A stretch of DNA of 64,000 nt, from NCBI GenBank assembly GCA_013152535.1, contig JAADGE010000051.1:70735-134734 (forward strand). The letters run 5' to 3'. This DNA comes from Chlorobiota bacterium. Its GTDB lineage: Bacteria > Bacteroidota > Bacteroidia > Bacteroidales > JAADGE01. Under the pieces are notes generated by a model, which had not been told where the DNA came from, made no database searches, and saw only the letters and a program-made list of their open reading frames with translations. A program made the translations under genes and the position numbers. Below are positions 1 through 64,000 of the stretch, in pieces; the stretch's first letter is position 1; each line of letters begins with the position of its first letter.

Positions 1-1
1 A

Positions 2-2035
2 TCATTTATTGTCGGTGCATTTCTTTCTGCATTTGCAGGTTATCTCGGAATGCGAATTGCCGTAAAAGCAAATGTCCGAACAACTCATGCTGCACAAAAA
101 TCTATTAATTCAGCATTAAAAGTTGCTTTTAACGGAGGTTCTGTTATGGGTTTAGGTGTTGTGTCTCTTGGGGTTTTAGGATTAAGTATTTTATTCCTTG
201 TTTATAATTTAATGGGATTTTCAGGCGGAACTGTTGAAGTTTTAAATGTACTTACGGGTTTTTCTCTCGGAGCATCTTCTATTGCTTTATTTGCACGTGT
301 GGGAGGCGGAATATATACAAAGGCTGCTGATGTAGGTGCGGATTTGGTGGGAAAAGTTGAAAGCGGTATTCCGGAAGATCATCCTTTAAATCCTGCAACA
401 ATTGCAGATAATGTCGGCGATAATGTCGGTGATGTTGCCGGTATGGGAGCTGATTTATTTGAATCTTTTGTCGGTTCTATTGTTGCTACAATGGTTCTCG
501 GAGCAGCATTTATTTCATTGCCCGAATTTGCAAGCTTTTCAATCGGACCGGTATTATTACCCTTAACTTTAGCTGCTGCAGGAATTATTATTTCCGGAAT
601 CGGAACTTTTTTTGTCCGTATTAAAGAGGGCGGAAATCCGCATGTAGGTCTAAATATCGGTGAAGGTGTTTCTGCTGTTTTAATGATTATTGCTTCTTAT
701 TTTATTATTAACAAAATGCTTCCGGAAACTTGGGATTTTACAAATTTTGAAGGAATAACAAGAACATATACTTCTTTTAATGTTTTTACGGCAACAATTA
801 TCGGATTAATTGCGGGTTTTGCAATAGGTAAAATAACTGAATATTATACCGGAACCGGAAAAAAGCCGGTAATGTCAATTGTAAAGAAATCCAGAACGGG
901 AGCTGCTACAAATATTATCGGAGGACTTGAAATAGGAATGTTATCAACAGCTTTACCGATTATTGTAATTGCATCAGCAATTATTGGTGCATATTTTTTT
1001 GCCGGATTATACGGAATTGCAGTTGCTGCTGTCGGAATGTTAGCAAATACAGGTATTCAACTTGCTATTGATGCTTACGGACCGATTGCTGATAATGCCG
1101 GCGGAATTGCTGCAATGGCTGAACTTGATTCAGAAGTAAGAAAGAGAACAGATAAATTAGATGCTGTCGGAAACACAACCGCTGCTATCGGTAAAGGATT
1201 TGCTATAGGTTCTGCAGCACTTACAGCTTTAGCTTTGTTTACTGCTTTTATGCAACAGGCACACATTAACGTAATTGACTTAGCCAATCCCTACATCATT
1301 TCCGGTTTATTTTTCGGTGCTATGCTGCCTTTCTTATTTTCTGCTTTGGCTATGGGTGCAGTAGGTCGTGCTGCAAGTAAAATGATTGATGAAGTAAGAC
1401 GACAATTCAGAGATATTCCTGTTTTAAAAGAAGCATTAGTCATTATAAAAAAATATGACGGAGATACGGCAAAAGCAACTTCCGAAGAAAAAGAAATTAT
1501 TAAAAAAGCAGACGGTTCTGCGGAATATGATAAATGCGTGGCTATTTCTACAAAATCATCTCTCAGAGAAATGATTTTACCCGGTTTGTTGGCTCTTGTC
1601 GTACCGGCATTAGTCGGATTTATAGGCGGTGCCGAAATTCTCGGCGGTGTTTTAGCCGGAGTAACATCTTCAGGTGTAATTATGGCAATTTTTCAGGCAA
1701 ATGCCGGCGGAGCCTGGGATAATGCAAAAAAGATGGTTGAAGAAGGTATCACATGTGAAGACGGAGAAGTATTTAATAAGGGTTCTGAAATGCATAATGC
1801 AACGATTGTAGGTGATACTGTCGGAGATCCGTTTAAAGACACTTCCGGTCCGTCATTAAATATATTGGTTAAATTAATGTCGATTGTAGCATTGGTTATA
1901 GCACCGAGTATTGCAGTTCCGATTAAAGAAGCACCTCAAAACATCAAAGAAGCAAAATCAAAAATAATAAAACAACAAGAAACAAAAGTAATAACAGAAA
2001 ATATTGCTCGTTTCAATGACTTCAAAGCTCAATAA
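2..2035 (+). CDS. hppA: Membrane-bound proton/sodium-translocating pyrophosphatase, K+-dependent subfamily (5' end outside the window)
   Basis: The frame is open from the window edge (nt 2: [20 protein letters not shown]...), so the ATG at 50 is internal. Multi-TM protein with the motifs [58 protein letters not shown] and [23 protein letters not shown]. Ala/Gly in [10 protein letters not shown] (not Lys/Thr) marks the K+-dependent class. Confidence 0.93.
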
Positions 2036-2060
2036 AATTTAATTTTCCATATAAATATTA

Positions 2061-2093
2061 AAAAGACTTCTTGATTCAGGAAGTCTTTTTTTT
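2061..2093 (+). terminator. Rho-independent terminator after hppA
   Basis: AGACTTC (2064-2070) pairs with GAAGTCT (2080-2086) and is followed by a T-run. An A-run precedes the stem. Confidence 0.6.
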
Positions 2094-2201
2094 ATTGCAT
2101 TTATATGTTAATTAGGTATCTTTATTCTAAAAAAGCACAGTTTTTTTTTTGATTAGTTGATAATATTTGTACTTTTAAAAATTAATTCTATCAAATAACA
2201 T

Positions 2202-4193
2202 ATGTTCAATAACTTTATTAAACTTTTTTTAATCCTTTTTTTCTTATTTCCGAATTTCAGTTTATTCGGACAGGAAAAACAAAATAAAGACAGTTTACTG
2301 CAAATTGTCAATATGCCGGAGAAAGATACATCAACAGTAAATGCTTTATCTGAATTAGCTGAACTTTATATCTATCAAAATATTGATTCTGCACTAATGT
2401 ACAGTAACAATGCTTTGGCTCTTTCCGAAAATCTCTTTTTCTATACCGGAACAGCCGGGGCATACAGAGAATTGGGACGTATAAATAGAATTGCAGGTCA
2501 TTATGAAAAAGCACTTAATTATTTTTATAAAGCTTTAAAAATAAATGATAAATTAAAAGATACTTTAAACAGAGGCAGAAATTTTGCAGAAATCAGTATT
2601 ATTCATTATTATCAGGGTAATTTAGATAAATCATTAGAATTTTGTTTAAAAGCTGCTGATATTTTTAAAAAGAAAAATATATCAAAAGATCTTGCAAATG
2701 TTTATAATAATATAGGATTAATTTATTCCGGTTATAATAAATTAGATACTGCACAAAATTATTTTGATAAAACAATTACAATAGCAAAACAAATTGGCAA
2801 TAATAAAATTATAATAAGTGCCTTAGGAAATACCGCCCGAAATTTTTTACTTAAAAAAGAATACAGAAAATCCATAAATAAATTTATTGAACTTTCTAAA
2901 AAAATTAATTCTGAGAATGATAAATCTACTTTGAGTCTTACTTATTCAAATATTAGTATGGTATATTTAAAACTGGCAGAAAAAAACAACAGAAAAAAAA
3001 TAAGCTATGCCGACAGTTCGTTGAAATATGCAGAAAAAGCTTTAAAATATGCCGATGAAGTTAATGCAAATTCATTACGATTATACGCATACAACTCTTA
3101 TACCGAAGCCTACAAATTAAAAAAAAATTACAGAAAAGCTTTTGAATATCTTGAAAAATTTACTGATGTAAACGACAGTATTTTCAGCAAAGACAAAATA
3201 AATGCTATTGCTGCAATTGAAACAAAGTACCAAAATGAAAAAAAACAACTTATCATTGAAAGCCTGCAAAAAGAAAAAATATCAGACGATAAAATTATTC
3301 AAAAACAAAAAACTATTATTTTTATTGTAATTGTAGGATTTATTATTGTTTTAGTATTGTTATTATTCTTAATCTATTTATACAGAAGTAAAAAAAGAGC
3401 TCTGTTTTTGTTAGACGAAAAAAATAAAGATATATTAATACACCGAGAAGAAATTGCTGCACAAAGAGATAAAATCAGTGAAATTGCTTTTGAACTAAAA
3501 AAATCAAACAGAACTAAAAATAAGTTATTTTCGATTATTGCACACGACTTAAAAAATCCTTTTCAGGGAATTATCGGTTTTTCGGAAATGATAAAAGAAG
3601 AAGCAGAAAAATCTGATTTAAAAACAATTTCAAAATATGCAAAATATATTTATAATGCTTCTAATCAAACATATAAATTCTTAGATAATCTTTTAAATTT
3701 TACAAGAAGCCAAATCGGATTGTTAAAATATAATCCCAAAAATATTAATTTAAAAAATATTTTTGATGACAGTATTACATTAATACAGAGTAATGCTAAA
3801 GAAAAAGGGGTTTCTCTTATTAATGAAACAAACAAAACATTAACGGCTTATGCTGACGAAACAATGATCAGTACAGTAATGAGAAATTTGATTTCAAATG
3901 CCGTAAAATTCACTTCTGAAGGCGGGTTTGTAAAAATTACTGCAAAAAAAGATAAAGATTCTGTTATCATAAAAATAATTGATAACGGTACGGGGATTAA
4001 AGAAACTGATATTCCGAAGTTATTTAAAGCCGATTTGAATTTTTCAACATTCGGAACTCACAATGAAAAAGGAACCGGTTTGGGATTAGTTGTTTGCAAA
4101 GATTTTATTAAAAAAAATAACGGAACAATAAGTGTTGAAAGTGAAATCGGAAAAGGCAGCGCATTTACAATCCTGTTACCTGCAAATAAATAG
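2202..4193 (+). CDS. Orphan sensor histidine kinase with N-terminal signal peptide, TPR-like repeats, one TM segment, HisKA and HATPase_c
   Basis: Repeated A..Y...L.I TPR-like units. TM segment IIFIVIVGFIIVLVLLLFLIYLY. H-box FSIIAHDLKNPF. N/G boxes NLISNAVKFT, DNGTGI, GTGLGL. No response regulator is adjacent. Confidence 0.85.
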   Translation: MFNNFIKLFLILFFLFPNFSLFGQEKQNKDSLLQIVNMPEKDTSTVNALSELAELYIYQNIDSALMYSNNALALSENLFFYTGTAGAYRELGRINRIAGHYEKALNYFYKALKINDKLKDTLNRGRNFAEISIIHYYQGNLDKSLEFCLKAADIFKKKNISKDLANVYNNIGLIYSGYNKLDTAQNYFDKTITIAKQIGNNKIIISALGNTARNFLLKKEYRKSINKFIELSKKINSENDKSTLSLTYSNISMVYLKLAEKNNRKKISYADSSLKYAEKALKYADEVNANSLRLYAYNSYTEAYKLKKNYRKAFEYLEKFTDVNDSIFSKDKINAIAAIETKYQNEKKQLIIESLQKEKISDDKIIQKQKTIIFIVIVGFIIVLVLLLFLIYLYRSKKRALFLLDEKNKDILIHREEIAAQRDKISEIAFELKKSNRTKNKLFSIIAHDLKNPFQGIIGFSEMIKEEAEKSDLKTISKYAKYIYNASNQTYKFLDNLLNFTRSQIGLLKYNPKNINLKNIFDDSITLIQSNAKEKGVSLINETNKTLTAYADETMISTVMRNLISNAVKFTSEGGFVKITAKKDKDSVIIKIIDNGTGIKETDIPKLFKADLNFSTFGTHNEKGTGLGLVVCKDFIKKNNGTISVESEIGKGSAFTILLPANK

Positions 4194-4411
4194 AATATGT
4201 AACAGATAAGAATCCCGAAATTATAATATTTATTGTTTGAGTCTGTTCCAAAAGTAAAATTTACAGAGCTACAACAAACTGATACACAGAATTTTAAACA
4301 TTAACAGATTTCGTGCATTTATGGTTTTTAGACTTCTCGGGGGTAAACTCTTCTATTTCTGTCATTTTCTCTCTGTCACAGCAGATTCTTAAGAAGATTG
4401 AATATTTTTAA

Positions 4412-4873
4412 CTATTTTTCTTTATATTTTCTGACAATTAAGCCTATATCAATTACCAAAATAACCGGATTATTATTCATAACATGTTTGATTTTAAAGG
4501 TATATTTGCCTCTTTTCAGAAAAGTTTTGTCAGAAAATATATTTTCAATATCCCACAATTGTCCCGTAACTTCGCCAAGGTATTTTCCGGTTTTATCGGT
4601 AACAGGGAACTCGGCATTTTTCTCCGACATTTTACCTTCGGGGGTGGTTTGTTCGATATTAATTTTAATGCTGGTAAAAGGATAACCGGTTGAATAACGC
4701 ATAGCAAAAATTAAATCGTAATTTCCGTCTTCAGGAATTGAAACATTGAAGGTTTTTACGTCTTTTTTATACCATTTCATATCTTTAACAGATTGAAAAT
4801 TTCGGTAAATATCATTACAGGCAGTAAAAAATGTTACTGCTGTAATAAAGGATATTAAAATTATGTTTCTCAT
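4412..4873 (-). CDS. gldH: GldH-like gliding-motility lipoprotein
   Basis: 153 aa with a lipoprotein signal ending FFTAC. The size and the pattern W...d..F.v.i......YD(L/I)....R....YP(F/Y)....I.I..........G.YTF.I.H.M matches my recollection of the GldH family. Assigned by memory only. Confidence 0.55.
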   Translation of the reverse strand: MRNIILISFITAVTFFTACNDIYRNFQSVKDMKWYKKDVKTFNVSIPEDGNYDLIFAMRYSTGYPFTSIKINIEQTTPEGKMSEKNAEFPVTDKTGKYLGEVTGQLWDIENIFSDKTFLKRGKYTFKIKHVMNNNPVILVIDIGLIVRKYKEK

Positions 4874-4901
4874 TATTTAATTTTTTATAAATTAAAGATA
4901 C

Positions 4902-4934
4902 AAAAAAAACATCAGAAATAATAATTCTGATGTT
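4902..4934 (-). terminator. Rho-independent terminator downstream of tsaD
   Basis: Perfect 10-bp stem AACATCAGAA (4908-4917) / TTCTGATGTT (4925-4934) with a 7-nt loop. The A-run on the plus strand (4902-4909) is a U-tail on the minus strand. Confidence 0.6.
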
Positions 4935-5030
4935 AAAAAGCATAAAATTAATTTTTACAAATCTGAATTTGCAACTCTGTATATTTTGCTTTAACTTTTT
5001 TGGCTTTGCAAGGCAATATTTATTTCTTCG

Positions 5031-6050
5031 TTAATTGTCTTTCATTCTGGCTTCTGCACTAACTCCCTGTCCTGCAAAATCCTTGTTCAGAAACTTATAA
5101 TATCCCGTAACGGCAATCATAGCAGCATTATCGGTTGTAAATTCAAAATCAGGAATATGTAAAGTCCAGTTGTTTTCGGCTGCTTCTGCCCGCAAGCGAT
5201 TTCTTAATCCCGAGTTTGCCGAAACTCCTCCCGCAACGGCAATTTCCGTAATTCCTGTTTGGATAACGGCATTTTTTAATTTTTCAATTAAAATATCAAC
5301 AATCGTAAATTGCACCGAAGCACAAATATCATATAAATTTTCTTTTACAAAATTCGGATTTTGTGCTGATTCATCTCTTATAAAATATAAAATAGCTGTT
5401 TTTAATCCGCTGAAACTAAAATTTGTTTTCCCCACTTTCGGTCTCGAAAATTTAAAACGTTCCGGGTTCCCTTGTTTGGCATATTTATCAATTAACGGAC
5501 CGCCGGGGTAAGGTAAACCCAGTATTTTTGCTGTTTTATCAAAAGCTTCTCCGGCAGCGTCATCAATAGTTGTTCCTATAACTTGTTTTTCAAAAAAACT
5601 TTTTACAAGTATAATCTGAGTGTGTCCGCCGGAAACCAAAAGCGTTAAAAACGGAAATTCAGGGTCGGTATGCGGTATATTTTTTTCTTTTAAAAATAAA
5701 GCTGCAATGTGCCCCTGAAGATGGTTTACCTCAATTAAAGGAATATTTTTTGCCAAAGCAAAACCTTTTGCAAATGAAACACCTACAAGTAAAGAGCCCA
5801 ACAGACCGGGACCTCTTGTAAATGCAATCGCATCAATATCATTAATCGAAATTTTTGCATTATGTATTGCCGTATGTACGACAGGAACAATATTTGCCTG
5901 ATGTGCCCTCGAAGCAAGTTCCGGAACAACACCGCCGTATTTTTTATGCACGTCCTGATTTGCCGTAACATTTGAAAGCAAAAATCCGTCTTGTATCACG
6001 GCTGCCGAGGTATCATCACACGAAGATTCTATAGCTAAAATTGTAATCAA
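5031..6050 (-). CDS. tsaD: tRNA N6-adenosine threonylcarbamoyltransferase
   Basis: ILAIESSCDDTSAAV N-terminus, HxxGH metal motif (HLQGHIAA), LLVSGGHTQ and GVSANSGLR. TTG start codon at 6050. Confidence 0.95.
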   Translation of the reverse strand: MITILAIESSCDDTSAAVIQDGFLLSNVTANQDVHKKYGGVVPELASRAHQANIVPVVHTAIHNAKISINDIDAIAFTRGPGLLGSLLVGVSFAKGFALAKNIPLIEVNHLQGHIAALFLKEKNIPHTDPEFPFLTLLVSGGHTQIILVKSFFEKQVIGTTIDDAAGEAFDKTAKILGLPYPGGPLIDKYAKQGNPERFKFSRPKVGKTNFSFSGLKTAILYFIRDESAQNPNFVKENLYDICASVQFTIVDILIEKLKNAVIQTGITEIAVAGGVSANSGLRNRLRAEAAENNWTLHIPDFEFTTDNAAMIAVTGYYKFLNKDFAGQGVSAEARMKDN

Positions 6051-6175
6051 AATTCAGATATTTTCTTTAATAAAATAATATTTTGCCCTTTCCGGCATTT
6101 AGTTTGCAAAAATAAACAAATAAATTATCCAGAAACTTCGTTTATCTCAAATAAAAATAATTATTTTGTAAACGT

Positions 6176-9100
6176 ATGCAAAAGCGTGTATTTCAAACGG
6201 ACAAATTAAGACGTTTTACCCTTTATGGTATTATTACCTTATTGATTCTTCTGTTGAGCTTAATTATTATGTTGCAAACAGCTTACATTCAAACAAAAAT
6301 AACCAATTATATTACCAAAGAATTGTCGGAAAAACTAAAAACAGATATTCATATTGATAATGTAAATATCAGTCTGTTTAAGGGATTTAAGATACAAGGT
6401 ATTTTAATTAAAGATTTAAACAGAGATACAATGCTGTATATAAAAGATTTATATATTTTACCGTCAGGCATTCCGACCAATTTTAACAAACTCTCTTTTA
6501 GGTCTGTAGAACTTGATGAGCTATATTTTAATTTGTATGAAGTAAAAAAAGACACTTTAAATCTTGATTATATCATTGATGCAATGATACCTAAGAATGA
6601 CACAAGCAAAACTGAAGATTTTCATTTGAGAACAGCTAATTTAACAATTCATAATTCAGTTTTTAAATATAAAGAAATTGACAGTATTACAAATGACGGA
6701 ATGGATTTTGAAGATATGCAATTTTCTGATATTGAAGTTAATATTAATGATGTTGATATTTTTAACAGCACTATTCAAACAGTAATTAAAAATATATCAT
6801 TAAAAGAAAAAAGCGGATTAATTGTTAAGAATATAAGCACTAAAAAGAACTTTATCTCTCCGACAAAAATTCTGATAAAAGACTTAGATATTCAAACAGA
6901 TAAAAGTCATTTACAATTTGACAGCTTAAACTTATCGTATCCGGACAGATATTATTTCTCACCCTATAAAACAGATTTATACGTTGAGGCATCTTTTAAA
7001 AAAAGTTCTGCCGTAAATTATCAGGATATAGCTCTTTTTTTGCAGGATAGTATTATGCAAAACGGAAATATTTTTATTGCCGGAAACATTAAAGGTAAGT
7101 TGAATAATTTATATCTGTCCGGATTTTCTTTAAATGCCGAAAATGTTTTTTCTTTGAAAACAACTTCTCATATTAAAAATTTTCCTGACTGGAAGAATCT
7201 TGCATTTGATATCAATATTTCAGAATTGAAAGCAAATTTTGAGCAATTATCTCATTTCAGCTTGCCCGGTAAAAATAAACCGTTGATAAAAGTCCCTGTT
7301 GAATTGCAAAAGATTAAAAGTGTGAGTTATATCGGAAAAACAAAAGGAAATTCGTCAGATTTCACATCAAAAGGGATTTTATCAGGAGATTTCGGAAAAA
7401 TAACAATTGATGCTTCAGCACAAAAAGATACGGACAGTTTTACAACAATAACCGGAAATTTAACCGGAAAAAATATTGACATCGGTCGTGCTCTTGATAA
7501 TTCAATATTCGGGAAATTATCATTTGAGCAAAATTTTAATCTTATTTATTTAAAAAATAAAAAAATAAATATTAACACTTCCGGCATCATAAGTCAATTT
7601 AATTTTAAAAATCATACATATCATAATATTAATTTATTCGCTTCTGTAAATGATAAAATTCTGGACAGTTTAAATATAAGTATTAATCAACCGGAATTAG
7701 TTGCGGACTTATCCGGTTTTGGAGATTTTTCGGAAAATATTCCCAAATTAAACATTTTTACCGATATTTTACATGCCGATTTACAAGCAATGAAATTTAA
7801 AACAATGCCTTCATCATTGCAAACTGAAATAGTCGGCAATTTTAAAGGTCTCAATATTGACGATTTTGAGGGTACTGTTAAATTAAAAAAACCGCTTATT
7901 TATACAGAAGAAAATATTAATACCGTAATTACAAATTTATTGTTGAAGAGTAAATATACTGTAAAAGATTCCGTAAAATCAAAACAAATTTCATTAACAT
8001 CCGATATTGTTGATGTTTATTTAAAAAGCACAGGGAATATTTCAAATTCTTTCAAATCACTGAAATTAGTTTTTGATAATATATTTGACGAACCGATTAC
8101 TGAAAAAAAACCTGAAACAATTTCGGCAAATGACTTCTTGGATTTCAGCATAAATATTAAAAAACCGAATGTTCTTACACAACTGTTTTTACCTGATTTC
8201 GAAATAACGGCACAAAGTAAAGTTTTCGGCTATTTTCAACCTTATACCGAAAAATTTAATTTATCATTTAATGCAAAAGAGTTAAAATATAAAAGCAGCA
8301 GTATTAAAGATTTTTATTTTATTACATATACACACAATAATAAATTATATGCAGGATTAGGCGGTTCTTCTGTAAAGCCGAATAAAAATTTCTATCTTGA
8401 AAATCTTAATTTGGGAGGCGAAATTAAAAAAGACAATGTAAATTTTAATTTAATATGGAATAACTTTAAAGACAGTGCAAATTATGCGGCTGATATTTCC
8501 GGAACTGTAGTTATTCACAAAAAAGAGAATAATAAATATCGTTACAAATGCACATTTTCAAATTCTGAATTAACATTAAATGATATTCTTTGGAAATTTG
8601 ATAATGCTGCAGTAAACATTGATTCTTCTCATATTAATATTTCGGATTTCAGAATTATACATAATAACGAAGAAGTCTATATAGACGGTAATATCTCAAA
8701 ATATCAAGGTGATATTTTATATGCAAAGTTTAAAAACTTGAATATCAGCAATTTTAAACCCTTAATTTCAGATGATATAAAACTAACAGGTAAATTAAGC
8801 GGTTTTTCGACTTTTGCAGGACTTTATTCATCGCCTTTGGTTTTTACAAAAGACTCAATTATTGATTTAAATATTAATAATATGAATTTGGGAAATTTTT
8901 ATTTGAAAAGTTTTTGGGATGATGCAAAAAATTCTGTTCATGTAAATGCCTATAACCGGAAAGGCAAACGAAAATTTATGAATGATACAATATACGGTGA
9001 TTATAATCCGGATAATAAAACATTAAATTTTACGGTTGATGTAAGAAGTATGCTTTTAAAAACCTTTAGAGATTATTATGTTGATTTTGTCGATTTTAAT

Positions 9101-10627
9101 CCGTCGGCATTTTTAGCCGGAAAAATTAATATTAAAGGGAAAATTAATAATCCTGATATTACAGGAAATTTTAAAATTAAACAAACAACGGCATACATAC
9201 GATATTTAAATACGTTTAATAATATTGATGAATTACAATTTCGTTTTAATCGAAAAAATATAATAATAAACAAAACAAAAATGACGGCAAAAAACGGAAA
9301 GGGAACAGCTTTTATTTCCGGAATAATTCATCATAATAATTTTAAGAAATTTGCATTAGATATTGATGCTCAGGTAAATAACTATGACATATTAGATATC
9401 ATACGCACTGATTCATCCTACTATTACGGTCAGGCATATGCAAGCGGAAATATTAATTTTTCCGGACCTTTAGATGATATTTTTCTTGATGCAAATTTAA
9501 CGACAGAAAAAAATACCATTGTTTACATCCCTATTTCTTCTGATAAAACGTATAATGAAGAAAACAGCTTTTTAACATTTAAAACAGATACTGCAATTAT
9601 TCATAAATCGAAACCGTCAGTAAATATTACACAAAATACCGGCGGTTTCAGTATGAATTTAAAATTAGATGTTACGCCGGATGCCGATATTGAAATTTTA
9701 CCCGATGAAAGTTCCGGAGACATACAAACTGTCGGAAACGGCGGAATAAGTCTTATTTTAGATAAAAAGGGGGATTTTAATGTTTACGGGACTTATAATA
9801 TTTCAAAAGGGCATTATCAATTTAATCTGCAAAACATAATACGTACGGATTTTGTTATTACCGAAAACAGTACCATTGATTGGTTCGGTGCACCGGAAGA
9901 TGCGACCGTAAATATTAATGCGGCATATATGCTTAACAATGTATCCCTTTCGGATTTAACTCAAGACCCGAATGAAGTAAGACGAACAAATGTTCAATGT
10001 GTTATAAATATTACCGGTAAATTATTGAATCCGAAATTTAAATTAAATATTATATTACCCGAAAATTTAAATGAATATTCATCAAAACTAAATAATTTGG
10101 CTGAAAATGAATTAAATCAACAATTTTTATCTTTGTTACTTATCGGTGTTTTTCAGCCTTTACCCGGAATTAAGCAGGAAAATATTGCAGGAAATCAAGT
10201 AACCGGAGAAATTTTATCGAAACAATTAAACGGACTTTTAAAGTCAATTAAATATGTTGATTTGAATTTTGATTATAAATCCGGTAATGAAAATATCTCT
10301 AATGAATATAAACTTGGTTTGTCAAAAAAGTTTTTAAACGATCGTATTGAAATAAAAGGTAATTTAGGTATCGGCGGACAAGAAACACAACAATCTGATG
10401 CTGCAAATTATATCGGAGAATTTGAATTGCAGGCTAAATTAAATAAAAAAGGAACCATCAGAGCAAAAGTATATAATAAAGCGAATGATAAAATAGAAAA
10501 TGACGGAGATTATACTCAGGGTCTCGGCTTTATTTGGAGAAGAGATTTTGATTATTTATTTCGTTTTAATCGGAAACAAAAACCGGATACCGTAAAAATT
10601 CCGGAACGCAATGACAGTATTAAATAA
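6176..10627 (+). CDS. TamB-like translocation and assembly module protein (giant beta-rich envelope protein)
   Basis: 1483 aa with a single N-terminal TM anchor (LYGIITLLILLLSLIIMLQ) and a long repetitive beta-strand-like body. The C-terminal DUF490-like region has ...GDIQTVGNGGISL...G.Y.I..G.Y.F and a LGLSKKFLNDRIEIKGNLGIG tail. Divergent placement next to tsaD is common in Bacteroidota. Confidence 0.7.
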   Translation: MQKRVFQTDKLRRFTLYGIITLLILLLSLIIMLQTAYIQTKITNYITKELSEKLKTDIHIDNVNISLFKGFKIQGILIKDLNRDTMLYIKDLYILPSGIPTNFNKLSFRSVELDELYFNLYEVKKDTLNLDYIIDAMIPKNDTSKTEDFHLRTANLTIHNSVFKYKEIDSITNDGMDFEDMQFSDIEVNINDVDIFNSTIQTVIKNISLKEKSGLIVKNISTKKNFISPTKILIKDLDIQTDKSHLQFDSLNLSYPDRYYFSPYKTDLYVEASFKKSSAVNYQDIALFLQDSIMQNGNIFIAGNIKGKLNNLYLSGFSLNAENVFSLKTTSHIKNFPDWKNLAFDINISELKANFEQLSHFSLPGKNKPLIKVPVELQKIKSVSYIGKTKGNSSDFTSKGILSGDFGKITIDASAQKDTDSFTTITGNLTGKNIDIGRALDNSIFGKLSFEQNFNLIYLKNKKININTSGIISQFNFKNHTYHNINLFASVNDKILDSLNISINQPELVADLSGFGDFSENIPKLNIFTDILHADLQAMKFKTMPSSLQTEIVGNFKGLNIDDFEGTVKLKKPLIYTEENINTVITNLLLKSKYTVKDSVKSKQISLTSDIVDVYLKSTGNISNSFKSLKLVFDNIFDEPITEKKPETISANDFLDFSINIKKPNVLTQLFLPDFEITAQSKVFGYFQPYTEKFNLSFNAKELKYKSSSIKDFYFITYTHNNKLYAGLGGSSVKPNKNFYLENLNLGGEIKKDNVNFNLIWNNFKDSANYAADISGTVVIHKKENNKYRYKCTFSNSELTLNDILWKFDNAAVNIDSSHINISDFRIIHNNEEVYIDGNISKYQGDILYAKFKNLNISNFKPLISDDIKLTGKLSGFSTFAGLYSSPLVFTKDSIIDLNINNMNLGNFYLKSFWDDAKNSVHVNAYNRKGKRKFMNDTIYGDYNPDNKTLNFTVDVRSMLLKTFRDYYVDFVDFNPSAFLAGKINIKGKINNPDITGNFKIKQTTAYIRYLNTFNNIDELQFRFNRKNIIINKTKMTAKNGKGTAFISGIIHHNNFKKFALDIDAQVNNYDILDIIRTDSSYYYGQAYASGNINFSGPLDDIFLDANLTTEKNTIVYIPISSDKTYNEENSFLTFKTDTAIIHKSKPSVNITQNTGGFSMNLKLDVTPDADIEILPDESSGDIQTVGNGGISLILDKKGDFNVYGTYNISKGHYQFNLQNIIRTDFVITENSTIDWFGAPEDATVNINAAYMLNNVSLSDLTQDPNEVRRTNVQCVINITGKLLNPKFKLNIILPENLNEYSSKLNNLAENELNQQFLSLLLIGVFQPLPGIKQENIAGNQVTGEILSKQLNGLLKSIKYVDLNFDYKSGNENISNEYKLGLSKKFLNDRIEIKGNLGIGGQETQQSDAANYIGEFELQAKLNKKGTIRAKVYNKANDKIENDGDYTQGLGFIWRRDFDYLFRFNRKQKPDTVKIPERNDSIK

Positions 10628-10660
10628 ATAACCCGATAACTTGTAAAATTATCGGGTTAT
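10628..10660. terminator. Bidirectional terminator hairpin between the convergent tamB-like and thiolase genes
   Basis: Perfect 12-bp stem ATAACCCGATAA (10628-10639) / TTATCGGGTTAT (10649-10660) with a 9-nt loop. Confidence 0.65.
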
Positions 10661-10665
10661 CAGTA

Positions 10666-11841
10666 TTATAAAAGTTCAACAACAACAGCCGAAGCACCGC
10701 CGCCGCCGTTACATAATGTAGCAACACCGTATTTTCCGTTATTTTGCTTAAGCACATTAATAAGAGTTACAATAATTCTTGCTCCGGATGCTCCTAAAGG
10801 ATGACCTAAAGAAACACCGCCGCCGTTTACATTTACTTTCGCTTCGTCTAATCCGAGTTCTTTTATTGCAGCCAACGTTACAACTGCAAATGCTTCATTA
10901 ATTTCATAATAATCAATATCATTTTCTGTTAAACCGGCTTTTGCAATGGCTTTCGGAATTGCTTTTACCGGTGCTGTCGTGAACCATTCGGGAGCATGTG
11001 CAGCATCAGCATAACCGATTAATTTTGCAATCGGTTTAACGCCGAGTTCATCAGCTTTTTCTTTACTCATCAATACCATTGCCGCAGCACCGTCATTTAT
11101 TGTCGAAGCATTAGCTGCCGTAACAGTTCCGTCTTTTTCAAATACAGGTCTTAAAGTCGGAATTCTGTCAAATTTTACATTTGTAAATTCCTCATCTGTA
11201 TCAACAATAATATCACCTTTTCGAGTTTTAATTTCAACAGGAGTTATTTCATCTTTAAATTTTCCGCTTTCAACAGCTGCCGCCGAACGTTTATATGATT
11301 GTACGGCATATCTGTCTTGTTCCTCCCTGCTGATTTTTAATTCACGAGCACATAATTCTGCTGCACTGCCCATATGATAATTATTGTAAACGTCCCAAAG
11401 TCCGTCTTTTACCATTCCGTCAATTAACTTACCGTCGCCTAATTTTAAGCCTTTTCGCATGCCCGGAACATAGTGAGGTACATTCGACATATTTTCCATT
11501 CCTCCCGCTACAACAACATCGTTATCGCCGAGCATAATTGTTTGTGCACCTATCATTACAGCTTTCATCGCCGAAGCACAAACTTTATTAATTGTAGTGC
11601 AAGGAACAGTATTCGGAATACCTGCAAAAATTGAAGCCTGTCTCGCAGGAGCCTGACCCAAATTTGCTGACAATACATTTCCCATAAATACTTCATTTAC
11701 ATAATCGGGTTTGATACCGGCTTTTTCAACTGCTGATTTAATAACAACAGAACCTAATTTTGTAGCTGACAATCCGGATAATGAACCCCCGAAACTGCCG
11801 AGAGATGTTCGAGTTGCCGAAACAATATATACTTCTTTCAT
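10666..11841 (-). CDS. Acetyl-CoA C-acetyltransferase (thiolase II)
   Basis: 391 aa with thiolase signatures: active-site Cys context INKVCASAMKAV, NVNGGGVSLGHPLGASGARI and the C-terminal CNGGGGASAVVVE. Confidence 0.93.
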   Translation of the reverse strand: MKEVYIVSATRTSLGSFGGSLSGLSATKLGSVVIKSAVEKAGIKPDYVNEVFMGNVLSANLGQAPARQASIFAGIPNTVPCTTINKVCASAMKAVMIGAQTIMLGDNDVVVAGGMENMSNVPHYVPGMRKGLKLGDGKLIDGMVKDGLWDVYNNYHMGSAAELCARELKISREEQDRYAVQSYKRSAAAVESGKFKDEITPVEIKTRKGDIIVDTDEEFTNVKFDRIPTLRPVFEKDGTVTAANASTINDGAAAMVLMSKEKADELGVKPIAKLIGYADAAHAPEWFTTAPVKAIPKAIAKAGLTENDIDYYEINEAFAVVTLAAIKELGLDEAKVNVNGGGVSLGHPLGASGARIIVTLINVLKQNNGKYGVATLCNGGGGASAVVVELL

Positions 11842-11974
11842 ATTATAATATTTTATGTGATTGATTTAATTTTTTATGAAAGCGAAAATAGTGATTTTTT
11901 ACTGAATTTGAAAATAATATTCATTTGAATTACGTTACGATATTCCGACACATTAAAAATACCGAAAATTATAT

Positions 11975-11982
11975 TACTTTTG
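11975..11982 (+). promoter_or_regulatory. Bacteroidota -7 promoter box (TAnnTTTG)
   Basis: TACTTTTG lies 20 nt upstream of the ATG at 12003. It sits inside the track ORF that starts at 11925, which argues for the downstream start. Confidence 0.4.
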
Positions 11983-12002
11983 TATATATAAAATTTTTCC
12001 GA

Positions 12003-12530
12003 ATGAATGAATTATTTGAAATCTCCAAATATTTACTGCCTTTAATTGTCTTATTGGTTGCAGTAATGATTATTTTAAATCATTTTGCAAAAAAAGAAAA
12101 ACTGAATTTAAAATATGATGTAATAAGAGCAAATAATAAATTAATAACACCGATTCGGTTACAGGCATACGAAAGAATAATCTTATTTTTGGAACGTATC
12201 CGACCTGATGCTTTGGCTTTAAGACTAACTAAACCGGGAATGACATCAAAACACTTGCAACTGTCAATGCTGTCTGCCGTAAGAAATGAATTTAATCATA
12301 ATTTGGCTCAACAAATATACTTAACGGATGAAACGTGGGCTGCCGTAGTCTATGCAAAAGAACAAATAACACGATTGATTAATCTTACCGGCAGCAAAAT
12401 TGATCCTAATTTAAAATCAAATGCCTTTACGGCTGTATTAATTGATTCATATAATGAAATTGATACTAAACCGGTTGAAACTTGTGTCGGAATAGTAAAA
12501 AATGAAGCCGCACAATTTTTCGGTATTTGA
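12003..12530 (+). CDS. Hypothetical N-terminally membrane-anchored protein
   Basis: The ORF track starts at 11925. The internal ATG at 12003 (MNELFEISKYLLPLIVLLVAVMIIL) is preferred because of the -7 box at 11975. I recognise no motif. Confidence 0.5.
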   Translation: MNELFEISKYLLPLIVLLVAVMIILNHFAKKEKLNLKYDVIRANNKLITPIRLQAYERIILFLERIRPDALALRLTKPGMTSKHLQLSMLSAVRNEFNHNLAQQIYLTDETWAAVVYAKEQITRLINLTGSKIDPNLKSNAFTAVLIDSYNEIDTKPVETCVGIVKNEAAQFFGI

Positions 12531-12565
12531 TTCAATAATTTATTAATCCGACGCAGCTTAAGAAA

Positions 12566-13546
12566 CTAATTTTTTACCTCAATATAAACTTCAAGTAATT
12601 CACTTTCGGTTTCGGGAATTAATATAATATTTTTCAAAACTGCCGGTAATAAAACAGTTTCACCGAATATCATATGGATTTCTTTTTTCGGATACAATAA
12701 TCTAAAAGCCCCTTTTGTACAAATATAAACAATAAAACTATCCGTTTCGGAATAATTTTTACGTATTTCTTTATTAAAATGTAAAATATTAACCGTAAAA
12801 TTCTGATTTGTTTCACAAGTTGCAAACTCATTTTTAACATGCTTATATTCAGACTTATAGGACAGTTTTGCTTTTAAATCAGCAACTTTACAAGCGGCTT
12901 CTGTGTGTAATTTTCTGTAATTTCCGTCCAAACCTTTTCTGTTCCAGTCGTAAATACGATAAGTAATATCGGAAGGCTGCTGAATTTCAGTGAGCATTAC
13001 CCCTTTTTTTATTGCATGAATTCTTCCCGAAGGAATATAAAAAATATCCCCTCTTTTAACTTTTTCAGAATTTAATTTATCTGTTAATGTATGATTTTTA
13101 ATTGCTTCTTTAAAACTTTCAAGTGTAATAGTTTTTTTAAGTCCTATAATAAGTTCTGCATCTTTATCGCTCTCTAAAATATACCAAAGTTCATTTTTTC
13201 CGTTCTGTCCGTATAATTTTCGGGCTGTTTCATCGTCAGGATGTACTTGAACCGACAAGTCATCAGAAGCGTCTATAAATTTTATTAATAAAGGAAAACT
13301 TTGACCAAATCTATTATAAATACTGTTACCGAGAAGTAATTCTTTATATTCTGAAATTAATTTATTCAGGGCAAGCCCCTTAAGCTTTCCTTCAGAAACT
13401 ACAGAAACATTATTAGGCAAACCGGATAATTCCCAGCTTTCTCCAGTATTATCTGAAGCTGCAGCTTTATTCAAAACGGTCTTTAATTTTTTACCGCCCC
13501 AAATTTTTTCTTTTAAAATGGGTTCAAATTTTAAAGGATAGAACAT
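12566..13546 (-). CDS. manA: Mannose-6-phosphate isomerase, class I
   Basis: PLKFEPILKEKIWGG, GESWELS, LLIKFIDA...LSVQVHPDD and IPSGRIHAI cupin/zinc motifs. The start was moved to Met12 of the track ORF (13546) because a -7 box lies at 13554-13561. Confidence 0.8.
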   Translation of the reverse strand: MFYPLKFEPILKEKIWGGKKLKTVLNKAAASDNTGESWELSGLPNNVSVVSEGKLKGLALNKLISEYKELLLGNSIYNRFGQSFPLLIKFIDASDDLSVQVHPDDETARKLYGQNGKNELWYILESDKDAELIIGLKKTITLESFKEAIKNHTLTDKLNSEKVKRGDIFYIPSGRIHAIKKGVMLTEIQQPSDITYRIYDWNRKGLDGNYRKLHTEAACKVADLKAKLSYKSEYKHVKNEFATCETNQNFTVNILHFNKEIRKNYSETDSFIVYICTKGAFRLLYPKKEIHMIFGETVLLPAVLKNIILIPETESELLEVYIEVKN

Positions 13547-13553
13547 TTCTTTG

Positions 13554-13561
13554 CAAAAATA
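13554..13561 (-). promoter_or_regulatory. Bacteroidota -7 promoter box for manA
   Basis: The minus strand reads TATTTTTG, 7 nt upstream of the ATG at 13546. This implies a very short or absent leader. Confidence 0.4.
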
Positions 13562-13623
13562 GTAATTTTTATACTCCAAAGATTAAGAAAATAAAAAGTT
13601 TTATATTATTTTACATTTTTTCT

Positions 13624-13631
13624 TATCTTTG
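13624..13631 (+). promoter_or_regulatory. Bacteroidota -7 promoter box
   Basis: TATCTTTG lies 49 nt upstream of the ATG at 13681. Confidence 0.35.
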
Positions 13632-13680
13632 TTAGCATATCTTAATATTTAAAAATAACTAATTATTAAACAGTATTTCG

Positions 13681-16551
13681 ATGAAATTTTTTCAAAACAT
13701 CAGTATTAAATCTCGATTTAATTATATTTTAATAAGCGTCGTAATTTTAATTGTTATTATAATTACGTTTTTTATTTTTTCCGTAAAAAACATCAATCAA
13801 TACAGTGAGTCCTATCACAGAGCAGATATATTAAAAATTCATTATTTAAATTTACGCAGATATGAATTACAATTTTTATTGAGATATAATAATGATGCAG
13901 AATTCTTCTTATCAGAAAGGAATAAATATATTGATAAATTTGAAAAAACGTCAGACATATTTTCAAATGTTAATCAATTATTAATTAAAGATAAAATTAC
14001 TGAGACATTCAACCTTAAAACACGTTTAATAAATATTGAAAATGCAAAAGAAAATTTTATCGAAACTTTTGAGGACTTAACACATCAAATTTTTGTACGC
14101 GGAAATATATCTTCCGGAATTATTGGTGCTCTGAAAAACAGTGAAAATGAAATCTCAAATACAGATATGTCTCCTAAAACCGTATCCCTAATTTCCGAAA
14201 TGATATTACTTACCGATAATTATTTATTATCGAAAGATGAAACAAATTATACAAAGTTCTTAGTCAAATATAATAAACTTACGGGCACAAAAAGTACTTT
14301 TCAAAATGATTCTTTGCAGAACAATCAAGCCGGAATTTCTAAATCAGATAAAATTCTTCAATCATATAAAACAAATTTTACGGCATTGATAAAAGCCGAT
14401 AAACTTATCGGCTTAAAATACGATGAAGGATTGCGCGGAAAATTAAGAACATATACACAAACTTTAGATTCAGAAACAGAACAATTGATGACTTCTGTTG
14501 AAGAGTATAAAAAAGCAGCTCAAAGGCAAGCTGTTTATACAATAATTATTTTCTTTATAATAATAGGTGTGTTGTTTTTGATTCTTTTCAAACAATTTGC
14601 TAATTCCGTTGCAAAACCGTTGAATCAACTGAAAAAATATATCAGCCCCTTAAGTCTTGGTGTTTTTCCGTCAGAAAAACCGGATATAGGAGGTAATAAC
14701 GAAATATCGGAAATTTGCAATTCAACTGATAATTTAATAGAAGGGCTTAAACAAACATCTCAATTTGCACAGGAAATAGGAAAAGGAAATTATCAAATAA
14801 ACTATAAACCATTGAGCAAACAGGATATTTTGGGAAACGCATTATTAGAAATGCAGGAAAATATTATCAAAAGTTCTGCAGAAGAAGAAAAAAGAAAAGA
14901 AGAAGAAGAAATCAGAACTTGGATTAATGAAGGATTGACTAAATTTAATGATATTTTAAGACAAACCCAAGGTAATATCGTCGAAATGTCTTCTAAAGTT
15001 ATTTCTGAACTTGTAAAATTTATAAATGCAAATCAAGGCGGTATGTTTGTATTTAATGATGATGAAGAACAGCGATACCTTGAATTAACAGCAGCATATG
15101 CATATGGTCATGAAAAGAAAAAACAAAAAAAGATCTTGCTTGGTGAAGGGATGGTAGGTATGGTTGCTGCAGAAAAGAAAACTGTTTACAGAACCGAAAT
15201 TCCGGAATCTTATATAACAATTACTTCAGGTTTGGGCGATGCTGTTCCGAGAAGTTTGCTCATTGTTCCGATGATTACCGAAGATGAAGTTATAGGTGTT
15301 ATTGAAATAGCATCTTTTAATGAATTACAAAAACATGAAATTAATTTTGTCGAAATTTTATCTGAAACAATTGCTGCATCGTTGTCTGTTACTAAAATTA
15401 ACCAAAGGACAACTGTGTTATTGGAGCAGTCACAAAAACAAGCTGAGTTGATGAAAATTCAGGAAGAAGAAATGAGGCAAAATTTTGAAGAACTTCAGCA
15501 AGCACAGGAAAATGCAGCTCAAAAAGCAGCTCAAATGTCCGGAATTTTAGCTGCAGTTGACACAAGTTCTTTAGTTCTTGAAATTGATATAAACAGTAAT
15601 ATAATTTCTGCTAACAGAAACTTAATTGAATTATTAGAAGTTGAAGAGCAAGATATTCTAAACAAACAAATTAATACTTTAATTCATATTGAAAATGAGA
15701 ATGAATTTAATGAATTTTGGCAAAAATTGTTAAAAGGTCAAAATATTCAACGAAATGAACACATTAATGTCAACGATAAAGAATTTTGGTTTAATACAGT
15801 TTATGCTCCTATTATTGACGAAACCGGCAAAATCCTCTATATTATGTCAATTTCTTCAGATTTAAGCGAATTTAAAAAACTTGAATTTGAATTAAAAGAA
15901 CGTGAAAAACAACTTCGCATAAATTTAGAAGAAATTAATAAAGCACATAAAGAAGCTGAACGTAAGCAACATATCTTAGAAAATACTAACGAAATGTTGA
16001 AAGCCAATGAAAAAACTTTGCAATCTGCTGTTGAAAATGCGATGAAACAACGAAAAGAAGTTGCAAAAAAAATGGAGGAAATTGCTGAAAAAGAAGCTGA
16101 AACCAAAAGTTGGCTGGAAGGTATCAATCAAACTAATATTACGGCTGAGTTTGATATGGAAGGGAATATTCTTTCCGTTAATCATATTTTCGAACAAAAA
16201 TTCGGCTATAAAGAAGCTGACTTAAAGAATAAAAAACACGATTTTATTGTAAATAAAAAAATGCTTGGAAGCGAAGAATATAAAAAAACCTGGGAAAAAT
16301 TACACAACGGAATTCATGTGAGCGGAACATTCCGATTCATTAATAATAAAAAAGAAGAAATTTATATACAGGGAACCTATACTGCAATTAAGGATCATAA
16401 AGGAAAAACCATAAAAATTTATCTTATAGGATTTGATACTTTTGAACTTGTTAAACGTTCGGAAGAATTAAAAGCTCGTGAAAAAGAACTTTCTTTGCAA
16501 ATTGAAGAAATGAAAATATTGCAGAAAAAATTAAAAAATAATAAAAAATAA
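13681..16551 (+). CDS. Membrane sensor protein: extracytoplasmic helical domain, TM, HAMP-like linker, GAF, coiled coil and two PAS domains, with no recognisable output domain
   Basis: Two TM segments (ILISVVILIVIIITFFIF; IIIFFIIIGVLFLILF). GAF-like region (GGMFVFNDD...LGEGMVGMVAAEKKTVY...LIVPMITEDEVIGVIEIASF). Two PAS units of the LAAVDTSSLVLEIDINSNIISAN / INQTNITAEFDMEGNILSVN type. Long heptad-rich linkers. No H-box, GGDEF, EAL, MCP signalling or REC motif is visible. Confidence 0.75.
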   Translation: MKFFQNISIKSRFNYILISVVILIVIIITFFIFSVKNINQYSESYHRADILKIHYLNLRRYELQFLLRYNNDAEFFLSERNKYIDKFEKTSDIFSNVNQLLIKDKITETFNLKTRLINIENAKENFIETFEDLTHQIFVRGNISSGIIGALKNSENEISNTDMSPKTVSLISEMILLTDNYLLSKDETNYTKFLVKYNKLTGTKSTFQNDSLQNNQAGISKSDKILQSYKTNFTALIKADKLIGLKYDEGLRGKLRTYTQTLDSETEQLMTSVEEYKKAAQRQAVYTIIIFFIIIGVLFLILFKQFANSVAKPLNQLKKYISPLSLGVFPSEKPDIGGNNEISEICNSTDNLIEGLKQTSQFAQEIGKGNYQINYKPLSKQDILGNALLEMQENIIKSSAEEEKRKEEEEIRTWINEGLTKFNDILRQTQGNIVEMSSKVISELVKFINANQGGMFVFNDDEEQRYLELTAAYAYGHEKKKQKKILLGEGMVGMVAAEKKTVYRTEIPESYITITSGLGDAVPRSLLIVPMITEDEVIGVIEIASFNELQKHEINFVEILSETIAASLSVTKINQRTTVLLEQSQKQAELMKIQEEEMRQNFEELQQAQENAAQKAAQMSGILAAVDTSSLVLEIDINSNIISANRNLIELLEVEEQDILNKQINTLIHIENENEFNEFWQKLLKGQNIQRNEHINVNDKEFWFNTVYAPIIDETGKILYIMSISSDLSEFKKLEFELKEREKQLRINLEEINKAHKEAERKQHILENTNEMLKANEKTLQSAVENAMKQRKEVAKKMEEIAEKEAETKSWLEGINQTNITAEFDMEGNILSVNHIFEQKFGYKEADLKNKKHDFIVNKKMLGSEEYKKTWEKLHNGIHVSGTFRFINNKKEEIYIQGTYTAIKDHKGKTIKIYLIGFDTFELVKRSEELKAREKELSLQIEEMKILQKKLKNNKK

Positions 16552-16557
16552 CCGGAT

Positions 16558-17271
16558 ATGGTTTTCTCAAGAAGATATTTTTTCATATCAGTTCTTATTT
16601 GTATTTCAACCTTCAGTTTTTCTCAATCGGAAAGCAGTTTAATAAGAAATATAAAACAACCATATAATATTAAAGATTATTTTTTGCTTTTACCCGACAG
16701 TGTTTTAAAAGTTTACGATACAGAAATTAATTTGCACCAACGCCTTCTTTCATTAAAATACAACACATTAGAGGATTTATGGAATAATGACGGATATTGG
16801 ATTTTAGATACACTCGACTACAAAAACGGATATTTAAAGTTATCATCAACCGGTGACGGTGCAGGAACAATTTTTGAAATTACATATTTTATAAAAAAAA
16901 ATAAAACACGTGAAATCGCAGTAAATAAAATTTATTGGGATTTAGGAATGTCCTTTTCTGTGTTGAATTTTTACGAATTTAAAAATCTTATTTGGAGGAA
17001 TATTACGAAAGAAGTACTGCCGCCTGTCAAACTTTCAGATTTTACAATCAGTAAATATGCCGAACTTATTAAGTCTCAAATTGATTATTTCCCAGTTGTT
17101 TATAAACTTCCTCAAAAAGGTAAAAATATTAAAGCCGAAATTGATCCTGCAACAATTGATAATTTATTTGATGAAAAAAAAATTGACGAAAATGAATATG
17201 TAAAAATTAAAGAATCGCTTCATAAATTAGTCCTTTTATGGAAAGACGGGATTTTTATTATTCAAAAATAA
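16558..17271 (+). CDS. Hypothetical secreted protein
   Basis: Signal peptide (FFISVLICISTFSFSQS). It starts 7 nt after the preceding sensor gene, so it is probably co-transcribed. No recognised motif. Confidence 0.5.
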   Translation: MVFSRRYFFISVLICISTFSFSQSESSLIRNIKQPYNIKDYFLLLPDSVLKVYDTEINLHQRLLSLKYNTLEDLWNNDGYWILDTLDYKNGYLKLSSTGDGAGTIFEITYFIKKNKTREIAVNKIYWDLGMSFSVLNFYEFKNLIWRNITKEVLPPVKLSDFTISKYAELIKSQIDYFPVVYKLPQKGKNIKAEIDPATIDNLFDEKKIDENEYVKIKESLHKLVLLWKDGIFIIQK

Positions 17272-17436
17272 AATAACACATTAGCTTCACACATAACACT
17301 ATACAACAACTAAACATTTTTCTGCTTATATACTCAGCCGTTTCTGAGAAAAAAAACGTAAATTTACATAGGGTAAAACTTGTTTCAAGTATCATAGCAA
17401 TAAACAAGCTATTTTATTCATTTAAAAATTACAGCC

Positions 17437-18717
17437 ATGAAAAATTTACAATTTATAAAACAGACTTTTGTTCTGTTTATTTTTTTATTATCTGCCCATT
17501 TTATTTATTCCCAAAATGAAGCCGTTAAAATAAATGAAAATAATATCATCATATCAGGAAAAGTTATTGATGCTGAGACTGTTAAGCCTATTGCCTTTGT
17601 TTCTGTATCCGTAAAAGGAACAAATATAGGAACCGTTACAAATACCGAAGGAGAATTTACTGTCAGGTTTGAAAAAGAATTAAATGTGAACACTCTTACC
17701 TTTAAATATATCGGTTATCAAAATTTGGAAGTTCCGATAAATTCATTTAAAGAAAAGAAATTTAAGGTTAAAATGAAACCTTCTGTAATTTCTATTCAGG
17801 AAGTAATTATTCGTCCTAATCATCCTGAAGATATTATTACAGAAGCGTTAAAGAAAATTCCGGATAATTACAGTATTGTTCCGAATAAAGAAATGGCATT
17901 CTATCGTGAATATGTAAGAAAACGAAGAAAGTATGTATCAGTATCAGAGGCAGTTGTAGAAATATATAAGGCACCCTATAATAATAAATTTGCAGTTGAT
18001 TTGGTAAAACTCTATAAAGGGCATAAAAGTGCCGATGTAAAAGCACAGGATACAATTATTATGAAATTAAGAGGCGGTCCCAAAACAGCACTTCTTCTGG
18101 ATATCGCTAAAAATCCGGATATTTTATTTTCCGGAAATAAAATCAAACAATATAACTTTACTTTAACGGAAATTACAAATATTGATAACCAACAAAATTA
18201 CATTATTAATTTTCAACAAAAACCAAATCAGCAATTCCCGCTTTTTAACGGCAAAGTGTATATTAATATTAAAACATTAGCAATAACAGCAGTCGAATTT
18301 AGTCTGAATTTAGAAAATAAAGACGAAGCAAGCAGAGTTTTTGTAAGAAAAAAACCTTTATTTATGAGTATTATGCCGACAAGTACAAAATATATGGTCA
18401 GTTATAAACAGCAAAACGGAAAATATTATTTTTCCCATGCAAGAGGAGAAGTTAATTTTAGCGTAAAATGGAAAAGAAAATTGTTTAAATCACATTATTC
18501 GGTAATGACAGAAATTGCAATTACTGACAGAACAGATAAAAATGTTCAAAAAATACCAAAAAAAGAACAACTGAAAGGCGGAATTATTTTTGGCGAAAAA
18601 GTTTATCCGCTTTCCGACCAAGATTTCTGGGGAAAATATAACACCATAAAACCTGAAGAAGCTATTGAAAAGGCCATTAAAAAATACGGGGTTAAACTTA
18701 AAATTCAAAATAATTAA
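17437..18717 (+). CDS. Secreted carboxypeptidase-regulatory-like domain protein with an uncharacterised beta-rich C-terminal domain (paralog of 20257..21762)
   Basis: Signal peptide, then a CarboxypepD_reg-like module (ISGKVIDAETVKPIAFVSVSVKGTNIGTVTNTEGEFTV). Shares ISIQEVIIR, FYRE, (N/K)GK(V/L)YI and a C-terminal FW....I.PE..I..AIKK with the 20257 protein. Confidence 0.6.
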   Translation: MKNLQFIKQTFVLFIFLLSAHFIYSQNEAVKINENNIIISGKVIDAETVKPIAFVSVSVKGTNIGTVTNTEGEFTVRFEKELNVNTLTFKYIGYQNLEVPINSFKEKKFKVKMKPSVISIQEVIIRPNHPEDIITEALKKIPDNYSIVPNKEMAFYREYVRKRRKYVSVSEAVVEIYKAPYNNKFAVDLVKLYKGHKSADVKAQDTIIMKLRGGPKTALLLDIAKNPDILFSGNKIKQYNFTLTEITNIDNQQNYIINFQQKPNQQFPLFNGKVYINIKTLAITAVEFSLNLENKDEASRVFVRKKPLFMSIMPTSTKYMVSYKQQNGKYYFSHARGEVNFSVKWKRKLFKSHYSVMTEIAITDRTDKNVQKIPKKEQLKGGIIFGEKVYPLSDQDFWGKYNTIKPEEAIEKAIKKYGVKLKIQNN

Positions 18718-18774
18718 TATAAAATCAACAGTATTATTACAAATTTCGAGAGAAATAAATTTAATACAAAAATC

Positions 18775-19296
18775 TTGATAAAAACAATACTGAATAATAT
18801 CTCAATTGAGGAATTTGAAACCTTATTTAAGAAATATTACAAGCAATTATGTTTGTATGCCTTTAAATATGTTAAAAATAATATAATTGCAGAAGAAATT
18901 GTTCAGGATGTATTTTTTAAAATTTGGGAAAAACGTTCTTTTATAAAGATTAAAATTTCAGCAAAATCATATCTTTATATGTCTGTGAGAAATAGGTGCT
19001 TACAATATTTAAAACATAAAAAAATTGAGAAATCATACGAAAAATATATTGATAATCAAGCTGTAATAAATACTGAAATGCCTTACGAGAATATTATTTA
19101 TGACGAAACACTTGATATATTCAATGAAGTATTAAACACTTTACCGGCTCACTGTTCGCAAATTTTCATTTTAAGCAGATTTAATGGTTTGAAATACAGG
19201 GAAATAGCTGACCGCTTATCAATTTCAGTTAAAACCGTAGAAGCAAATATAAGTAAAGCACTTAAATTATTAAGAGTATATTTCCCTGAATACTAA
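18775..19296 (+). CDS. ECF-type RNA polymerase sigma-70 family factor
   Basis: 173 aa. Region 2 (EEIVQDVFFKIWEKR) and the region 4 HTH (GLKYREIADRLSISVKTVEANISKALKLLR). TTG start. Confidence 0.88.
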   Translation: MIKTILNNISIEEFETLFKKYYKQLCLYAFKYVKNNIIAEEIVQDVFFKIWEKRSFIKIKISAKSYLYMSVRNRCLQYLKHKKIEKSYEKYIDNQAVINTEMPYENIIYDETLDIFNEVLNTLPAHCSQIFILSRFNGLKYREIADRLSISVKTVEANISKALKLLRVYFPEY

Positions 19297-19309
19297 ACAC
19301 ATATCAACA

Positions 19310-20260
19310 ATGTTATATAAAGAAAATCATATTATTCAAAACTTAATAAACGGAAAACTTGATGAAAGAGACCGCAAAAAAGCAGTTTCCCAAATTCAAA
19401 AAAAATCCGTTCCGGAAAATATAGAAATGAAACAAAACAAAACAGAGAATCAATTTATTTCGGATATTGCTTGGAATAAATTATACAACAAAATTGAAAA
19501 TGCCGGTTTACTTACTGAAAAAGAAATAAATTCAGGGTTTAAATTCAATATACGCAATATTGCAGCATCGGTTATTCTGTTAATAGGTTTATCAGTCGGT
19601 TTATATTACGGCTTTTCAGAAAAAATAATTTCCGTAACAGCAGTTACTCAAATAAAAAACGTCATATTACCGGACGGTTCGCAAATCAGTTTAAATGTCG
19701 GATCAGAAATAGAATATCCCGAGAGATTTAAAAAAAATAACAGAAAAGTTAAATTCTCGGGTGAAGGTTTTTTTAATATTACAAAAAATTCAAAAAAACC
19801 CTTTATTATTAAAACCGGAGATTCAGAAATTAAAGTAGTGGGAACCTCATTCAATGTAAATACAAAAAATAAAAAAACAGAAGTTATCGTTACAACAGGA
19901 AGAGTTGAGTTAAAAACTGAAAAACAAAAAATTGTTTTAAACCCCGGAGAAAAAGGCATTTCTGCAAAAGGTATTTTACAAAAAAACATAAATAAAAATT
20001 TAAATTATTTATCGTGGAAAACATCAATTTTTACTTACGAAAATGAAAAACTAAAAAACATTGTTTCGGATATTAATAATGTTTACAATGTTAATATTGT
20101 ATTTAAAACTAATGCTGTCGGTGAACTTGTAGCCGGAAGCATGAGTTTTAACAAAAACACTGATAATATCGGCACATTGATAAATGTTCTGTGCAATACG
20201 CATCATTTAAAAGCAGAAAAAAAAGGGAGAAAAATTATTTTGTCTGAAATCGATTTATGA
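19310..20260 (+). CDS. FecR-family transmembrane anti-sigma factor
   Basis: N-terminal cytoplasmic part, one TM (IAASVILLIGLSVGLYYGF), FecR domain (LPDGSQISLNVGSEIEYPERF...FSGEGFFNITKNSKKPFIIKTGDSEIKVVGTSFNV) and a DUF4974-like C-terminus. The stop overlaps the next start (ATGA at 20257-20260). Confidence 0.88.
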   Translation: MLYKENHIIQNLINGKLDERDRKKAVSQIQKKSVPENIEMKQNKTENQFISDIAWNKLYNKIENAGLLTEKEINSGFKFNIRNIAASVILLIGLSVGLYYGFSEKIISVTAVTQIKNVILPDGSQISLNVGSEIEYPERFKKNNRKVKFSGEGFFNITKNSKKPFIIKTGDSEIKVVGTSFNVNTKNKKTEVIVTTGRVELKTEKQKIVLNPGEKGISAKGILQKNINKNLNYLSWKTSIFTYENEKLKNIVSDINNVYNVNIVFKTNAVGELVAGSMSFNKNTDNIGTLINVLCNTHHLKAEKKGRKIILSEIDL

Positions 20261-21762
20261 GAAAAGTTTTTTTATTGATATTTTTTTATTTCATTAATGC
20301 AAATTTCTGTAACGCTCAAAACTCTGTATTACAGCAATCTGTCAATGTAAAATTTTCCGATAAGAGTATTAATGAAGCATTAAATATTTTAACTGACAAA
20401 ACGAACTATTACTTTTCGTATGATTTAAGAATTGTTCCCGAGAAAAAAATCATAAGTATCCGTAAAACGAATGTTTCTTTAGAATCAATTCTTGACAGTA
20501 TTTTTACAAAACATGCACATTATCAAATCATAGGAAATCATATTGTAATTACAAAATTAACTTGGGCTGAAAATAAGCACATTACACAAGATACCTTATT
20601 GATATTTTCGGGAAAAATTATCAATGCAAAAACAAAAACTGCCGTTCCGTATGTATCTGTCGGAATTTTAAACACAACAAAAGGAACAATTTCTAATCAA
20701 AACGGTGAATTCTCATTAAAAATTCCTTTAAAATACAGAGACAGTATTGTTTACATTTCAAGTATCGGTTTTAAAAGTCGCGAATATTTTGTTTCTGCTT
20801 TACCTCCGAATAAACAAATAATACAACTAAAACCTGAATATATTTCAATACAAGAAGTAATTATCAGAAATGAAGACCCGGCACAAATTGTAAAAAATGC
20901 AATATATAATACAAAAAAGAACTATATCCGAAAAAAGTGTCTGATAACGTCTTTTTATCGTGAAGGGGTTATTAAAAATAAAATTTTAAATAATTACTCC
21001 GAAGCACTGATAAAAATTTTAAAAACTCCTTATAAAACAATTGCAAATTCTGATAAAATTAAAGTTGTAAAATCACGTAAATTTATAAATGTATTGCAAA
21101 AAGATACTTTACCGGTAAAGTTAAAAGACGGTTTATATTCTTCATTACAATTTGATATTGTTCGAAATAATTTTGATTTTTTTAATCCGGAAGGTATGCA
21201 AAATTATAATTACCGTTTAATTGATATCGTTCCTTTTAATAACCATACATTATTTGTTATAGAATTCAACCGGAAAGAATATATTAAAACGTCGCTTTAT
21301 AAGGGTAAACTGTATATTGATAATAAAACTTTTGCCTTAATATCAGCAGAATTTCAAATTAATTTGAAGTCAGAAAATAATAGTGTAAATTTTGTTGTTA
21401 AAAAGAATCGTAATTTCATTGTAAAACTGAAGTCTGCAAAATACATTGTTAATTATAAAGAAATTAACCGAAAATATATTTTAAACCATGTAAGAGCCGA
21501 TTTAATTTTTAAAATCCGAAAAAAACACAGTCTTTTTGCATCATATTACAAAATATTCTTGGAAAACGCTGCAATATCTTATGATTTCCGAAACATAAAA
21601 AAATTTCAACGAAAAGAAATCTTGAAAAAAAATTCAGTATTTATTGATAATTCATACAGTTACGATGCATATTTTTGGTCTGATGATAATTTTATCTCAC
21701 CTGAAACATCAATAACGGATGCAATAAAAAAAATACGTTCCAAAATAAAATTTACGGAATAA
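20257..21762 (+). CDS. STN-domain + carboxypeptidase-regulatory-like domain protein lacking a plug/beta-barrel (atypical partner of the FecR anti-sigma)
   Basis: Signal peptide. STN-like module (VNVKFSDKSINEALNILTDKTNYYFSYD...VSLESILDSIF...IIGNHIVI). CarboxypepD_reg-like module (FSGKIINAKTKTAVPYVSVGILNTTKGTISNQNGEFSLKIP). The remaining ~300 aa are homologous to the C-terminal domain of 17437..18717. 501 aa in total is far too short for a TonB-dependent transducer. Confidence 0.65.
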   Translation: MRKVFLLIFFYFINANFCNAQNSVLQQSVNVKFSDKSINEALNILTDKTNYYFSYDLRIVPEKKIISIRKTNVSLESILDSIFTKHAHYQIIGNHIVITKLTWAENKHITQDTLLIFSGKIINAKTKTAVPYVSVGILNTTKGTISNQNGEFSLKIPLKYRDSIVYISSIGFKSREYFVSALPPNKQIIQLKPEYISIQEVIIRNEDPAQIVKNAIYNTKKNYIRKKCLITSFYREGVIKNKILNNYSEALIKILKTPYKTIANSDKIKVVKSRKFINVLQKDTLPVKLKDGLYSSLQFDIVRNNFDFFNPEGMQNYNYRLIDIVPFNNHTLFVIEFNRKEYIKTSLYKGKLYIDNKTFALISAEFQINLKSENNSVNFVVKKNRNFIVKLKSAKYIVNYKEINRKYILNHVRADLIFKIRKKHSLFASYYKIFLENAAISYDFRNIKKFQRKEILKKNSVFIDNSYSYDAYFWSDDNFISPETSITDAIKKIRSKIKFTE

Positions 21763-21807
21763 AATTTTAAAAGAAATTTTGAAAATCATAATTTTGACAA
21801 AAAAAAG

Positions 21808-23214
21808 ATGAAAAAACTTACAATATTATTAACGGTTATTTTTTTTGCTCTGCCGAGTTTTTCACAAAACATAATCGGTGATTGGAGTGGAAAACTACAC
21901 GTACAAGGGATACAGTTAAGAATTGTATTTCACATTATCGAAGATAATAATAATTTTAAAGTTACATTAGACAGTCCGGATCAAGCTGCTTACGACCTGC
22001 CGGTTGACAGTTTTTTTATGAAAAACACAAAAATTAAAATGGTAATGACCAAACTTGCTGCAGAATATTCAGGGACAATAAATGCTGCAAAAAATGAAAT
22101 TACCGGCGAATTCAAACAAGCGGGACAAAGTTTTCCTTTAAATCTAAAAAAAGGAAAAATTAAAACCGAAAAGAAAAAACGATATCAGGAACCTGAGAAA
22201 CCGTACCCGTACATTTCGGAAGATATTACATTTAAAAATAAAAAAGCTGATATTACTTTAGCCGGAACCTTAACATTGCCGAATAAAAAAGGTAAATTTC
22301 CGGCAGTTATTCTAATCAGCGGATCAGGAGCACAAAACAGAGATGAAGAATTGCTCGAACATAAACCGTTTTTAATAATTTCTGATTATTTAACGCGTAA
22401 AGGAATCGCCGTTTTACGTTTTGACGACAGAGGAACTGCAAAATCAACCGGTAACTTTAAATCGGCAACAACCAAAGATTTTGCCGAGGATGTTGAAGCT
22501 GCTTTTAAGTATTTATCAGCACGAAAAGAAATTCAAAAGAATAACATCGGACTAATCGGGCACAGTGAAGGCGGATTAATTGCTCCGATGCTTGCAGCAG
22601 AAAATAAAAATGTTGCTTTTATTATTATGCTTGCCGGTCCGGGACTTACCGGTGAAAAAATATTATTAATGCAATCGCAACTTATAGGAAAAGCCGGCGG
22701 AGCAACGGATAAAGAACTGAAAGCAAGTAAGAAACTTAATAAAAAGATATATGCACTATTGAAAAAAGAAACTGATACGAGTTTATTAAAACATAAAATT
22801 AACAACTTATTATCCAAAGAACTTAAAAATCAAAAAGATACCGGAAAATTGTCTCAAAATGAATTAAAAATGCTAATCAGCAGGCAAATAAATATTTTAA
22901 CAAGTCCGTGGTTCAGGTATTTTTTAACTTATAATCCGGCTGAAACACTTGAAAAAGTTACTTGTCCGGTTCTTGCATTATTCGGAAAAAAAGATATGCA
23001 GGTACCTCCTTTCGCTAATGAAAAAGCTGTAAAAAAAGCATTGAATAAAGGCGGAAATACAGATTTTAAAACAATTATTTTGCCGAATTTAAATCATCTT
23101 TTTCAAAAGTGTAAAACCGGTTCTCCGGCAGAATATGCCAAAATTGAGCAAACATTTTCGCCTGTTGCTTTAAAAGAAATTTCGGACTGGATTCTTGCAC
23201 ATATAAAAAACTAA
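21808..23214 (+). CDS. Secreted alpha/beta-fold hydrolase
   Basis: Signal peptide, nucleophile elbow GHSEGG, and downstream Asp/His candidates (GKKDMQVP, LNHLF). Substrate unknown. Confidence 0.75.
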   Translation: MKKLTILLTVIFFALPSFSQNIIGDWSGKLHVQGIQLRIVFHIIEDNNNFKVTLDSPDQAAYDLPVDSFFMKNTKIKMVMTKLAAEYSGTINAAKNEITGEFKQAGQSFPLNLKKGKIKTEKKKRYQEPEKPYPYISEDITFKNKKADITLAGTLTLPNKKGKFPAVILISGSGAQNRDEELLEHKPFLIISDYLTRKGIAVLRFDDRGTAKSTGNFKSATTKDFAEDVEAAFKYLSARKEIQKNNIGLIGHSEGGLIAPMLAAENKNVAFIIMLAGPGLTGEKILLMQSQLIGKAGGATDKELKASKKLNKKIYALLKKETDTSLLKHKINNLLSKELKNQKDTGKLSQNELKMLISRQINILTSPWFRYFLTYNPAETLEKVTCPVLALFGKKDMQVPPFANEKAVKKALNKGGNTDFKTIILPNLNHLFQKCKTGSPAEYAKIEQTFSPVALKEISDWILAHIKN

Positions 23215-23219
23215 AAACT

Positions 23220-23693
23220 ATGGCAGAAAATTTGAGTATTGCAACAAATCTCAGCAAAGAAGAAAAATACAAAACATTAATACCGCAAATAAAAGCATTA
23301 GTTCATAGCGAAAATGATTTGATTGCTAATATGGCAAATATCTGCTCCGTATTGTATTTCGGAATGAACTTTTTTTGGTCGGGCTTTTATTTGGTTAAAA
23401 AAAATGAATTAGTTTTAGGTCCGTTTCAAGGACCTGTTGCATGTACTCGTATCCGATACGGGAAAGGTGTTTGCGGAACGGCTTGGAAAAATAAAAAAAC
23501 ACTGATTGTTCCTGATGTTAATAAATTTTCGAATCATATTGCCTGCAGCAGTGAATCTAAATCAGAAATTGTACTTTGCGGCATTAAAAATAATACCGTT
23601 CAATTTGTGTTAGATATTGACAGTAATAAACTTAATGATTTTGATGCAATTGATGCAAAATATCTCAAAGAAATAATTGAAAAAATTATTTAG
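23220..23693 (+). CDS. msrC: Free methionine-(R)-sulfoxide reductase (GAF-domain MsrC/YebR family)
   Basis: Collinear with E. coli YebR as I recall it: WSGFYLVKKNELVLGPFQGPVACTRIRYGKGVCGTAW, HIACSSESKSEIV, VLDIDS. Confidence 0.85.
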   Translation: MAENLSIATNLSKEEKYKTLIPQIKALVHSENDLIANMANICSVLYFGMNFFWSGFYLVKKNELVLGPFQGPVACTRIRYGKGVCGTAWKNKKTLIVPDVNKFSNHIACSSESKSEIVLCGIKNNTVQFVLDIDSNKLNDFDAIDAKYLKEIIEKII

Positions 23694-25104
23694 AAAGGGA
23701 ATTTACCGGTGTTAATTTCATTTTTATATTTCGTATTGTAAATTGTCCCCAAGTAACAGCAATTAACGAAGCAGTAATATTTCCCGAAACAACACCCCAA
23801 CATAAACCGCTTAATCCGAGTCCCAAATGTATTCCCAAAAACCAACTGAACAATATTTGAAACACAAGTGTTCGCGTAATAGTTATGATTAATGAGTATT
23901 CACCTTTTCCTATGCCTTGAAACATTGATGATGTTAACATGCCGAGCGGAACCGTCGGCAGAAACCAAACTAATTGCCTAAGGGTTCTTATTAAAGTTCC
24001 TGATATATGAACAGTATCTTTGGAATAAGTAAATAAATAAGTCAATTGTGCTGCAAAAATAAAAATAAGAGAAACAATAATAAGTTCAATTAAAAATCCG
24101 ATTTTAATTCCGTAAAAATAACCTGAAGCTAATTTATTCGGGTTTTTTGCTCCGAAAGCTGCTCCGGTAACTGCAGTTACTCCTATTGAAATACCCAACA
24201 AAGGAACTAATCCAATCATAATAATACGCCAGGCACTGGTAAATACCGCTACACCGTCTGTTCCGTCTGTTTTAATAATAAAAGTATTTAGCAGAAAAAT
24301 AGCTAATGCCATTGACATTTGAGCTAAGGAAGCCGGGATACCGACACGCAATATTTCTTTTATGATTTTTCCGTTAAATTTTAAAAAATTGAAATGAAAA
24401 CTGATGTAAGTATTCTTTTTAATAAATAACCAATAAAAAATAAGAATTGATGTAACTGACATCGAAACTAATGTTGCCCAAGCAGCACCGTTAATACCCA
24501 TATTTAAAGTGTAAATAAACAACGGATCCAGTGCCATATTTAATACAGAACCCAAACCCATAGCATACATCACGCGTTTAGTATCACCTTCACCTCTCAA
24601 TATTCCGCTTGCTATATTATTAAAAACCAATATGATAGTTCCGCCAATAATAATTTTCCCGTAACTTACAACTAAGTCAACAACTGAAATTTCTGCACCC
24701 ATCGAAAGAAAGATATTTTGAAGAAGCGGTAAAATAATAATCGTAATCAAAACTGCAACTACAATTCCCATAAAAAGGGTATGCCCCGCAGCCGTATCGG
24801 CAAGTCTTTTGTGTTTAGCTCCGATTTTACGAGAAATTGCCGAACTTCCCCCGACACTGATACCCGATGCCAGAGAAATGATAATCATAAAAACAGGGAA
24901 AAATAAACCGACTGCTGCCAGGCGATCAGAGCCTAAACCGGCAACCCAAATTCCGTCAACAATATTATAAAGTGTTTGAACCAACATAGCAATAATCATC
25001 GGTCCCGAAATTCTGCGTATAGCTTTTTTCGGGTCTCCTAATAAAGTTTCTACACCGCGTGTAGATTTGGTATTTATTCTTTTATCTTCTTGATTTTCTG
25101 TCAT
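23686..25104 (-). CDS. MATE-family efflux transporter
   Basis: 472 aa with 12 predicted TM segments. N-terminal LLGDPKKAIRRISGPMIIAMLVQTLYNIVDGIWVAGLG is typical of MatE repeats. The 3' end overlaps msrC by 8 nt (convergent). Confidence 0.88.
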   Translation of the reverse strand: MTENQEDKRINTKSTRGVETLLGDPKKAIRRISGPMIIAMLVQTLYNIVDGIWVAGLGSDRLAAVGLFFPVFMIIISLASGISVGGSSAISRKIGAKHKRLADTAAGHTLFMGIVVAVLITIIILPLLQNIFLSMGAEISVVDLVVSYGKIIIGGTIILVFNNIASGILRGEGDTKRVMYAMGLGSVLNMALDPLFIYTLNMGINGAAWATLVSMSVTSILIFYWLFIKKNTYISFHFNFLKFNGKIIKEILRVGIPASLAQMSMALAIFLLNTFIIKTDGTDGVAVFTSAWRIIMIGLVPLLGISIGVTAVTGAAFGAKNPNKLASGYFYGIKIGFLIELIIVSLIFIFAAQLTYLFTYSKDTVHISGTLIRTLRQLVWFLPTVPLGMLTSSMFQGIGKGEYSLIITITRTLVFQILFSWFLGIHLGLGLSGLCWGVVSGNITASLIAVTWGQFTIRNIKMKLTPVNSLSK

Positions 25105-25320
25105 AAGCCGACAAAAGTATTAATATTTTAATCAAATTTTAAATTTTAAAATATATATAAATAAAAAAACACCTCCAAATATGTTTTGAAAGTGCTTTCT
25201 TTTCAGAATAAAAAACTGTTAATCAACAACAAAGCTAACTTTAAAATTAACTCTGAATTCCTTAACCTTATTGTCTTTTACTCAAACTGATTGAATTTTT
25301 TTTTTAAGGGTAAGATAAAA

Positions 25321-27297
25321 TTATTTCAAAGTTCTTTTGTAATTAAAATTAACCGAAGGTTGAATTTGTTGCGAGTTTTTATATCTTTTTATCAAAGTAT
25401 TTATTCGATTGCCCGAAGGTTTCTCGAAACTTAAATCTATCAGAAAATTTTTAAACCCTTGTTGCCTGAATTTATTAACATATTGCATAAATGAAACCGG
25501 AATTTCCGGAACGGTGTAAGTAATACCGTCTCTTACAATCTTATAAAAAGTATTGCCGGTATCGTCTTTAAAACTTTCTTCTTCTTTAATTTTTATCGGC
25601 ATACGAGAAATAAACAATCGCGGATAAAAATAAACAGGCATTATTCCGTTTTTGTTTTGATAATTTTCAATGTTTTCGGCATCGTTTTCAACCGGATAAG
25701 TAATGAGTTTTACTTTTTCGGAAAGGAAAAAATCAATTGCTGCATCGTTGTAGGCATACATATTTGAATTTCCGGCAAATATTGCATTTTTAGGTAAAAG
25801 TAATTTTTGGGAAATATGACTTAAAAAGAATTTATTCAAGCCTTTTGCCGTAAATTTTTGAGCAATCTCTTTATAGTATTCTATTTTTCCTTCAGGAATA
25901 AAATGCGGAAATTCAATCCATATCTTGTGCTTAAATTTCTGAATTAAGTTTGAATTTACATCCAAAGTATCAAGATCCTTTTGTGTAAACGAAAAAATAA
26001 TGTTGTCGAAAGCATCAAATCGAATTTTTCGCATCCAATCCAAAGTATCTATTTTTAGGAACAGTGTAAAATTTGTCTTCTTTTGAGGTTTTGAAAATGA
26101 TTTTATAATAATTTTCTTTTTCCCGAAAAGCATTCCGAAACGGATATTATTTTTTCCTTCGGGCAGTTTTGATGAAAATTTCTTTTCAATTATTCCGGAT
26201 AAAAAAACGGAACTTCCCTGTATAAACTTACTTTCTGTTATAACTTGAACAGTTCTTCCTGTTTGTGAAAATTCTCTGACCTTTAAATTAATTTGTTCAT
26301 CTTTTTTCGGATGCTTAATACGAACTCTGAAATTATTATGTAAGTCAAAGTCTGTATTAAATTCAAAACCTGTTTGAGTAATTTTTGTTATTTTTCCAAG
26401 GAATAATCCGGTATTCGGACTATCGTAGGTAACGGCATCGCTTATATCATTGCCAAGAAAATAACTTGTTTTTTTTCTTCCGGTTTCGGTTTTAAGCATT
26501 TCTTGTGCAAGTCTGAGTTTATTTTTATCATCAATAACCATACGGTAAGCACGTGCCACTTTATAAACATAGTCAGAAGATTTGAGTCTGCCTTCAATTT
26601 TTAAGGAATGTACTCCGGCTTCAATTAAATTATGAATATTCTCAATTTGTTGATTATCTTTTAAACTGTAAAAATATTTTGCTTCTTTTCCGGTATCAAA
26701 ACTTCTTCGACAAACTTGTGAACATAATCCTCTGTTTGCCCCGTGTCCTCCGAGGTAAGAGCTGAAATTACACATTCCTGAAAAAGAATAACATAAAGCT
26801 CCGTGAATAAAAACTTCAGTTTCAATCTTACTTTTTTTGTTTACTTCTGCGGCTTCTTTTAAAGTCAGTTCTCTTGCCAAAATTACGCGTTCAAATTGTT
26901 TCTGATAAGAATAAACAGCACCCAAACTGTTGTGATTTGCCATTTGCGTACTGGCGTGAACCGTCAGTGCCGGAAAATATTTTTTTATTATGTGATAAAC
27001 ACCCCAATCCTGAATAATTAAGGCATCGGGTTTTATAGTTTGAAGATAATCCAAGACATCAAGCAATTCCGGAAGTTCATTATTTTTAATAACGGTATTT
27101 AGTGTAATGTAAACTTTACAATCTTTTTTATGGGCTAAATCAATTAAAACCGGAATTTGACGATTTGAAAAATTAAGAGCACGTTCACGAGCATTAAAAT
27201 TTTTCAGTCCCAAATATACGGCATTTGCACCGCCTTCCAAAGCAGCATAAAATGTTTCGGTATTTCCTGCAGGGAGAAGAAGTTCCGGTTTTTTCAT
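25321..27297 (-). CDS. U32-family protein (long YdcP/RlhA-like form)
   Basis: PELLLPAGN...GANAVYLG N-terminus. The U32 signature region is EVFIHGALCYSFSGMCNFSSYLGGHGANRGLCSQVCRR. It is 658 aa with a long C-terminal extension, like the E. coli YdcP-length members. Confidence 0.85.
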   Translation of the reverse strand: MKKPELLLPAGNTETFYAALEGGANAVYLGLKNFNARERALNFSNRQIPVLIDLAHKKDCKVYITLNTVIKNNELPELLDVLDYLQTIKPDALIIQDWGVYHIIKKYFPALTVHASTQMANHNSLGAVYSYQKQFERVILARELTLKEAAEVNKKSKIETEVFIHGALCYSFSGMCNFSSYLGGHGANRGLCSQVCRRSFDTGKEAKYFYSLKDNQQIENIHNLIEAGVHSLKIEGRLKSSDYVYKVARAYRMVIDDKNKLRLAQEMLKTETGRKKTSYFLGNDISDAVTYDSPNTGLFLGKITKITQTGFEFNTDFDLHNNFRVRIKHPKKDEQINLKVREFSQTGRTVQVITESKFIQGSSVFLSGIIEKKFSSKLPEGKNNIRFGMLFGKKKIIIKSFSKPQKKTNFTLFLKIDTLDWMRKIRFDAFDNIIFSFTQKDLDTLDVNSNLIQKFKHKIWIEFPHFIPEGKIEYYKEIAQKFTAKGLNKFFLSHISQKLLLPKNAIFAGNSNMYAYNDAAIDFFLSEKVKLITYPVENDAENIENYQNKNGIMPVYFYPRLFISRMPIKIKEEESFKDDTGNTFYKIVRDGITYTVPEIPVSFMQYVNKFRQQGFKNFLIDLSFEKPSGNRINTLIKRYKNSQQIQPSVNFNYKRTLK

Positions 27298-27386
27298 ATA
27301 AATTATTCGAGTTTCCGAATTGTATGATTTTAATATGCGAAAATGACAAAATTAACATTATTAAAATAACATTAAATTTTTCATAA

Positions 27387-28697
27387 TTATTTATACCTCA
27401 GCCACTTCCATAGCTCTTTGTAAGATATCTTTTTACCGTACATTAAAATTCCGACTTTATAAATTTTTGCTGCAAGCCAAACCGTTGCTAAAAATGTAAC
27501 AATCAAAAGCCCGACTGATAATGCAAGCTCCCAAATTTCATATCTTCCTACGGCAACACGCAAAGGCATAATAATCGGCGAAGTAAACGGAATTATCGAA
27601 AACCAGAATGCCAAAGCACCATCGGGATTTTTTATAATACCTTGTGCGGCAACAATTGCCAAAATCAGCGGAATAGTTACCGGAAGCATAAATTGCTGAT
27701 TATCAGTTTCATTATCAACGGCAGCACCTATTGCGGCAAAAAGTGAAGCATAAAGCAGATATCCTCCGGCAAAGAACATTAAAAATGTACCGATCATTGC
27801 AAACCAATTAAAATTTATAAGACCGAGGATAACTTCCGAAAACTGACTGTTTCCGACAATATTTTCAATTTGTGACGATGACATATTTTGAATTTGACTT
27901 AAATCTTGTCCTTGCGGCATCATACTTTCACCGAAAGCAAAATATACAAAACCTACAATTATTCCCGTAAGCACAGCCCAAAGTATAAATTGTGTTAATG
28001 CAACCATTGCAATTCCTATAATTTTACCTGCCATAAGTTGAAAAGGTTTTACTGAAGAAATCAGAATTTCGACAACGCGATTAACTTTCTCTTCAATAAC
28101 ACCGCGCATTACTTGCACACCGTACATAAAAATAAACATATAAATAATAAAAGCAGAAATAAACCCGATTGCAATTCCGAGTTCGGCAGAACTTATTTTT
28201 TCTCCTTTTGCTGTCAGCGTTTTTGTTTCAATATTTACCGAAACTTTTGCCGAGTCAATCTCAGCTTTGTCTATACCGAGTTTTTTATAGTTCTGTGCTT
28301 CAAGAAAATGGTTTAATTTTGATGATAATTTTTCTTTAATATCTAAATCGGGTGCTTTTTCAGAGTACAATACAAAATCATTGCTTAAAGTATCTAAAAT
28401 AGAAAGCATAGCGGCATCTCCGGAATTTTTAAATTCTTCTTTACGTTTTTTGGCATTTTGTTCATCGGTAAACCTGAATTTTAATGTCTCGGTATCCTGA
28501 AAAGCATCTTTATATTTTCCGGTTTTATCATAAATCGTAATTGTTTTTATTTCATTATTATCCATCATTGCAAGCCAAACGGGAGCAATAAAAATTGCAG
28601 CCATTAAAATTGGTCCGACAATTGTCATAATAATGAAAGATTTTTTCTTTACGCGAGTTAAATATTCTCTTTTTAATATTAAAGATATATTGTTCAT
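27387..28697 (-). CDS. ABC-2 type exporter permease (NatB-like, large extracytoplasmic loop after TM1)
   Basis: Start placed at the ATG at 28697 (MNNISLILKREYLTRVKKKSFIIMTIVGPILMAAIF); the track uses an upstream TTG at 28775. One TM, a ~150-aa loop, then 5 TM segments. Confidence 0.75.
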   Translation of the reverse strand: MNNISLILKREYLTRVKKKSFIIMTIVGPILMAAIFIAPVWLAMMDNNEIKTITIYDKTGKYKDAFQDTETLKFRFTDEQNAKKRKEEFKNSGDAAMLSILDTLSNDFVLYSEKAPDLDIKEKLSSKLNHFLEAQNYKKLGIDKAEIDSAKVSVNIETKTLTAKGEKISSAELGIAIGFISAFIIYMFIFMYGVQVMRGVIEEKVNRVVEILISSVKPFQLMAGKIIGIAMVALTQFILWAVLTGIIVGFVYFAFGESMMPQGQDLSQIQNMSSSQIENIVGNSQFSEVILGLINFNWFAMIGTFLMFFAGGYLLYASLFAAIGAAVDNETDNQQFMLPVTIPLILAIVAAQGIIKNPDGALAFWFSIIPFTSPIIMPLRVAVGRYEIWELALSVGLLIVTFLATVWLAAKIYKVGILMYGKKISYKELWKWLRYK

Positions 28698-28779
28698 TGC
28701 TGTTGCTTTTATAATTATATTTTTGTAATAATGAACTATCCGTGCCGCACTCAACGTGACACGGTCAAAATCCAAACTT

Positions 28780-29697
28780 TTAGTTATTTCCGTTAACTGC
28801 TTCTATAAAAATATCATGCATACTCGGAATTATTTCGTTAAAAGAAATAATATTTCCGAATTGCAGCATTTTAGCCAAAAAATCATTCGGTTTCATTTTA
28901 TTTAAAATCCGAACTTTTAAAACAGATTTATTATCCTGCTGAATGTTTTCAAGTATCTCATAATCAGCAGTTAAACTTGCTGAAAATTTATTAAAATTCC
29001 CTTCAAAAACAATCTTAAATACATCTGATTTAAAATTATTTTTTATATCTGAAACTTTTCCGTCTAATATCTTCTTTGATTTATTAATAAGTGCAATTCG
29101 GTCACATACTTCTTCAACTGAAGCCATATTATGCGTAGAAAAAATAACGGAAGCCCCGTTGTCTCTTAAAGATAAAATTTCTTTTTTTAAAATATCAACG
29201 TTAATAGGATCAAAACCGCTGAACGGTTCGTCGAAAATTAACAACTTCGGTTCGTGAACAACGGTAATAATAAATTGTACTTTTTGTTGCATACCTTTTG
29301 AAAGCTCTTCAACTTTTTTATCCCACCAAGATAAAATGTCGAATTTTTCAAACCAATGCTTTAATTTTCTTTTAGCATCAATTTTATTCATACCTTTCAA
29401 TTGAGCAAAATACAAAGCTTGTTCGCCGACTTTCATTTTTTTGTATAATCCGCGTTCTTCCGGAAGATAACCGATATTCTTTATGTGTTCGGGTTTTAAT
29501 TTTTCGCCGAAAAGAAATACTTCGCCTTCATCCGGTGCCGTAATTTGATTGATGATACGAATTAAAGTTGTTTTTCCGGCACCGTTAGGACCGAGCAATC
29601 CGAAAACAGAACCTTCTTCAACATTTATGCTGACTTCTGATAAGGCTCTGTGATTATCAAATTGTTTAACAATATTGTGTGTTTTTAAAATTTCCAT
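28780..29697 (-). CDS. ABC transporter ATP-binding protein
   Basis: Walker A GPNGAGKTT, Q-loop, signature LSKGMQQK, Walker B LLIFDEPFSGFD and H-loop STHNM. Start taken at MEILKTHNIVKQF (29697). Confidence 0.9.
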   Translation of the reverse strand: MEILKTHNIVKQFDNHRALSEVSINVEEGSVFGLLGPNGAGKTTLIRIINQITAPDEGEVFLFGEKLKPEHIKNIGYLPEERGLYKKMKVGEQALYFAQLKGMNKIDAKRKLKHWFEKFDILSWWDKKVEELSKGMQQKVQFIITVVHEPKLLIFDEPFSGFDPINVDILKKEILSLRDNGASVIFSTHNMASVEEVCDRIALINKSKKILDGKVSDIKNNFKSDVFKIVFEGNFNKFSASLTADYEILENIQQDNKSVLKVRILNKMKPNDFLAKMLQFGNIISFNEIIPSMHDIFIEAVNGNN

Positions 29698-29810
29698 AAA
29701 GCATAATTTGGGTTGCAAAGATATATAAGTTATGAAATTTGCAATAAAAGAATTATCAATTACAAATATTCCCGGTTAAACTGCACATTATAATATAAAA
29801 GAAAAAAAAT

Positions 29811-29818
29811 TACCTTTG
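29811..29818 (+). promoter_or_regulatory. Bacteroidota -7 promoter box
   Basis: TACCTTTG lies 35 nt upstream of the ATG at 29854. It shares an A-run + TAnnTTTG context with the deaD and atp boxes. Confidence 0.4.
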
Positions 29819-29853
29819 TACATCAAATTCTATTCATTTTTAAACTCAATAAT

Positions 29854-30450
29854 ATGGAACAATTAAACTACCCTTTAAAATTTACTTTCAAAATCGGAAC
29901 ACTTGCAAATGATTTTACGGCAAAAGATGCTGATGGTCAAACAGTGGCTTATGTAAGAGCAAAACTTTTTAAACTTAAAGAAAAAGTTGTTGTTTATTCC
30001 GATGAGAAAAAAACATCCGAAAATTTTTATATTCAGGCAAATAAATGGCTGGATTTTAATACGGCATACAGTTTTACTACACCTGAAGGTGCAAATCTCG
30101 GGAAAGTTGCCCGAAAAGGTTGGAAATCATTATGGAAAGCGAAATATGAACTGTACGATGAAAACGACCAACAAGATTTAGTTATCGAAGAAGAAAATCC
30201 TTTTGCAAAAGTTATGGACTCAATGCTTTCGGAAGTTCCGATTCTCGGAATGCTGACAGGTTACTTGTTTAATCCGAAATATACGGTAAAACGACCCGAC
30301 GGAACTCTTGTTGCAAGAATTGCCAAAGAAAAATCATTCTTCGGAAGACGATTTTCAATTAATAAACTTGCCGAATTTGAATCCGGTGAAGAAACCAGAA
30401 TTTTACTCGGCGGTATGATGATGCTGTTGTTGGAAAGACGAAGAGGGTAA
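29854..30450 (+). CDS. Hypothetical protein, possibly tubby-like/LURP-one-related (scramblase-like) fold
   Basis: 198 aa with repeated beta-hairpin-like F.I......F.(I/A).D..G units and a hydrophobic C-terminal helix (ILLGGMMMLLLERRRG). The family assignment is tentative and from memory. Confidence 0.4.
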   Translation: MEQLNYPLKFTFKIGTLANDFTAKDADGQTVAYVRAKLFKLKEKVVVYSDEKKTSENFYIQANKWLDFNTAYSFTTPEGANLGKVARKGWKSLWKAKYELYDENDQQDLVIEEENPFAKVMDSMLSEVPILGMLTGYLFNPKYTVKRPDGTLVARIAKEKSFFGRRFSINKLAEFESGEETRILLGGMMMLLLERRRG

Positions 30451-30540
30451 TAATTTATACCGAACAGTATTACCGATATAATTGGAATATTGGTAATACT
30501 GTTATACAAATGTTAGCAACAATTAGAATAAAATTCAAAT

Positions 30541-31524
30541 ATGAAAATACTTATATCACTATTTCTGGCTTTATTTTCTATTATTAGTTTCAGTCAAAAT
30601 GATAATGAAAATTTAAAATTAGCTACTGCTTGTAAAGAAGTCAATAATCTTGATTCTACAAAGTTCCATTATGTCATTCGAGAGAAAGGGTCTAAAGTAT
30701 TTTATGTATTGAGAGATATTGATATTCAAAATTGTTATGAGATTTATGCTGTACCCATGGTTACATTGGCTGAAAAAGATAAATCTTTAAAAAATCTGCC
30801 TATTATTCAAGAAGGTAACTATGCTTACTGGGATAAGAAATTAGCTAAATGGATTATTAAATCAGGAGGTTTTCAAGACATAATTAATACCAACAAAAAT
30901 GAAAATTTAAAATTAGCAGCTGCATGTAAAGAAGTCAATAATCTTGATTCTACAAAGTTCCACTATGTAATTAGAGAAAGAGGGGCAAAAATATTTTTCG
31001 TTTTAAGAGAAATTGATGTTCAAAACTGCAATGAAGTTCATGCTGTTCCATTAATTACATTAGCTGAAAAAGATAAATCTTTAAAAAATTTACCCATTAT
31101 TCAAGAAGGTTACTATGCATTTTGGGATAATGCTATAAATAACTGGATAACAAAAAAAGGAAGTCTATCAGACATTATTGATTCAAATAGTAATGAAATA
31201 GACAATGCAAAATGTAAAGATATGCATTTTGGGAAATACAAATATTTGGATAATCCTGATACAACTTCATATGTAATAAGAGAGGGAAATAGTCATATTG
31301 AGTATTATGAGAATGATAAATACTTTGGAAAATTCGAGATTGAATGGTTGACTGATTGTGCATATGAATTAACTTTTATTGAGTCTAATGATCCAAATGT
31401 TACGTTCTTATCAAAGGGCGATAAAATGAATGTAACAATTTATAATGTGACTGTTAATGGTTATGAGTATATTGCTAAATTGAATGGGAGAACTATCAGG
31501 GGAAAATACTTAAAAATATATTAA
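30541..31524 (+). CDS. Secreted protein with two tandem 98-aa repeats plus a distinct Cys-containing C-terminal domain
   Basis: Signal peptide (LFLALFSIISFSQ). Residues ~22-119 and ~120-217 are near-duplicates (NENLKLA(T/A)ACKEVNNLDSTKFHYVIRE...LAEKDKSLKNLPIIQEG.YA.WD). The C-terminal ~100 aa are unrelated. Confidence 0.55.
   Translation: MKILISLFLALFSIISFSQNDNENLKLATACKEVNNLDSTKFHYVIREKGSKVFYVLRDIDIQNCYEIYAVPMVTLAEKDKSLKNLPIIQEGNYAYWDKKLAKWIIKSGGFQDIINTNKNENLKLAAACKEVNNLDSTKFHYVIRERGAKIFFVLREIDVQNCNEVHAVPLITLAEKDKSLKNLPIIQEGYYAFWDNAINNWITKKGSLSDIIDSNSNEIDNAKCKDMHFGKYKYLDNPDTTSYVIREGNSHIEYYENDKYFGKFEIEWLTDCAYELTFIESNDPNVTFLSKGDKMNVTIYNVTVNGYEYIAKLNGRTIRGKYLKIY
30604..31191 (+). repeat. Intragenic tandem duplication, 2 x 294 bp
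   Basis: The unit at 30604 recurs at 30898 (period 294 bp, in frame). There are only 4 mismatches in the first 71 nt, and blocks such as gctgaaaaagataaatctttaaaaaat are identical. Divergence is higher in the middle and at the end of the unit. Confidence 0.85.
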
Positions 31525-32112
31525 AAGTTGCTAACAAGTAACTAAAAGTCATGCGGTAGTTGCATATTGAAAAGTAAGAGCAAAAAATTAGCACCGCCAA
31601 GTTTTTAATTTGGCTTTAAAATAACTAAAATTGTAAATCAAAAATTGGCTCACAGCAAAACGGAAAGATATTTATTCAATTTCCGCACGCCGTTTAGTCA
31701 ATCGTTGCCAGTAATAGCCAAACGAAAGAATCAAAAAATATTTACAGATTTCTTAAAATTCTTATTGTTATTCGAGTATAATGATACAAGGAGAACATAT
31801 TAGCGGACCATTAATTACATTTGTGTTTTTAGGAATATTCGATAATAATTTAATCATTGCACCTATTTCAGTATTGATTATTTTGACTATAATTACATAT
31901 ATTTATTCTGCGATTAAACCTCTTAAAAAAATAATTTCATTTTATTTATTATCAGAGATATAATCTTACATATTCCTTTATTCGGTCATATTTATACATC
32001 ATATAACAAAATATCTTTTTCTAATAATAAATTATTTTACTACACTAATAGTTTTTGTCATTGCATATGGAATAGTAATTTATAAAATATTTAAAGAAAA
32101 AACACAACAAAG

Positions 32113-32127
32113 TTACCATTTTGGTAA
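32113..32127. promoter_or_regulatory. Palindromic candidate HigA operator
   Basis: TTACCA-ttt-TGGTAA is a perfect inverted repeat 10 nt upstream of the -7 box of higBA. Confidence 0.35.
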
Positions 32128-32136
32128 TTTTTGTAT

Positions 32137-32144
32137 TATATTTG
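32137..32144 (+). promoter_or_regulatory. Bacteroidota -7 promoter box for higBA
   Basis: TATATTTG lies 14 nt upstream of the GTG start at 32159. Confidence 0.4.
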
Positions 32145-32158
32145 CATAAAAAAAGAAA

Positions 32159-32452
32159 GTGAGAATAATTGCAAAAGGAACATTAAGAAGGTTTTGGGCA
32201 AAACACAAAGATTGTGAAGAACAATTAAAATCTTGGTATAGCGAGGTTAGTAAAATTAATTGGAGCAATCCGAATGAATTAAAGGAAGAATATCCAAGTG
32301 CAAGTATTTTAGAAGATAACAGAATTGTTTTTAATATAAAAGGTAATAATTATCGACTGATTGTAAAAATAAACTATGAATACAAAATAATGTGGATCAG
32401 ATTTATCGGAACTCACGGAGAATATGATAAAATAAATGCAGATAAAATATAG
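32159..32452 (+). CDS. higB: Type II toxin HigB (RelE-fold mRNA interferase)
   Basis: 97 aa. The pattern FNIKGNNYRLIVKINYEYKIMWIRFIGTHGEYDKI matches the HigB_toxin family (compare E. coli YgjN ...FNVGGNELRVVAMV...IREVMTHKEYD). Toxin-first gene order. GTG start. Confidence 0.85.
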   Translation: MRIIAKGTLRRFWAKHKDCEEQLKSWYSEVSKINWSNPNELKEEYPSASILEDNRIVFNIKGNNYRLIVKINYEYKIMWIRFIGTHGEYDKINADKI

Positions 32453-32456
32453 AATT

Positions 32457-32813
32457 ATGAATATACATCCTATAAAAACAGAAAAAGATTACGAAAAAGC
32501 TCTTGAAAGATTAGAGCAAATTTTTGACGCGAAACAAGGAACAAAAGAAGGCGACGAATTAGAAATATTATCAATCTTGATTGAAAAATATGAGGATGAG
32601 CATTTTCCAATTGATTTACCTGACCCTATTGAAGCTATAAAGTTTAGAATGGAACAGCTTGGAATGAAACAAAACGATTTAACAGAAGTTATTGGATTTA
32701 AAAGTCGTGTAAGTGAAATTCTGAATAAGAAAAGAAAATTAACACTTGAAATGATAAGAAACCTTAATGAAGATTTAAGTATTCCGACAAATGTGTTAAT
32801 TCAAAAATATTAA
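32457..32813 (+). CDS. higA: Antitoxin HigA (C-terminal HTH, Xre-like)
   Basis: Start at the ATG at 32457 (MNIHPIKTEKDYEKALERLEQIF). The N-terminal helical part is followed by the HTH GMKQNDLTEVIGFKSRVSEILNKKRKLTLEMIRNL. It begins 5 nt after the higB stop. Confidence 0.85.
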   Translation: MNIHPIKTEKDYEKALERLEQIFDAKQGTKEGDELEILSILIEKYEDEHFPIDLPDPIEAIKFRMEQLGMKQNDLTEVIGFKSRVSEILNKKRKLTLEMIRNLNEDLSIPTNVLIQKY

Positions 32814-32956
32814 CTGGTCGTAACAACGTGTATAAAAACATTATAGAAATTGTTGATTTTATATACTGCACAGAAAAAAGGTTTTACTTTTGTAATAAAT
32901 CTTTGTGAGAAACAATTGTAATTTGCGGAAAAAATGAAAGATTATTAAAAAAGTTG

Positions 32957-32964
32957 TAAATTTG
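32957..32964 (+). promoter_or_regulatory. Bacteroidota -7 promoter box (leaderless transcript implied)
   Basis: TAAATTTG ends 4 nt before the ATG at 32969. Confidence 0.35.
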
Positions 32965-32968
32965 TAGT

Positions 32969-33202
32969 ATGGAAGTGAATATTCAAAATATTAAGATTGA
33001 ATTAATTCAGAGATTAACTACATTGGATGATAATTCAATAATTCAGAAAATACTTGATTTACGGAAAAGTCAAATAAAAGATTGGCGGTCTGAAATTTCA
33101 GAAGCTGAAAAAAATTCAATTAAAAAAGGAATATATGACGCAGATAACGGCAAGTTAAATTCTCATTCCGAAGTAAGAAAGATATATGAAAAATGGTTAT
33201 AG
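32969..33202 (+). CDS. Putative antitoxin of a ParE/RelE-type module
   Basis: 77 aa and helical, with a C-terminal ...GI.DADNGKLNSHSEVRKIYEKWL. It overlaps the start (33186) of the decayed ParE/RelE-like toxin by 17 nt, the classic antitoxin-first arrangement. Confidence 0.5.
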   Translation: MEVNIQNIKIELIQRLTTLDDNSIIQKILDLRKSQIKDWRSEISEAEKNSIKKGIYDADNGKLNSHSEVRKIYEKWL

Positions 33203-33487
33203 AATTAAATGGACTGATAATGCTTTATCTAAATTAAAAGTAACTTTTGAATATATTGAAAAAAATCGGACAGAAAAAGAATTATGAAAACTGTCTGATG
33301 AAATTGAAAGAACAGTAAATTTGATTTCTGATAATCCAAAATTATTTCCGATAACAAAAGGCAGAAATGTAAGAAAAGCAGTTGTTAAGAAACTGAATAC
33401 CTTGTATTATAGAGAAAAAGAAAATAAAAGAATTGAAATATTATCTTTTTTTCAAACAGACAAAATCCTGATAAAAGACAGATATAA
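33186..33487 (+). pseudogene. ParE/RelE-family toxin pseudogene (in-frame TGA plus 1-nt frameshift)
   Basis: Reads MKNGYRIKWTDNALSKLKVTFEYIEKNRTEKEL*KLSDEIERTVNLISDNPKLFPITKGRNVRKAVVKKLNTLYYREKENKRIEILSFF. The TGA is at 33285-33287. After the T7 run (33446-33452) the family-typical tail SNRQNPDKRQI* is found only in the +1 frame (stop at 33485-33487). Confidence 0.7.
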
Positions 33488-33497
33488 TAAAGGAAAA

Positions 33498-33744
33498 ACA
33501 AATAATTTGTATTTTTGGAGAAACAGAAATTGATTGCATTTTTGAAGAAAAAGGTCAGATTAATGCCCTTGAAATAAAATCATCGGCAACATATAAACCT
33601 GAATTTTTTAAAAATTTGGGATATTGGAATAAAATTTCAAATAATAAAGAAGATTTTTCTTTTTTAATTTATACCGGTGAAATTATGCAAAAAACCAAGT
33701 CCGGAAATTTGATTCCGTGGAAAAACATTCGGAATATATAATTA
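33498..33744 (+). pseudogene. 3' remnant of an AAA-ATPase/DUF4143-type gene
   Basis: NNLYFWRNRN (frame 0) then, after a frame change, ETEIDCIFEEKGQINALEIKSSATYKPEFFKNLGYWNKI... up to the TAA at 33742-33744. This resembles the C-terminal (Y.wR....EIDfi.....aiEiKs....) end of COG1373-type ATPases. No N-terminal P-loop part is present. Confidence 0.45.
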
Positions 33745-33870
33745 AAATTCGGAGTTTTGATTTATAACTTTTAATACTGTCGTAACACGAAAAAAAACTT
33801 AAATTTTAACAATAACAGAGTTTGTCCTCAGAACATTATAAAATAAACTTGCAGCGGCATAAAAAAATCC

Positions 33871-33878
33871 TACCTTTG
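33871..33878 (+). promoter_or_regulatory. Bacteroidota -7 promoter box for the helicase gene
   Basis: TACCTTTG lies 23 nt upstream of the ATG at 33902. A TTG at 33849-33851 is about 19 nt upstream (candidate -33). Confidence 0.4.
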
Positions 33879-33901
33879 CCGAATTATTCCAAAATTATTT
33901 C

Positions 33902-35599
33902 ATGCAAACATTTGAAGAGACGGGAATTAACCCGCAAATTATAAAAGCCGTGTCGGAACTTGGCTTTGAAAAGCCGACACCTATTCAAGAATTAACAATT
34001 CCTTATTTATTAGAGAAAAAGAAAGATTTAGTTGCACTGGCACAAACCGGAACCGGAAAAACTGCGGCTTTCGGTTTACCGATTTTAAATCAAATTGACT
34101 TAAACTCAAAAACAACACAAGCTTTAATTCTTTCTCCCACAAGAGAATTATGTATTCAAATCAGTAATGACATAAAATCCTATTCAAAATATTTGAAGAA
34201 TATAAGAATAGGAACAGTTTACGGCGGAGCAAGTGCCGATAAACAAATTGCAGAGTTGAATAAAGGTTGCCAGATTGTGGTAGGAACGCCCGGACGTGTT
34301 TTAGATTTAAAAAAACGAAAAAAGTTAAAAGTCAACAACATTAACTATATGGTTCTGGATGAGGCAGATGAAATGCTTGACATGGGCTTTAAAGATGATT
34401 TGGATGCGATATTGGAAACAACGCCCGAAGACAAACAAACTTTGCTTTTTTCGGCAACTATGCCCGCTGAAATTTCAAAAATCGCAAAAAGATATATGAA
34501 TGATGCCGATGAGATTTCGGTAGGTGAAAAAAACAGCGGTGCCGAAAATGTCAATCACCATTATTATTTAACAAAAGCCAAAGATCGTTTTAAAGCATTG
34601 AAACGAATTTTAGATTCGCATCCGAATATTTACAGCATTGTTTTTTGCAGAACTCGAAGAGATACCAAAGAAGTTGCCGATAAATTGATTGAAAACGGTT
34701 ATAATGCCGAAGCACTTCACGGAGATTTATCGCAGGCACAGAGAGATTATGTAATGAACCGTTTTAGAGTAAAACATTTACAAATTTTAGTTGCTACGGA
34801 TGTTGCTGCCAGAGGATTGGATGTTAACGATTTAACTCATGTTATAAATTACAACATTCCGGAAGAACCGAAAATTTATATCCATCGAAGCGGAAGAACC
34901 GGGCGTGCGGGAAAAACAGGAATTTCCGTTTCATTAATTCACTCCAGAGAACTTTTCAGGTTAAGAGATATAGAAAAAAAACTAGGTAAGAAAATTATCA
35001 AAAAATCTATTCCGAGCGGGAAAGAAATTTGCGAACGACAACTTTTTAATCTGATTGATAAAGTTGAAAAAATTGAGATTGATCATGCTCAAATAGACCC
35101 TTTTACGGATGTAATCTATAAAAAATTAAGCTGGTTAAGTCGTGAAGAACTGATAAATCATTTTGTTTCGGTTGAATTTAATCGCTTTTTGTCTTATTAT
35201 AAAGATGCTCCGGATTTGAATATTGATGAAAATGCTTCAGACAGAAATGAAGGTAAACGAAGTAAAAACAGAAGAGATAAAGGCGACTTTTCAAGATTTT
35301 TTATTAATCTCGGTTCAAAGAAAAAAGTTTCACCGGTAAAATTAATCGGTTTAATTAATGATCAAACTCAAATGCGTGATATTAATATCGGGAAAATTGA
35401 TATTTTGGACAGTTTTTCATTTTTTGAAGTTGAAAGTAAATATGAAGAAGAAATTTTAAAGGCTTTTACCGACTGTAAATATAAAGGAATGAATGTTTCT
35501 GTTGAACTTTCAAAAGAGAAGAAAACATCAAAAAACGGAGGAGCACGAAAGAAAAATTATTCAAAAGGAAAACCTGACAGAAGAAAAAGAAAACGATAA
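33902..35599 (+). CDS. deaD: DEAD-box ATP-dependent RNA helicase with a DbpA-type C-terminal RNA-binding domain and basic tail
   Basis: Q motif (FEKPTPIQ), motif I AQTGTGKT, Ia PTRELC, II DEAD, III SAT, V ATDVAARGLD and VI HRSGRTGRAG. C-terminal RFFINLGSKKKVSPVKLIGLI... plus a Lys/Arg-rich end. Confidence 0.92.
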   Translation: MQTFEETGINPQIIKAVSELGFEKPTPIQELTIPYLLEKKKDLVALAQTGTGKTAAFGLPILNQIDLNSKTTQALILSPTRELCIQISNDIKSYSKYLKNIRIGTVYGGASADKQIAELNKGCQIVVGTPGRVLDLKKRKKLKVNNINYMVLDEADEMLDMGFKDDLDAILETTPEDKQTLLFSATMPAEISKIAKRYMNDADEISVGEKNSGAENVNHHYYLTKAKDRFKALKRILDSHPNIYSIVFCRTRRDTKEVADKLIENGYNAEALHGDLSQAQRDYVMNRFRVKHLQILVATDVAARGLDVNDLTHVINYNIPEEPKIYIHRSGRTGRAGKTGISVSLIHSRELFRLRDIEKKLGKKIIKKSIPSGKEICERQLFNLIDKVEKIEIDHAQIDPFTDVIYKKLSWLSREELINHFVSVEFNRFLSYYKDAPDLNIDENASDRNEGKRSKNRRDKGDFSRFFINLGSKKKVSPVKLIGLINDQTQMRDINIGKIDILDSFSFFEVESKYEEEILKAFTDCKYKGMNVSVELSKEKKTSKNGGARKKNYSKGKPDRRKRKR

Positions 35600-35622
35600 T
35601 TTATCGAAATAATATAAAATAC

Positions 35623-35667
35623 AACGGATAGTTTCTAATTAAATTTCTGAAATTATCCGTTTTTTTT
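35623..35667 (+). terminator. Rho-independent terminator after the helicase gene
   Basis: AACGGATA (35623-35630) pairs with TATCCGTT (35654-35661) and is followed by a T-run to 35667. Confidence 0.6.
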
Positions 35668-35703
35668 ATTAAAAAATTACCGAAATATACCTAAATTGCA
35701 GCT

Positions 35704-35711
35704 TAAATTTG
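35704..35711 (+). promoter_or_regulatory. Bacteroidota -7 promoter box for rlmH
   Basis: TAAATTTG overlaps the track's TTG start (35709). The GTG at 35718 (giving MKLSLFFIGK) is therefore the more likely start. Confidence 0.35.
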
Positions 35712-36191
35712 CAAAAAGTGAAATTGTCATTATTTTTTATCGGAAAAACATCTTTTGAATATATTGATAAAGGGATTGCAGAATACGAAAAAAGAATAAA
35801 ACGCTATATTAATTTTGAAATAAAGATAATAAAAGATATAAAAACAGGAAAGAACATGCCGCCTAAAATTATAAAACAAAAAGAAGGCGAACAATTATTT
35901 AAGCAAGTAAATGATAATGATATTTTAATTTTAGCAGACGAAAAAGGAAAAGAATATACATCAAGAGAATTCGCAAAATTTATTGATAATAAGATTGTTA
36001 CGGGAGCGAAACATGTAATTTTTGTGATAGGCGGAGCATATGGATTTTCGGAAGAGGTTTATAAACGTGCAAACGGAAAAGTATCATTATCAAAAATGAC
36101 CTTTTCACATCAGCCGATTCGCGTGCTTTTTGCAGAACAATTATACCGAGCATTTACTATCATTAAAGGAGAACCCTACCACAATGATTAA
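35709..36191 (+). CDS. rlmH: 23S rRNA (pseudouridine1915-N3)-methyltransferase
   Basis: SPOUT family. FFIGKT...Y.KRI, LDEKGKE(Y)TS.EFA, FVIGGAYGFSEEV and SLSKMTFSHQ..R.LF.EQLYRA. The true start is possibly the GTG at 35718. Confidence 0.9.
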   Translation: MQKVKLSLFFIGKTSFEYIDKGIAEYEKRIKRYINFEIKIIKDIKTGKNMPPKIIKQKEGEQLFKQVNDNDILILADEKGKEYTSREFAKFIDNKIVTGAKHVIFVIGGAYGFSEEVYKRANGKVSLSKMTFSHQPIRVLFAEQLYRAFTIIKGEPYHND

Positions 36192-39100
36192 AAAATACAA
36201 ATATATTATATTTTTAATTTCAGCAGGAGTATTTTTTGTGCTCTCATATTCTTCATATCGTTTTTCTGAAAAAGAATCTCAATATAAACTTGATGTAAAC
36301 AAAATTCAAAAACGTATCTCAGAACTTGATAAGCAATCAGAAATTTTACTAAATAAATTTTATAAAACATTACTGTCTGACAGAAAAAAACTGAAAAATA
36401 AACATCATACTAACTTATTTGATATTCTGAAAATTTCAAACCCTGAGAATTTTATTGTATTGATTTATCAAAATGACACATTAAAATTTTGGTCGGATAA
36501 TTCTTTTCCTGCAAATTCAATATTAAAGGCTTATAAAAATAAAAAAATTATTCATGCACAAAATGGTTGGTATCGTTCTAAAACAAAAGAAAATAAAGAA
36601 ACCGTAATTATTTGCTTATATAGAATTAAGAATAATTATTTCTATGAAAATAAATTTCTGAAAAGTAATTTTACAATCGGGTTAAAAATACCGTCTTCAG
36701 TAGTTGTTTCAACTTCACCGATTTCAGTCGGTAAAAATATTAAAGATGCAAAGGGCAGTTATCTGTTTTCCTTAATTCCGTCTAACAATATTGTTGATAA
36801 AAAACCAAACTATGAATTACCGTTTTTTCTGTTTGTTTTGACATTAATCTTTCTCCTTTTAGCTTCTCATAATCTTATAAGTAAGACTCATAATCGAGAA
36901 CACTCTTATTTCGTATCTTTTACTATATGGATTTTAAATTTTATAGTATTTTTTATAATTGTAAAATATCAATTCCCGAAATTTATTTCAAGCAGTATAT
37001 TTTTCTCTACGGAACTGTATGCCGGCAACTTTCCGTTCTCAAATATCGGCAACCTTGTTATTTCTTCTTTTTTTATTGTTTTTACGGCACGAAACTTTTT
37101 TAACATTATTCCTGTTGAATATTTTTTTGAAAAACATATTATTAAAAATAAAATTTACACTTTCCTGTTTTCTGCAGGATGCTTCCTTTTTTGTGCATTT
37201 TTATTTATTAAAACTTCAAATCTGCTTAAAAACATAATTTTAAACTCAAATATGTCTTTTGATATTCAAAAGATTATTAAGCCCGATATAAATGCAATTT
37301 TAAGTTTTCTCAGTATTTCGATTATTTTTTTGTCCGTTATTTATATCACTGATTTATTTTTAAAACTTTTTGCAAGATTGACAACATTCCGCATCTCTCT
37401 AATATCTCTGCTTGTCTCTTCTCCGCTGTTACTGTTAATTTTTCCTTTATTTTTGAATTCCGGTTATTTTATAAGCATTATAAGTTCTGTCATTATAATT
37501 TTCATCCTTCTGATTATCAGATATTACAAAGAAGAATATAATTATTTTTTATTACTGCTGCCGATAGCCGGTTTTACAATATTTTCAGTACTTTTTATTA
37601 ATAATTTAGAACAGAAAAAAGAACAAACAAAACAAAAAGTCCTTATAAAACAACTTGCAAACGATACTGATCCGATGGCAGAGCGTTTTTTAAAAGAAAT
37701 TAATGAACGATTAAACACCGATACAGTTTTACTAAATAAAATTACAAATGTTTCCGAAAATCAAGATTTAGAAATTTATGATTATTTGAAGCGAAAATAT
37801 TTTTACGGTTTCTGGGAACGCTACGATTTGGAAATAAGTCTTTGCGGAAATACCGAATTCTACAGAGACGAGAATCAAGCAGAAAATTGTGAAGGATATT
37901 ATAATTTAGAAATTGGTAATTTCGGAGACAAAATCAGAAATACAAAATTCTGGTTAATGCACTACAATACCGGAAAAATAACATGGTTAGGAATTATTGA
38001 AGTGCCGGTAAAAGCAGATAAACGAAAAATGAGTTTATACATCACTTTAAGTGAGAAATTAACAACGAAAGTTCTTGGTTACCCTGCCCTTTTAATTGAT
38101 AAAAGCACGAAAACAAAAACAGAATACAGAGACTATTCATATGCAAAATACAGCAACGGAATTCTTGCCGTAAAATTCGGAGATTACCCTTATGAATTGA
38201 CAGACAAAAAATTTAAAAAGAAAAATAAAACTGAATATTATATTTATTCACATAATTATTCCCATTTAGTTTATAGTGAAAGTGATAAAAAACGTATTGT
38301 TTTATCAAAAGAAAAACAAACATTCTTTGATAAAATTATTTCTTTCACTTATTTGTTCGTATTCTATAATATGCTGATTATCAGCCTTGTTATTTTCTAT
38401 GATTCCAAATACATTTTGATTCGATTCCGTTTTGATTTCAAAAATAAAATCAGATTCTCAATGATATTTATTCTGTTAATTTCTTTCATTCTTTTCGGAA
38501 CCGGTACAATTTATTTTACTGTAAAACAGAATGAAAAAACCGGTAATCGCGAAATGGAAGAAAAAGTTCAATCGGTTTTAATAGAATTAAAACATAAGTT
38601 ACAATATGAAGATGAACTTACACCAAATTGGCATACAGAACAATATGATCATCTTGATGAATTATTGAACAAATTTTCACAAGTCTTTTTTGCCGATATT
38701 AATTTATACGATTTAAACGGATTTATTTTAGCATCTTCACGTTCTGAAATTTTTAACAGAGGATTAATAGGTAAAGAAATGAATCCTAAAGCATATTATG
38801 AATTAATTTCCGAAGGAAAAACAGAATATATACAAACAGAACATATCGGGAAAATGGAATATTCATCGGTTTATATTCCTTTAAGAAACGAAAAAAATAA
38901 AATTACGGCATTTATAAATCTCCCGTATTTTTCAGATAATAATAAAGTTAAAAAAAATATTTCTGATGTTTTCATAACTACTGTAAATTTATATTTGGTA
39001 TTATTTCTGATAACGGCGTTCTTGAGTGTTTTAATTTCCGAACAAATTACAAAACCTTTGACTTTGCTGCAAAATAAATTCAAATCTGTTCAGCTCGGAA

Positions 39101-39894
39101 AAAAACATACTCAAATAATTTATACCAAAAAAGATGAAATCGGCTCTTTAGTTAAGGAATATAATTTAATGGTTGCCAAACTTGAAGAAAGTGCGAAAAA
39201 ACTTGCAGAATCCGAAAGAGAAAGTGCTTGGAGGGAAATGGCAAAACAAATTGCCCATGAAATTAAAAATCCTTTAACACCTATGAAACTCAGCATACAA
39301 CTACTGCAAAAAACTTGGTACGATAAAACAAATACCGAAGAAGAATTTCAAAAAAGATTAAATAGCGTTGCTCAAACTTTAATTGAACAAATTAACACAC
39401 TTTCTTCTATTGCTTCAGAATTTTCAGCTTTTGCAAAAATGCCTAAAGCCAGAAAAGAAGAAGTTGAAATTGTAAAAAAATTAAAAAATGTAACAGCATT
39501 ATTTGAAAATGAAGATAATATAAATATCTCATTAAATCTTAACAACATTGATGAACTTTATATTATTGCCGACAAAGAACAAATTTCCAGAGTATTTATA
39601 AATTTAGTAAAAAATGCTGTTCAGGCAATACCGAAAAATAAAAAAGGTGAAATAAAAATCAGCTTAAAAAATGAGAAAAACAAAGCTGTTGTTGTTATTA
39701 AAGATAACGGAAAAGGTATAACCGAATCACAAAAGAAACAGCTTTTTGAACCCAGCTTTACAACTAAAACTAAAGGAATGGGTATAGGCTTAGCAATTGT
39801 TAAAAATATCATCACATCTGCAGGAGGAAATATCAGCTTTGAATCGAAAGAAAATAAAGGAACCGCATTTATTGTTGAATTTATAACAGTATAA
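36184..39894 (+). CDS. Very large polytopic NtrY-like sensor histidine kinase
   Basis: Start taken at the ATG at 36184 (MIKKYKYIIFLISAGVFFV), overlapping the rlmH stop by 8 nt. Many TM segments, two extracytoplasmic regions and a HAMP-like linker. H-box AKQIAHEIKNPLTPMKLSIQLL (NtrY type). N/G boxes NLVKNAVQA, DNGKGI, GMGIGLAIV. Confidence 0.8.
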   Translation: MIKKYKYIIFLISAGVFFVLSYSSYRFSEKESQYKLDVNKIQKRISELDKQSEILLNKFYKTLLSDRKKLKNKHHTNLFDILKISNPENFIVLIYQNDTLKFWSDNSFPANSILKAYKNKKIIHAQNGWYRSKTKENKETVIICLYRIKNNYFYENKFLKSNFTIGLKIPSSVVVSTSPISVGKNIKDAKGSYLFSLIPSNNIVDKKPNYELPFFLFVLTLIFLLLASHNLISKTHNREHSYFVSFTIWILNFIVFFIIVKYQFPKFISSSIFFSTELYAGNFPFSNIGNLVISSFFIVFTARNFFNIIPVEYFFEKHIIKNKIYTFLFSAGCFLFCAFLFIKTSNLLKNIILNSNMSFDIQKIIKPDINAILSFLSISIIFLSVIYITDLFLKLFARLTTFRISLISLLVSSPLLLLIFPLFLNSGYFISIISSVIIIFILLIIRYYKEEYNYFLLLLPIAGFTIFSVLFINNLEQKKEQTKQKVLIKQLANDTDPMAERFLKEINERLNTDTVLLNKITNVSENQDLEIYDYLKRKYFYGFWERYDLEISLCGNTEFYRDENQAENCEGYYNLEIGNFGDKIRNTKFWLMHYNTGKITWLGIIEVPVKADKRKMSLYITLSEKLTTKVLGYPALLIDKSTKTKTEYRDYSYAKYSNGILAVKFGDYPYELTDKKFKKKNKTEYYIYSHNYSHLVYSESDKKRIVLSKEKQTFFDKIISFTYLFVFYNMLIISLVIFYDSKYILIRFRFDFKNKIRFSMIFILLISFILFGTGTIYFTVKQNEKTGNREMEEKVQSVLIELKHKLQYEDELTPNWHTEQYDHLDELLNKFSQVFFADINLYDLNGFILASSRSEIFNRGLIGKEMNPKAYYELISEGKTEYIQTEHIGKMEYSSVYIPLRNEKNKITAFINLPYFSDNNKVKKNISDVFITTVNLYLVLFLITAFLSVLISEQITKPLTLLQNKFKSVQLGKKHTQIIYTKKDEIGSLVKEYNLMVAKLEESAKKLAESERESAWREMAKQIAHEIKNPLTPMKLSIQLLQKTWYDKTNTEEEFQKRLNSVAQTLIEQINTLSSIASEFSAFAKMPKARKEEVEIVKKLKNVTALFENEDNINISLNLNNIDELYIIADKEQISRVFINLVKNAVQAIPKNKKGEIKISLKNEKNKAVVVIKDNGKGITESQKKQLFEPSFTTKTKGMGIGLAIVKNIITSAGGNISFESKENKGTAFIVEFITV

Positions 39895-39939
39895 GGCAAA
39901 AATCAAGCACCTGAATGTCTTTTTTTTAAAAAAAAATCC

Positions 39940-39947
39940 TATTTTTG
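39940..39947 (+). promoter_or_regulatory. Bacteroidota -7 promoter box for the atp operon
   Basis: TATTTTTG lies 35 nt upstream of the atpB ATG, in the context AAAAAAATCCTAnnTTTGC, which is also seen at the deaD promoter. Confidence 0.4.
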
Positions 39948-39982
39948 CAGTCGAATAAAAATTCGGATAAAAATAGTCTTTT

Positions 39983-41071
39983 ATGTCTCATAGTTCAAAG
40001 CTCATACGTGTAATATTTTTAAGTTTTTTTGCTGTTTTATTTTCCTCGGCTGTTTATGCTCAACATAACGATAAAGTCGAAGAAACAGATAAAAAATTTA
40101 ATCCCGGAGAACTCATTATGGAGCATGTCAGTGATGCCTATTCTTGGCATATTATGACTGTCGGCGAACATCATATCGAAATTCCGTTACCGGTAATTCT
40201 TTACAGCAAATATTCCGGTTTTCATGTTTTTATGTCTTCAAAATTTCATTACGGACAAAAAAGTTACAAAAATTTCAAACTTGCAGAAGGTAAAGAAAAT
40301 CCTCTTAAAGGAAAAATTGTTGAATCTGTTAACGGAAAAGATATTCGCCCGATTGATATTTCAATCACCAAAAATACATTATCCTTATTTATCAGTATCA
40401 TTTTAATATTTTGGTTATTTATTTCAATCGCAAAATCATACAAAAAAAGAAGAGGTAAGGCTCCGAAAGGAATTCAATCTGCTATTGAACCACTAATTAT
40501 TTTTATAAGAGATGACGTAGCAAAATCATCAATCGGAGAGAAAAAATATATGAAATATTTACCCTACCTGTTGAGTATATTTTTCTTTATTTTTTTCAAC
40601 AACCTTTTCGGAATAATCCCGATATTTCCGGGCGGTGCAAATTTAATGGGTAATATCACTATTACAATGGTACTGGCATTATTCACATTTATCATTACAA
40701 CGTTCAGCGGAAATAAACATTATTGGATTGATATTTTTAATACACCGGGTGTTCCGTGGTGGTTAAAACTTCCTATTCCCTTATTGCCTTTTGTTGAGTT
40801 TACAGGTATTTTTATTAAACCTTTTGTATTAATGATACGGTTATTTGCAAATATGCTGGCCGGACACATTGTTGCTCTCGGGTTTTTTATGTTAATTTTT
40901 ATTTTTGGTGCAATGGGCGGTGCAATAGCCGGATACGGCGGTGCAATTTTCTCTGTTGCTTTTACTGTATTTTTATCTCTGCTTGAATTACTTGTAGCAT
41001 TTATTCAGGCTTATGTATTTACACTTCTTTCGGCTCTTTACTTTGGTATGGCAACGGAAGAACATCATTAA
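39983..41071 (+). CDS. atpB: F0F1 ATP synthase subunit a
   Basis: The long N-terminal extension is typical of Bacteroidota. Conserved C-terminal helices with the essential Arg context (LMIRLFANMLAGH). Confidence 0.93.
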   Translation: MSHSSKLIRVIFLSFFAVLFSSAVYAQHNDKVEETDKKFNPGELIMEHVSDAYSWHIMTVGEHHIEIPLPVILYSKYSGFHVFMSSKFHYGQKSYKNFKLAEGKENPLKGKIVESVNGKDIRPIDISITKNTLSLFISIILIFWLFISIAKSYKKRRGKAPKGIQSAIEPLIIFIRDDVAKSSIGEKKYMKYLPYLLSIFFFIFFNNLFGIIPIFPGGANLMGNITITMVLALFTFIITTFSGNKHYWIDIFNTPGVPWWLKLPIPLLPFVEFTGIFIKPFVLMIRLFANMLAGHIVALGFFMLIFIFGAMGGAIAGYGGAIFSVAFTVFLSLLELLVAFIQAYVFTLLSALYFGMATEEHH

Positions 41072-41104
41072 TGTTTTTTATTTTTTAACTCTAATATAAT
41101 TTTT

Positions 41105-41362
41105 ATGGATTTATTATTAGTATTCTTACAAGCAGTTGCAGATTTAACTCCTTATGCAAAAATGGGAGCTGGTATCGGGGCAGGAATAGCCGTAATCGGA
41201 GCAGGTATCGGTATCGGTCAAATCGGCGGAAGTGCAATGGGTGCTATAGCTCGCCAACCCGAAGCTATCGGAGATATTCGATCAAATATGATTGTTACTG
41301 CCGCATTAGTTGAAGGTGTTGCTTTCTTTGCAATCGTAATTTGTTTGTTGATTATTTTATAA
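41105..41362 (+). CDS. atpE: F0F1 ATP synthase subunit c
   Basis: 85-aa hairpin proteolipid with a Gly-rich helix 1, an ARQPE loop, and the carboxylate in helix 2 (AALVEGVAFF). Confidence 0.93.
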   Translation: MDLLLVFLQAVADLTPYAKMGAGIGAGIAVIGAGIGIGQIGGSAMGAIARQPEAIGDIRSNMIVTAALVEGVAFFAIVICLLIIL

Positions 41363-41379
41363 TCGGCAACAACTTTTTC

Positions 41380-41420
41380 AGAGTGAGATGAGCGGTTGGC
41401 TTGTCTTCACTCTTTAATTT
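41380..41420 (+). terminator. Intra-operon hairpin (possible attenuator or mRNA stabiliser) after atpE
   Basis: AGAGTGAG (41380-41387) pairs with TTCACTCT (41406-41413, with one G-U pair) and is followed by T-rich TTAATTT. Confidence 0.4.
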
Positions 41421-41431
41421 AAAAAAAAGAA

Positions 41432-41476
41432 TTATAATTCAATATTTATAATTCAATAATTTATAATTCATAATTC
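41432..41476. repeat. Short tandem array of TTATAATTCA (3 full copies plus 1 partial, period 14-15 nt)
   Basis: TTATAATTCA occurs at 41432, 41446 and 41461, then TAATTC at 41471. This is directly upstream of the atpF ATG at 41484. Confidence 0.6.
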
Positions 41477-41483
41477 TAAAAAA

Positions 41484-41978
41484 ATGGGTTTAGTAACACC
41501 TGATTTCGGATTAATATTTTGGATGACCATATCGTTCCTGTTGGTTTTATTTATATTGAAAAAATATGCATGGAAACCAATTCTGAAAATGCTCAAAGAA
41601 CGTGAAGATTCTATAGACGAAGCCTTAAAATCCGCAGAACTTGCAAAAGATGAAATGGCACGATTAAAATCAGACAACGAAAAAATAATGCAGGAAGCCA
41701 GAGGAGAGCGAGAAAAGCTTTTAAGAGATGCACGAGAAGTAAAAGATAAAATCCTTGCAGATGCCAAAGTTGAAGCCAAAATTGAAGGCGATAAAATGAT
41801 AAATTCGGCAAAAGCACAAATTGAAAGTGAAAAATTAGCCGCTTTAACGGAAATTAAAGAGCAAGTCGTTTCATTATCGATTGATATTGCAGAAAAAATT
41901 ATTAAAGATTCGCTGGATTCCGATAAAAAACAAAAAGAATATACGAACAAACTTTTAAAAGATATTGATTTGAATTAA
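41484..41978 (+). CDS. atpF: F0F1 ATP synthase subunit b
   Basis: N-terminal TM (LIFWMTISFLLVLFIL) followed by a long charged helix. Confidence 0.9.
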   Translation: MGLVTPDFGLIFWMTISFLLVLFILKKYAWKPILKMLKEREDSIDEALKSAELAKDEMARLKSDNEKIMQEARGEREKLLRDAREVKDKILADAKVEAKIEGDKMINSAKAQIESEKLAALTEIKEQVVSLSIDIAEKIIKDSLDSDKKQKEYTNKLLKDIDLN

Positions 41979-41991
41979 TAATCAAAATTTA

Positions 41992-42528
41992 ATGAATACA
42001 AATCGAATAACAGTAAGATACGCAAAAGCACTCTACTCCTTTGCAGAAAATGAAAAAAAAGCAGAAGCAGTACGCAATGATATGCAATTGACAGCTGAAC
42101 TTATAAACATAGCCGAATTCAGAAATATGTTGAAAAATCCCGTTATTTTTCCGTCAAAAAAAATAGCTGTTTTCAACAAACTTCTTGAAGGTAAAGTCAG
42201 CAATTTAACACTTACGTTTTTTAAATTGCTTGCTAATAATAAAAGAGAAGCCTATCTGGATGCAATTTCTCGAAATTATATTGATTTCTACAGAAAGCAA
42301 AATAACATCAAATCAGCAAAATTAACAACGGTTTTTACCGCTGACGAAAAACTGAAAAAAGAAATTATAACAATTTTAGCGAAACAATTTAAAGCAGATA
42401 TAGAATTAGTCGGTGAAACTGACAAAAATATTACCGGAGGTTTTGTTTTAACCGTTGACGGAAAACAATATGATGCAAGTATTTCAAGCAAACTTAAAGA
42501 ATTAAAAAAAGAAATGCTGAATACTTAA
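41992..42528 (+). CDS. atpH: F0F1 ATP synthase subunit delta (OSCP)
   Basis: 178 aa. ITVRYAKALYSFA N-terminus, GGFVL.VDGKQYDASI near the C-terminus, and operon position. Confidence 0.88.
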   Translation: MNTNRITVRYAKALYSFAENEKKAEAVRNDMQLTAELINIAEFRNMLKNPVIFPSKKIAVFNKLLEGKVSNLTLTFFKLLANNKREAYLDAISRNYIDFYRKQNNIKSAKLTTVFTADEKLKKEIITILAKQFKADIELVGETDKNITGGFVLTVDGKQYDASISSKLKELKKEMLNT

Positions 42529-42583
42529 ACAAGCAAAATCAACTGTAATAAAAAATAAATAATTAACATAAAAACAAGAAAAC

Positions 42584-44170
42584 ATGGCAGGCATAAATCC
42601 CGCAGAAGTTTCTGAAATATTAAAAAAACAATTACAAGGAATAAGCACCGAATCAGAATTTAAAGAAGTCGGAACCGTTATTGAAGTCGGTGACGGAATT
42701 GCACGTATTTACGGACTTCAAGGCGTAAAATATAACGAAATGATTGAGTTCCAAAACGGTGTAGAAGGCATTGCATTAAACCTTGAAGAAGATAATGTAG
42801 GTGCTGTTTTACTCGGTCATTCAGCAGGAATTAAAGAGGGCGATACCGTGAAACGTCTTGATAAAATTGCTTCAATTGATGTCAGCGAAGGTATGCTCGG
42901 ACGTGTTATTAATACACTCGGCATTCCGATTGACGGTAAAGGAGCCGTAACAGGCGAAATTTTCAATTTGCCCCTCGAACGAAAAGCTCCCGGAGTAATA
43001 TACAGACAACCTGTAAACGAACCACTTCAAACAGGCATTAAAGCTATTGATTCAATGATTCCCATCGGCAGAGGTCAAAGAGAATTAATTATCGGTGACC
43101 GTCAAACCGGAAAAACAGCCATTGCCATTGATACAATAATTAACCAAAAAGAATTTTTTGATAAAGGCGAGCCGGTATATTGCATTTATGTTGCTATCGG
43201 ACAAAAGGGATCAACTGTTGCCAACATAGCAAAAACCCTTGAGGAACACGGTGCTATGGCATATACGGTAATTGTATCGGCAACCGCTTCCGAACCGGCA
43301 GCTATGCAGTTTTATGCTCCTTATGCAGGTGCAGCTATCGGCGAATATTTCAGAGATACAGGAAGACCGGCTCTGATTATTTATGACGATTTATCGAAAC
43401 AAGCCGTTTCTTACCGTGAAGTTTCTTTACTTTTAAGAAGACCTCCGGGACGAGAGGCTTATCCCGGTGATGTGTTTTATTTGCATTCAAGATTACTGGA
43501 GCGTGCGGCAAAAATTATTAACGATAATAATATTGCAAAACAAATGAATGATATTCCCGACTCGCTGAAAGGAAAAATAAAAGGCGGCGGTTCATTAACG
43601 GCATTGCCGATTATCGAAACTCAGGAAGGCGACGTTTCGGCATATATTCCCACAAATGTTATTTCAATTACCGACGGTCAAATTTTTCTTGATACAGAAT
43701 TATTTAATTCAGGAATTCGCCCGGCAATTAATGTCGGAATTTCCGTTTCTCGTGTCGGCGGAAATGCTCAAATCAAATCAATGAAAAAAGTTGCCGGAAC
43801 ATTAAAACTCGACCAAGCTCAATATCGTGAACTGGAAGCATTTTCAAAATTCGGTTCTGACTTAGACGCAACAACATTATCGGTTTTAGAAAAAGGAAGA
43901 CGTAATGTTGAAATTTTGAAACAAGGACAATTTGAACCTGCCAGAGTTGAAGATCAAACAGCTATAATTTTTGCCGGAACAAAAGGTTTATTAAAAGATG
44001 TACCGGAAAACAAAGTTTCGGATTTTGAAAAAGAATATTTAGATTTTCTGAAAACTAAACATGCCGACATTTTAGAATCTTTAGCAAAAGGAAAATACAC
44101 CGAAACCGAAACAAAAGTTTTAGAAGAAGTTGCCTTAAATATTGCATCATCATATAAACAAAATCAATAA
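42584..44170 (+). CDS. atpA: F0F1 ATP synthase subunit alpha
   Basis: Walker [34 protein letters not shown] and ITDGQIFL. Confidence 0.97.
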
Positions 44171-44196
44171 ATTAAATTCAGAAATTTTGCTTTAAT

Positions 44197-44445
44197 ATGG
44201 ACACAAACGCATTTGAAGAAGCCGTAAAAAAATCCAAAACTTTGACAGAACGTCCGTCAAATGATATTCTGTTGAAATTATATGCACTTTATAAACAAGT
44301 AACAGAAGGAGATGCAAAAGGAGAACGTCCCGGAGGTTTTGATTTTAAAGGTGCTGCAAAATACGATGCTTGGGAAGAACAAAAAGGTAAAAATAAAGAA
44401 GAGGCAGCCGATGAGTATATCAACTTAGTTAATTCATTAGTTTAA
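44197..44445 (+). CDS. Acyl-CoA-binding protein (ACBP domain)
   Basis: 82 aa with the ACBP signature P.ND.LLKLYALYKQVTEGD......PG.FD.KG.AKYDAWEE.KG...EEA...YI.LV. Confidence 0.85.
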   Translation: MDTNAFEEAVKKSKTLTERPSNDILLKLYALYKQVTEGDAKGERPGGFDFKGAAKYDAWEEQKGKNKEEAADEYINLVNSLV

Positions 44446-44456
44446 AGTATATTATA

Positions 44457-45071
44457 ATGAAAAAATCTGTTCTTATTGTCGTCTTTTTGATTTCTTTTTC
44501 TGTCAGTAGTTTCTCGCAAGACATAATTACAAAATATGATTCGACAAAAATTGAAGCTAAAATTATTGAAGTCAATTTGAAGACTGTTAAATATAAAAAA
44601 TATTCCAATCAAGACGGTCCTGTTTATGTTATCAACAAATCAGACATTCATGATATACTTTATAAAAACGGAGACAGAGATGTTTTTACAGAAAAAGATA
44701 ATTCGGCTTCCGCAGCACCTGATTTTAAAGAAAATAAAGGGCTGTTAAAGACACTTGCCGCAAAAGGAAATCGTGTTTATATTGATGCAATTGATAAAAA
44801 TGCAGCAATTCATGCCAAAAGGAAACTCAAAAGTTTAGGGTATTGGAAGATTACCGATAATAAAAATCTTGCAGACTTTATCCTTTCTTTTGACATTGAA
44901 TACACCTGGGATTCTGCAAACGGTTATGCAGAATTTATAAATCCCGAAACAAATGAAATTTTCTTTAAAACAGAAAGAGAATTTGCAGATATTACAACAG
45001 ATATGAACTTAAAACGGGGAATTATTTATAAATTAATTAATTCTGACATTGTTCCTTTAATGATAAAATAA
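44457..45071 (+). CDS. Hypothetical secreted protein encoded inside the atp operon
   Basis: Signal peptide (IVVFLISFSVSSFSQ). No recognised motif. 11-nt spacers separate it from both neighbours. Confidence 0.5.
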   Translation: MKKSVLIVVFLISFSVSSFSQDIITKYDSTKIEAKIIEVNLKTVKYKKYSNQDGPVYVINKSDIHDILYKNGDRDVFTEKDNSASAAPDFKENKGLLKTLAAKGNRVYIDAIDKNAAIHAKRKLKSLGYWKITDNKNLADFILSFDIEYTWDSANGYAEFINPETNEIFFKTEREFADITTDMNLKRGIIYKLINSDIVPLMIK

Positions 45072-45082
45072 AATTATTTGCA

Positions 45083-45958
45083 ATGGCAAATTTGAAAGAA
45101 ATACGCAATAGAATATCTTCGGTTAAATCAACCCGGCAAATTACAAATGCCATGAAAATGGTATCGGCAGCCAAATTGAGAAAAGCTCAAAACACCATCA
45201 CTCAATTAAGACCTTATGCAAATAAATTAAACGAAATTTTAGGCAGATTGGGAGATGTGAAAGGAGAATCAGCTGAAAATATTTATGCTGTTGAAAGAAC
45301 TGAAAAACGTGTTTTACTTGTTGCAATAAGCTCTAACAGAGGTCTATGCGGACCGTTTAATGCAAATGTGGTAAAAAAAGTTATTGAACTGACTAAAGAA
45401 CAATATGCCGAACAATATAAAAAAGGGAATGTTTCAATTTATACAATCGGTTCCAAATGCGGACAAATTTTACACGCCAAAGGATTTAAAATTGATGCAA
45501 ACTTCAACAAGCTTTATAATGATTTAACTTTTAACAATATTGCCGAAACTGCAGGTAAATTAATGGATCTTTTTACAAATAAAAAATTCGATAAAATTGA
45601 ATTTATTTATAATCGATTTAAAAATGCTGCCGTTCAAATATTAACACAAGAACAATTTTTACCGGTAAAACATACAGAGAATAATTCAGAAAATAATAAT
45701 GATTATATTTTTGAACCCTCACAACAATACATTTTTGACACTTTAATACCGGATTCACTTAAAACACAACTCTTTGCAGCAATATCAGATTCGTATGCCG
45801 CTGAGCAGGGAGCAAGAATGACGGCTATGCATCAAGCAACCGATAATGCCGGTGAAATGATTCGTTCATTAACTTTAAGCTATAATAAAGCACGCCAAGC
45901 AGCCATAACAAAAGAAATTTTAGAAATTACAGCAGGAGCTGAAGCTTTAAAAGGATAG
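45083..45958 (+). CDS. atpG: F0F1 ATP synthase subunit gamma
   Basis: MANLKEIRNRISSVKSTRQITNAMKMVSAAKLRKAQ N-terminus and QAAITKEILEI..GAEAL C-terminus. Confidence 0.93.
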   Translation: MANLKEIRNRISSVKSTRQITNAMKMVSAAKLRKAQNTITQLRPYANKLNEILGRLGDVKGESAENIYAVERTEKRVLLVAISSNRGLCGPFNANVVKKVIELTKEQYAEQYKKGNVSIYTIGSKCGQILHAKGFKIDANFNKLYNDLTFNNIAETAGKLMDLFTNKKFDKIEFIYNRFKNAAVQILTQEQFLPVKHTENNSENNNDYIFEPSQQYIFDTLIPDSLKTQLFAAISDSYAAEQGARMTAMHQATDNAGEMIRSLTLSYNKARQAAITKEILEITAGAEALKG

Positions 45959-45973
45959 AAAATATTCTGTTGT

Positions 45974-47200
45974 TTATAAATTAATTGCCTGTAAAATATT
46001 TTCAGATGCTCCGATATTTTCTTTCACGTAAATTTCGGCATTTTTCCCGCTTTGTATTTTGAAATTAGTATCAGTTATCAACTTTCGTATTATTTGAAAA
46101 AATTCGTTCCTGTCAGCAATCGAAAAACCGGCTTTCCTGCTGATTAATTCTTTTGCTTCATCAAATTTTGAATACTTCGGACCAAAAATAACCGGAATAC
46201 CGTAAACAGCAGCTTCAAGCGTATTATGAATTCCTGTTCCGAAACCGCCTCCTATGTAAGCTATGTCGGCATAAGCATACAAAGATGATAACATTCCGAT
46301 ATTATCAATAATTATTATATCGGCATCAATTACATTTTCAAAATTACTTTCGGAATAACGAATTATAGTTTTTCGACTCAAATTTTGTATTCTTTTTATA
46401 TTTTCATCTTTAATTTCATGCGGAACAATAATGTATTTAATATTCTGAATATCAGATGAATTGATGAATTGAAAAATAATATCTTCATCCGGCTTCCAAG
46501 TGCTTCCCGCAATAAACACAAACGATTTATCCGTAAATTTATCAATGATTTCAAACTGTTTTCGGCTTTGAACAATTTCAAAAACACGATCAAAACGTGT
46601 ATCTCCCGTTACCGTAACATTTTTTATTCCAATATCAAAAAGAAGTTTTTCGGAACTTGCGTTTTGAACAAATAAATGTGTAAAATTTTTTAATATCTTT
46701 ATGAAAAAGTTACCGTAAGATTTAAAAAACAGTTGGTTTTTTCTGAATATTCCGGAAATCAGATAAATCGGAATTGAATTTTTCTGAAGTTCATTTAAAT
46801 ACCAAAACCAAAATTCATATTTTACAAAAAAAACTAATTTCGGATTTAGTAATGAGATTAATTTTTCGGCATTTTTATGTGTATCATTAGGCAAATAAAA
46901 AACGATATCGGCTGATTCATAATTTTTTTGCATTTCATAACCCGAAGACGAAAAAAAACTTAAAGCAATTTTATAATCAGGATATTGTAATTTTATTTTT
47001 TCAATTAAAGGTCTTCCCTGCTCAAACTCTCCGAGTGAAGCACAATGAACCCAAATCAAATTACCGGATTTAAGCTGATTAAGTTTAACAAAAGTTTGTT
47101 TAGCACCCTTGGACCTCAACTTGGCTTTTGTATTAAAAAAAGAAGCAACTTTTATTACAGAAGCATAAAAAAAAATACCAATTGAATAAAACCATTTCAT
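45974..47200 (-). CDS. waaA: 3-deoxy-D-manno-octulosonic acid (Kdo) transferase
   Basis: WVHCASLGEFEQGRPLIE, a GT30-type fold, and GGFGTGIHNTLEAAVYGIPVIFGP. The start was moved to the ATG at 47200 because the track's N-terminal extension runs through a terminator hairpin. Confidence 0.88.
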   Translation of the reverse strand: MKWFYSIGIFFYASVIKVASFFNTKAKLRSKGAKQTFVKLNQLKSGNLIWVHCASLGEFEQGRPLIEKIKLQYPDYKIALSFFSSSGYEMQKNYESADIVFYLPNDTHKNAEKLISLLNPKLVFFVKYEFWFWYLNELQKNSIPIYLISGIFRKNQLFFKSYGNFFIKILKNFTHLFVQNASSEKLLFDIGIKNVTVTGDTRFDRVFEIVQSRKQFEIIDKFTDKSFVFIAGSTWKPDEDIIFQFINSSDIQNIKYIIVPHEIKDENIKRIQNLSRKTIIRYSESNFENVIDADIIIIDNIGMLSSLYAYADIAYIGGGFGTGIHNTLEAAVYGIPVIFGPKYSKFDEAKELISRKAGFSIADRNEFFQIIRKLITDTNFKIQSGKNAEIYVKENIGASENILQAINL

Positions 47201-47208
47201 AGTTAAAG

Positions 47209-47234
47209 AAAAAAAGGTTGCAAAAAGCAACCTT
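47209..47234 (-). terminator. Rho-independent terminator after the 47261..47815 gene
   Basis: AAGGTTGC (47214-47221) / GCAACCTT (47227-47234) with a 5-nt loop. The plus-strand A-run 47209-47215 is a U-tail on the minus strand. Confidence 0.6.
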
Positions 47235-47260
47235 CAATATATTTTATTATAAGCATATTA

Positions 47261-47815
47261 TTAAAAAGAAGAATTTTCTGCCGGTTTGTCAAGAACAACG
47301 ACTGTAACACATCCTCTGTTCATCTTTTTTTGTCTTTTAATATTCGCATCTGTACTCTCTGCCTGAGGAACCGGCAGAACTTCTATAATAATTTTCAGCG
47401 TTGTTGAAGTAGCCGGGTAAAAATCAAAATACGGATGTGATGATTTTCCGTTATCTTCATTATAGTAATCTGCTAAAACACAACTTCCTTCCTCTCTGTT
47501 TGCACTTTCTCCGGGTAAATCAAGAACAGTTTCATGTGTGCTTTCATCAATAATTTTAAACTTAATTTTATTATTGAAAACAGCTGCAGCATAAAATTTT
47601 AAACGATAATCTTTTCCCTTTGTTAAAGGAAGAATAAACTCGTAAGTTTGCCCTGTTACACAAACGGCACTGCTTGATTGGTTATTATATTCATACGGTG
47701 CTTCAGGTCTTCTGTATTTGAAAAAATCCGAACATCTCGATTGGGCATCGGAAAACAGAGGAAACAACAGAACTAATGCAATGATATATATTAATTTAGT
47801 TTTCATAATCTTCAA
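47261..47815 (-). CDS. Hypothetical secreted protein
   Basis: Signal peptide (IIALVLLFPLFSDAQS), four Cys and a beta-rich sequence. No recognised motif. Confidence 0.5.
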   Translation of the reverse strand: MKIMKTKLIYIIALVLLFPLFSDAQSRCSDFFKYRRPEAPYEYNNQSSSAVCVTGQTYEFILPLTKGKDYRLKFYAAAVFNNKIKFKIIDESTHETVLDLPGESANREEGSCVLADYYNEDNGKSSHPYFDFYPATSTTLKIIIEVLPVPQAESTDANIKRQKKMNRGCVTVVVLDKPAENSSF

Positions 47816-47834
47816 TTTTAATAGTTAGAATTTT

Positions 47835-48734
47835 TTAAACGTCAGAACCTGTTAATTTATTTCTTACATCTGCAATCACTTTTTTAAGTTTAGTATATTG
47901 ATCTTCAGTCATAACAATTTTAGTTGTTCCTCCGACAATAATTTTATTTGTTTTTGTATTATTGGCATCAGGATTTTCAATTTTTATAACTTCCAACCCG
48001 TCATAAACTTCTTTTATCGGTTGCAGTTCTTTAATTAAATCAGCAACATTCGGATCTGCTTCTCTTTGTTGAAGTGACAAAATAATATTTTCAAAAATGT
48101 TTTTTTGATCTGCAATTAATTGAATAACGTCATTATCTTTTTGATATGTATTTTGCAAATTAGTTACAATATACAAACTTTCGAGCCATCCGCCGACAGA
48201 AATCAGAGATAATGAAGTATTTCTGTCATTATCTTCAAGAAATTTAACAATATCATAATAAGTATCATTAGTAACTTTAAGCAATGAATCTTTATTTGCA
48301 ATTTTCTTAAATCTGCTAACTAAACTTTCTGTAAACACAGAATTTAAACCGATTTTATCACTCAGACTTTCAACAACTTTAAGATATTCTCCCGCCGTAT
48401 TTGTTTGATTAAACGCAGCCGTATATGCCAAATCAGCAGAATAAATTCCGAAACCTATTTCTTGCGATTTTGTATCAATGTATTTATCGGCATTTTCTTT
48501 TGCATTTAACACTTCCCCTGAATATTTTAAATTGCCTTCCTTAGTAAACGCAAACATATCCTTCGGAGAGGGTATTAAGTACGTAATTAAATTATCATCA
48601 TTAATCTCGGTAACATTCTGATTTAGTGAATCTTTACCGTTTTTATTATTATTTGCATCTTCCCCGCATGCCGATACCAGGTACAACATACCGAATGCAA
48701 ATACAACTGTAATTAATTTAAAAGGTGCCTTCAT
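47835..48734 (-). CDS. Hypothetical lipoprotein
   Basis: Start taken at the ATG at 48734 (MKAPFKLITVVFAFGMLYLVSAC, lipobox LVSAC). Mostly helical. No recognised motif. Confidence 0.5.
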   Translation of the reverse strand: MKAPFKLITVVFAFGMLYLVSACGEDANNNKNGKDSLNQNVTEINDDNLITYLIPSPKDMFAFTKEGNLKYSGEVLNAKENADKYIDTKSQEIGFGIYSADLAYTAAFNQTNTAGEYLKVVESLSDKIGLNSVFTESLVSRFKKIANKDSLLKVTNDTYYDIVKFLEDNDRNTSLSLISVGGWLESLYIVTNLQNTYQKDNDVIQLIADQKNIFENIILSLQQREADPNVADLIKELQPIKEVYDGLEVIKIENPDANNTKTNKIIVGGTTKIVMTEDQYTKLKKVIADVRNKLTGSDV

Positions 48735-48895
48735 ATTATATATTTTTATATTACGGAAACAAAGCATAAAGTTATAAAAAACTTTTTTCATAAAAAAATT
48801 AAGCACTATTTTTAATTATTATAATTCTCAAAATACAAAACAGCACAGTCAAACAAAAAAGTCCGAAAACAAATTGCTTCCGAACTTTTACTTTG

Positions 48896-48966
48896 CTGAC
48901 CCACCAGGATTCGAACCTGAAACGGCTGGACCAAAACCAGCTGTGTTACCATTACACCATGGGTCA
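48896..48966 (-). tRNA. tRNA-Gln (anticodon UUG)
   Basis: The minus strand reads TGACCCA TG GTGT AATGGTA ACAC A GCTGG TTTTGGT CCAGC CGTT TCAGG TTCGAAT CCTGG TGGGTCA G. This is a full cloverleaf: 7-bp acceptor, 4-bp D stem, 5-bp anticodon stem, TTCGAAT T-loop and anticodon TTG. CCA is not encoded. Confidence 0.85.
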
Positions 48967-49073
48967 TTAATTAAGGAGTGCAAAATTATTATATTTTTTT
49001 TAATTTATTCAAATTTTTATAAATTTATTTTAAAAATGTTTATCTTTATTGAACAAAAAACATCTGAAATTAA

Positions 49074-49604
49074 ATGAAACAAGTATTTCTTTCATTGGGA
49101 AGTAACAAAGGCAACCGTTTTCTGCAAATACAGGAATCCGTTAAAGAAATTCAACATTCCGTCGGAACAATTATCCGAATTTCCGATATTTTCGAAAGTA
49201 AATCATGGGCTTACGAAGATACCGATTACTTAAATGTCGTTATTAAAATTGAAACAACATTATCTCCCGAAAAACTTTTAAAAGAGACACAAAACATTGA
49301 GAAAAAACTCGGAAGAATGTCAAAAACACAAATAATAAACAATAAACCGATTTATTCATCACGAAAAATTGATATCGATATTTTATTTTACGAAAATAAA
49401 ACTATCAATTCCGAGAAGTTGACAATCCCCCACCCTCTCATGCATCTTCGTCGGTTTGTGCTGCAACCGATGATGCAAATTGCTCCGAATTTTATTCATC
49501 CTGTTTTTGGTAAAAAAATTGAGACCTTATATATAAGGTGTGAAGATAAAAATTTTCTCACGCTTTTTAAGAAGATACAAGCGAAAGATTTTCGTCTGCC
49601 TTAA
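49074..49604 (+). CDS. folK: 2-amino-4-hydroxy-6-hydroxymethyldihydropteridine diphosphokinase
   Basis: VFLSLGSNKGNR, the (R)KIDIDILFY block and L.IPHP.MH.R.FVL.P. The 3' end overlaps the convergent umuC-like gene by 38 nt. Confidence 0.88.
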   Translation: MKQVFLSLGSNKGNRFLQIQESVKEIQHSVGTIIRISDIFESKSWAYEDTDYLNVVIKIETTLSPEKLLKETQNIEKKLGRMSKTQIINNKPIYSSRKIDIDILFYENKTINSEKLTIPHPLMHLRRFVLQPMMQIAPNFIHPVFGKKIETLYIRCEDKNFLTLFKKIQAKDFRLP

Positions 49605-50849
49605 CCGTAATAATTTGCTTCCATGAAGTGGTATATTGCGGAGAAAGTCGTTCCTGAACAGAAATTTTAGTGTCATTGCCCTGCACGGCATATTTTACCG
49701 CATCTCTCCCGTAAGATGCATTTAATAAATCAATTGCTTTAAAAACATGCTTATGTTTTGGGCGATTAATCGTATCAAAAAGAGAGTATTGTAAATGTTT
49801 TGCATCCTGCAAACCGAATAACATAACTCCTGCTCGTTTATATTTATAACCGCTTACAAAAATTGTATCAAGTAAATTCAAAGCATACTTTATTAACTCA
49901 AAAGTATCGTTTGAAGGTACCGGTAAATCAACTGTTTTGGAATTATAATAATGATATTCAGGATTTTTAAATCTGCTTGTTTCTATAAAAACCCCAATCA
50001 TATTTGCTGCGGAATGTTGAAATCGCAGTTTCTCGCATAATCGTACCGTAAAAGTTGAAATAACAGCCTTTAAGTCAGCTTTAGTTTTAATAGTATGCTT
50101 AAATGTTCGAGTATGTATTATATTTTTGCGTTCTTCGCTAATACTGTCCGTACTAATACAGGAAATACCTTTTAATTCTTTTACGGTTCTTAAACCCGTA
50201 ACAGTCATATGCTTTTTTACAAATTGTTCATTAGTATTTCTCAAATCCGAAGCCGATTTTATGTTGTTGGCTTTCAAAAATTTCTTAAACTGTCTGCCGA
50301 CACCCCAAATTTCACCGACATCAATTAATTTCAAAGCATCTTGAATTTTTTTATCGTTATCAAGTATTAAAATATTTTGAAATTTAGGATAACGCTTTGC
50401 ATAAAAGGCAGCAACTTTTGCCAATGTTTTTGTGGGAGCAATACCGACAGAAACGGGTAATCCCAAATATTTCAGCAGTTTATTTTTTATTTCGAATGCA
50501 GTTTCTGATAAATCTTTACTGCAATTATTCAAATCAATAAAAACCTCATCAACAGAATAAACAGTAATATTATCAACAATTTGCCGCACAACCTGCACCA
50601 TACGGTCGGACATATCGGCATACAGCGGATAATTTGAAGACAATACAGCAACACCCTGTTCTTTTAGCCAATCCTTTTTTTGAAAAAAAATATGCCCCAT
50701 TTTTATACCGAGTTTTTTGCCTCATTCGAGCGTGCAATAATACAGCCGTCGTTATTTGACAATATAACAACAGGTTTGTTTCTCAACTCAGGGTCAAAAA
50801 TCCTTTCGCAGGAAGCGTAAAAGTTGTTTATGTCAACAATTGCAAACAT
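49567..50849 (-). pseudogene. umuC: UmuC-type Y-family DNA polymerase split by a 1-nt frameshift in a homopolymer
   Basis: The N-terminal 48 codons (50849..50703: MFAIVDINNFYASCERIFDPELRNKPVVILSNNDGCIIARSNEAK-NSV*) end shortly after an A6 run (plus strand T6 at 50713-50718). One extra A would read ...EAKKLGIKMGHIFFQKKDW... and join exactly to the 377-aa ORF 49567..50700 (SSNYPLYADMSDRM..., C-terminal LSPQYTTSW). Confidence 0.8.
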
Positions 50850-50913
50850 AAAAAAGGTCTGTTATTCATTGCAAAGATACGAACAACAAACCTAAATTTA
50901 TTGATTGTTAAAA

Positions 50914-51804
50914 CTATTTTTTAAATCGGTCAGCAACAATCAGTTCTTTTGTTTTATGTGTCCATGAATAAAAACCTTCTCCGGATTTTACACCGAGAAT
51001 TCCGGCATTAACCATAGTTCTAAGCAATGGCGAGGGTGCATATTTTGCTTCTCCCAAACCTTCATAAAGCACTTCCGTAATGGCAAGACAAACATCAAGT
51101 CCTATAAAATCAGCCAATTGCAAAGGACCCATAGGATGAGCCATTCCGAGTTTCATTACAGTATCAATTTCGGCAACTCCGGCAACGCCTCTGTTTAAAG
51201 TAATTATTGCTTCATTAATCATCGGTATTAAAATTCTGTTAGCCACAAAACCGGGAAAATCGTTAACTTCTACCGGTACTTTACCAAGTTTTTTTGCCAA
51301 TTCCATAATGCTGCTCAAAACCTCATCGGATGTTTTATATCCTTTTATAACTTCCACTAATTTCATAATAGGAACCGGATTCATAAAGTGCATTCCGATA
51401 ACTTTATCAGGTTTTCCGGTAACGGCAGCTATTTTTGTTATGGAAATAGATGATGTATTTGATGCCAAAACCGCTTCGGGTTTAGACTCTTCGTCTAATT
51501 CTTTGAAAATTTTCAGTTTAATTTCTTCGTTTTCGGTAGCTGCTTCGATAATTAGATCAGCATCTTCAATACCCTTTTTTATACTTGTATAAGTTGTTAA
51601 TCGATTAAAAGTATCTTCTTTATCTGTTTCGCTGATAATTTCTTTTTTAATTAATCGATCGAGATTTTTTTTAATTGTTGCCAAAGCTTTGTCCAATGCC
51701 GATTCACTGATATCAACCAATGCTGTTTCAAATCCTGATTGTGCAAAAACGTGAGCAATACCGTTTCCCATAGTGCCGGCACCTATAACTGCTATTTTTT
51801 TCAT
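50914..51804 (-). CDS. hbd: 3-hydroxybutyryl-CoA dehydrogenase
   Basis: Rossmann N-terminus IAVIGAGTMGNGIA, SNTSSISIT, HFMNPVPIMKLVE and GFVANRIL. Confidence 0.92.
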   Translation of the reverse strand: MKKIAVIGAGTMGNGIAHVFAQSGFETALVDISESALDKALATIKKNLDRLIKKEIISETDKEDTFNRLTTYTSIKKGIEDADLIIEAATENEEIKLKIFKELDEESKPEAVLASNTSSISITKIAAVTGKPDKVIGMHFMNPVPIMKLVEVIKGYKTSDEVLSSIMELAKKLGKVPVEVNDFPGFVANRILIPMINEAIITLNRGVAGVAEIDTVMKLGMAHPMGPLQLADFIGLDVCLAITEVLYEGLGEAKYAPSPLLRTMVNAGILGVKSGEGFYSWTHKTKELIVADRFKK

Positions 51805-51842
51805 ATCTTATATATTTTAAAATTATTATATTCAACAATCCT

Positions 51843-51850
51843 CAAAATTA
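51843..51850 (-). promoter_or_regulatory. Bacteroidota -7 promoter box for hbd
   Basis: The minus strand reads TAATTTTG, 38 nt upstream of the ATG at 51804. Confidence 0.35.
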
Positions 51851-52018
51851 CAAAATATCGGGTGCCGAATGAAAGATTTTCAGAATATTTTCCATAAAAA
51901 TAATCGGATTCAATACTTAATTAACATTTAAGGTTTCTTATAAATATTCGATTTTACATTAAATATCACAGAAAAACATTAAAAAATGTATCAATCTTAT
52001 TAATAAAGCCTTAGTTCG

Positions 52019-52049
52019 AAAAAAGAGTTTGCCGCAATTGACAAACTCT
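52019..52049 (-). terminator. Rho-independent terminator after the ferredoxin gene
   Basis: AGAGTTTG (52024-52031) / CAAACTCT (52042-52049). The plus-strand A-run 52019-52024 is a U-tail on the minus strand. Confidence 0.6.
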
Positions 52050-52078
52050 CTTAATCTGATATTCAATAATTAAATTAT

Positions 52079-52273
52079 TTATTCTTCTTCAAATTTTATA
52101 ACTTCTACGGGGCATCCTTCGGCTGCTTCTTTAATTGCATCTTCGTTACCTTCAAAGTCTGCACCTTCTTTTACTTCCGATACATCATCAATTTCAAATA
52201 TATCTTCAGCAACTTCTTCGCATAAACCGCAGGAAATACAACCGTCTTCTACCCATACTTTTTTTATTGCCAT
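52079..52273 (-). CDS. Small ferredoxin (single [4Fe-4S]/[3Fe-4S] cluster type)
   Basis: 64 aa and acidic, with CISCGLCEE...C at the N-terminus and a distal EGCPVE Cys-Pro motif. Confidence 0.85.
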   Translation of the reverse strand: MAIKKVWVEDGCISCGLCEEVAEDIFEIDDVSEVKEGADFEGNEDAIKEAAEGCPVEVIKFEEE

Positions 52274-52347
52274 TATTTATAATTTTTGTTGTTAATATTA
52301 TACTTTATGTTCTTTAACAGTACAAATAAAAACATTTTAATTCTAAT

Positions 52348-52384
52348 AAAAAAGCCCTTATTTAGAATGTTTCTAAATAAGGGC
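52348..52384 (-). terminator. Rho-independent terminator after the saccharopine-dehydrogenase-like gene
   Basis: Perfect 14-bp stem GCCCTTATTTAGAA (52354-52367) / TTCTAAATAAGGGC (52371-52384) with a 3-nt loop. The plus-strand A6 (52348-52353) is a U-tail on the minus strand. Confidence 0.7.
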
Positions 52385-52422
52385 GGCTAATTTCCTAAGC
52401 TAAAGGATAATAATGAGTTATG

Positions 52423-53556
52423 TTAATTTATAATCTCTTTTTTAAATTTATATTCTACACCTCTTTGAAGCAGATATTTCAAGATAAATTTAAAGTTGTT
52501 TTCTGAAATTCCGAGATATTCGGGAGGAGAAATGCCTTTATGCGTATATAAATTCTCAGCAAGTAAGTTTACAACAGCCGTACAGGTATATCCGGTGGTT
52601 CTTGCCATTGAACTTGTATCGGTTTCATCATTATAAACATCAAATAACTCGTACACATAACGAATATTTTCTCCTTTTTCAATTCCTTCGCAAGTAATTT
52701 GCATAATCGTAAATTCTTTTTCTCCTTTTTTAAGTTTCCATTTCGGGAAAAGTAATGCTGCCGTTAAATCCAACGGTCTTATTTTCTTACCTTTAACATT
52801 AACTTCCTTTTTATCAAAAAATCCGCAAGCACGCAAAACTTTCATATATTCAACTGTTCCGGGATAGCGCAATGTTTTTTCAATCATATTCGGGATTTTC
52901 ATCGTCTTCATTAAAGTACGAAGTCCGTCGGAATTAAATGATTCTAATGTACCTGCTTTCTCGAAATTAATAAGTTCTGTATCGGAAAGTGCCTCTCTGA
53001 CAACAGTTTCATTATTTTGAATATAACGAGCCGGGCGCATATATTCTTCAATAACATCAATAGGAGAAAAAACTGCTTTATAATCAAAAGGCCATTCACG
53101 AACAAACGGTAATCCGCCGACATAACACTTGTAATCTGACATTTGCATCCGCTCATTATGATATCCGCAAATAATATTTCCCATACCGGGAGCTACGCCG
53201 CAATCAACAATTGCTGTTACATTATTAGTTTCGGCTAACTTATTCAATTCAAAAGCATTTTCCGGAAAAAATGAAATATCAACAACATTTTTTTTGGCTT
53301 TAATGATTTGTTCAAGAGTATGGTAACCCATATATCCGGGAACTGCATTTACAACAAAATCAGCATTTTTAACAGCATTCAAAACATTTGTATCACTTGA
53401 CAAATCTGTTTTATTAACTTGTATATCAAAATTATTCGATAAAAAAGCCAAACTTTTTTCGTCAATATCATAAGATGTTACATCAAATTTTTCATGCAAA
53501 TCTGCTGCGATAGCTTTTCCTACCATCCCTGCACCAAGAACTGAAATTTTCTTCAT
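52423..53556 (-). CDS. Saccharopine dehydrogenase-family NAD(P)-binding oxidoreductase
   Basis: Rossmann start ISVLGAGMVGKAIA, and a CGVAPGMGN segment followed by a C-terminal Sacchrp_dh_C-like region (ARTTGYTCTAV). Exact substrate not assignable. Confidence 0.75.
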   Translation of the reverse strand: MKKISVLGAGMVGKAIAADLHEKFDVTSYDIDEKSLAFLSNNFDIQVNKTDLSSDTNVLNAVKNADFVVNAVPGYMGYHTLEQIIKAKKNVVDISFFPENAFELNKLAETNNVTAIVDCGVAPGMGNIICGYHNERMQMSDYKCYVGGLPFVREWPFDYKAVFSPIDVIEEYMRPARYIQNNETVVREALSDTELINFEKAGTLESFNSDGLRTLMKTMKIPNMIEKTLRYPGTVEYMKVLRACGFFDKKEVNVKGKKIRPLDLTAALLFPKWKLKKGEKEFTIMQITCEGIEKGENIRYVYELFDVYNDETDTSSMARTTGYTCTAVVNLLAENLYTHKGISPPEYLGISENNFKFILKYLLQRGVEYKFKKEIIN

Positions 53557-53574
53557 TTTTGTAGTTTATATATT

Positions 53575-53608
53575 AAAAAAATCCTTACCCAAAAGTAAGG
53601 ATTTTTTT
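53575..53608. terminator. Terminator hairpin after the lysozyme gene (A-run and T-run on both sides)
   Basis: ATCCTTAC (53581-53588) / GTAAGGAT (53595-53602) with a 6-nt loop, flanked by A7 upstream and T7 downstream. Confidence 0.7.
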
Positions 53609-53629
53609 AATTTTATACGTTAACTAATA

Positions 53630-54238
53630 CTACATTTTTCGGTTATACATCTTAATTTCCCATAAACGAATGTTATAAATATATTCACTTCTTACGAGTT
53701 TTCCTTCCGAATTTCTGTAATAACACCATTTTTTCAATTCATCATCAACCGGTTTTCCGGCTAATACTTTTTTTCGAAAGTTACTCTTCAAAAAATTTCC
53801 TATTCCCTTCGCATAAATAAAATGAGCTACAACAATTTTTTTATAACCTTTAACATTTGTTTCTCTTGCGGCAGCTTTAACAGCTTTATCAAAATCTTTT
53901 TTCAATAAATTTTCGGCTTGTTTTTTTGTAATTCTTTCCGGAAATTTTTCACCGGGTTTAATTACATGACCGTAACCGATTGTTTTAATTCCGGCAGCAT
54001 CATAATATGCCTTTCCGCCAGCAAAACCTTCATGGTCTTTTATAAATTCAATAGCTTCTCCGTAACCTTTTTCGAATTGATATTTGCTGATATAATTCTT
54101 TTCGGCATCTCTTATTTCTGCTTCTTTTGTTTCATTGACCGAAATATTCGGTTCAGAAATAAGTTCTCCTAAAAAAGAATTCGGAGCAAACAGCATTCCG
54201 ATTACAAAGACAACTGAACTTTTTAAATAAAATCTCAT
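53630..54238 (-). CDS. Secreted GH24-type (phage-like) lysozyme
   Basis: Signal peptide, then FIKDHEGFAGGKAYYDAAGIKTIGYGHVI (catalytic Glu context E-G...Y.D..G..TIGYGH) and later family-like helices. Confidence 0.8.
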   Translation of the reverse strand: MRFYLKSSVVFVIGMLFAPNSFLGELISEPNISVNETKEAEIRDAEKNYISKYQFEKGYGEAIEFIKDHEGFAGGKAYYDAAGIKTIGYGHVIKPGEKFPERITKKQAENLLKKDFDKAVKAAARETNVKGYKKIVVAHFIYAKGIGNFLKSNFRKKVLAGKPVDDELKKWCYYRNSEGKLVRSEYIYNIRLWEIKMYNRKM

Positions 54239-54733
54239 CTAATTAATTTTCGTTTAACAAAGAACCGGCATCTTTTATCTTTTCCGGTTTTGGGATTTTC
54301 CCTAAAATAAGCATAACTTTCATTATTTCAATATCTTATATTTTAAGAATGCTCATTTTTTTTAAAACGGCGGCAAACATACTGCTTAATTTCTATTCTG
54401 CAAATTTTTTTCAAAAAAGTTCTTATTTTTACGCTTATTTATACTATTTATCAGACAGACTTGTCTGTATCACCTGTTAATCAATATCCTGAGAACAATC
54501 AGTAATTGTAAATTAATTAGAACAAAAACCAAAATACTGCTTATTAACATAAAATTAATTGCCTTAAACACTTATTTTAACGATATTTGTACAGATTTAA
54601 GCAAGTTTTCAACAATTATAAAGGTTATGAATTTAGACGGAAGCATCACTTTATAACCTTTACACACATCTCATTGTAACACCACATTTTAACAATATTT
54701 CTGTTTTTAACAACACTATTAATAAAATCTACT

Positions 54734-56059
54734 ATGAAACTGAAAATTTTAGCAACAACTATCATTCTCACAAGTTTTTTCCGACTTTATTCTCAAAAAT
54801 CACTGCTTCAATCCGGACCTATGATAGGTTATTCTGAAATGTTTGAAGTAATGCTTTGGGCTCAAACTACAAAAGAAGCCGATGTTAAAATTATATATTT
54901 TGATATCAGCCATCCGAATCAAAAATATTCTACTAATACTGTTAAAACCAAAAAAAAAGATGCGTTTACCGCTCATCTTCTTGCTGATGAGGTTGAACCC
55001 GGACATATTTATAATTATGTACTTTATATTAATAACAAAAAAATTGACTTTAGCTATAGAACACAATTTCTAACTCAAAAACTATGGAAATGGCGAACAG
55101 ATCCCCCGGAATTTTCTTTTGCTTCCGGAAGCGGTACCTACATCAACGAACCGATATATGACAGACCGGGAAAAGGTTATGGCGGAGATTATCAGATTTT
55201 TGATAAGATTGTCGATAAAAAACCGGATTTTATGTTGTGGACGGGTGATAATATCTATCTCCGTGAACCTGACTGGAATACAAAAACCGGCATTTTACAC
55301 CGATACACAAATACACGTTCTGTTCCCGAAATGCAAAAATTACTTGCAAGCGTTCCTAATTATGCAATTTGGGATGACCATGATTTCGGTCCGAACGATT
55401 CAGATAAAAGTTTTTGGAATAAAAATGAAACACTGGCAGGGTTTAAGTTATTTTGGGGAAATCCCTCATACGGTATTGCCGGCATTAAAGGTGCGATAAC
55501 ATATTTCAATTGGGGAGACTGTGATTTCTTTTTATTGGATAACAGATATTGGCGCGATCCCAATAAACTTATTTCTGATAAGAAAACCATGCTTGGCAAG
55601 AAACAAAAAGAATGGTTAAAAAATGCTTTAACTTACAGTGATGCAAAATTCAAATTTATTGTTATGGGCGGGCAATTTCTTACAACAGGAGGAGCTTACG
55701 AAGTATATACAAATTACGGTTTCTCGAATGAACGAACAGAAATTATTGAATTTATTTACAAACAAAATATTAAAAATGTAATTTTTCTGACCGGCGACAG
55801 ACATCACTCTGAAATCAGCGTATTAAAAAATGGAAATAAACCAACAATTTATGATATCACAACTTCCCCTCTGACCTCTCATCACGCATCGGTAAATAAA
55901 GACGAAATTAACAGTCTCAGAGTAAACGGGTCATTAATAAATCAACGAAATTTTTCAGTTATCTCTGTTTCCGGAACAGAAAAAAACAGAACCTTAAAAG
56001 TAATTTTTTATGATTCAGACGGAAAATTCATTTATAATTATGAAATAAAACCCGAATAA
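54734..56059 (+). CDS. phoD: PhoD-family alkaline phosphatase / metallophosphoesterase
   Basis: Signal peptide, an N-terminal PhoD_N-like beta domain, and metallophosphatase motifs WTGDNIYL, IWDDHDFGPND and LTGDRHHSE. Confidence 0.85.
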   Translation: MKLKILATTIILTSFFRLYSQKSLLQSGPMIGYSEMFEVMLWAQTTKEADVKIIYFDISHPNQKYSTNTVKTKKKDAFTAHLLADEVEPGHIYNYVLYINNKKIDFSYRTQFLTQKLWKWRTDPPEFSFASGSGTYINEPIYDRPGKGYGGDYQIFDKIVDKKPDFMLWTGDNIYLREPDWNTKTGILHRYTNTRSVPEMQKLLASVPNYAIWDDHDFGPNDSDKSFWNKNETLAGFKLFWGNPSYGIAGIKGAITYFNWGDCDFFLLDNRYWRDPNKLISDKKTMLGKKQKEWLKNALTYSDAKFKFIVMGGQFLTTGGAYEVYTNYGFSNERTEIIEFIYKQNIKNVIFLTGDRHHSEISVLKNGNKPTIYDITTSPLTSHHASVNKDEINSLRVNGSLINQRNFSVISVSGTEKNRTLKVIFYDSDGKFIYNYEIKPE

Positions 56060-56110
56060 AATAAAAAAGGATGCCGCTTTCTGCACCCTTCAATTTCATT
56101 TTCAGGTATA

Positions 56111-56542
56111 TTATTTTACAATTATTTCTGATGTCATTTTAACACCGGCTTTTCTGTAAACTTCACTTACTCCGCAATAACGTTCTTCCGACAAACTTAC
56201 GGCTTTTTTAAGTTTATCAAGCGGTAATTCAATGCCTTCTTTTGCCGTAAAAATATATTTCACATGCATTGCAATATAATGTTTCGGGTGTTCTGTTGTA
56301 AGTTCTCCGTCAACTTCAACACTAAAATCAGTCAAATTTGCAGACACTTTCATCTTTTTTAAAATAGAAATAACATCCATTCCCGTACACCCGCCTAAAG
56401 ATGCCAACATAAAAGATTTCGGTTGCGGACCTCGATTTTCGCCTCCTACAGCTTCTGTTGCATCAATCATTACTTTATGACCTTTAACATCCCATTCAAA
56501 AGCCATATTTCCTTTCCAATTTGTTTTTACTGTTTCATTCAT
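56111..56542 (-). CDS. osmC: OsmC-family peroxiredoxin-like protein
   Basis: 143 aa with the two conserved Cys contexts LASLGGCTGMD and SEERYCGVS. Confidence 0.88.
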   Translation of the reverse strand: MNETVKTNWKGNMAFEWDVKGHKVMIDATEAVGGENRGPQPKSFMLASLGGCTGMDVISILKKMKVSANLTDFSVEVDGELTTEHPKHYIAMHVKYIFTAKEGIELPLDKLKKAVSLSEERYCGVSEVYRKAGVKMTSEIIVK

Positions 56543-56635
56543 ATTTTCTCTTTTTTTAGTATGAACTTATTTAACTAATTTTATAAAAAAAACAAAAATA
56601 AAGAAAATATTAACCGCTAACAATTTAAAATTCCT

Positions 56636-56643
56636 TAATTTTG
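56636..56643 (+). promoter_or_regulatory. Bacteroidota -7 promoter box for the Crp/Fnr gene
   Basis: TAATTTTG lies 16 nt upstream of the ATG at 56660. Confidence 0.4.
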
Positions 56644-56659
56644 CATATTTTATATACTT

Positions 56660-57358
56660 ATGGGATATTCTGAATTTAATACTTGCGAAACGTGTTTTGT
56701 AAATAATGATATTTTTCGAAAAATCACAAAAGACGAAATTGATATTTTATCTTATATAAAAAACTGTAATAACTATGATAAAGGCGATATAATTTACAGT
56801 GAAGGGAGTCGGATTTCCGGAGTGTATTGTTTGAATTCCGGAATTGTAAAACATTACAAAACCGGAAATGACGGCAAAGAACAAATTATACGTTTTTCAA
56901 AAGCCGGTGAGATTTTCGGTTATCGTTCCGTATTATCAAACGAAGCAGCTTGCACTACGGCAAAAGTTGTAGAAGAAAGTTCTGTATGTTTTATTCCTGC
57001 TTCGCATTTTATGAAACTGATAAATAATAATTCAGGTTTTGCAATGAGTGTTATAAAGCTGTCTTGCAGGGAACTGGGAGATGCAAATCAATATATTCTT
57101 GATATAGCACAAAAAAATGTAAGAGAACGATTAGCTGAAATATTATTACTTCTTTATGAAAATTTCGGAGAAAATAAAGACGGTGATTTAAATATTTTTC
57201 TTACTCGTGAAGAACTTGCCGGATTGGTGGGTACTGCCACAGAATCAGTAATACGGTTACTCTCCGAATTTAAAAAAGACGGATTAATTGAATTGAATAA
57301 AAGAAAGATTAAAATCATTGATTTGAAAAAATTAAAACATATTTCGCAAAATTATTAG
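56660..57358 (+). CDS. Crp/Fnr-family transcriptional regulator
   Basis: cNMP-binding beta-roll (GDIIYSEGSRISGVYCLNSGIVKHYK...GKEQIIRF...GEIFGYRS) plus a C-terminal HTH (TREELAGLVGTATESVIRLLSEFKKDGLI). The N-terminal CETC may hint at an Fnr-like Cys cluster but is incomplete. Confidence 0.9.
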   Translation: MGYSEFNTCETCFVNNDIFRKITKDEIDILSYIKNCNNYDKGDIIYSEGSRISGVYCLNSGIVKHYKTGNDGKEQIIRFSKAGEIFGYRSVLSNEAACTTAKVVEESSVCFIPASHFMKLINNNSGFAMSVIKLSCRELGDANQYILDIAQKNVRERLAEILLLLYENFGENKDGDLNIFLTREELAGLVGTATESVIRLLSEFKKDGLIELNKRKIKIIDLKKLKHISQNY

Positions 57359-57374
57359 TTTTCAAAATATAATT

Positions 57375-57881
57375 ATGATAACAGCCGAATTTAATAATAA
57401 AAATTACAGAATAGATTTTGTTGAAAATACATATTTGAAAGGAAAAATAAATAATAATAACTTTCTGATTGACAAAATAATAAACAATGAAAATTCTTTT
57501 CATGTTTTGTTTAAACAAAAATCATTTAATATAAATATTATTTCTGTCGATACAGAAGAAAAAAAAGTTTTGCTGAACATTAATAACAATTCTTATACAA
57601 TAAAACTAACCGAAGAATTAGATATTTTGTTGAAAAAAATGGGTATTAAAAATCAAACTGAAAAAATAAAAAAAGAACTGAAAGCCCCTATGCCGGGATT
57701 AATTGTAAAAATTCCCGTAAAAAAAGGGGACTTTTTGAAACAAGGTGAGATTTTACTCGTATTAGAAGCTATGAAGATGGAAAATAATCTAAAAGCCGAA
57801 CATGATATTACAATTAAAAATATTCTTGTACAAAACGGTAATTCTGTTGAAAAAAATGAAGTCCTGATTATTTTTGAATAA
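57375..57881 (+). CDS. Biotin carboxyl carrier (biotinyl/lipoyl attachment domain) protein
   Basis: C-terminal APMPGLIVKIPVKKGDFLKQGEILLVLEAMKMENNLKAE contains the AMKM biotinylation motif. No carboxylase or decarboxylase subunits are adjacent. Confidence 0.85.
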   Translation: MITAEFNNKNYRIDFVENTYLKGKINNNNFLIDKIINNENSFHVLFKQKSFNINIISVDTEEKKVLLNINNNSYTIKLTEELDILLKKMGIKNQTEKIKKELKAPMPGLIVKIPVKKGDFLKQGEILLVLEAMKMENNLKAEHDITIKNILVQNGNSVEKNEVLIIFE

Positions 57882-57892
57882 GTAAACTTTTT

Positions 57893-60800
57893 ATGAAACA
57901 ATTTTTTTTCAAAAATATATTGTTTTTATTTCTGTTAGCATCCGAAATTTTAACAGCACAAAATAAATCCTTAAATGTTCGGCATTACTCCATCAGTGAC
58001 GGACTTTCTCAGAGCTTTACAACTGATATTTGCCAAGATAAATTAGGTTATATTTGGATAGGAACACAAGACGGGTTAAATCGTTTTGACGGTTATAAAT
58101 TCAAAATATTCAGGCAAAACCCGGCAAATAAATATTCAATATCAGATAATTACATTGTTGATTTATTTGCATCCGAAGACTCATTACTTTGGATTGTCAA
58201 CAACAGCGGCTTAGAAGTTTATAATTATAAAACAAACCGGTTTAAAAGTATTCTAAAAAATAAACAAAGCAAATATTCAACATACTCTACGAATATTAAG
58301 GCAGTTACGGTTGATAAGAAGGGTATTGTTTGGTTGCGAACAATTCAAAGTATTATTGAATATAATCCCCGAAAAAATAATTTCTTTGAGTATAAAATAT
58401 ATCCGGAAAATATAAACTCAGGAGGCGGGGTCTTTGACATATATAAATTAGCAGACGATTCTGAAAATTTATGGACAGGATCTTCTAACGGACTTGTTAA
58501 ATTCAATAAACAGGCAAAAAAATTTACTACTTATAAATACAATAAAAAGGATACAACAGATAATAATATTTATACAATTTTTATTGAAAACAATAATAAA
58601 ATTTGGGCAGGTTCAAAAGATAAACTTTTCCTTTTTAATACAAAAAATGAAACCTTCAGCGAATATAAAACTAAAATAAATTTAGAACAAATTCAATCCA
58701 TTTATGTTGACAAAAATAATATAGCAATAGGAACCGTAAACGGAATTTATTACAGTTCACCGGGGAATACATTACATAAATTAAATCTTGAAGATTATAT
58801 TTACGATGAAATTAAAATAGGAAATGTTTCAAATATTTTCAAAGATTCTTCGAATATATTATGGGTATCAACAGACTTCGGTATTTTTAAAATTAATTCT
58901 AAAAAAACAAATTTTGAACTTTATCGAAAAGATAAGAACAACAAACTTAATTTTTCGTCTAATACAATTTATTCAGTTTATCATGATATAAAAACCGATG
59001 CAATATGGTTCGGTACAAGAGGTTTTGGTCTTAATCTATTTTACAGAAAATCAGGAAGAGTATTACACTTTAATAAAGATAATTCTAACATCCCCGATAA
59101 TAATATATATTGTATTGTAAAAGGTCCGAACCGTAATTTATGGATTGGTACGAATAACGGACCTGCAATATGGTTATACAAAAAATCCGAATTCATTAAA
59201 TTTAATCAATTCACAAATCAAAATTTTGATTCTGTTTTTTTAAATAATCGTTTATCTAACATCATGTTCGATAAAAAAACGATTTGGTTTTCTACATACA
59301 AAGGACTTTATAAATACGAAAACAGAAAATTAACAGCATATACAAAAAAAGATATCGGGAACAGCATTGTTGACAATCAAACTTTTAAAACCATTAAAAG
59401 CAGTACGGGCGATTATTGGATTGCAACTTTATACGGATTAAGTAAGCTTAATCCTAAAACAGGAACTTTCACAAATTACACCCACGATAATAATAAAATA
59501 AGTAACAATATTGTTCCTGTTGTTTTTGAAAGTTCGGATTCTGTAATTTGGGCAGGAACAGGAACAGGATTAAACAAATATATTCCGAAAAAAGATTCAT
59601 TTATATTTTACACATCACAAAGTAACGGTTTCAGTAATGATTTCATATATACAATAGTTGAAGATAATTATAAAAATTTGTGGATGAGTACCAACAGGGG
59701 AATTATTAAATTTAATCCTTACACAAATGAAGTAACAAATTTCTCAAAAGAAGATAATTTACAAGGATATGAGTTCAATGTTAATGCTGTATATAAAGAT
59801 AAAAACAATGAAATTTTTTGGGGTGGAGTTCAAGGTCTTAATTCATTAAAACTAAATAAAATAAAAAAAAATACATTCGTTCCTAAACCCATTATTACCC
59901 ACTTCTTCATACATACAAAAAAAGGTATTAAAGAAATAGTTTTAGGTAATAAAAAAATAATTAATCTGTCCTATAAGGAAAACAGTTTCGATATTCGATT
60001 TGCCGTTCCCGAATATTCAAATCCGTTAAAAAATAAATTTAAATACAGAATTAAGGAATCCGGAAAAGAATGGACTGATTTAGGAAACAATAATTTTATT
60101 AACTTTTTCCAACTTGCATCCGGAACATACACATTTCAAGTCATAGGAGCAAACAGTGACAACTGCTGGAACATTGATCCGACTGAAATTATTATTAATA
60201 TCAGCACGCGGTGGTGGCTTACAACCGGTGCTTACATTATATATATTTTTATTCTTCTGAGTATTATCGGTATCGGGTTTTTAATTTATAATAAAGAAAT
60301 ACGAAAAGAAAACAAAATTCTGCAGGAAAAACAAATTGCAGCAAAACAAGTTGAAAAACAAAAGGAATTATTAGCAATTAAAAATAATAATATTGCCGAA
60401 AGTATGCGTTATGCATCAGGTATTATAAATGCACTTATTCCTACAAATGAACAAATCAAAAAAATCATTCCCGATTCTTTTGTTTTATTTATGTCAAAAG
60501 AAATCGTAAGCGGCGATTTTTATTGGATTGAAGAAACCGAAGATAAAATTTTCATAGCTGCTGTTGATTGTACAGGACACGGTGTACCCGGAGCATTTAT
60601 GTCAATTATCGGATTAGATTTACTCAGAAATATTACCGAATCAGGAATTAACACACCCTCAAAAATATTAGACCATTTAAACAGGGGAATTTATTCAATG
60701 TTTCGAAATGAAGAACACGGACACAAATTAAAAGACGGCATGGATCTCAGCATAATTGCCGTACACAAAAATAAAAATATTGTTGAATTTGCCGGAGCAA

Positions 60801-61153
60801 TGAATCAAATGTATCTTATTCGCGATGATAAAATTCACGAAATCAAAGGAGATCGTTTTTCTGTTTCACCAATCAACTATTTAACTTACGGTTCATACAC
60901 AAATCATATGATTAATATTGAAGAAAATGATATGATTTATTTATTTTCTGACGGTTATGTCGATCAATTCGGCGGACCTGAAGAAAAAAAATTCAAATAT
61001 CGGAGATTTCGTCATATGCTTTTAAATAATTATGAAAAACCACTTACCGAACAAAAAAATATTTTAAAACGTGTAATTAATACTTGGAGGGGTACTTTAG
61101 AACAAATTGATGATATATTAGTAATTGGTGTGAAAATTCATACAAACAATTGA
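57893..61153 (+). CDS. Hybrid sensor: periplasmic two-component-regulator-propeller + Y_Y_Y domain, one TM, cytoplasmic PP2C/SpoIIE-type phosphatase
   Basis: Signal peptide. Many Reg_prop-like repeats (GLSQSFTTDICQDKLGYIWIGTQDGLNRFDG..., LWVSTDFGIFKIN, IWAGTGTGLNKY, LWMSTNRGIIKFN). Y_Y_Y-like segment (FKYRIKESGKEWTDLG). TM (AYIIYIFILLSIIGIGFLIY). Coiled coil. SpoIIE motifs (SGDFYWI, AAVDCTGHGVPGAFMS, DGMDLS, LFSDGYVDQFGG, DDILVIGVKI). Confidence 0.8.
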   Translation: MKQFFFKNILFLFLLASEILTAQNKSLNVRHYSISDGLSQSFTTDICQDKLGYIWIGTQDGLNRFDGYKFKIFRQNPANKYSISDNYIVDLFASEDSLLWIVNNSGLEVYNYKTNRFKSILKNKQSKYSTYSTNIKAVTVDKKGIVWLRTIQSIIEYNPRKNNFFEYKIYPENINSGGGVFDIYKLADDSENLWTGSSNGLVKFNKQAKKFTTYKYNKKDTTDNNIYTIFIENNNKIWAGSKDKLFLFNTKNETFSEYKTKINLEQIQSIYVDKNNIAIGTVNGIYYSSPGNTLHKLNLEDYIYDEIKIGNVSNIFKDSSNILWVSTDFGIFKINSKKTNFELYRKDKNNKLNFSSNTIYSVYHDIKTDAIWFGTRGFGLNLFYRKSGRVLHFNKDNSNIPDNNIYCIVKGPNRNLWIGTNNGPAIWLYKKSEFIKFNQFTNQNFDSVFLNNRLSNIMFDKKTIWFSTYKGLYKYENRKLTAYTKKDIGNSIVDNQTFKTIKSSTGDYWIATLYGLSKLNPKTGTFTNYTHDNNKISNNIVPVVFESSDSVIWAGTGTGLNKYIPKKDSFIFYTSQSNGFSNDFIYTIVEDNYKNLWMSTNRGIIKFNPYTNEVTNFSKEDNLQGYEFNVNAVYKDKNNEIFWGGVQGLNSLKLNKIKKNTFVPKPIITHFFIHTKKGIKEIVLGNKKIINLSYKENSFDIRFAVPEYSNPLKNKFKYRIKESGKEWTDLGNNNFINFFQLASGTYTFQVIGANSDNCWNIDPTEIIINISTRWWLTTGAYIIYIFILLSIIGIGFLIYNKEIRKENKILQEKQIAAKQVEKQKELLAIKNNNIAESMRYASGIINALIPTNEQIKKIIPDSFVLFMSKEIVSGDFYWIEETEDKIFIAAVDCTGHGVPGAFMSIIGLDLLRNITESGINTPSKILDHLNRGIYSMFRNEEHGHKLKDGMDLSIIAVHKNKNIVEFAGAMNQMYLIRDDKIHEIKGDRFSVSPINYLTYGSYTNHMINIEENDMIYLFSDGYVDQFGGPEEKKFKYRRFRHMLLNNYEKPLTEQKNILKRVINTWRGTLEQIDDILVIGVKIHTNN

Positions 61154-61293
61154 TATTATTTAGGAAAATTAAGGAGGGACTTTCTGGAAATGCAAAGTTT
61201 TTTTAAAATCACCGATTATTTTGCAAGTTGCGGCATCCGACCTCAAAATACACAAAATATGATTAACAGGCATCTGCCATTTGCCGGATATCT

Positions 61294-62397
61294 CTATTTA
61301 TATCTTTCGTAAACATATTTTATTCCCGATAACAAATCTATTTTATCTTTCCATCCTAATGCATGTAATTTACTGACATCAAGCAGTTTTTGAAACGTAC
61401 CGTCCGGTTTGCTTTCGTCCCAAATAAGTTCTCCCCTGTAACCCGTTACATCATTCTTAATCATTTCGGCAAGTTCTTTTATCGAAATATCTTTACCTGT
61501 TCCGATATTAATGTGCGTATTTCGTACTTCTACATTTGTAAGCGGAAACTGTGGATTTTCAACATTAAAATTATTTTTTAAAATATCTTTAAAATCAATG
61601 TTCTCAGCAATAAAAACTGTTGCATCAGCCAAATCATCAGCATGCAAAAATTCTCTTCTCGGTTTTCCGCTGCCCCACAACCTTACAGATTTTTTTGTGA
61701 TACCGTATTTTTTAAGAACTCGAACAATATTTGCTTTTTCATCGCTTCCGCTGATACCGTCAATCGGCATCTTATTCAAATCTTGTCTCACAAAACAAAA
61801 AATATCTTCATTCAAAGCTTTCGCCAAGTGCATTTTGCGTATTAATGCCGGCAGAACATGCGATTTTTCCAAATCAAAATTATCGTTGTAACCGTATAAA
61901 TTTGTCGGCATCACAGCCAGATAGTTTGTTCCGTATTGCAAATTATAACTTTCAATCATTTTTATTCCGGCAATTTTTGCAACGGCATACGGCTCATTTG
62001 TATATTCAAGTTCAGAACTTAATAAATACTCTTCCTTCATCGGTTGCGGACTGTTTTTTGGATAAATACACGAACTGCCGAGAAAAATTAATTTCTTAAC
62101 ACCGCTTAAATACGATTGATGAATAATATTATTCTGAATTTGAAGATTTTCGTATATAAATTCTGCACGATAAGTATTATTTGCAACAATACCTCCGACT
62201 TTTGCTGCTGCCAAAAAAACAATTTCAGGATTCTCCTTTTTAAAAAAATCTTTTACTTCTTTAGTGTCTGTTAAATCATAATCGGAATGCGGAGTAAATA
62301 TCAAATTTTCATACCCTTTTGATTGTAAATTCCTTACAATCGCACTGCCGACTAATCCCGTATTTCCGGCAATATATATTTTTGAATTAATGTTCAT
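61294..62397 (-). CDS. fcl: GDP-L-fucose synthase
   Basis: IYIAGNTGLVGSA Rossmann start, LGSSCIYP, the catalytic YAVAKIAG and MPTNLYG. A long insertion (residues ~200-245), as in the longer Bacteroidota forms, precedes WGSGKPRREFLH.DD. Confidence 0.9.
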   Translation of the reverse strand: MNINSKIYIAGNTGLVGSAIVRNLQSKGYENLIFTPHSDYDLTDTKEVKDFFKKENPEIVFLAAAKVGGIVANNTYRAEFIYENLQIQNNIIHQSYLSGVKKLIFLGSSCIYPKNSPQPMKEEYLLSSELEYTNEPYAVAKIAGIKMIESYNLQYGTNYLAVMPTNLYGYNDNFDLEKSHVLPALIRKMHLAKALNEDIFCFVRQDLNKMPIDGISGSDEKANIVRVLKKYGITKKSVRLWGSGKPRREFLHADDLADATVFIAENIDFKDILKNNFNVENPQFPLTNVEVRNTHINIGTGKDISIKELAEMIKNDVTGYRGELIWDESKPDGTFQKLLDVSKLHALGWKDKIDLLSGIKYVYERYK

Positions 62398-62465
62398 CTG
62401 TTTTATAACTTAAAGTTCAAAATAAACAAATATTTTTATATTTGAGAAATTATAAAAACCAAACT

Positions 62466-63116
62466 ATGCAATTAAAACGATTTACATTCAGCCCTTTTGA
62501 GGTAAATACATATATTCTTTACGATAAATCCAAAGAATGTATCATCATTGATCCTGCCTGTAATAATAAACAAGAACAAGATTATTTGCTTAATTTTATA
62601 AAAGAAAACCGATTAAAACCCGTAAAATTATTAAACACACATTGCCATCTCGACCACATTTTCGGAAATAAATTTATTGCGGACACCTTTAATTTAGAAA
62701 CCGAAGCTCATAAAGAAGAAGAAAATAACATTAACAACGCTTTAAATGCAGCACATTTATACGGAATACAAATGAAAGAACCCTATCCTATAAAAAAATA
62801 TATTAATGAAAACGACCTTATTAAGTTCGGCTTTTCCGAATTAAAAACCTTGCATGTTCCGGGGCATACTGCCGGAAGTTTGGTTTTTTATAATATTGAA
62901 GATAATTTTGCAATTGTTGGTGATGTACTTTTTAAAAGCAGTATAGGGCGAACTGATTTACCCGGAGGAAATTACGAAACTTTAATTTCTCAAATTAAAA
63001 CAAAATTATTCAACTTACCGGAAAAAATGAATGTTTATCCCGGACACGGACCCGAAACAAATATCGGTTTTGAAAAGCATCACAATCCTTTTTTAAATGA
63101 CGAAAAATACACATAG
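62466..63116 (+). CDS. MBL-fold metallo-hydrolase (glyoxalase II-like)
   Basis: Start taken at the ATG at 62466 (MQLKRFTFSPFEVNTYIL). THCHLDHIFG metal motif, HVPGHTAGS, GDVLF..SIGRTDLPGG and PGHGPET. Confidence 0.85.
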   Translation: MQLKRFTFSPFEVNTYILYDKSKECIIIDPACNNKQEQDYLLNFIKENRLKPVKLLNTHCHLDHIFGNKFIADTFNLETEAHKEEENNINNALNAAHLYGIQMKEPYPIKKYINENDLIKFGFSELKTLHVPGHTAGSLVFYNIEDNFAIVGDVLFKSSIGRTDLPGGNYETLISQIKTKLFNLPEKMNVYPGHGPETNIGFEKHHNPFLNDEKYT

Positions 63117-63208
63117 AAAAATTTCTGTTAATATCAACATTTTATACATTTATGTTATTAAATATGTTTTTTAATATATATATTCAAAGAAAAGACAAAC
63201 GAACTTTT

Positions 63209-63216
63209 TAATTTTG
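63209..63216 (+). promoter_or_regulatory. Bacteroidota -7 promoter box for gcvP
   Basis: TAATTTTG lies 32 nt upstream of the ATG at 63249. Confidence 0.4.
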
Positions 63217-63248
63217 CATTTATTATTTATTTATAAGATACAGCAATT

Positions 63249-64000
63249 ATGCAAACATCAGATTTTAAATACAGACACATAGGTCCTCGTGAAAAAGACA
63301 TTAAAGAAATGCTTTCCGTAATCGGACTGTCATCAATTGATGAATTAATTAAAAAAACCGTTCCGGATGCTATTCTTTTAAAAAAAGATTTGGAGTTGGA
63401 AGAACCGATGAGCGAATATGACTATCAAAAATACATTCAAAAGATACTTGCAAAAAATAAAATATTCAAAACATACATCGGACAAGGTTATTATAATACC
63501 GTTACGCCTGCTGTCATTTCACGAAATATTTTTGAAAATCCGGTTTGGTACACGTCTTACACTCCCTACCAAGCCGAAATTTCGCAAGGCAGATTAGAAG
63601 CGTTGTTAAATTTTCAAACAGTAATTACCGAACTGACAGGCTGTGAAATTGCTAACGCATCATTACTTGATGAAGCATCAGCTGCTGCTGAAGCAATGAT
63701 TATGACGGCACATAATCGTAACAAAAAAGACATTCAAAATGGTGTTAATGTTTATTTTGTTGATGAAAATATTTTTCCTCAAACATTAGATGTTTTAATC
63801 GGAAAAGCAGAACCTCTCGGTATTATTATTGAAACCGGCAACTTTAAAACTTTTAAAATTCATAATAAAATTTTCGGAGCATTAATACAATACCCGGGTG
63901 CCGACGGTGAAATTCCCGATTTTTCCGGCTTTGCTCAGAAATTACACGAAAAAGGATTACTTTTAAGTGTTGCAGCCGATATTTTAAGTTTAGCAATTCT
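63249..64000 (+). CDS. gcvP: Glycine dehydrogenase (aminomethyl-transferring), single-chain P protein (3' end outside the window)
   Basis: Not in the ORF track because the frame is still open at the window end. Reads MQTSDFKYRHIGPREKDIKEMLSVIG...YIGQGYYNTVTPAVISRNIFENPVWYTSYTPYQAEISQGRLEALLNFQTVITELTG..IANASLLDEASAAAEAM. Confidence 0.93.
   Translation, partial: MQTSDFKYRHIGPREKDIKEMLSVIGLSSIDELIKKTVPDAILLKKDLELEEPMSEYDYQKYIQKILAKNKIFKTYIGQGYYNTVTPAVISRNIFENPVWYTSYTPYQAEISQGRLEALLNFQTVITELTGCEIANASLLDEASAAAEAMIMTAHNRNKKDIQNGVNVYFVDENIFPQTLDVLIGKAEPLGIIIETGNFKTFKIHNKIFGALIQYPGADGEIPDFSGFAQKLHEKGLLLSVAADILSLAI

Follow-up and report, generated by a model that had tools for sequence, protein, structure and literature searches.

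An ECF sigma factor/FecR operon of Bacteroidales that encodes an STN-domain protein without a plug or barrel

The locus described here lies on contig JAADGE010000051.1 of a Chlorobiota bacterium (assembly GCA_013152535.1; GTDB lineage Bacteria; Bacteroidota; Bacteroidia; Bacteroidales; JAADGE01), and was analysed within a 64,000-nt stretch, hereafter the window, that covers positions 70,735–134,734 of the forward strand. Five open reading frames, all on the forward strand, occupy positions 17437–23214 of the window, each of them where a first-pass annotation had placed it. The first (17437..18717) encodes a 426-residue protein, paralog A, characterised from the ORF list, Pfam, an AF2 model and Foldseek. 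It is followed by the genes for a 173-residue ECF sigma factor with a TTG start (18775..19296), a 316-residue FecR-type anti-sigma factor (19310..20260) and paralog B (20257..21762), a 501-residue candidate for a barrel-less transducer, whose start overlaps the fecR stop as ATGA, an overlap that we verified in the window. The fifth gene (21808..23214) encodes a secreted, EstD-like α/β hydrolase of 468 residues, assigned from Pfam and NCBIfam. Ahead of paralog A, on the same strand, is a bipartite promoter-like element, ATAGGGTA-N14-TATCATA (17368..17396), with its −35-like part at 17368–17375 and its −10-like part at 17390–17396. The four genes from paralog A to paralog B probably form a self-contained, autoregulated envelope-signalling operon.

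The sigma factor contains the Sigma70_r2 and r4_2 regions in Pfam and matches the NCBIfam model TIGR02985, 'Bacteroides expansion family 1', with 176 bits. The FecR protein comprises a cytoplasmic N-terminal region, one transmembrane segment at residues ∼81–103, a FecR domain (PF04773, residues 109–200) and a FecR_C domain (PF16344, residues 241–311). Its self-cleavage motif, Gly178-Thr179 (nt 19841–19846), corresponds with the self-cleavage site Gly181/Thr182 of E. coli FecR (PMC12036975), and all 78 sequences compared share, unchanged, the GT-x-F pattern that includes Phe181; this invariant Gly-Thr pair fits the model of TonB-driven FecR cleavage in the E. coli Fec system (PMC12036975). The distance from fecR to the STN gene has a median of −4 nt across 69 loci, with the 4-nt overlap also found in the window, and paralog B is translationally coupled to FecR.

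Paralog B begins with a signal peptide (residues 1–20, cleavage before Gln21) and an STN domain (residues ∼24–102, nt 20326–20562), which a disordered linker (residues 103–111) joins to an NTE. In the domain map the NTE spans residues 114–192, and the Pfam match to CarbopepD_reg_2 (PF13715) spans residues 118–203 with E = 3e-14. The remainder is a LolA/RseB-like C-domain (residues 205–501, nt 20869–21759). These assignments agree with the first-pass annotation, which had read a signal peptide, an STN domain, a carboxypeptidase-regulatory module and a tail of ∼300 residues from the sequence. The match to the STN profile PF07660 is marginal, at 30.1 bits compared with a cut-off of 28.4. An STN region is nevertheless present in every one of the best 120 of 271 family matches, with PF07660 precomputed in 58 of the 120, and in the model the STN domain of paralog B matches the signalling domains of FpvA and the N0 domains of secretins and PilQ, together with a weak match to the signalling domain of PupA.

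Profile searches of both paralogs find no Plug (PF07715) or TonB_dep_Rec domain in Pfam, even at E ≤ 1, and no 22-strand barrel (PF00593) in Pfam or NCBIfam. After the NTE there is room for only ∼300 residues, modelled with ∼11 strands, and no remnants of a plug or barrel such as a truncated SusC would leave were found. The length of the paralog B family is uniform, ∼500–545 residues among the best 120 of 271 matches. Both C-termini are polar and neither is aromatic, as had been claimed, and a terminal Phe, Tyr or Trp occurs in 6 of 120 members of the paralog B family and in none of 85 in the paralog A family. We could therefore confirm that paralog B is a genuine, full-length and conserved STN protein without a plug or barrel, and not a truncation, because hundreds of full-length homologs exist. 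Both paralogs look like soluble periplasmic proteins rather than membrane-embedded ones, since their families have type I signal peptides and essentially no lipobox, their C-termini are polar, and most strands carry charges on both faces, with 28% charged residues overall.

Paralog A has a type I signal peptide, an NTE (CarbopepD_reg_2, residues 39–125, E = 8e-19) and a LolA/RseB-like C-domain (residues 127–426). It has no STN domain, CarbopepD_reg_2 being its sole significant Pfam match. The two proteins share 33% identity over 386 residues (E = 2e-62) in an alignment that covers the NTE and the tail and recovers the motifs on which homology of the tails had been proposed, namely ISIQEVIIR, FYRE, GK.YI and FW..N.I.PE..I..AIKK. 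Judged by this alignment, A and B are true paralogs, and A differs by the missing STN domain alone. The large C-domain family is at present annotated only as 'carboxypeptidase-like regulatory domain-containing protein'.

In SusC proteins the NTE (PF13715) is a seven-strand Ig-like domain that precedes the TonB box. Both NTE models match the SusC NTE structure 9hfj closely (TMt 0.83–0.85, rmsd ∼2 Å), and the segment ISIQEVIIR that follows the NTE (residues 118–126, nt 17788–17814 in paralog A; residues 196–204, nt 20842–20868 in paralog B) aligns with VDEVVV of the SusC protein Bt1763, an experimentally validated TonB box (PMC7782687). It is the best-conserved segment of the protein, with 76% identity across the family compared with 31–44% in the domains, and it sits in a dip of model confidence in both paralogs. 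The model of paralog B shows it as a short helix, not an extended strand, and its conservation may be structural, or may serve a partner other than TonB. We conclude that a TonB-box-like motif has apparently been retained, at a position homologous to that of the SusC box; involvement of TonB itself is what we infer from this. The order of domains is also distinctive. Signalling SusCs are reported to have the NTE first and then the STN domain (PMC7782687), whereas paralog B has the reverse. The proposal that a transducer head was grafted on to another domain therefore stands as regards the tail, which is indeed a different, uncharacterised domain, but the head is not simply a grafted SusC head, because its STN–NTE order is reversed, and the TonB-box-like motif has been kept.

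Two independent AF2 models were used to examine the fold of the tail, one of paralog B (pLDDT 84) and one of paralog A (pLDDT 82, pTM 0.67). In both, the C-domain has ∼11 long antiparallel strands in an open sheet, to which accessory helices and a helix at the C-terminus are added, and it is predicted as a LolA/RseB-like fold, not as a TonB-dependent barrel. With Foldseek, both tails have the LolA superfamily as their top class of matches (probability 0.95–1.0, E = 1e-5 to 7e-7), the leading ones being 4z48, 3buu, 3bk5, 9tp6 (LolA3) and 6f3z (LolA), with DUF1329 also in the class. The tail of paralog A additionally matches RseB (2v42, 3m4w) and MucB (6in9). Matches to eukaryotic lipid-transfer barrels are seen as well. 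The LolA-type matches have target-normalised TM-scores of 0.24–0.39 and rmsd values of ∼10–20 Å, and so represent a resemblance at the level of the fold only. No Pfam match to LolA, MucB_RseB or DUF1329 is seen in the window proteins at E ≤ 1 or in 85 family members at E ≤ 0.01, and a profile of the C-domain finds nothing among PDB sequences at E ≤ 10. The models suggest that the tail belongs by fold to the LolA superfamily (LolA3, DUF1329, RseB/MucB), with no match at the level of sequence.

The promoter-like element lies 41 nt upstream of the ATG of paralog A, and ATAGGGTA-N14-TATCATA has a single match in the whole window. Of 64 related loci, 61 have a TAGGGT element at a similar distance ahead of the paralog gene, and a stricter bipartite pattern gives 55 matches in 900 kb of loci, 51 of them upstream of the paralog gene; the element is seen, too, in loci that were reached starting from the paralog. 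Off-target matches number 4 in 1.8 Mb of searched strand, about the rate expected by chance. We propose from this distribution that the element is a sigma-dependent, autoregulated promoter of the operon, which would make it a direct handle for defining the regulon. The upstream paralog had been regarded as a candidate member of that regulon, a label that is too weak: paralog A, behind the conserved promoter-like element, occupies the first position of the operon as an obligate member.

Comparison of related loci shows that the order paralog A–sigma–FecR–paralog B, on one strand, is found in 69 of 69 complete sequences (the window and 68 loci), and four further loci, found by starting from the paralog, show the same four-gene cassette. 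Thirteen loci lack one gene because they are cut by a contig end. Together with the uniform length of the paralog B family, this regularity goes far beyond chance. The short STN architecture thus recurs beside sigma and FecR genes, as the neighbourhood survey was able to show, and the operon has 188 matches among species-representative genomes; it is conserved in environmental Bacteroidales. The cassette is surrounded by housekeeping genes and not by a polysaccharide or iron-uptake locus. An OmpA-family gene lies near the operon, in a core-genome context. The proposal that the hydrolase gene is a regulon candidate is not supported, for this gene lies downstream of the cassette in no relatives but the three closest (L002–L004) and is not preceded by a separate promoter element. 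As a lineage-specific neighbour it falls outside the conserved module; it may be co-transcribed here because the gap of 45 nt contains no terminator-like site.

We think it somewhat more probable than the contrary that paralog B is a soluble periplasmic stand-in for a FecA-type outer-membrane transducer, in a signalling pathway of the following kind. The STN head of paralog B would dock on the C-terminal domain of FecR, the NTE and the TonB-box-like motif would form a TonB-engaging module as in SusC proteins, and the LolA/RseB-like domain would sense the ligand in place of plug and barrel. This ligand would most plausibly be a hydrophobic or amphipathic molecule of the envelope, for example an LPS intermediate, a lipid or the acyl chain of a lipoprotein. 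Its binding, possibly with TonB pulling at the exposed box, would displace the C-terminal fragment of self-cleaved FecR; loss of this fragment would set off the cascade of FecR cleavage and release the sigma factor, which would then transcribe the operon from its promoter-like element together with a further regulon. Paralog A may be a co-induced partner, acting as ligand carrier, buffer or heterodimer partner. The sign of regulation in this scheme is a presumed one, and that the module senses without transporting is likewise something that we infer. A soluble protein offers TonB no anchor in the outer membrane, which counts against a TonB pull. Many invariant polar residues (Tyr-Arg-Glu, Glu249, Lys256, Arg274, Asp283, Asp300 and Trp474) also speak against the model, as they may mark a specific polar pocket or a catalytic site in place of a greasy cavity.

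A bolder form of this model, which we put forward tentatively and with considerable doubt, makes both paralogs soluble periplasmic clients of the Ton motor, and hence the first barrel-less TonB-box proteins. Ligand in the LolA-like domain would expose the box, and TonB would strip the STN-bound FecR fragment from the membrane-anchored part. Such a Fec/RseB hybrid would report the lipid and lipoprotein state of the cell's own envelope, not an external nutrient.

The presence of RseB and MucB among the best structural matches of paralog A raises a TonB-independent alternative, in which paralog B guards the periplasmic domain of FecR from proteolysis until a mislocalised lipid, LPS intermediate or lipoprotein releases it, and ISIQEVIIR is structural or binds a partner other than TonB. 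RseB is established as a lipid- and LPS-responsive inhibitor of anti-sigma cleavage (summarised in PMC12036975), and the setting of the operon, in the core genome near an OmpA-family gene, would suit such a role. RseB, however, binds RseA directly and has no STN domain, NTE or TonB-box-like motif, and the alternative leaves the NTE and the extremely conserved box of both paralogs unexplained. We regard it as unlikely.

About equally unlikely is the possibility that sensing is still coupled to transport, with paralog B, and perhaps A, as the detached signalling and TonB-engaging module of a receptor encoded elsewhere, on whose barrel the LolA-like domain docks. In one locus (L001) a SusC-like receptor of 1152 residues, solitary and with neither an STN domain nor a SusD partner, is preceded at 104 nt by the complete promoter consensus, ATAGGGTA-N14-GGTCATA, so that transport may still belong to the system. 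This receptor, however, has no close orthologs, its relatives lack the motif, and the off-target rate noted above is close to what chance would give. Receptors with a Plug domain lie 1–2 kb downstream of the operon in four loci (L045, L017, L011 and L068), but a receptor neighbour in ∼5 of 70 loci is about what chance would give in receptor-rich Bacteroidota, and neither the conserved cassette nor the 64-kb window contains a TonB-dependent receptor.

We consider it quite improbable that the C-domain works on an envelope component as an enzyme or as a dedicated carrier, with the paralogs as output rather than sensor and the sigma/FecR pair triggered in some other way. About two dozen positions are invariant across both paralog clades, more than half of them polar or charged. 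Paralog A is also better conserved than paralog B (96% compared with 89% identity in the closest relative, 73% compared with 57% in the next), and its C-domain family is a big one (3069 representative clusters at 50% identity). Against this, signalling to FecR is the one role known for an STN head that is translationally coupled to FecR, and no catalytic family or fold was matched in Pfam, Foldseek or PDB profile searches of the C-domain. An artefact, whether a SusC-type transducer broken by truncation or frameshift or a barrel of small size in the outer membrane, is effectively refuted: a partial match of the NTE to TIGR04056 (SusC/RagA), confined to positions 3–83 of 981, and weak Foldseek matches of the models to porins (probability 0.1–0.5) are outweighed by the uniform length across hundreds of homologs, conserved downstream genes unrelated to receptors, the absence of a Plug or barrel signal, polar C-termini, strands charged on both faces, and a domain order reversed relative to signalling SusCs.

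The STN domain, the SusC NTE and the TonB box are all regarded as hallmarks of outer-membrane barrels, and to our knowledge FecR-type signalling has been worked out only for systems whose sensor is an outer-membrane TonB-dependent transporter. The operon suggests that signals may cross the envelope by a route not described before, a variant of the FecIR type. If the stand-in model is true, the known inputs to FecR would extend beyond nutrient uptake to cues from the periplasm that are possibly related to lipids; the operon would provide a minimal system, free of a barrel, in which the actual work of the NTE and TonB box could be studied; and a large, uncharacterised C-domain family would gain its first functional context.

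The systems most like this one are FecA/FecR/FecI (E. coli Fec; Pseudomonas Fpv, Fox and Pup) and the SusC-type systems of Bacteroides PULs, with which it shares an ECF sigma factor, FecR/FecR_C with the Gly-Thr site, an STN domain and TonB-box-like motif on the partner, a partner gene adjoining fecR, and probable autoregulation. Here, however, the partner has no plug, 22-strand barrel or C-terminal aromatic residue, appears to be soluble and has a LolA-like body, a second paralog without STN is obligate, and the context is housekeeping rather than nutrient uptake. RseB/RseA/sigma-E of E. coli and MucB/MucA/AlgU of Pseudomonas likewise combine, in a single operon, the genes for a periplasmic protein of LolA-type fold, an ECF sigma factor and its single-pass anti-sigma factor, and couple the lipid and LPS state of the envelope to anti-sigma proteolysis; they show no detectable sequence relationship to the present proteins, whose anti-sigma factor is of FecR and not RseA type. 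The Bacteroidota LolA superfamily (LolA, LolB, P. gingivalis LolA3, DUF1329 and 'outer membrane lipoprotein-sorting protein' domains) provides the best structural matches of both C-domains, with TM-scores of no more than 0.33–0.39, but at ∼300 residues, compared with 190–240, and fused to an NTE or STN, these differ from it, and lipid binding by them is putative. The uncharacterised DUF5686 proteins of Bacteroidota (PF18939) also begin with a CarbopepD_reg/NTE domain, and weak, in-register matches to positions 120–181 of the 669-position profile are seen in 7 of 85 members of the paralog family (22–25 bits, compared with a cut-off of 39.2); the window proteins have no DUF5686 match in Pfam, and DUF5686 is ∼370 positions longer. 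Dma, finally, is another Bacteroidota-specific rewiring of ECF sigma/anti-sigma signalling at the envelope that lacks a canonical TonB-dependent transducer, but there the anti-sigma factor itself reaches the outer membrane, whereas here FecR is ordinary and the unusual part is a separate, apparently soluble STN protein.

Five genes had been placed in this region by the first-pass annotation, and the open reading frames (ORFs) found coincide exactly with all five. They encode paralog A (17437–18717, 426 aa), an ECF sigma factor (18775–19296, 173 aa), a FecR anti-sigma factor (19310–20260, 316 aa) and paralog B (20257–21762, 501 aa), which together form a cassette on the + strand, and a secreted alpha/beta hydrolase (21808–23214, 468 aa). 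The ATG of the paralog B gene overlaps the TGA of fecR as ATGA, as had been read. Pfam and NCBIfam assign the sigma factor to the ECF group (TIGR02985, 176 bits), and Pfam finds FecR and FecR_C domains in the anti-sigma factor. The STN domain proposed for paralog B is recognised by Pfam with 30.1 bits, slightly over the cut-off of 28.4, together with a CarbopepD_reg_2 domain (PF13715), the N-terminal extension (NTE) of SusC-type receptors, at residues 118–203. In paralog A this domain lies at residues 39–125, with no other significant match in Pfam or NCBIfam. The claims that paralog B lacks a plug and barrel and shares its tail with paralog A hold as well; paralog B has no Plug or TonB-dependent barrel match in either database, even at E<=1, and the paralogs align with 33% identity over 386 residues (E 2e-62), in an alignment that reproduces every quoted motif and spans the CarbopepD_reg module plus the ~300-residue tail. 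This tail, the C-domain, has no model in Pfam or NCBIfam. No RNA families or tRNAs were found in this region.

A protein-collection search with paralog B gave 271 matches, the best 120 of which are all ~500–545 aa long, originate in metagenome-assembled genomes of Bacteroidales type plus a few isolates, and are annotated at source as 'carboxypeptidase-like regulatory domain-containing protein' and nothing more. For the paralog A family there were 1386 matches of ~415–450 aa. Among 1.84 billion representative proteins, a C-domain profile picks out 3069 clusters at E<=1e-3 (669 at E<=1e-30); fragments aside, the best 150 of the 3069 fall into two length classes, ~415–440 aa and ~500–540 aa.

A scan of species-representative genomes with a 13-sequence alignment found 188 relatives, and 80 loci were retrieved. 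The carriers include Tenuifilaceae, Lentimicrobiaceae, Prolixibacteraceae and Marinilabiliaceae, as well as Labilibaculum, Ancylomarina salipaludis, Perlabentimonas gracilis and Marinifilum. Complete genomes with the cassette are, for example, OY762227.1, P. gracilis M08_MB, A. salipaludis SHSM-M15 and Marinifilum sp. D737. When the ORFs of all loci were searched with the window's own proteins, the short STN architecture proved to recur beside sigma and FecR; the order paralog A, sigma, FecR, STN protein on one strand is found in all 69 sequences with sufficient upstream DNA (68 related loci in addition to the window). In each of the 13 loci with a gene missing, a contig end cuts the cassette off within ~350 nt. 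Paralog A measures ~416–460 aa and the STN protein ~500–560 aa across the loci, and fecR and the STN gene are a median of -4 nt apart. Distant paralog A-family members (43–45% identity), taken as starting points, led to the same cassette in four places (L082–L085), flanked on one side by rpsI-rpsB-tsf-pyrH-frr and a radical SAM gene and on the other by an OmpA-family gene and dxs. The annotated neighbour families that recur across the clade are housekeeping ones: OmpA-family, dxs, radical SAM, SufBD and MatE.

The hydrolase had been put forward as a candidate regulon member. The three closest relatives (L002–L004) are the only related loci in which it stands behind the cassette, and it has no promoter element of its own; on these grounds its inclusion in the module is rejected. 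Directly 3' of it lies a 157-aa ORF (23220–23693, +) with no Pfam match at E<=1e-5; since a homolog adjoins the hydrolase in L004 too, the two stay together in the closest relatives. Immediately before the cassette, the stretch 13681–17271 (+) encodes a 956-aa protein with an N-terminal membrane segment, a GAF domain, several PAS domains and no recognisable output domain, and, 7 bases 3' of its gene, a 237-aa secreted product without a family match; L002, the closest relative, has the same pair. The window further encodes, ~7 kb upstream of the cassette, a 1483-aa TamB-like protein of envelope biogenesis (6176–10627, +; TamB C-terminal domain, DUF748-like N-terminus). At 57893–61153 (+) lies the gene for a 1086-aa protein with a Reg_prop/Y_Y_Y periplasmic sensor of the type common in the hybrid two-component systems of Bacteroidota; its output is a SpoIIE-type (PP2C) phosphatase where those systems have kinase and response-regulator modules. 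No TonB-dependent receptor was found in the 64-kb window; one occurs near the cassette in a few loci, without conservation.

Both paralog families have a type I signal peptide, typically cleaved before Gln. They are not lipoproteins, a lipobox being present in just 1/120 paralog B and 0/85 paralog A family members. A small outer-membrane barrel is ruled out by three features. The C-terminal residues are polar, in keeping with the reported lack of a barrel-type aromatic end (F, Y or W is last in 6/120 and 0/85, respectively); both strand faces carry charge in 8/10 predicted strands of paralog B and 5/10 of paralog A, charged residues making up 28% of each C-domain; and porin-type barrels reach Foldseek probabilities of only 0.1–0.5. 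From sequences and models we conclude that both paralogs are soluble and not membrane-embedded.

The AlphaFold2 model of paralog B (120-sequence alignment, mean pLDDT 84) comprises an alpha/beta STN head (residues 28–100), a disordered linker (103–111), an Ig-like domain (114–191), short helices (198–222), ~11 long antiparallel strands (228–443) and a C-terminal helix (486–500). An independent model of paralog A (85 sequences, pLDDT 82, pTM 0.67) has the same topology minus the head. In Foldseek comparisons with the PDB, the STN head resembles FpvA signalling domains and the N0 domains of secretins and PilQ, and the Ig-like domain matches the SusC NTE crystal structure 9hfj (TMt 0.83–0.85, rmsd ~2 Å, 25–28% identity). 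The tails of both models match the LolA superfamily, including DUF1329 (4z48), NE2245 (3buu), 3bk5, Porphyromonas gingivalis LolA3 (9tp6) and E. coli LolA (6f3z); the eukaryotic lipid-transfer barrels MTP, lipovitellin and ApoB are also among the matches. These tail matches have Foldseek probabilities of 0.95–1.0 and E down to 7e-7, but target-normalised TM-scores of 0.24–0.39 and rmsd of at least 10 Å, and for this reason the modelled C-domain is assigned to a LolA-type fold class and not to the LolA family itself. At the sequence level no support for LolA likeness was found, either in Pfam or among PDB sequences searched with the C-domain profile at E<=10.

There are weak sequence matches to DUF5686 (PF18939). 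Seven of 85 paralog A-family members (e.g. P0233, P0220, P0217, P0187 and P0239) give matches of 22–25 bits against a cut-off of 39.2, in the N-terminal part of the profile (positions 120–181 of 669); because these matches, though weak, are in register, they suggest a common ancestry of the C-domain with the front part of this larger family. DUF5686 is uncharacterised, its one mention in the literature searched is in unrelated proteomics work, and the retrieved loci contain no DUF5686 protein for direct comparison. A 901-aa family protein from the search of representative proteins, P0265, which is not encoded in the window, carries behind an STN-like head and NTE a tandem of C-domains (~206–480 and ~594–883), the second scoring equally on both paralog-clade profiles and thus not assignable to a clade. 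With no FecR part, it is not a FecR-STN 'Rosetta stone' fusion; its tandem arrangement hints that two C-domains may act together.

The motif ISIQEVIIR resembles a TonB box. In a PDB-sequence profile search 'iSiqEviir' aligns column for column with 'VDEVVV' of Bt1763 (5t3r_D, 6ytc_A); in two further SusC-type receptors the corresponding segment aligns too. VDEVVV is the TonB box of Bt1763, whose deletion or change to alanine impairs growth on levan, and the NTE before it is essential and thought to help TonB selection (PMC7782687; bioRxiv 10.64898/2026.09.16.752182). Across the paralog B family the 13-residue motif segment has a mean identity of 76% to the window protein, compared with 31% for the STN domain, 37% for the NTE and 44% for the C-domain, and it coincides with a local dip of model confidence. 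Such high conservation combined with a confidence dip is expected of a linear interaction motif. SusCs under sigma/anti-sigma control have the NTE first and then the STN domain (PMC7782687), whereas paralog B has the STN domain first. Because of this reversal its head, judged by domain order, is not a simple copy of the signalling SusC N-terminus. A 925-aa Plug-domain receptor ~900 bp downstream of the cassette in L011 (L011:8345–11122, +), between a 240-aa ORF and a 383-aa lipoprotein-like ORF, carries, N-terminal to its NTE, 160 residues of alpha/beta appearance with no match to any Pfam family; an STN domain there is not recognised by Pfam, and this might be an STN-like-then-NTE order in a real receptor.

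Taken together, we consider it somewhat better than an even chance, on computational grounds, that the cassette is a barrel-less variant of FecIR-type signalling with paralog B as its soluble periplasmic transducer. Its STN domain would dock on FecR, its LolA/RseB-like body would sense a periplasmic, probably hydrophobic ligand, and a possible contact with TonB would be made by its NTE and TonB-box-like module; paralog A would be a co-expressed, STN-less partner. In Foldseek the paralog A tail additionally matches RseB (2v42, 3m4w, 2p4b), MucB (6in9, 6jau) and LprG. The RseB and MucB matches speak for a TonB-independent, RseB-like guard, the TonB-box-like motif carried by both paralogs speaks against it, and such a guard appears unlikely.

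When the regions 5' of the paralog A gene were anchored on an 8-mer over-represented in them, a bipartite element emerged: ATAGGGTA, followed after 14 nt by (G/T)(A/G)TC(A/T)TA, with an A-rich stretch before it. It lies mostly 55–100 nt 5' of the annotated paralog A start codon, where TAGGGT is found in 61/64 loci, occurs once in the window (17368–17396) and is also present in the loci derived from paralog A. Of the 55 matches to a stricter bipartite pattern in 900 kb of loci, 51 lie upstream of the paralog A gene and 4 are off-target. Between the paralog A and sigma genes there is no conserved promoter, the enriched k-mers there being sigma coding sequence. The geometry of the element fits a promoter of ECF type, which makes it probable that paralog A is the first gene of the operon and that the operon is autoregulated.

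One of the 4 off-target matches is a full-consensus copy, ATAGGGTA-N14-GGTCATA (L001:14792–14819, -), which stands 104 nt upstream of a gene for a solitary 1152-aa SusC-like receptor (L001:11257–14715, -) with no adjoining SusD gene; in this Tenuifilaceae genome the receptor and the cassette are 5 kb apart. This is the single lead for a split transducer, in which paralog B would be a separated part of a receptor whose gene lies elsewhere. A metagenome scan and homolog search brought up no close orthologs of the receptor, and its relatives lack the motif; with no receptor neighbour or regulon member supported beyond this one genome, we think a split transducer quite improbable. That the C-domain protein is an enzyme or carrier, the system's output rather than its sensor, seems very improbable, given the STN head to which the domain is joined in paralog B. 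Paralogs A and B do share many invariant polar residues, a reason not to take the LolA-like cavity as purely greasy; the invariant positions include Y234, R235, E236, E249, K256, R274, D283, D300 and W474. An artefact is scarcely credible, and a truncated SusC or pseudogene is ruled out by uniform family length, conserved synteny and the lack of any plug or barrel signal.

Neither the architecture nor the operon turned up in the literature searched, nor did any paper there combine an STN domain with a LolA-like one, and this gene context is missing from the main text of the ECF re-classification paper. The logic of sigma factor, FecR and STN partner is already known; new are the nature of the partner, its reversed head, its obligate twin and the housekeeping context. 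All that we say of the function of the cassette is inferred computationally.

The proposed barrel-less transducer can be compared with the E. coli Fec system. The G-T-x-F sequence is invariant in the FecR orthologs (78/78 sequences; G178/T179 in the window), and E. coli FecR cleaves itself at the equivalent position, Gly181/Thr182 (PMC12036975). In the Fec model TonB pulls the TonB box of FecA, the signalling domain passes the force on to the C-terminal fragment of FecR, and once this fragment is released the cleavage cascade begins (PMC12036975). Paralog B keeps the order found in FecA, signalling domain, TonB-box-like motif and body, and because this order is retained, by analogy the mechanics of Fec signalling are conceivable without a barrel.
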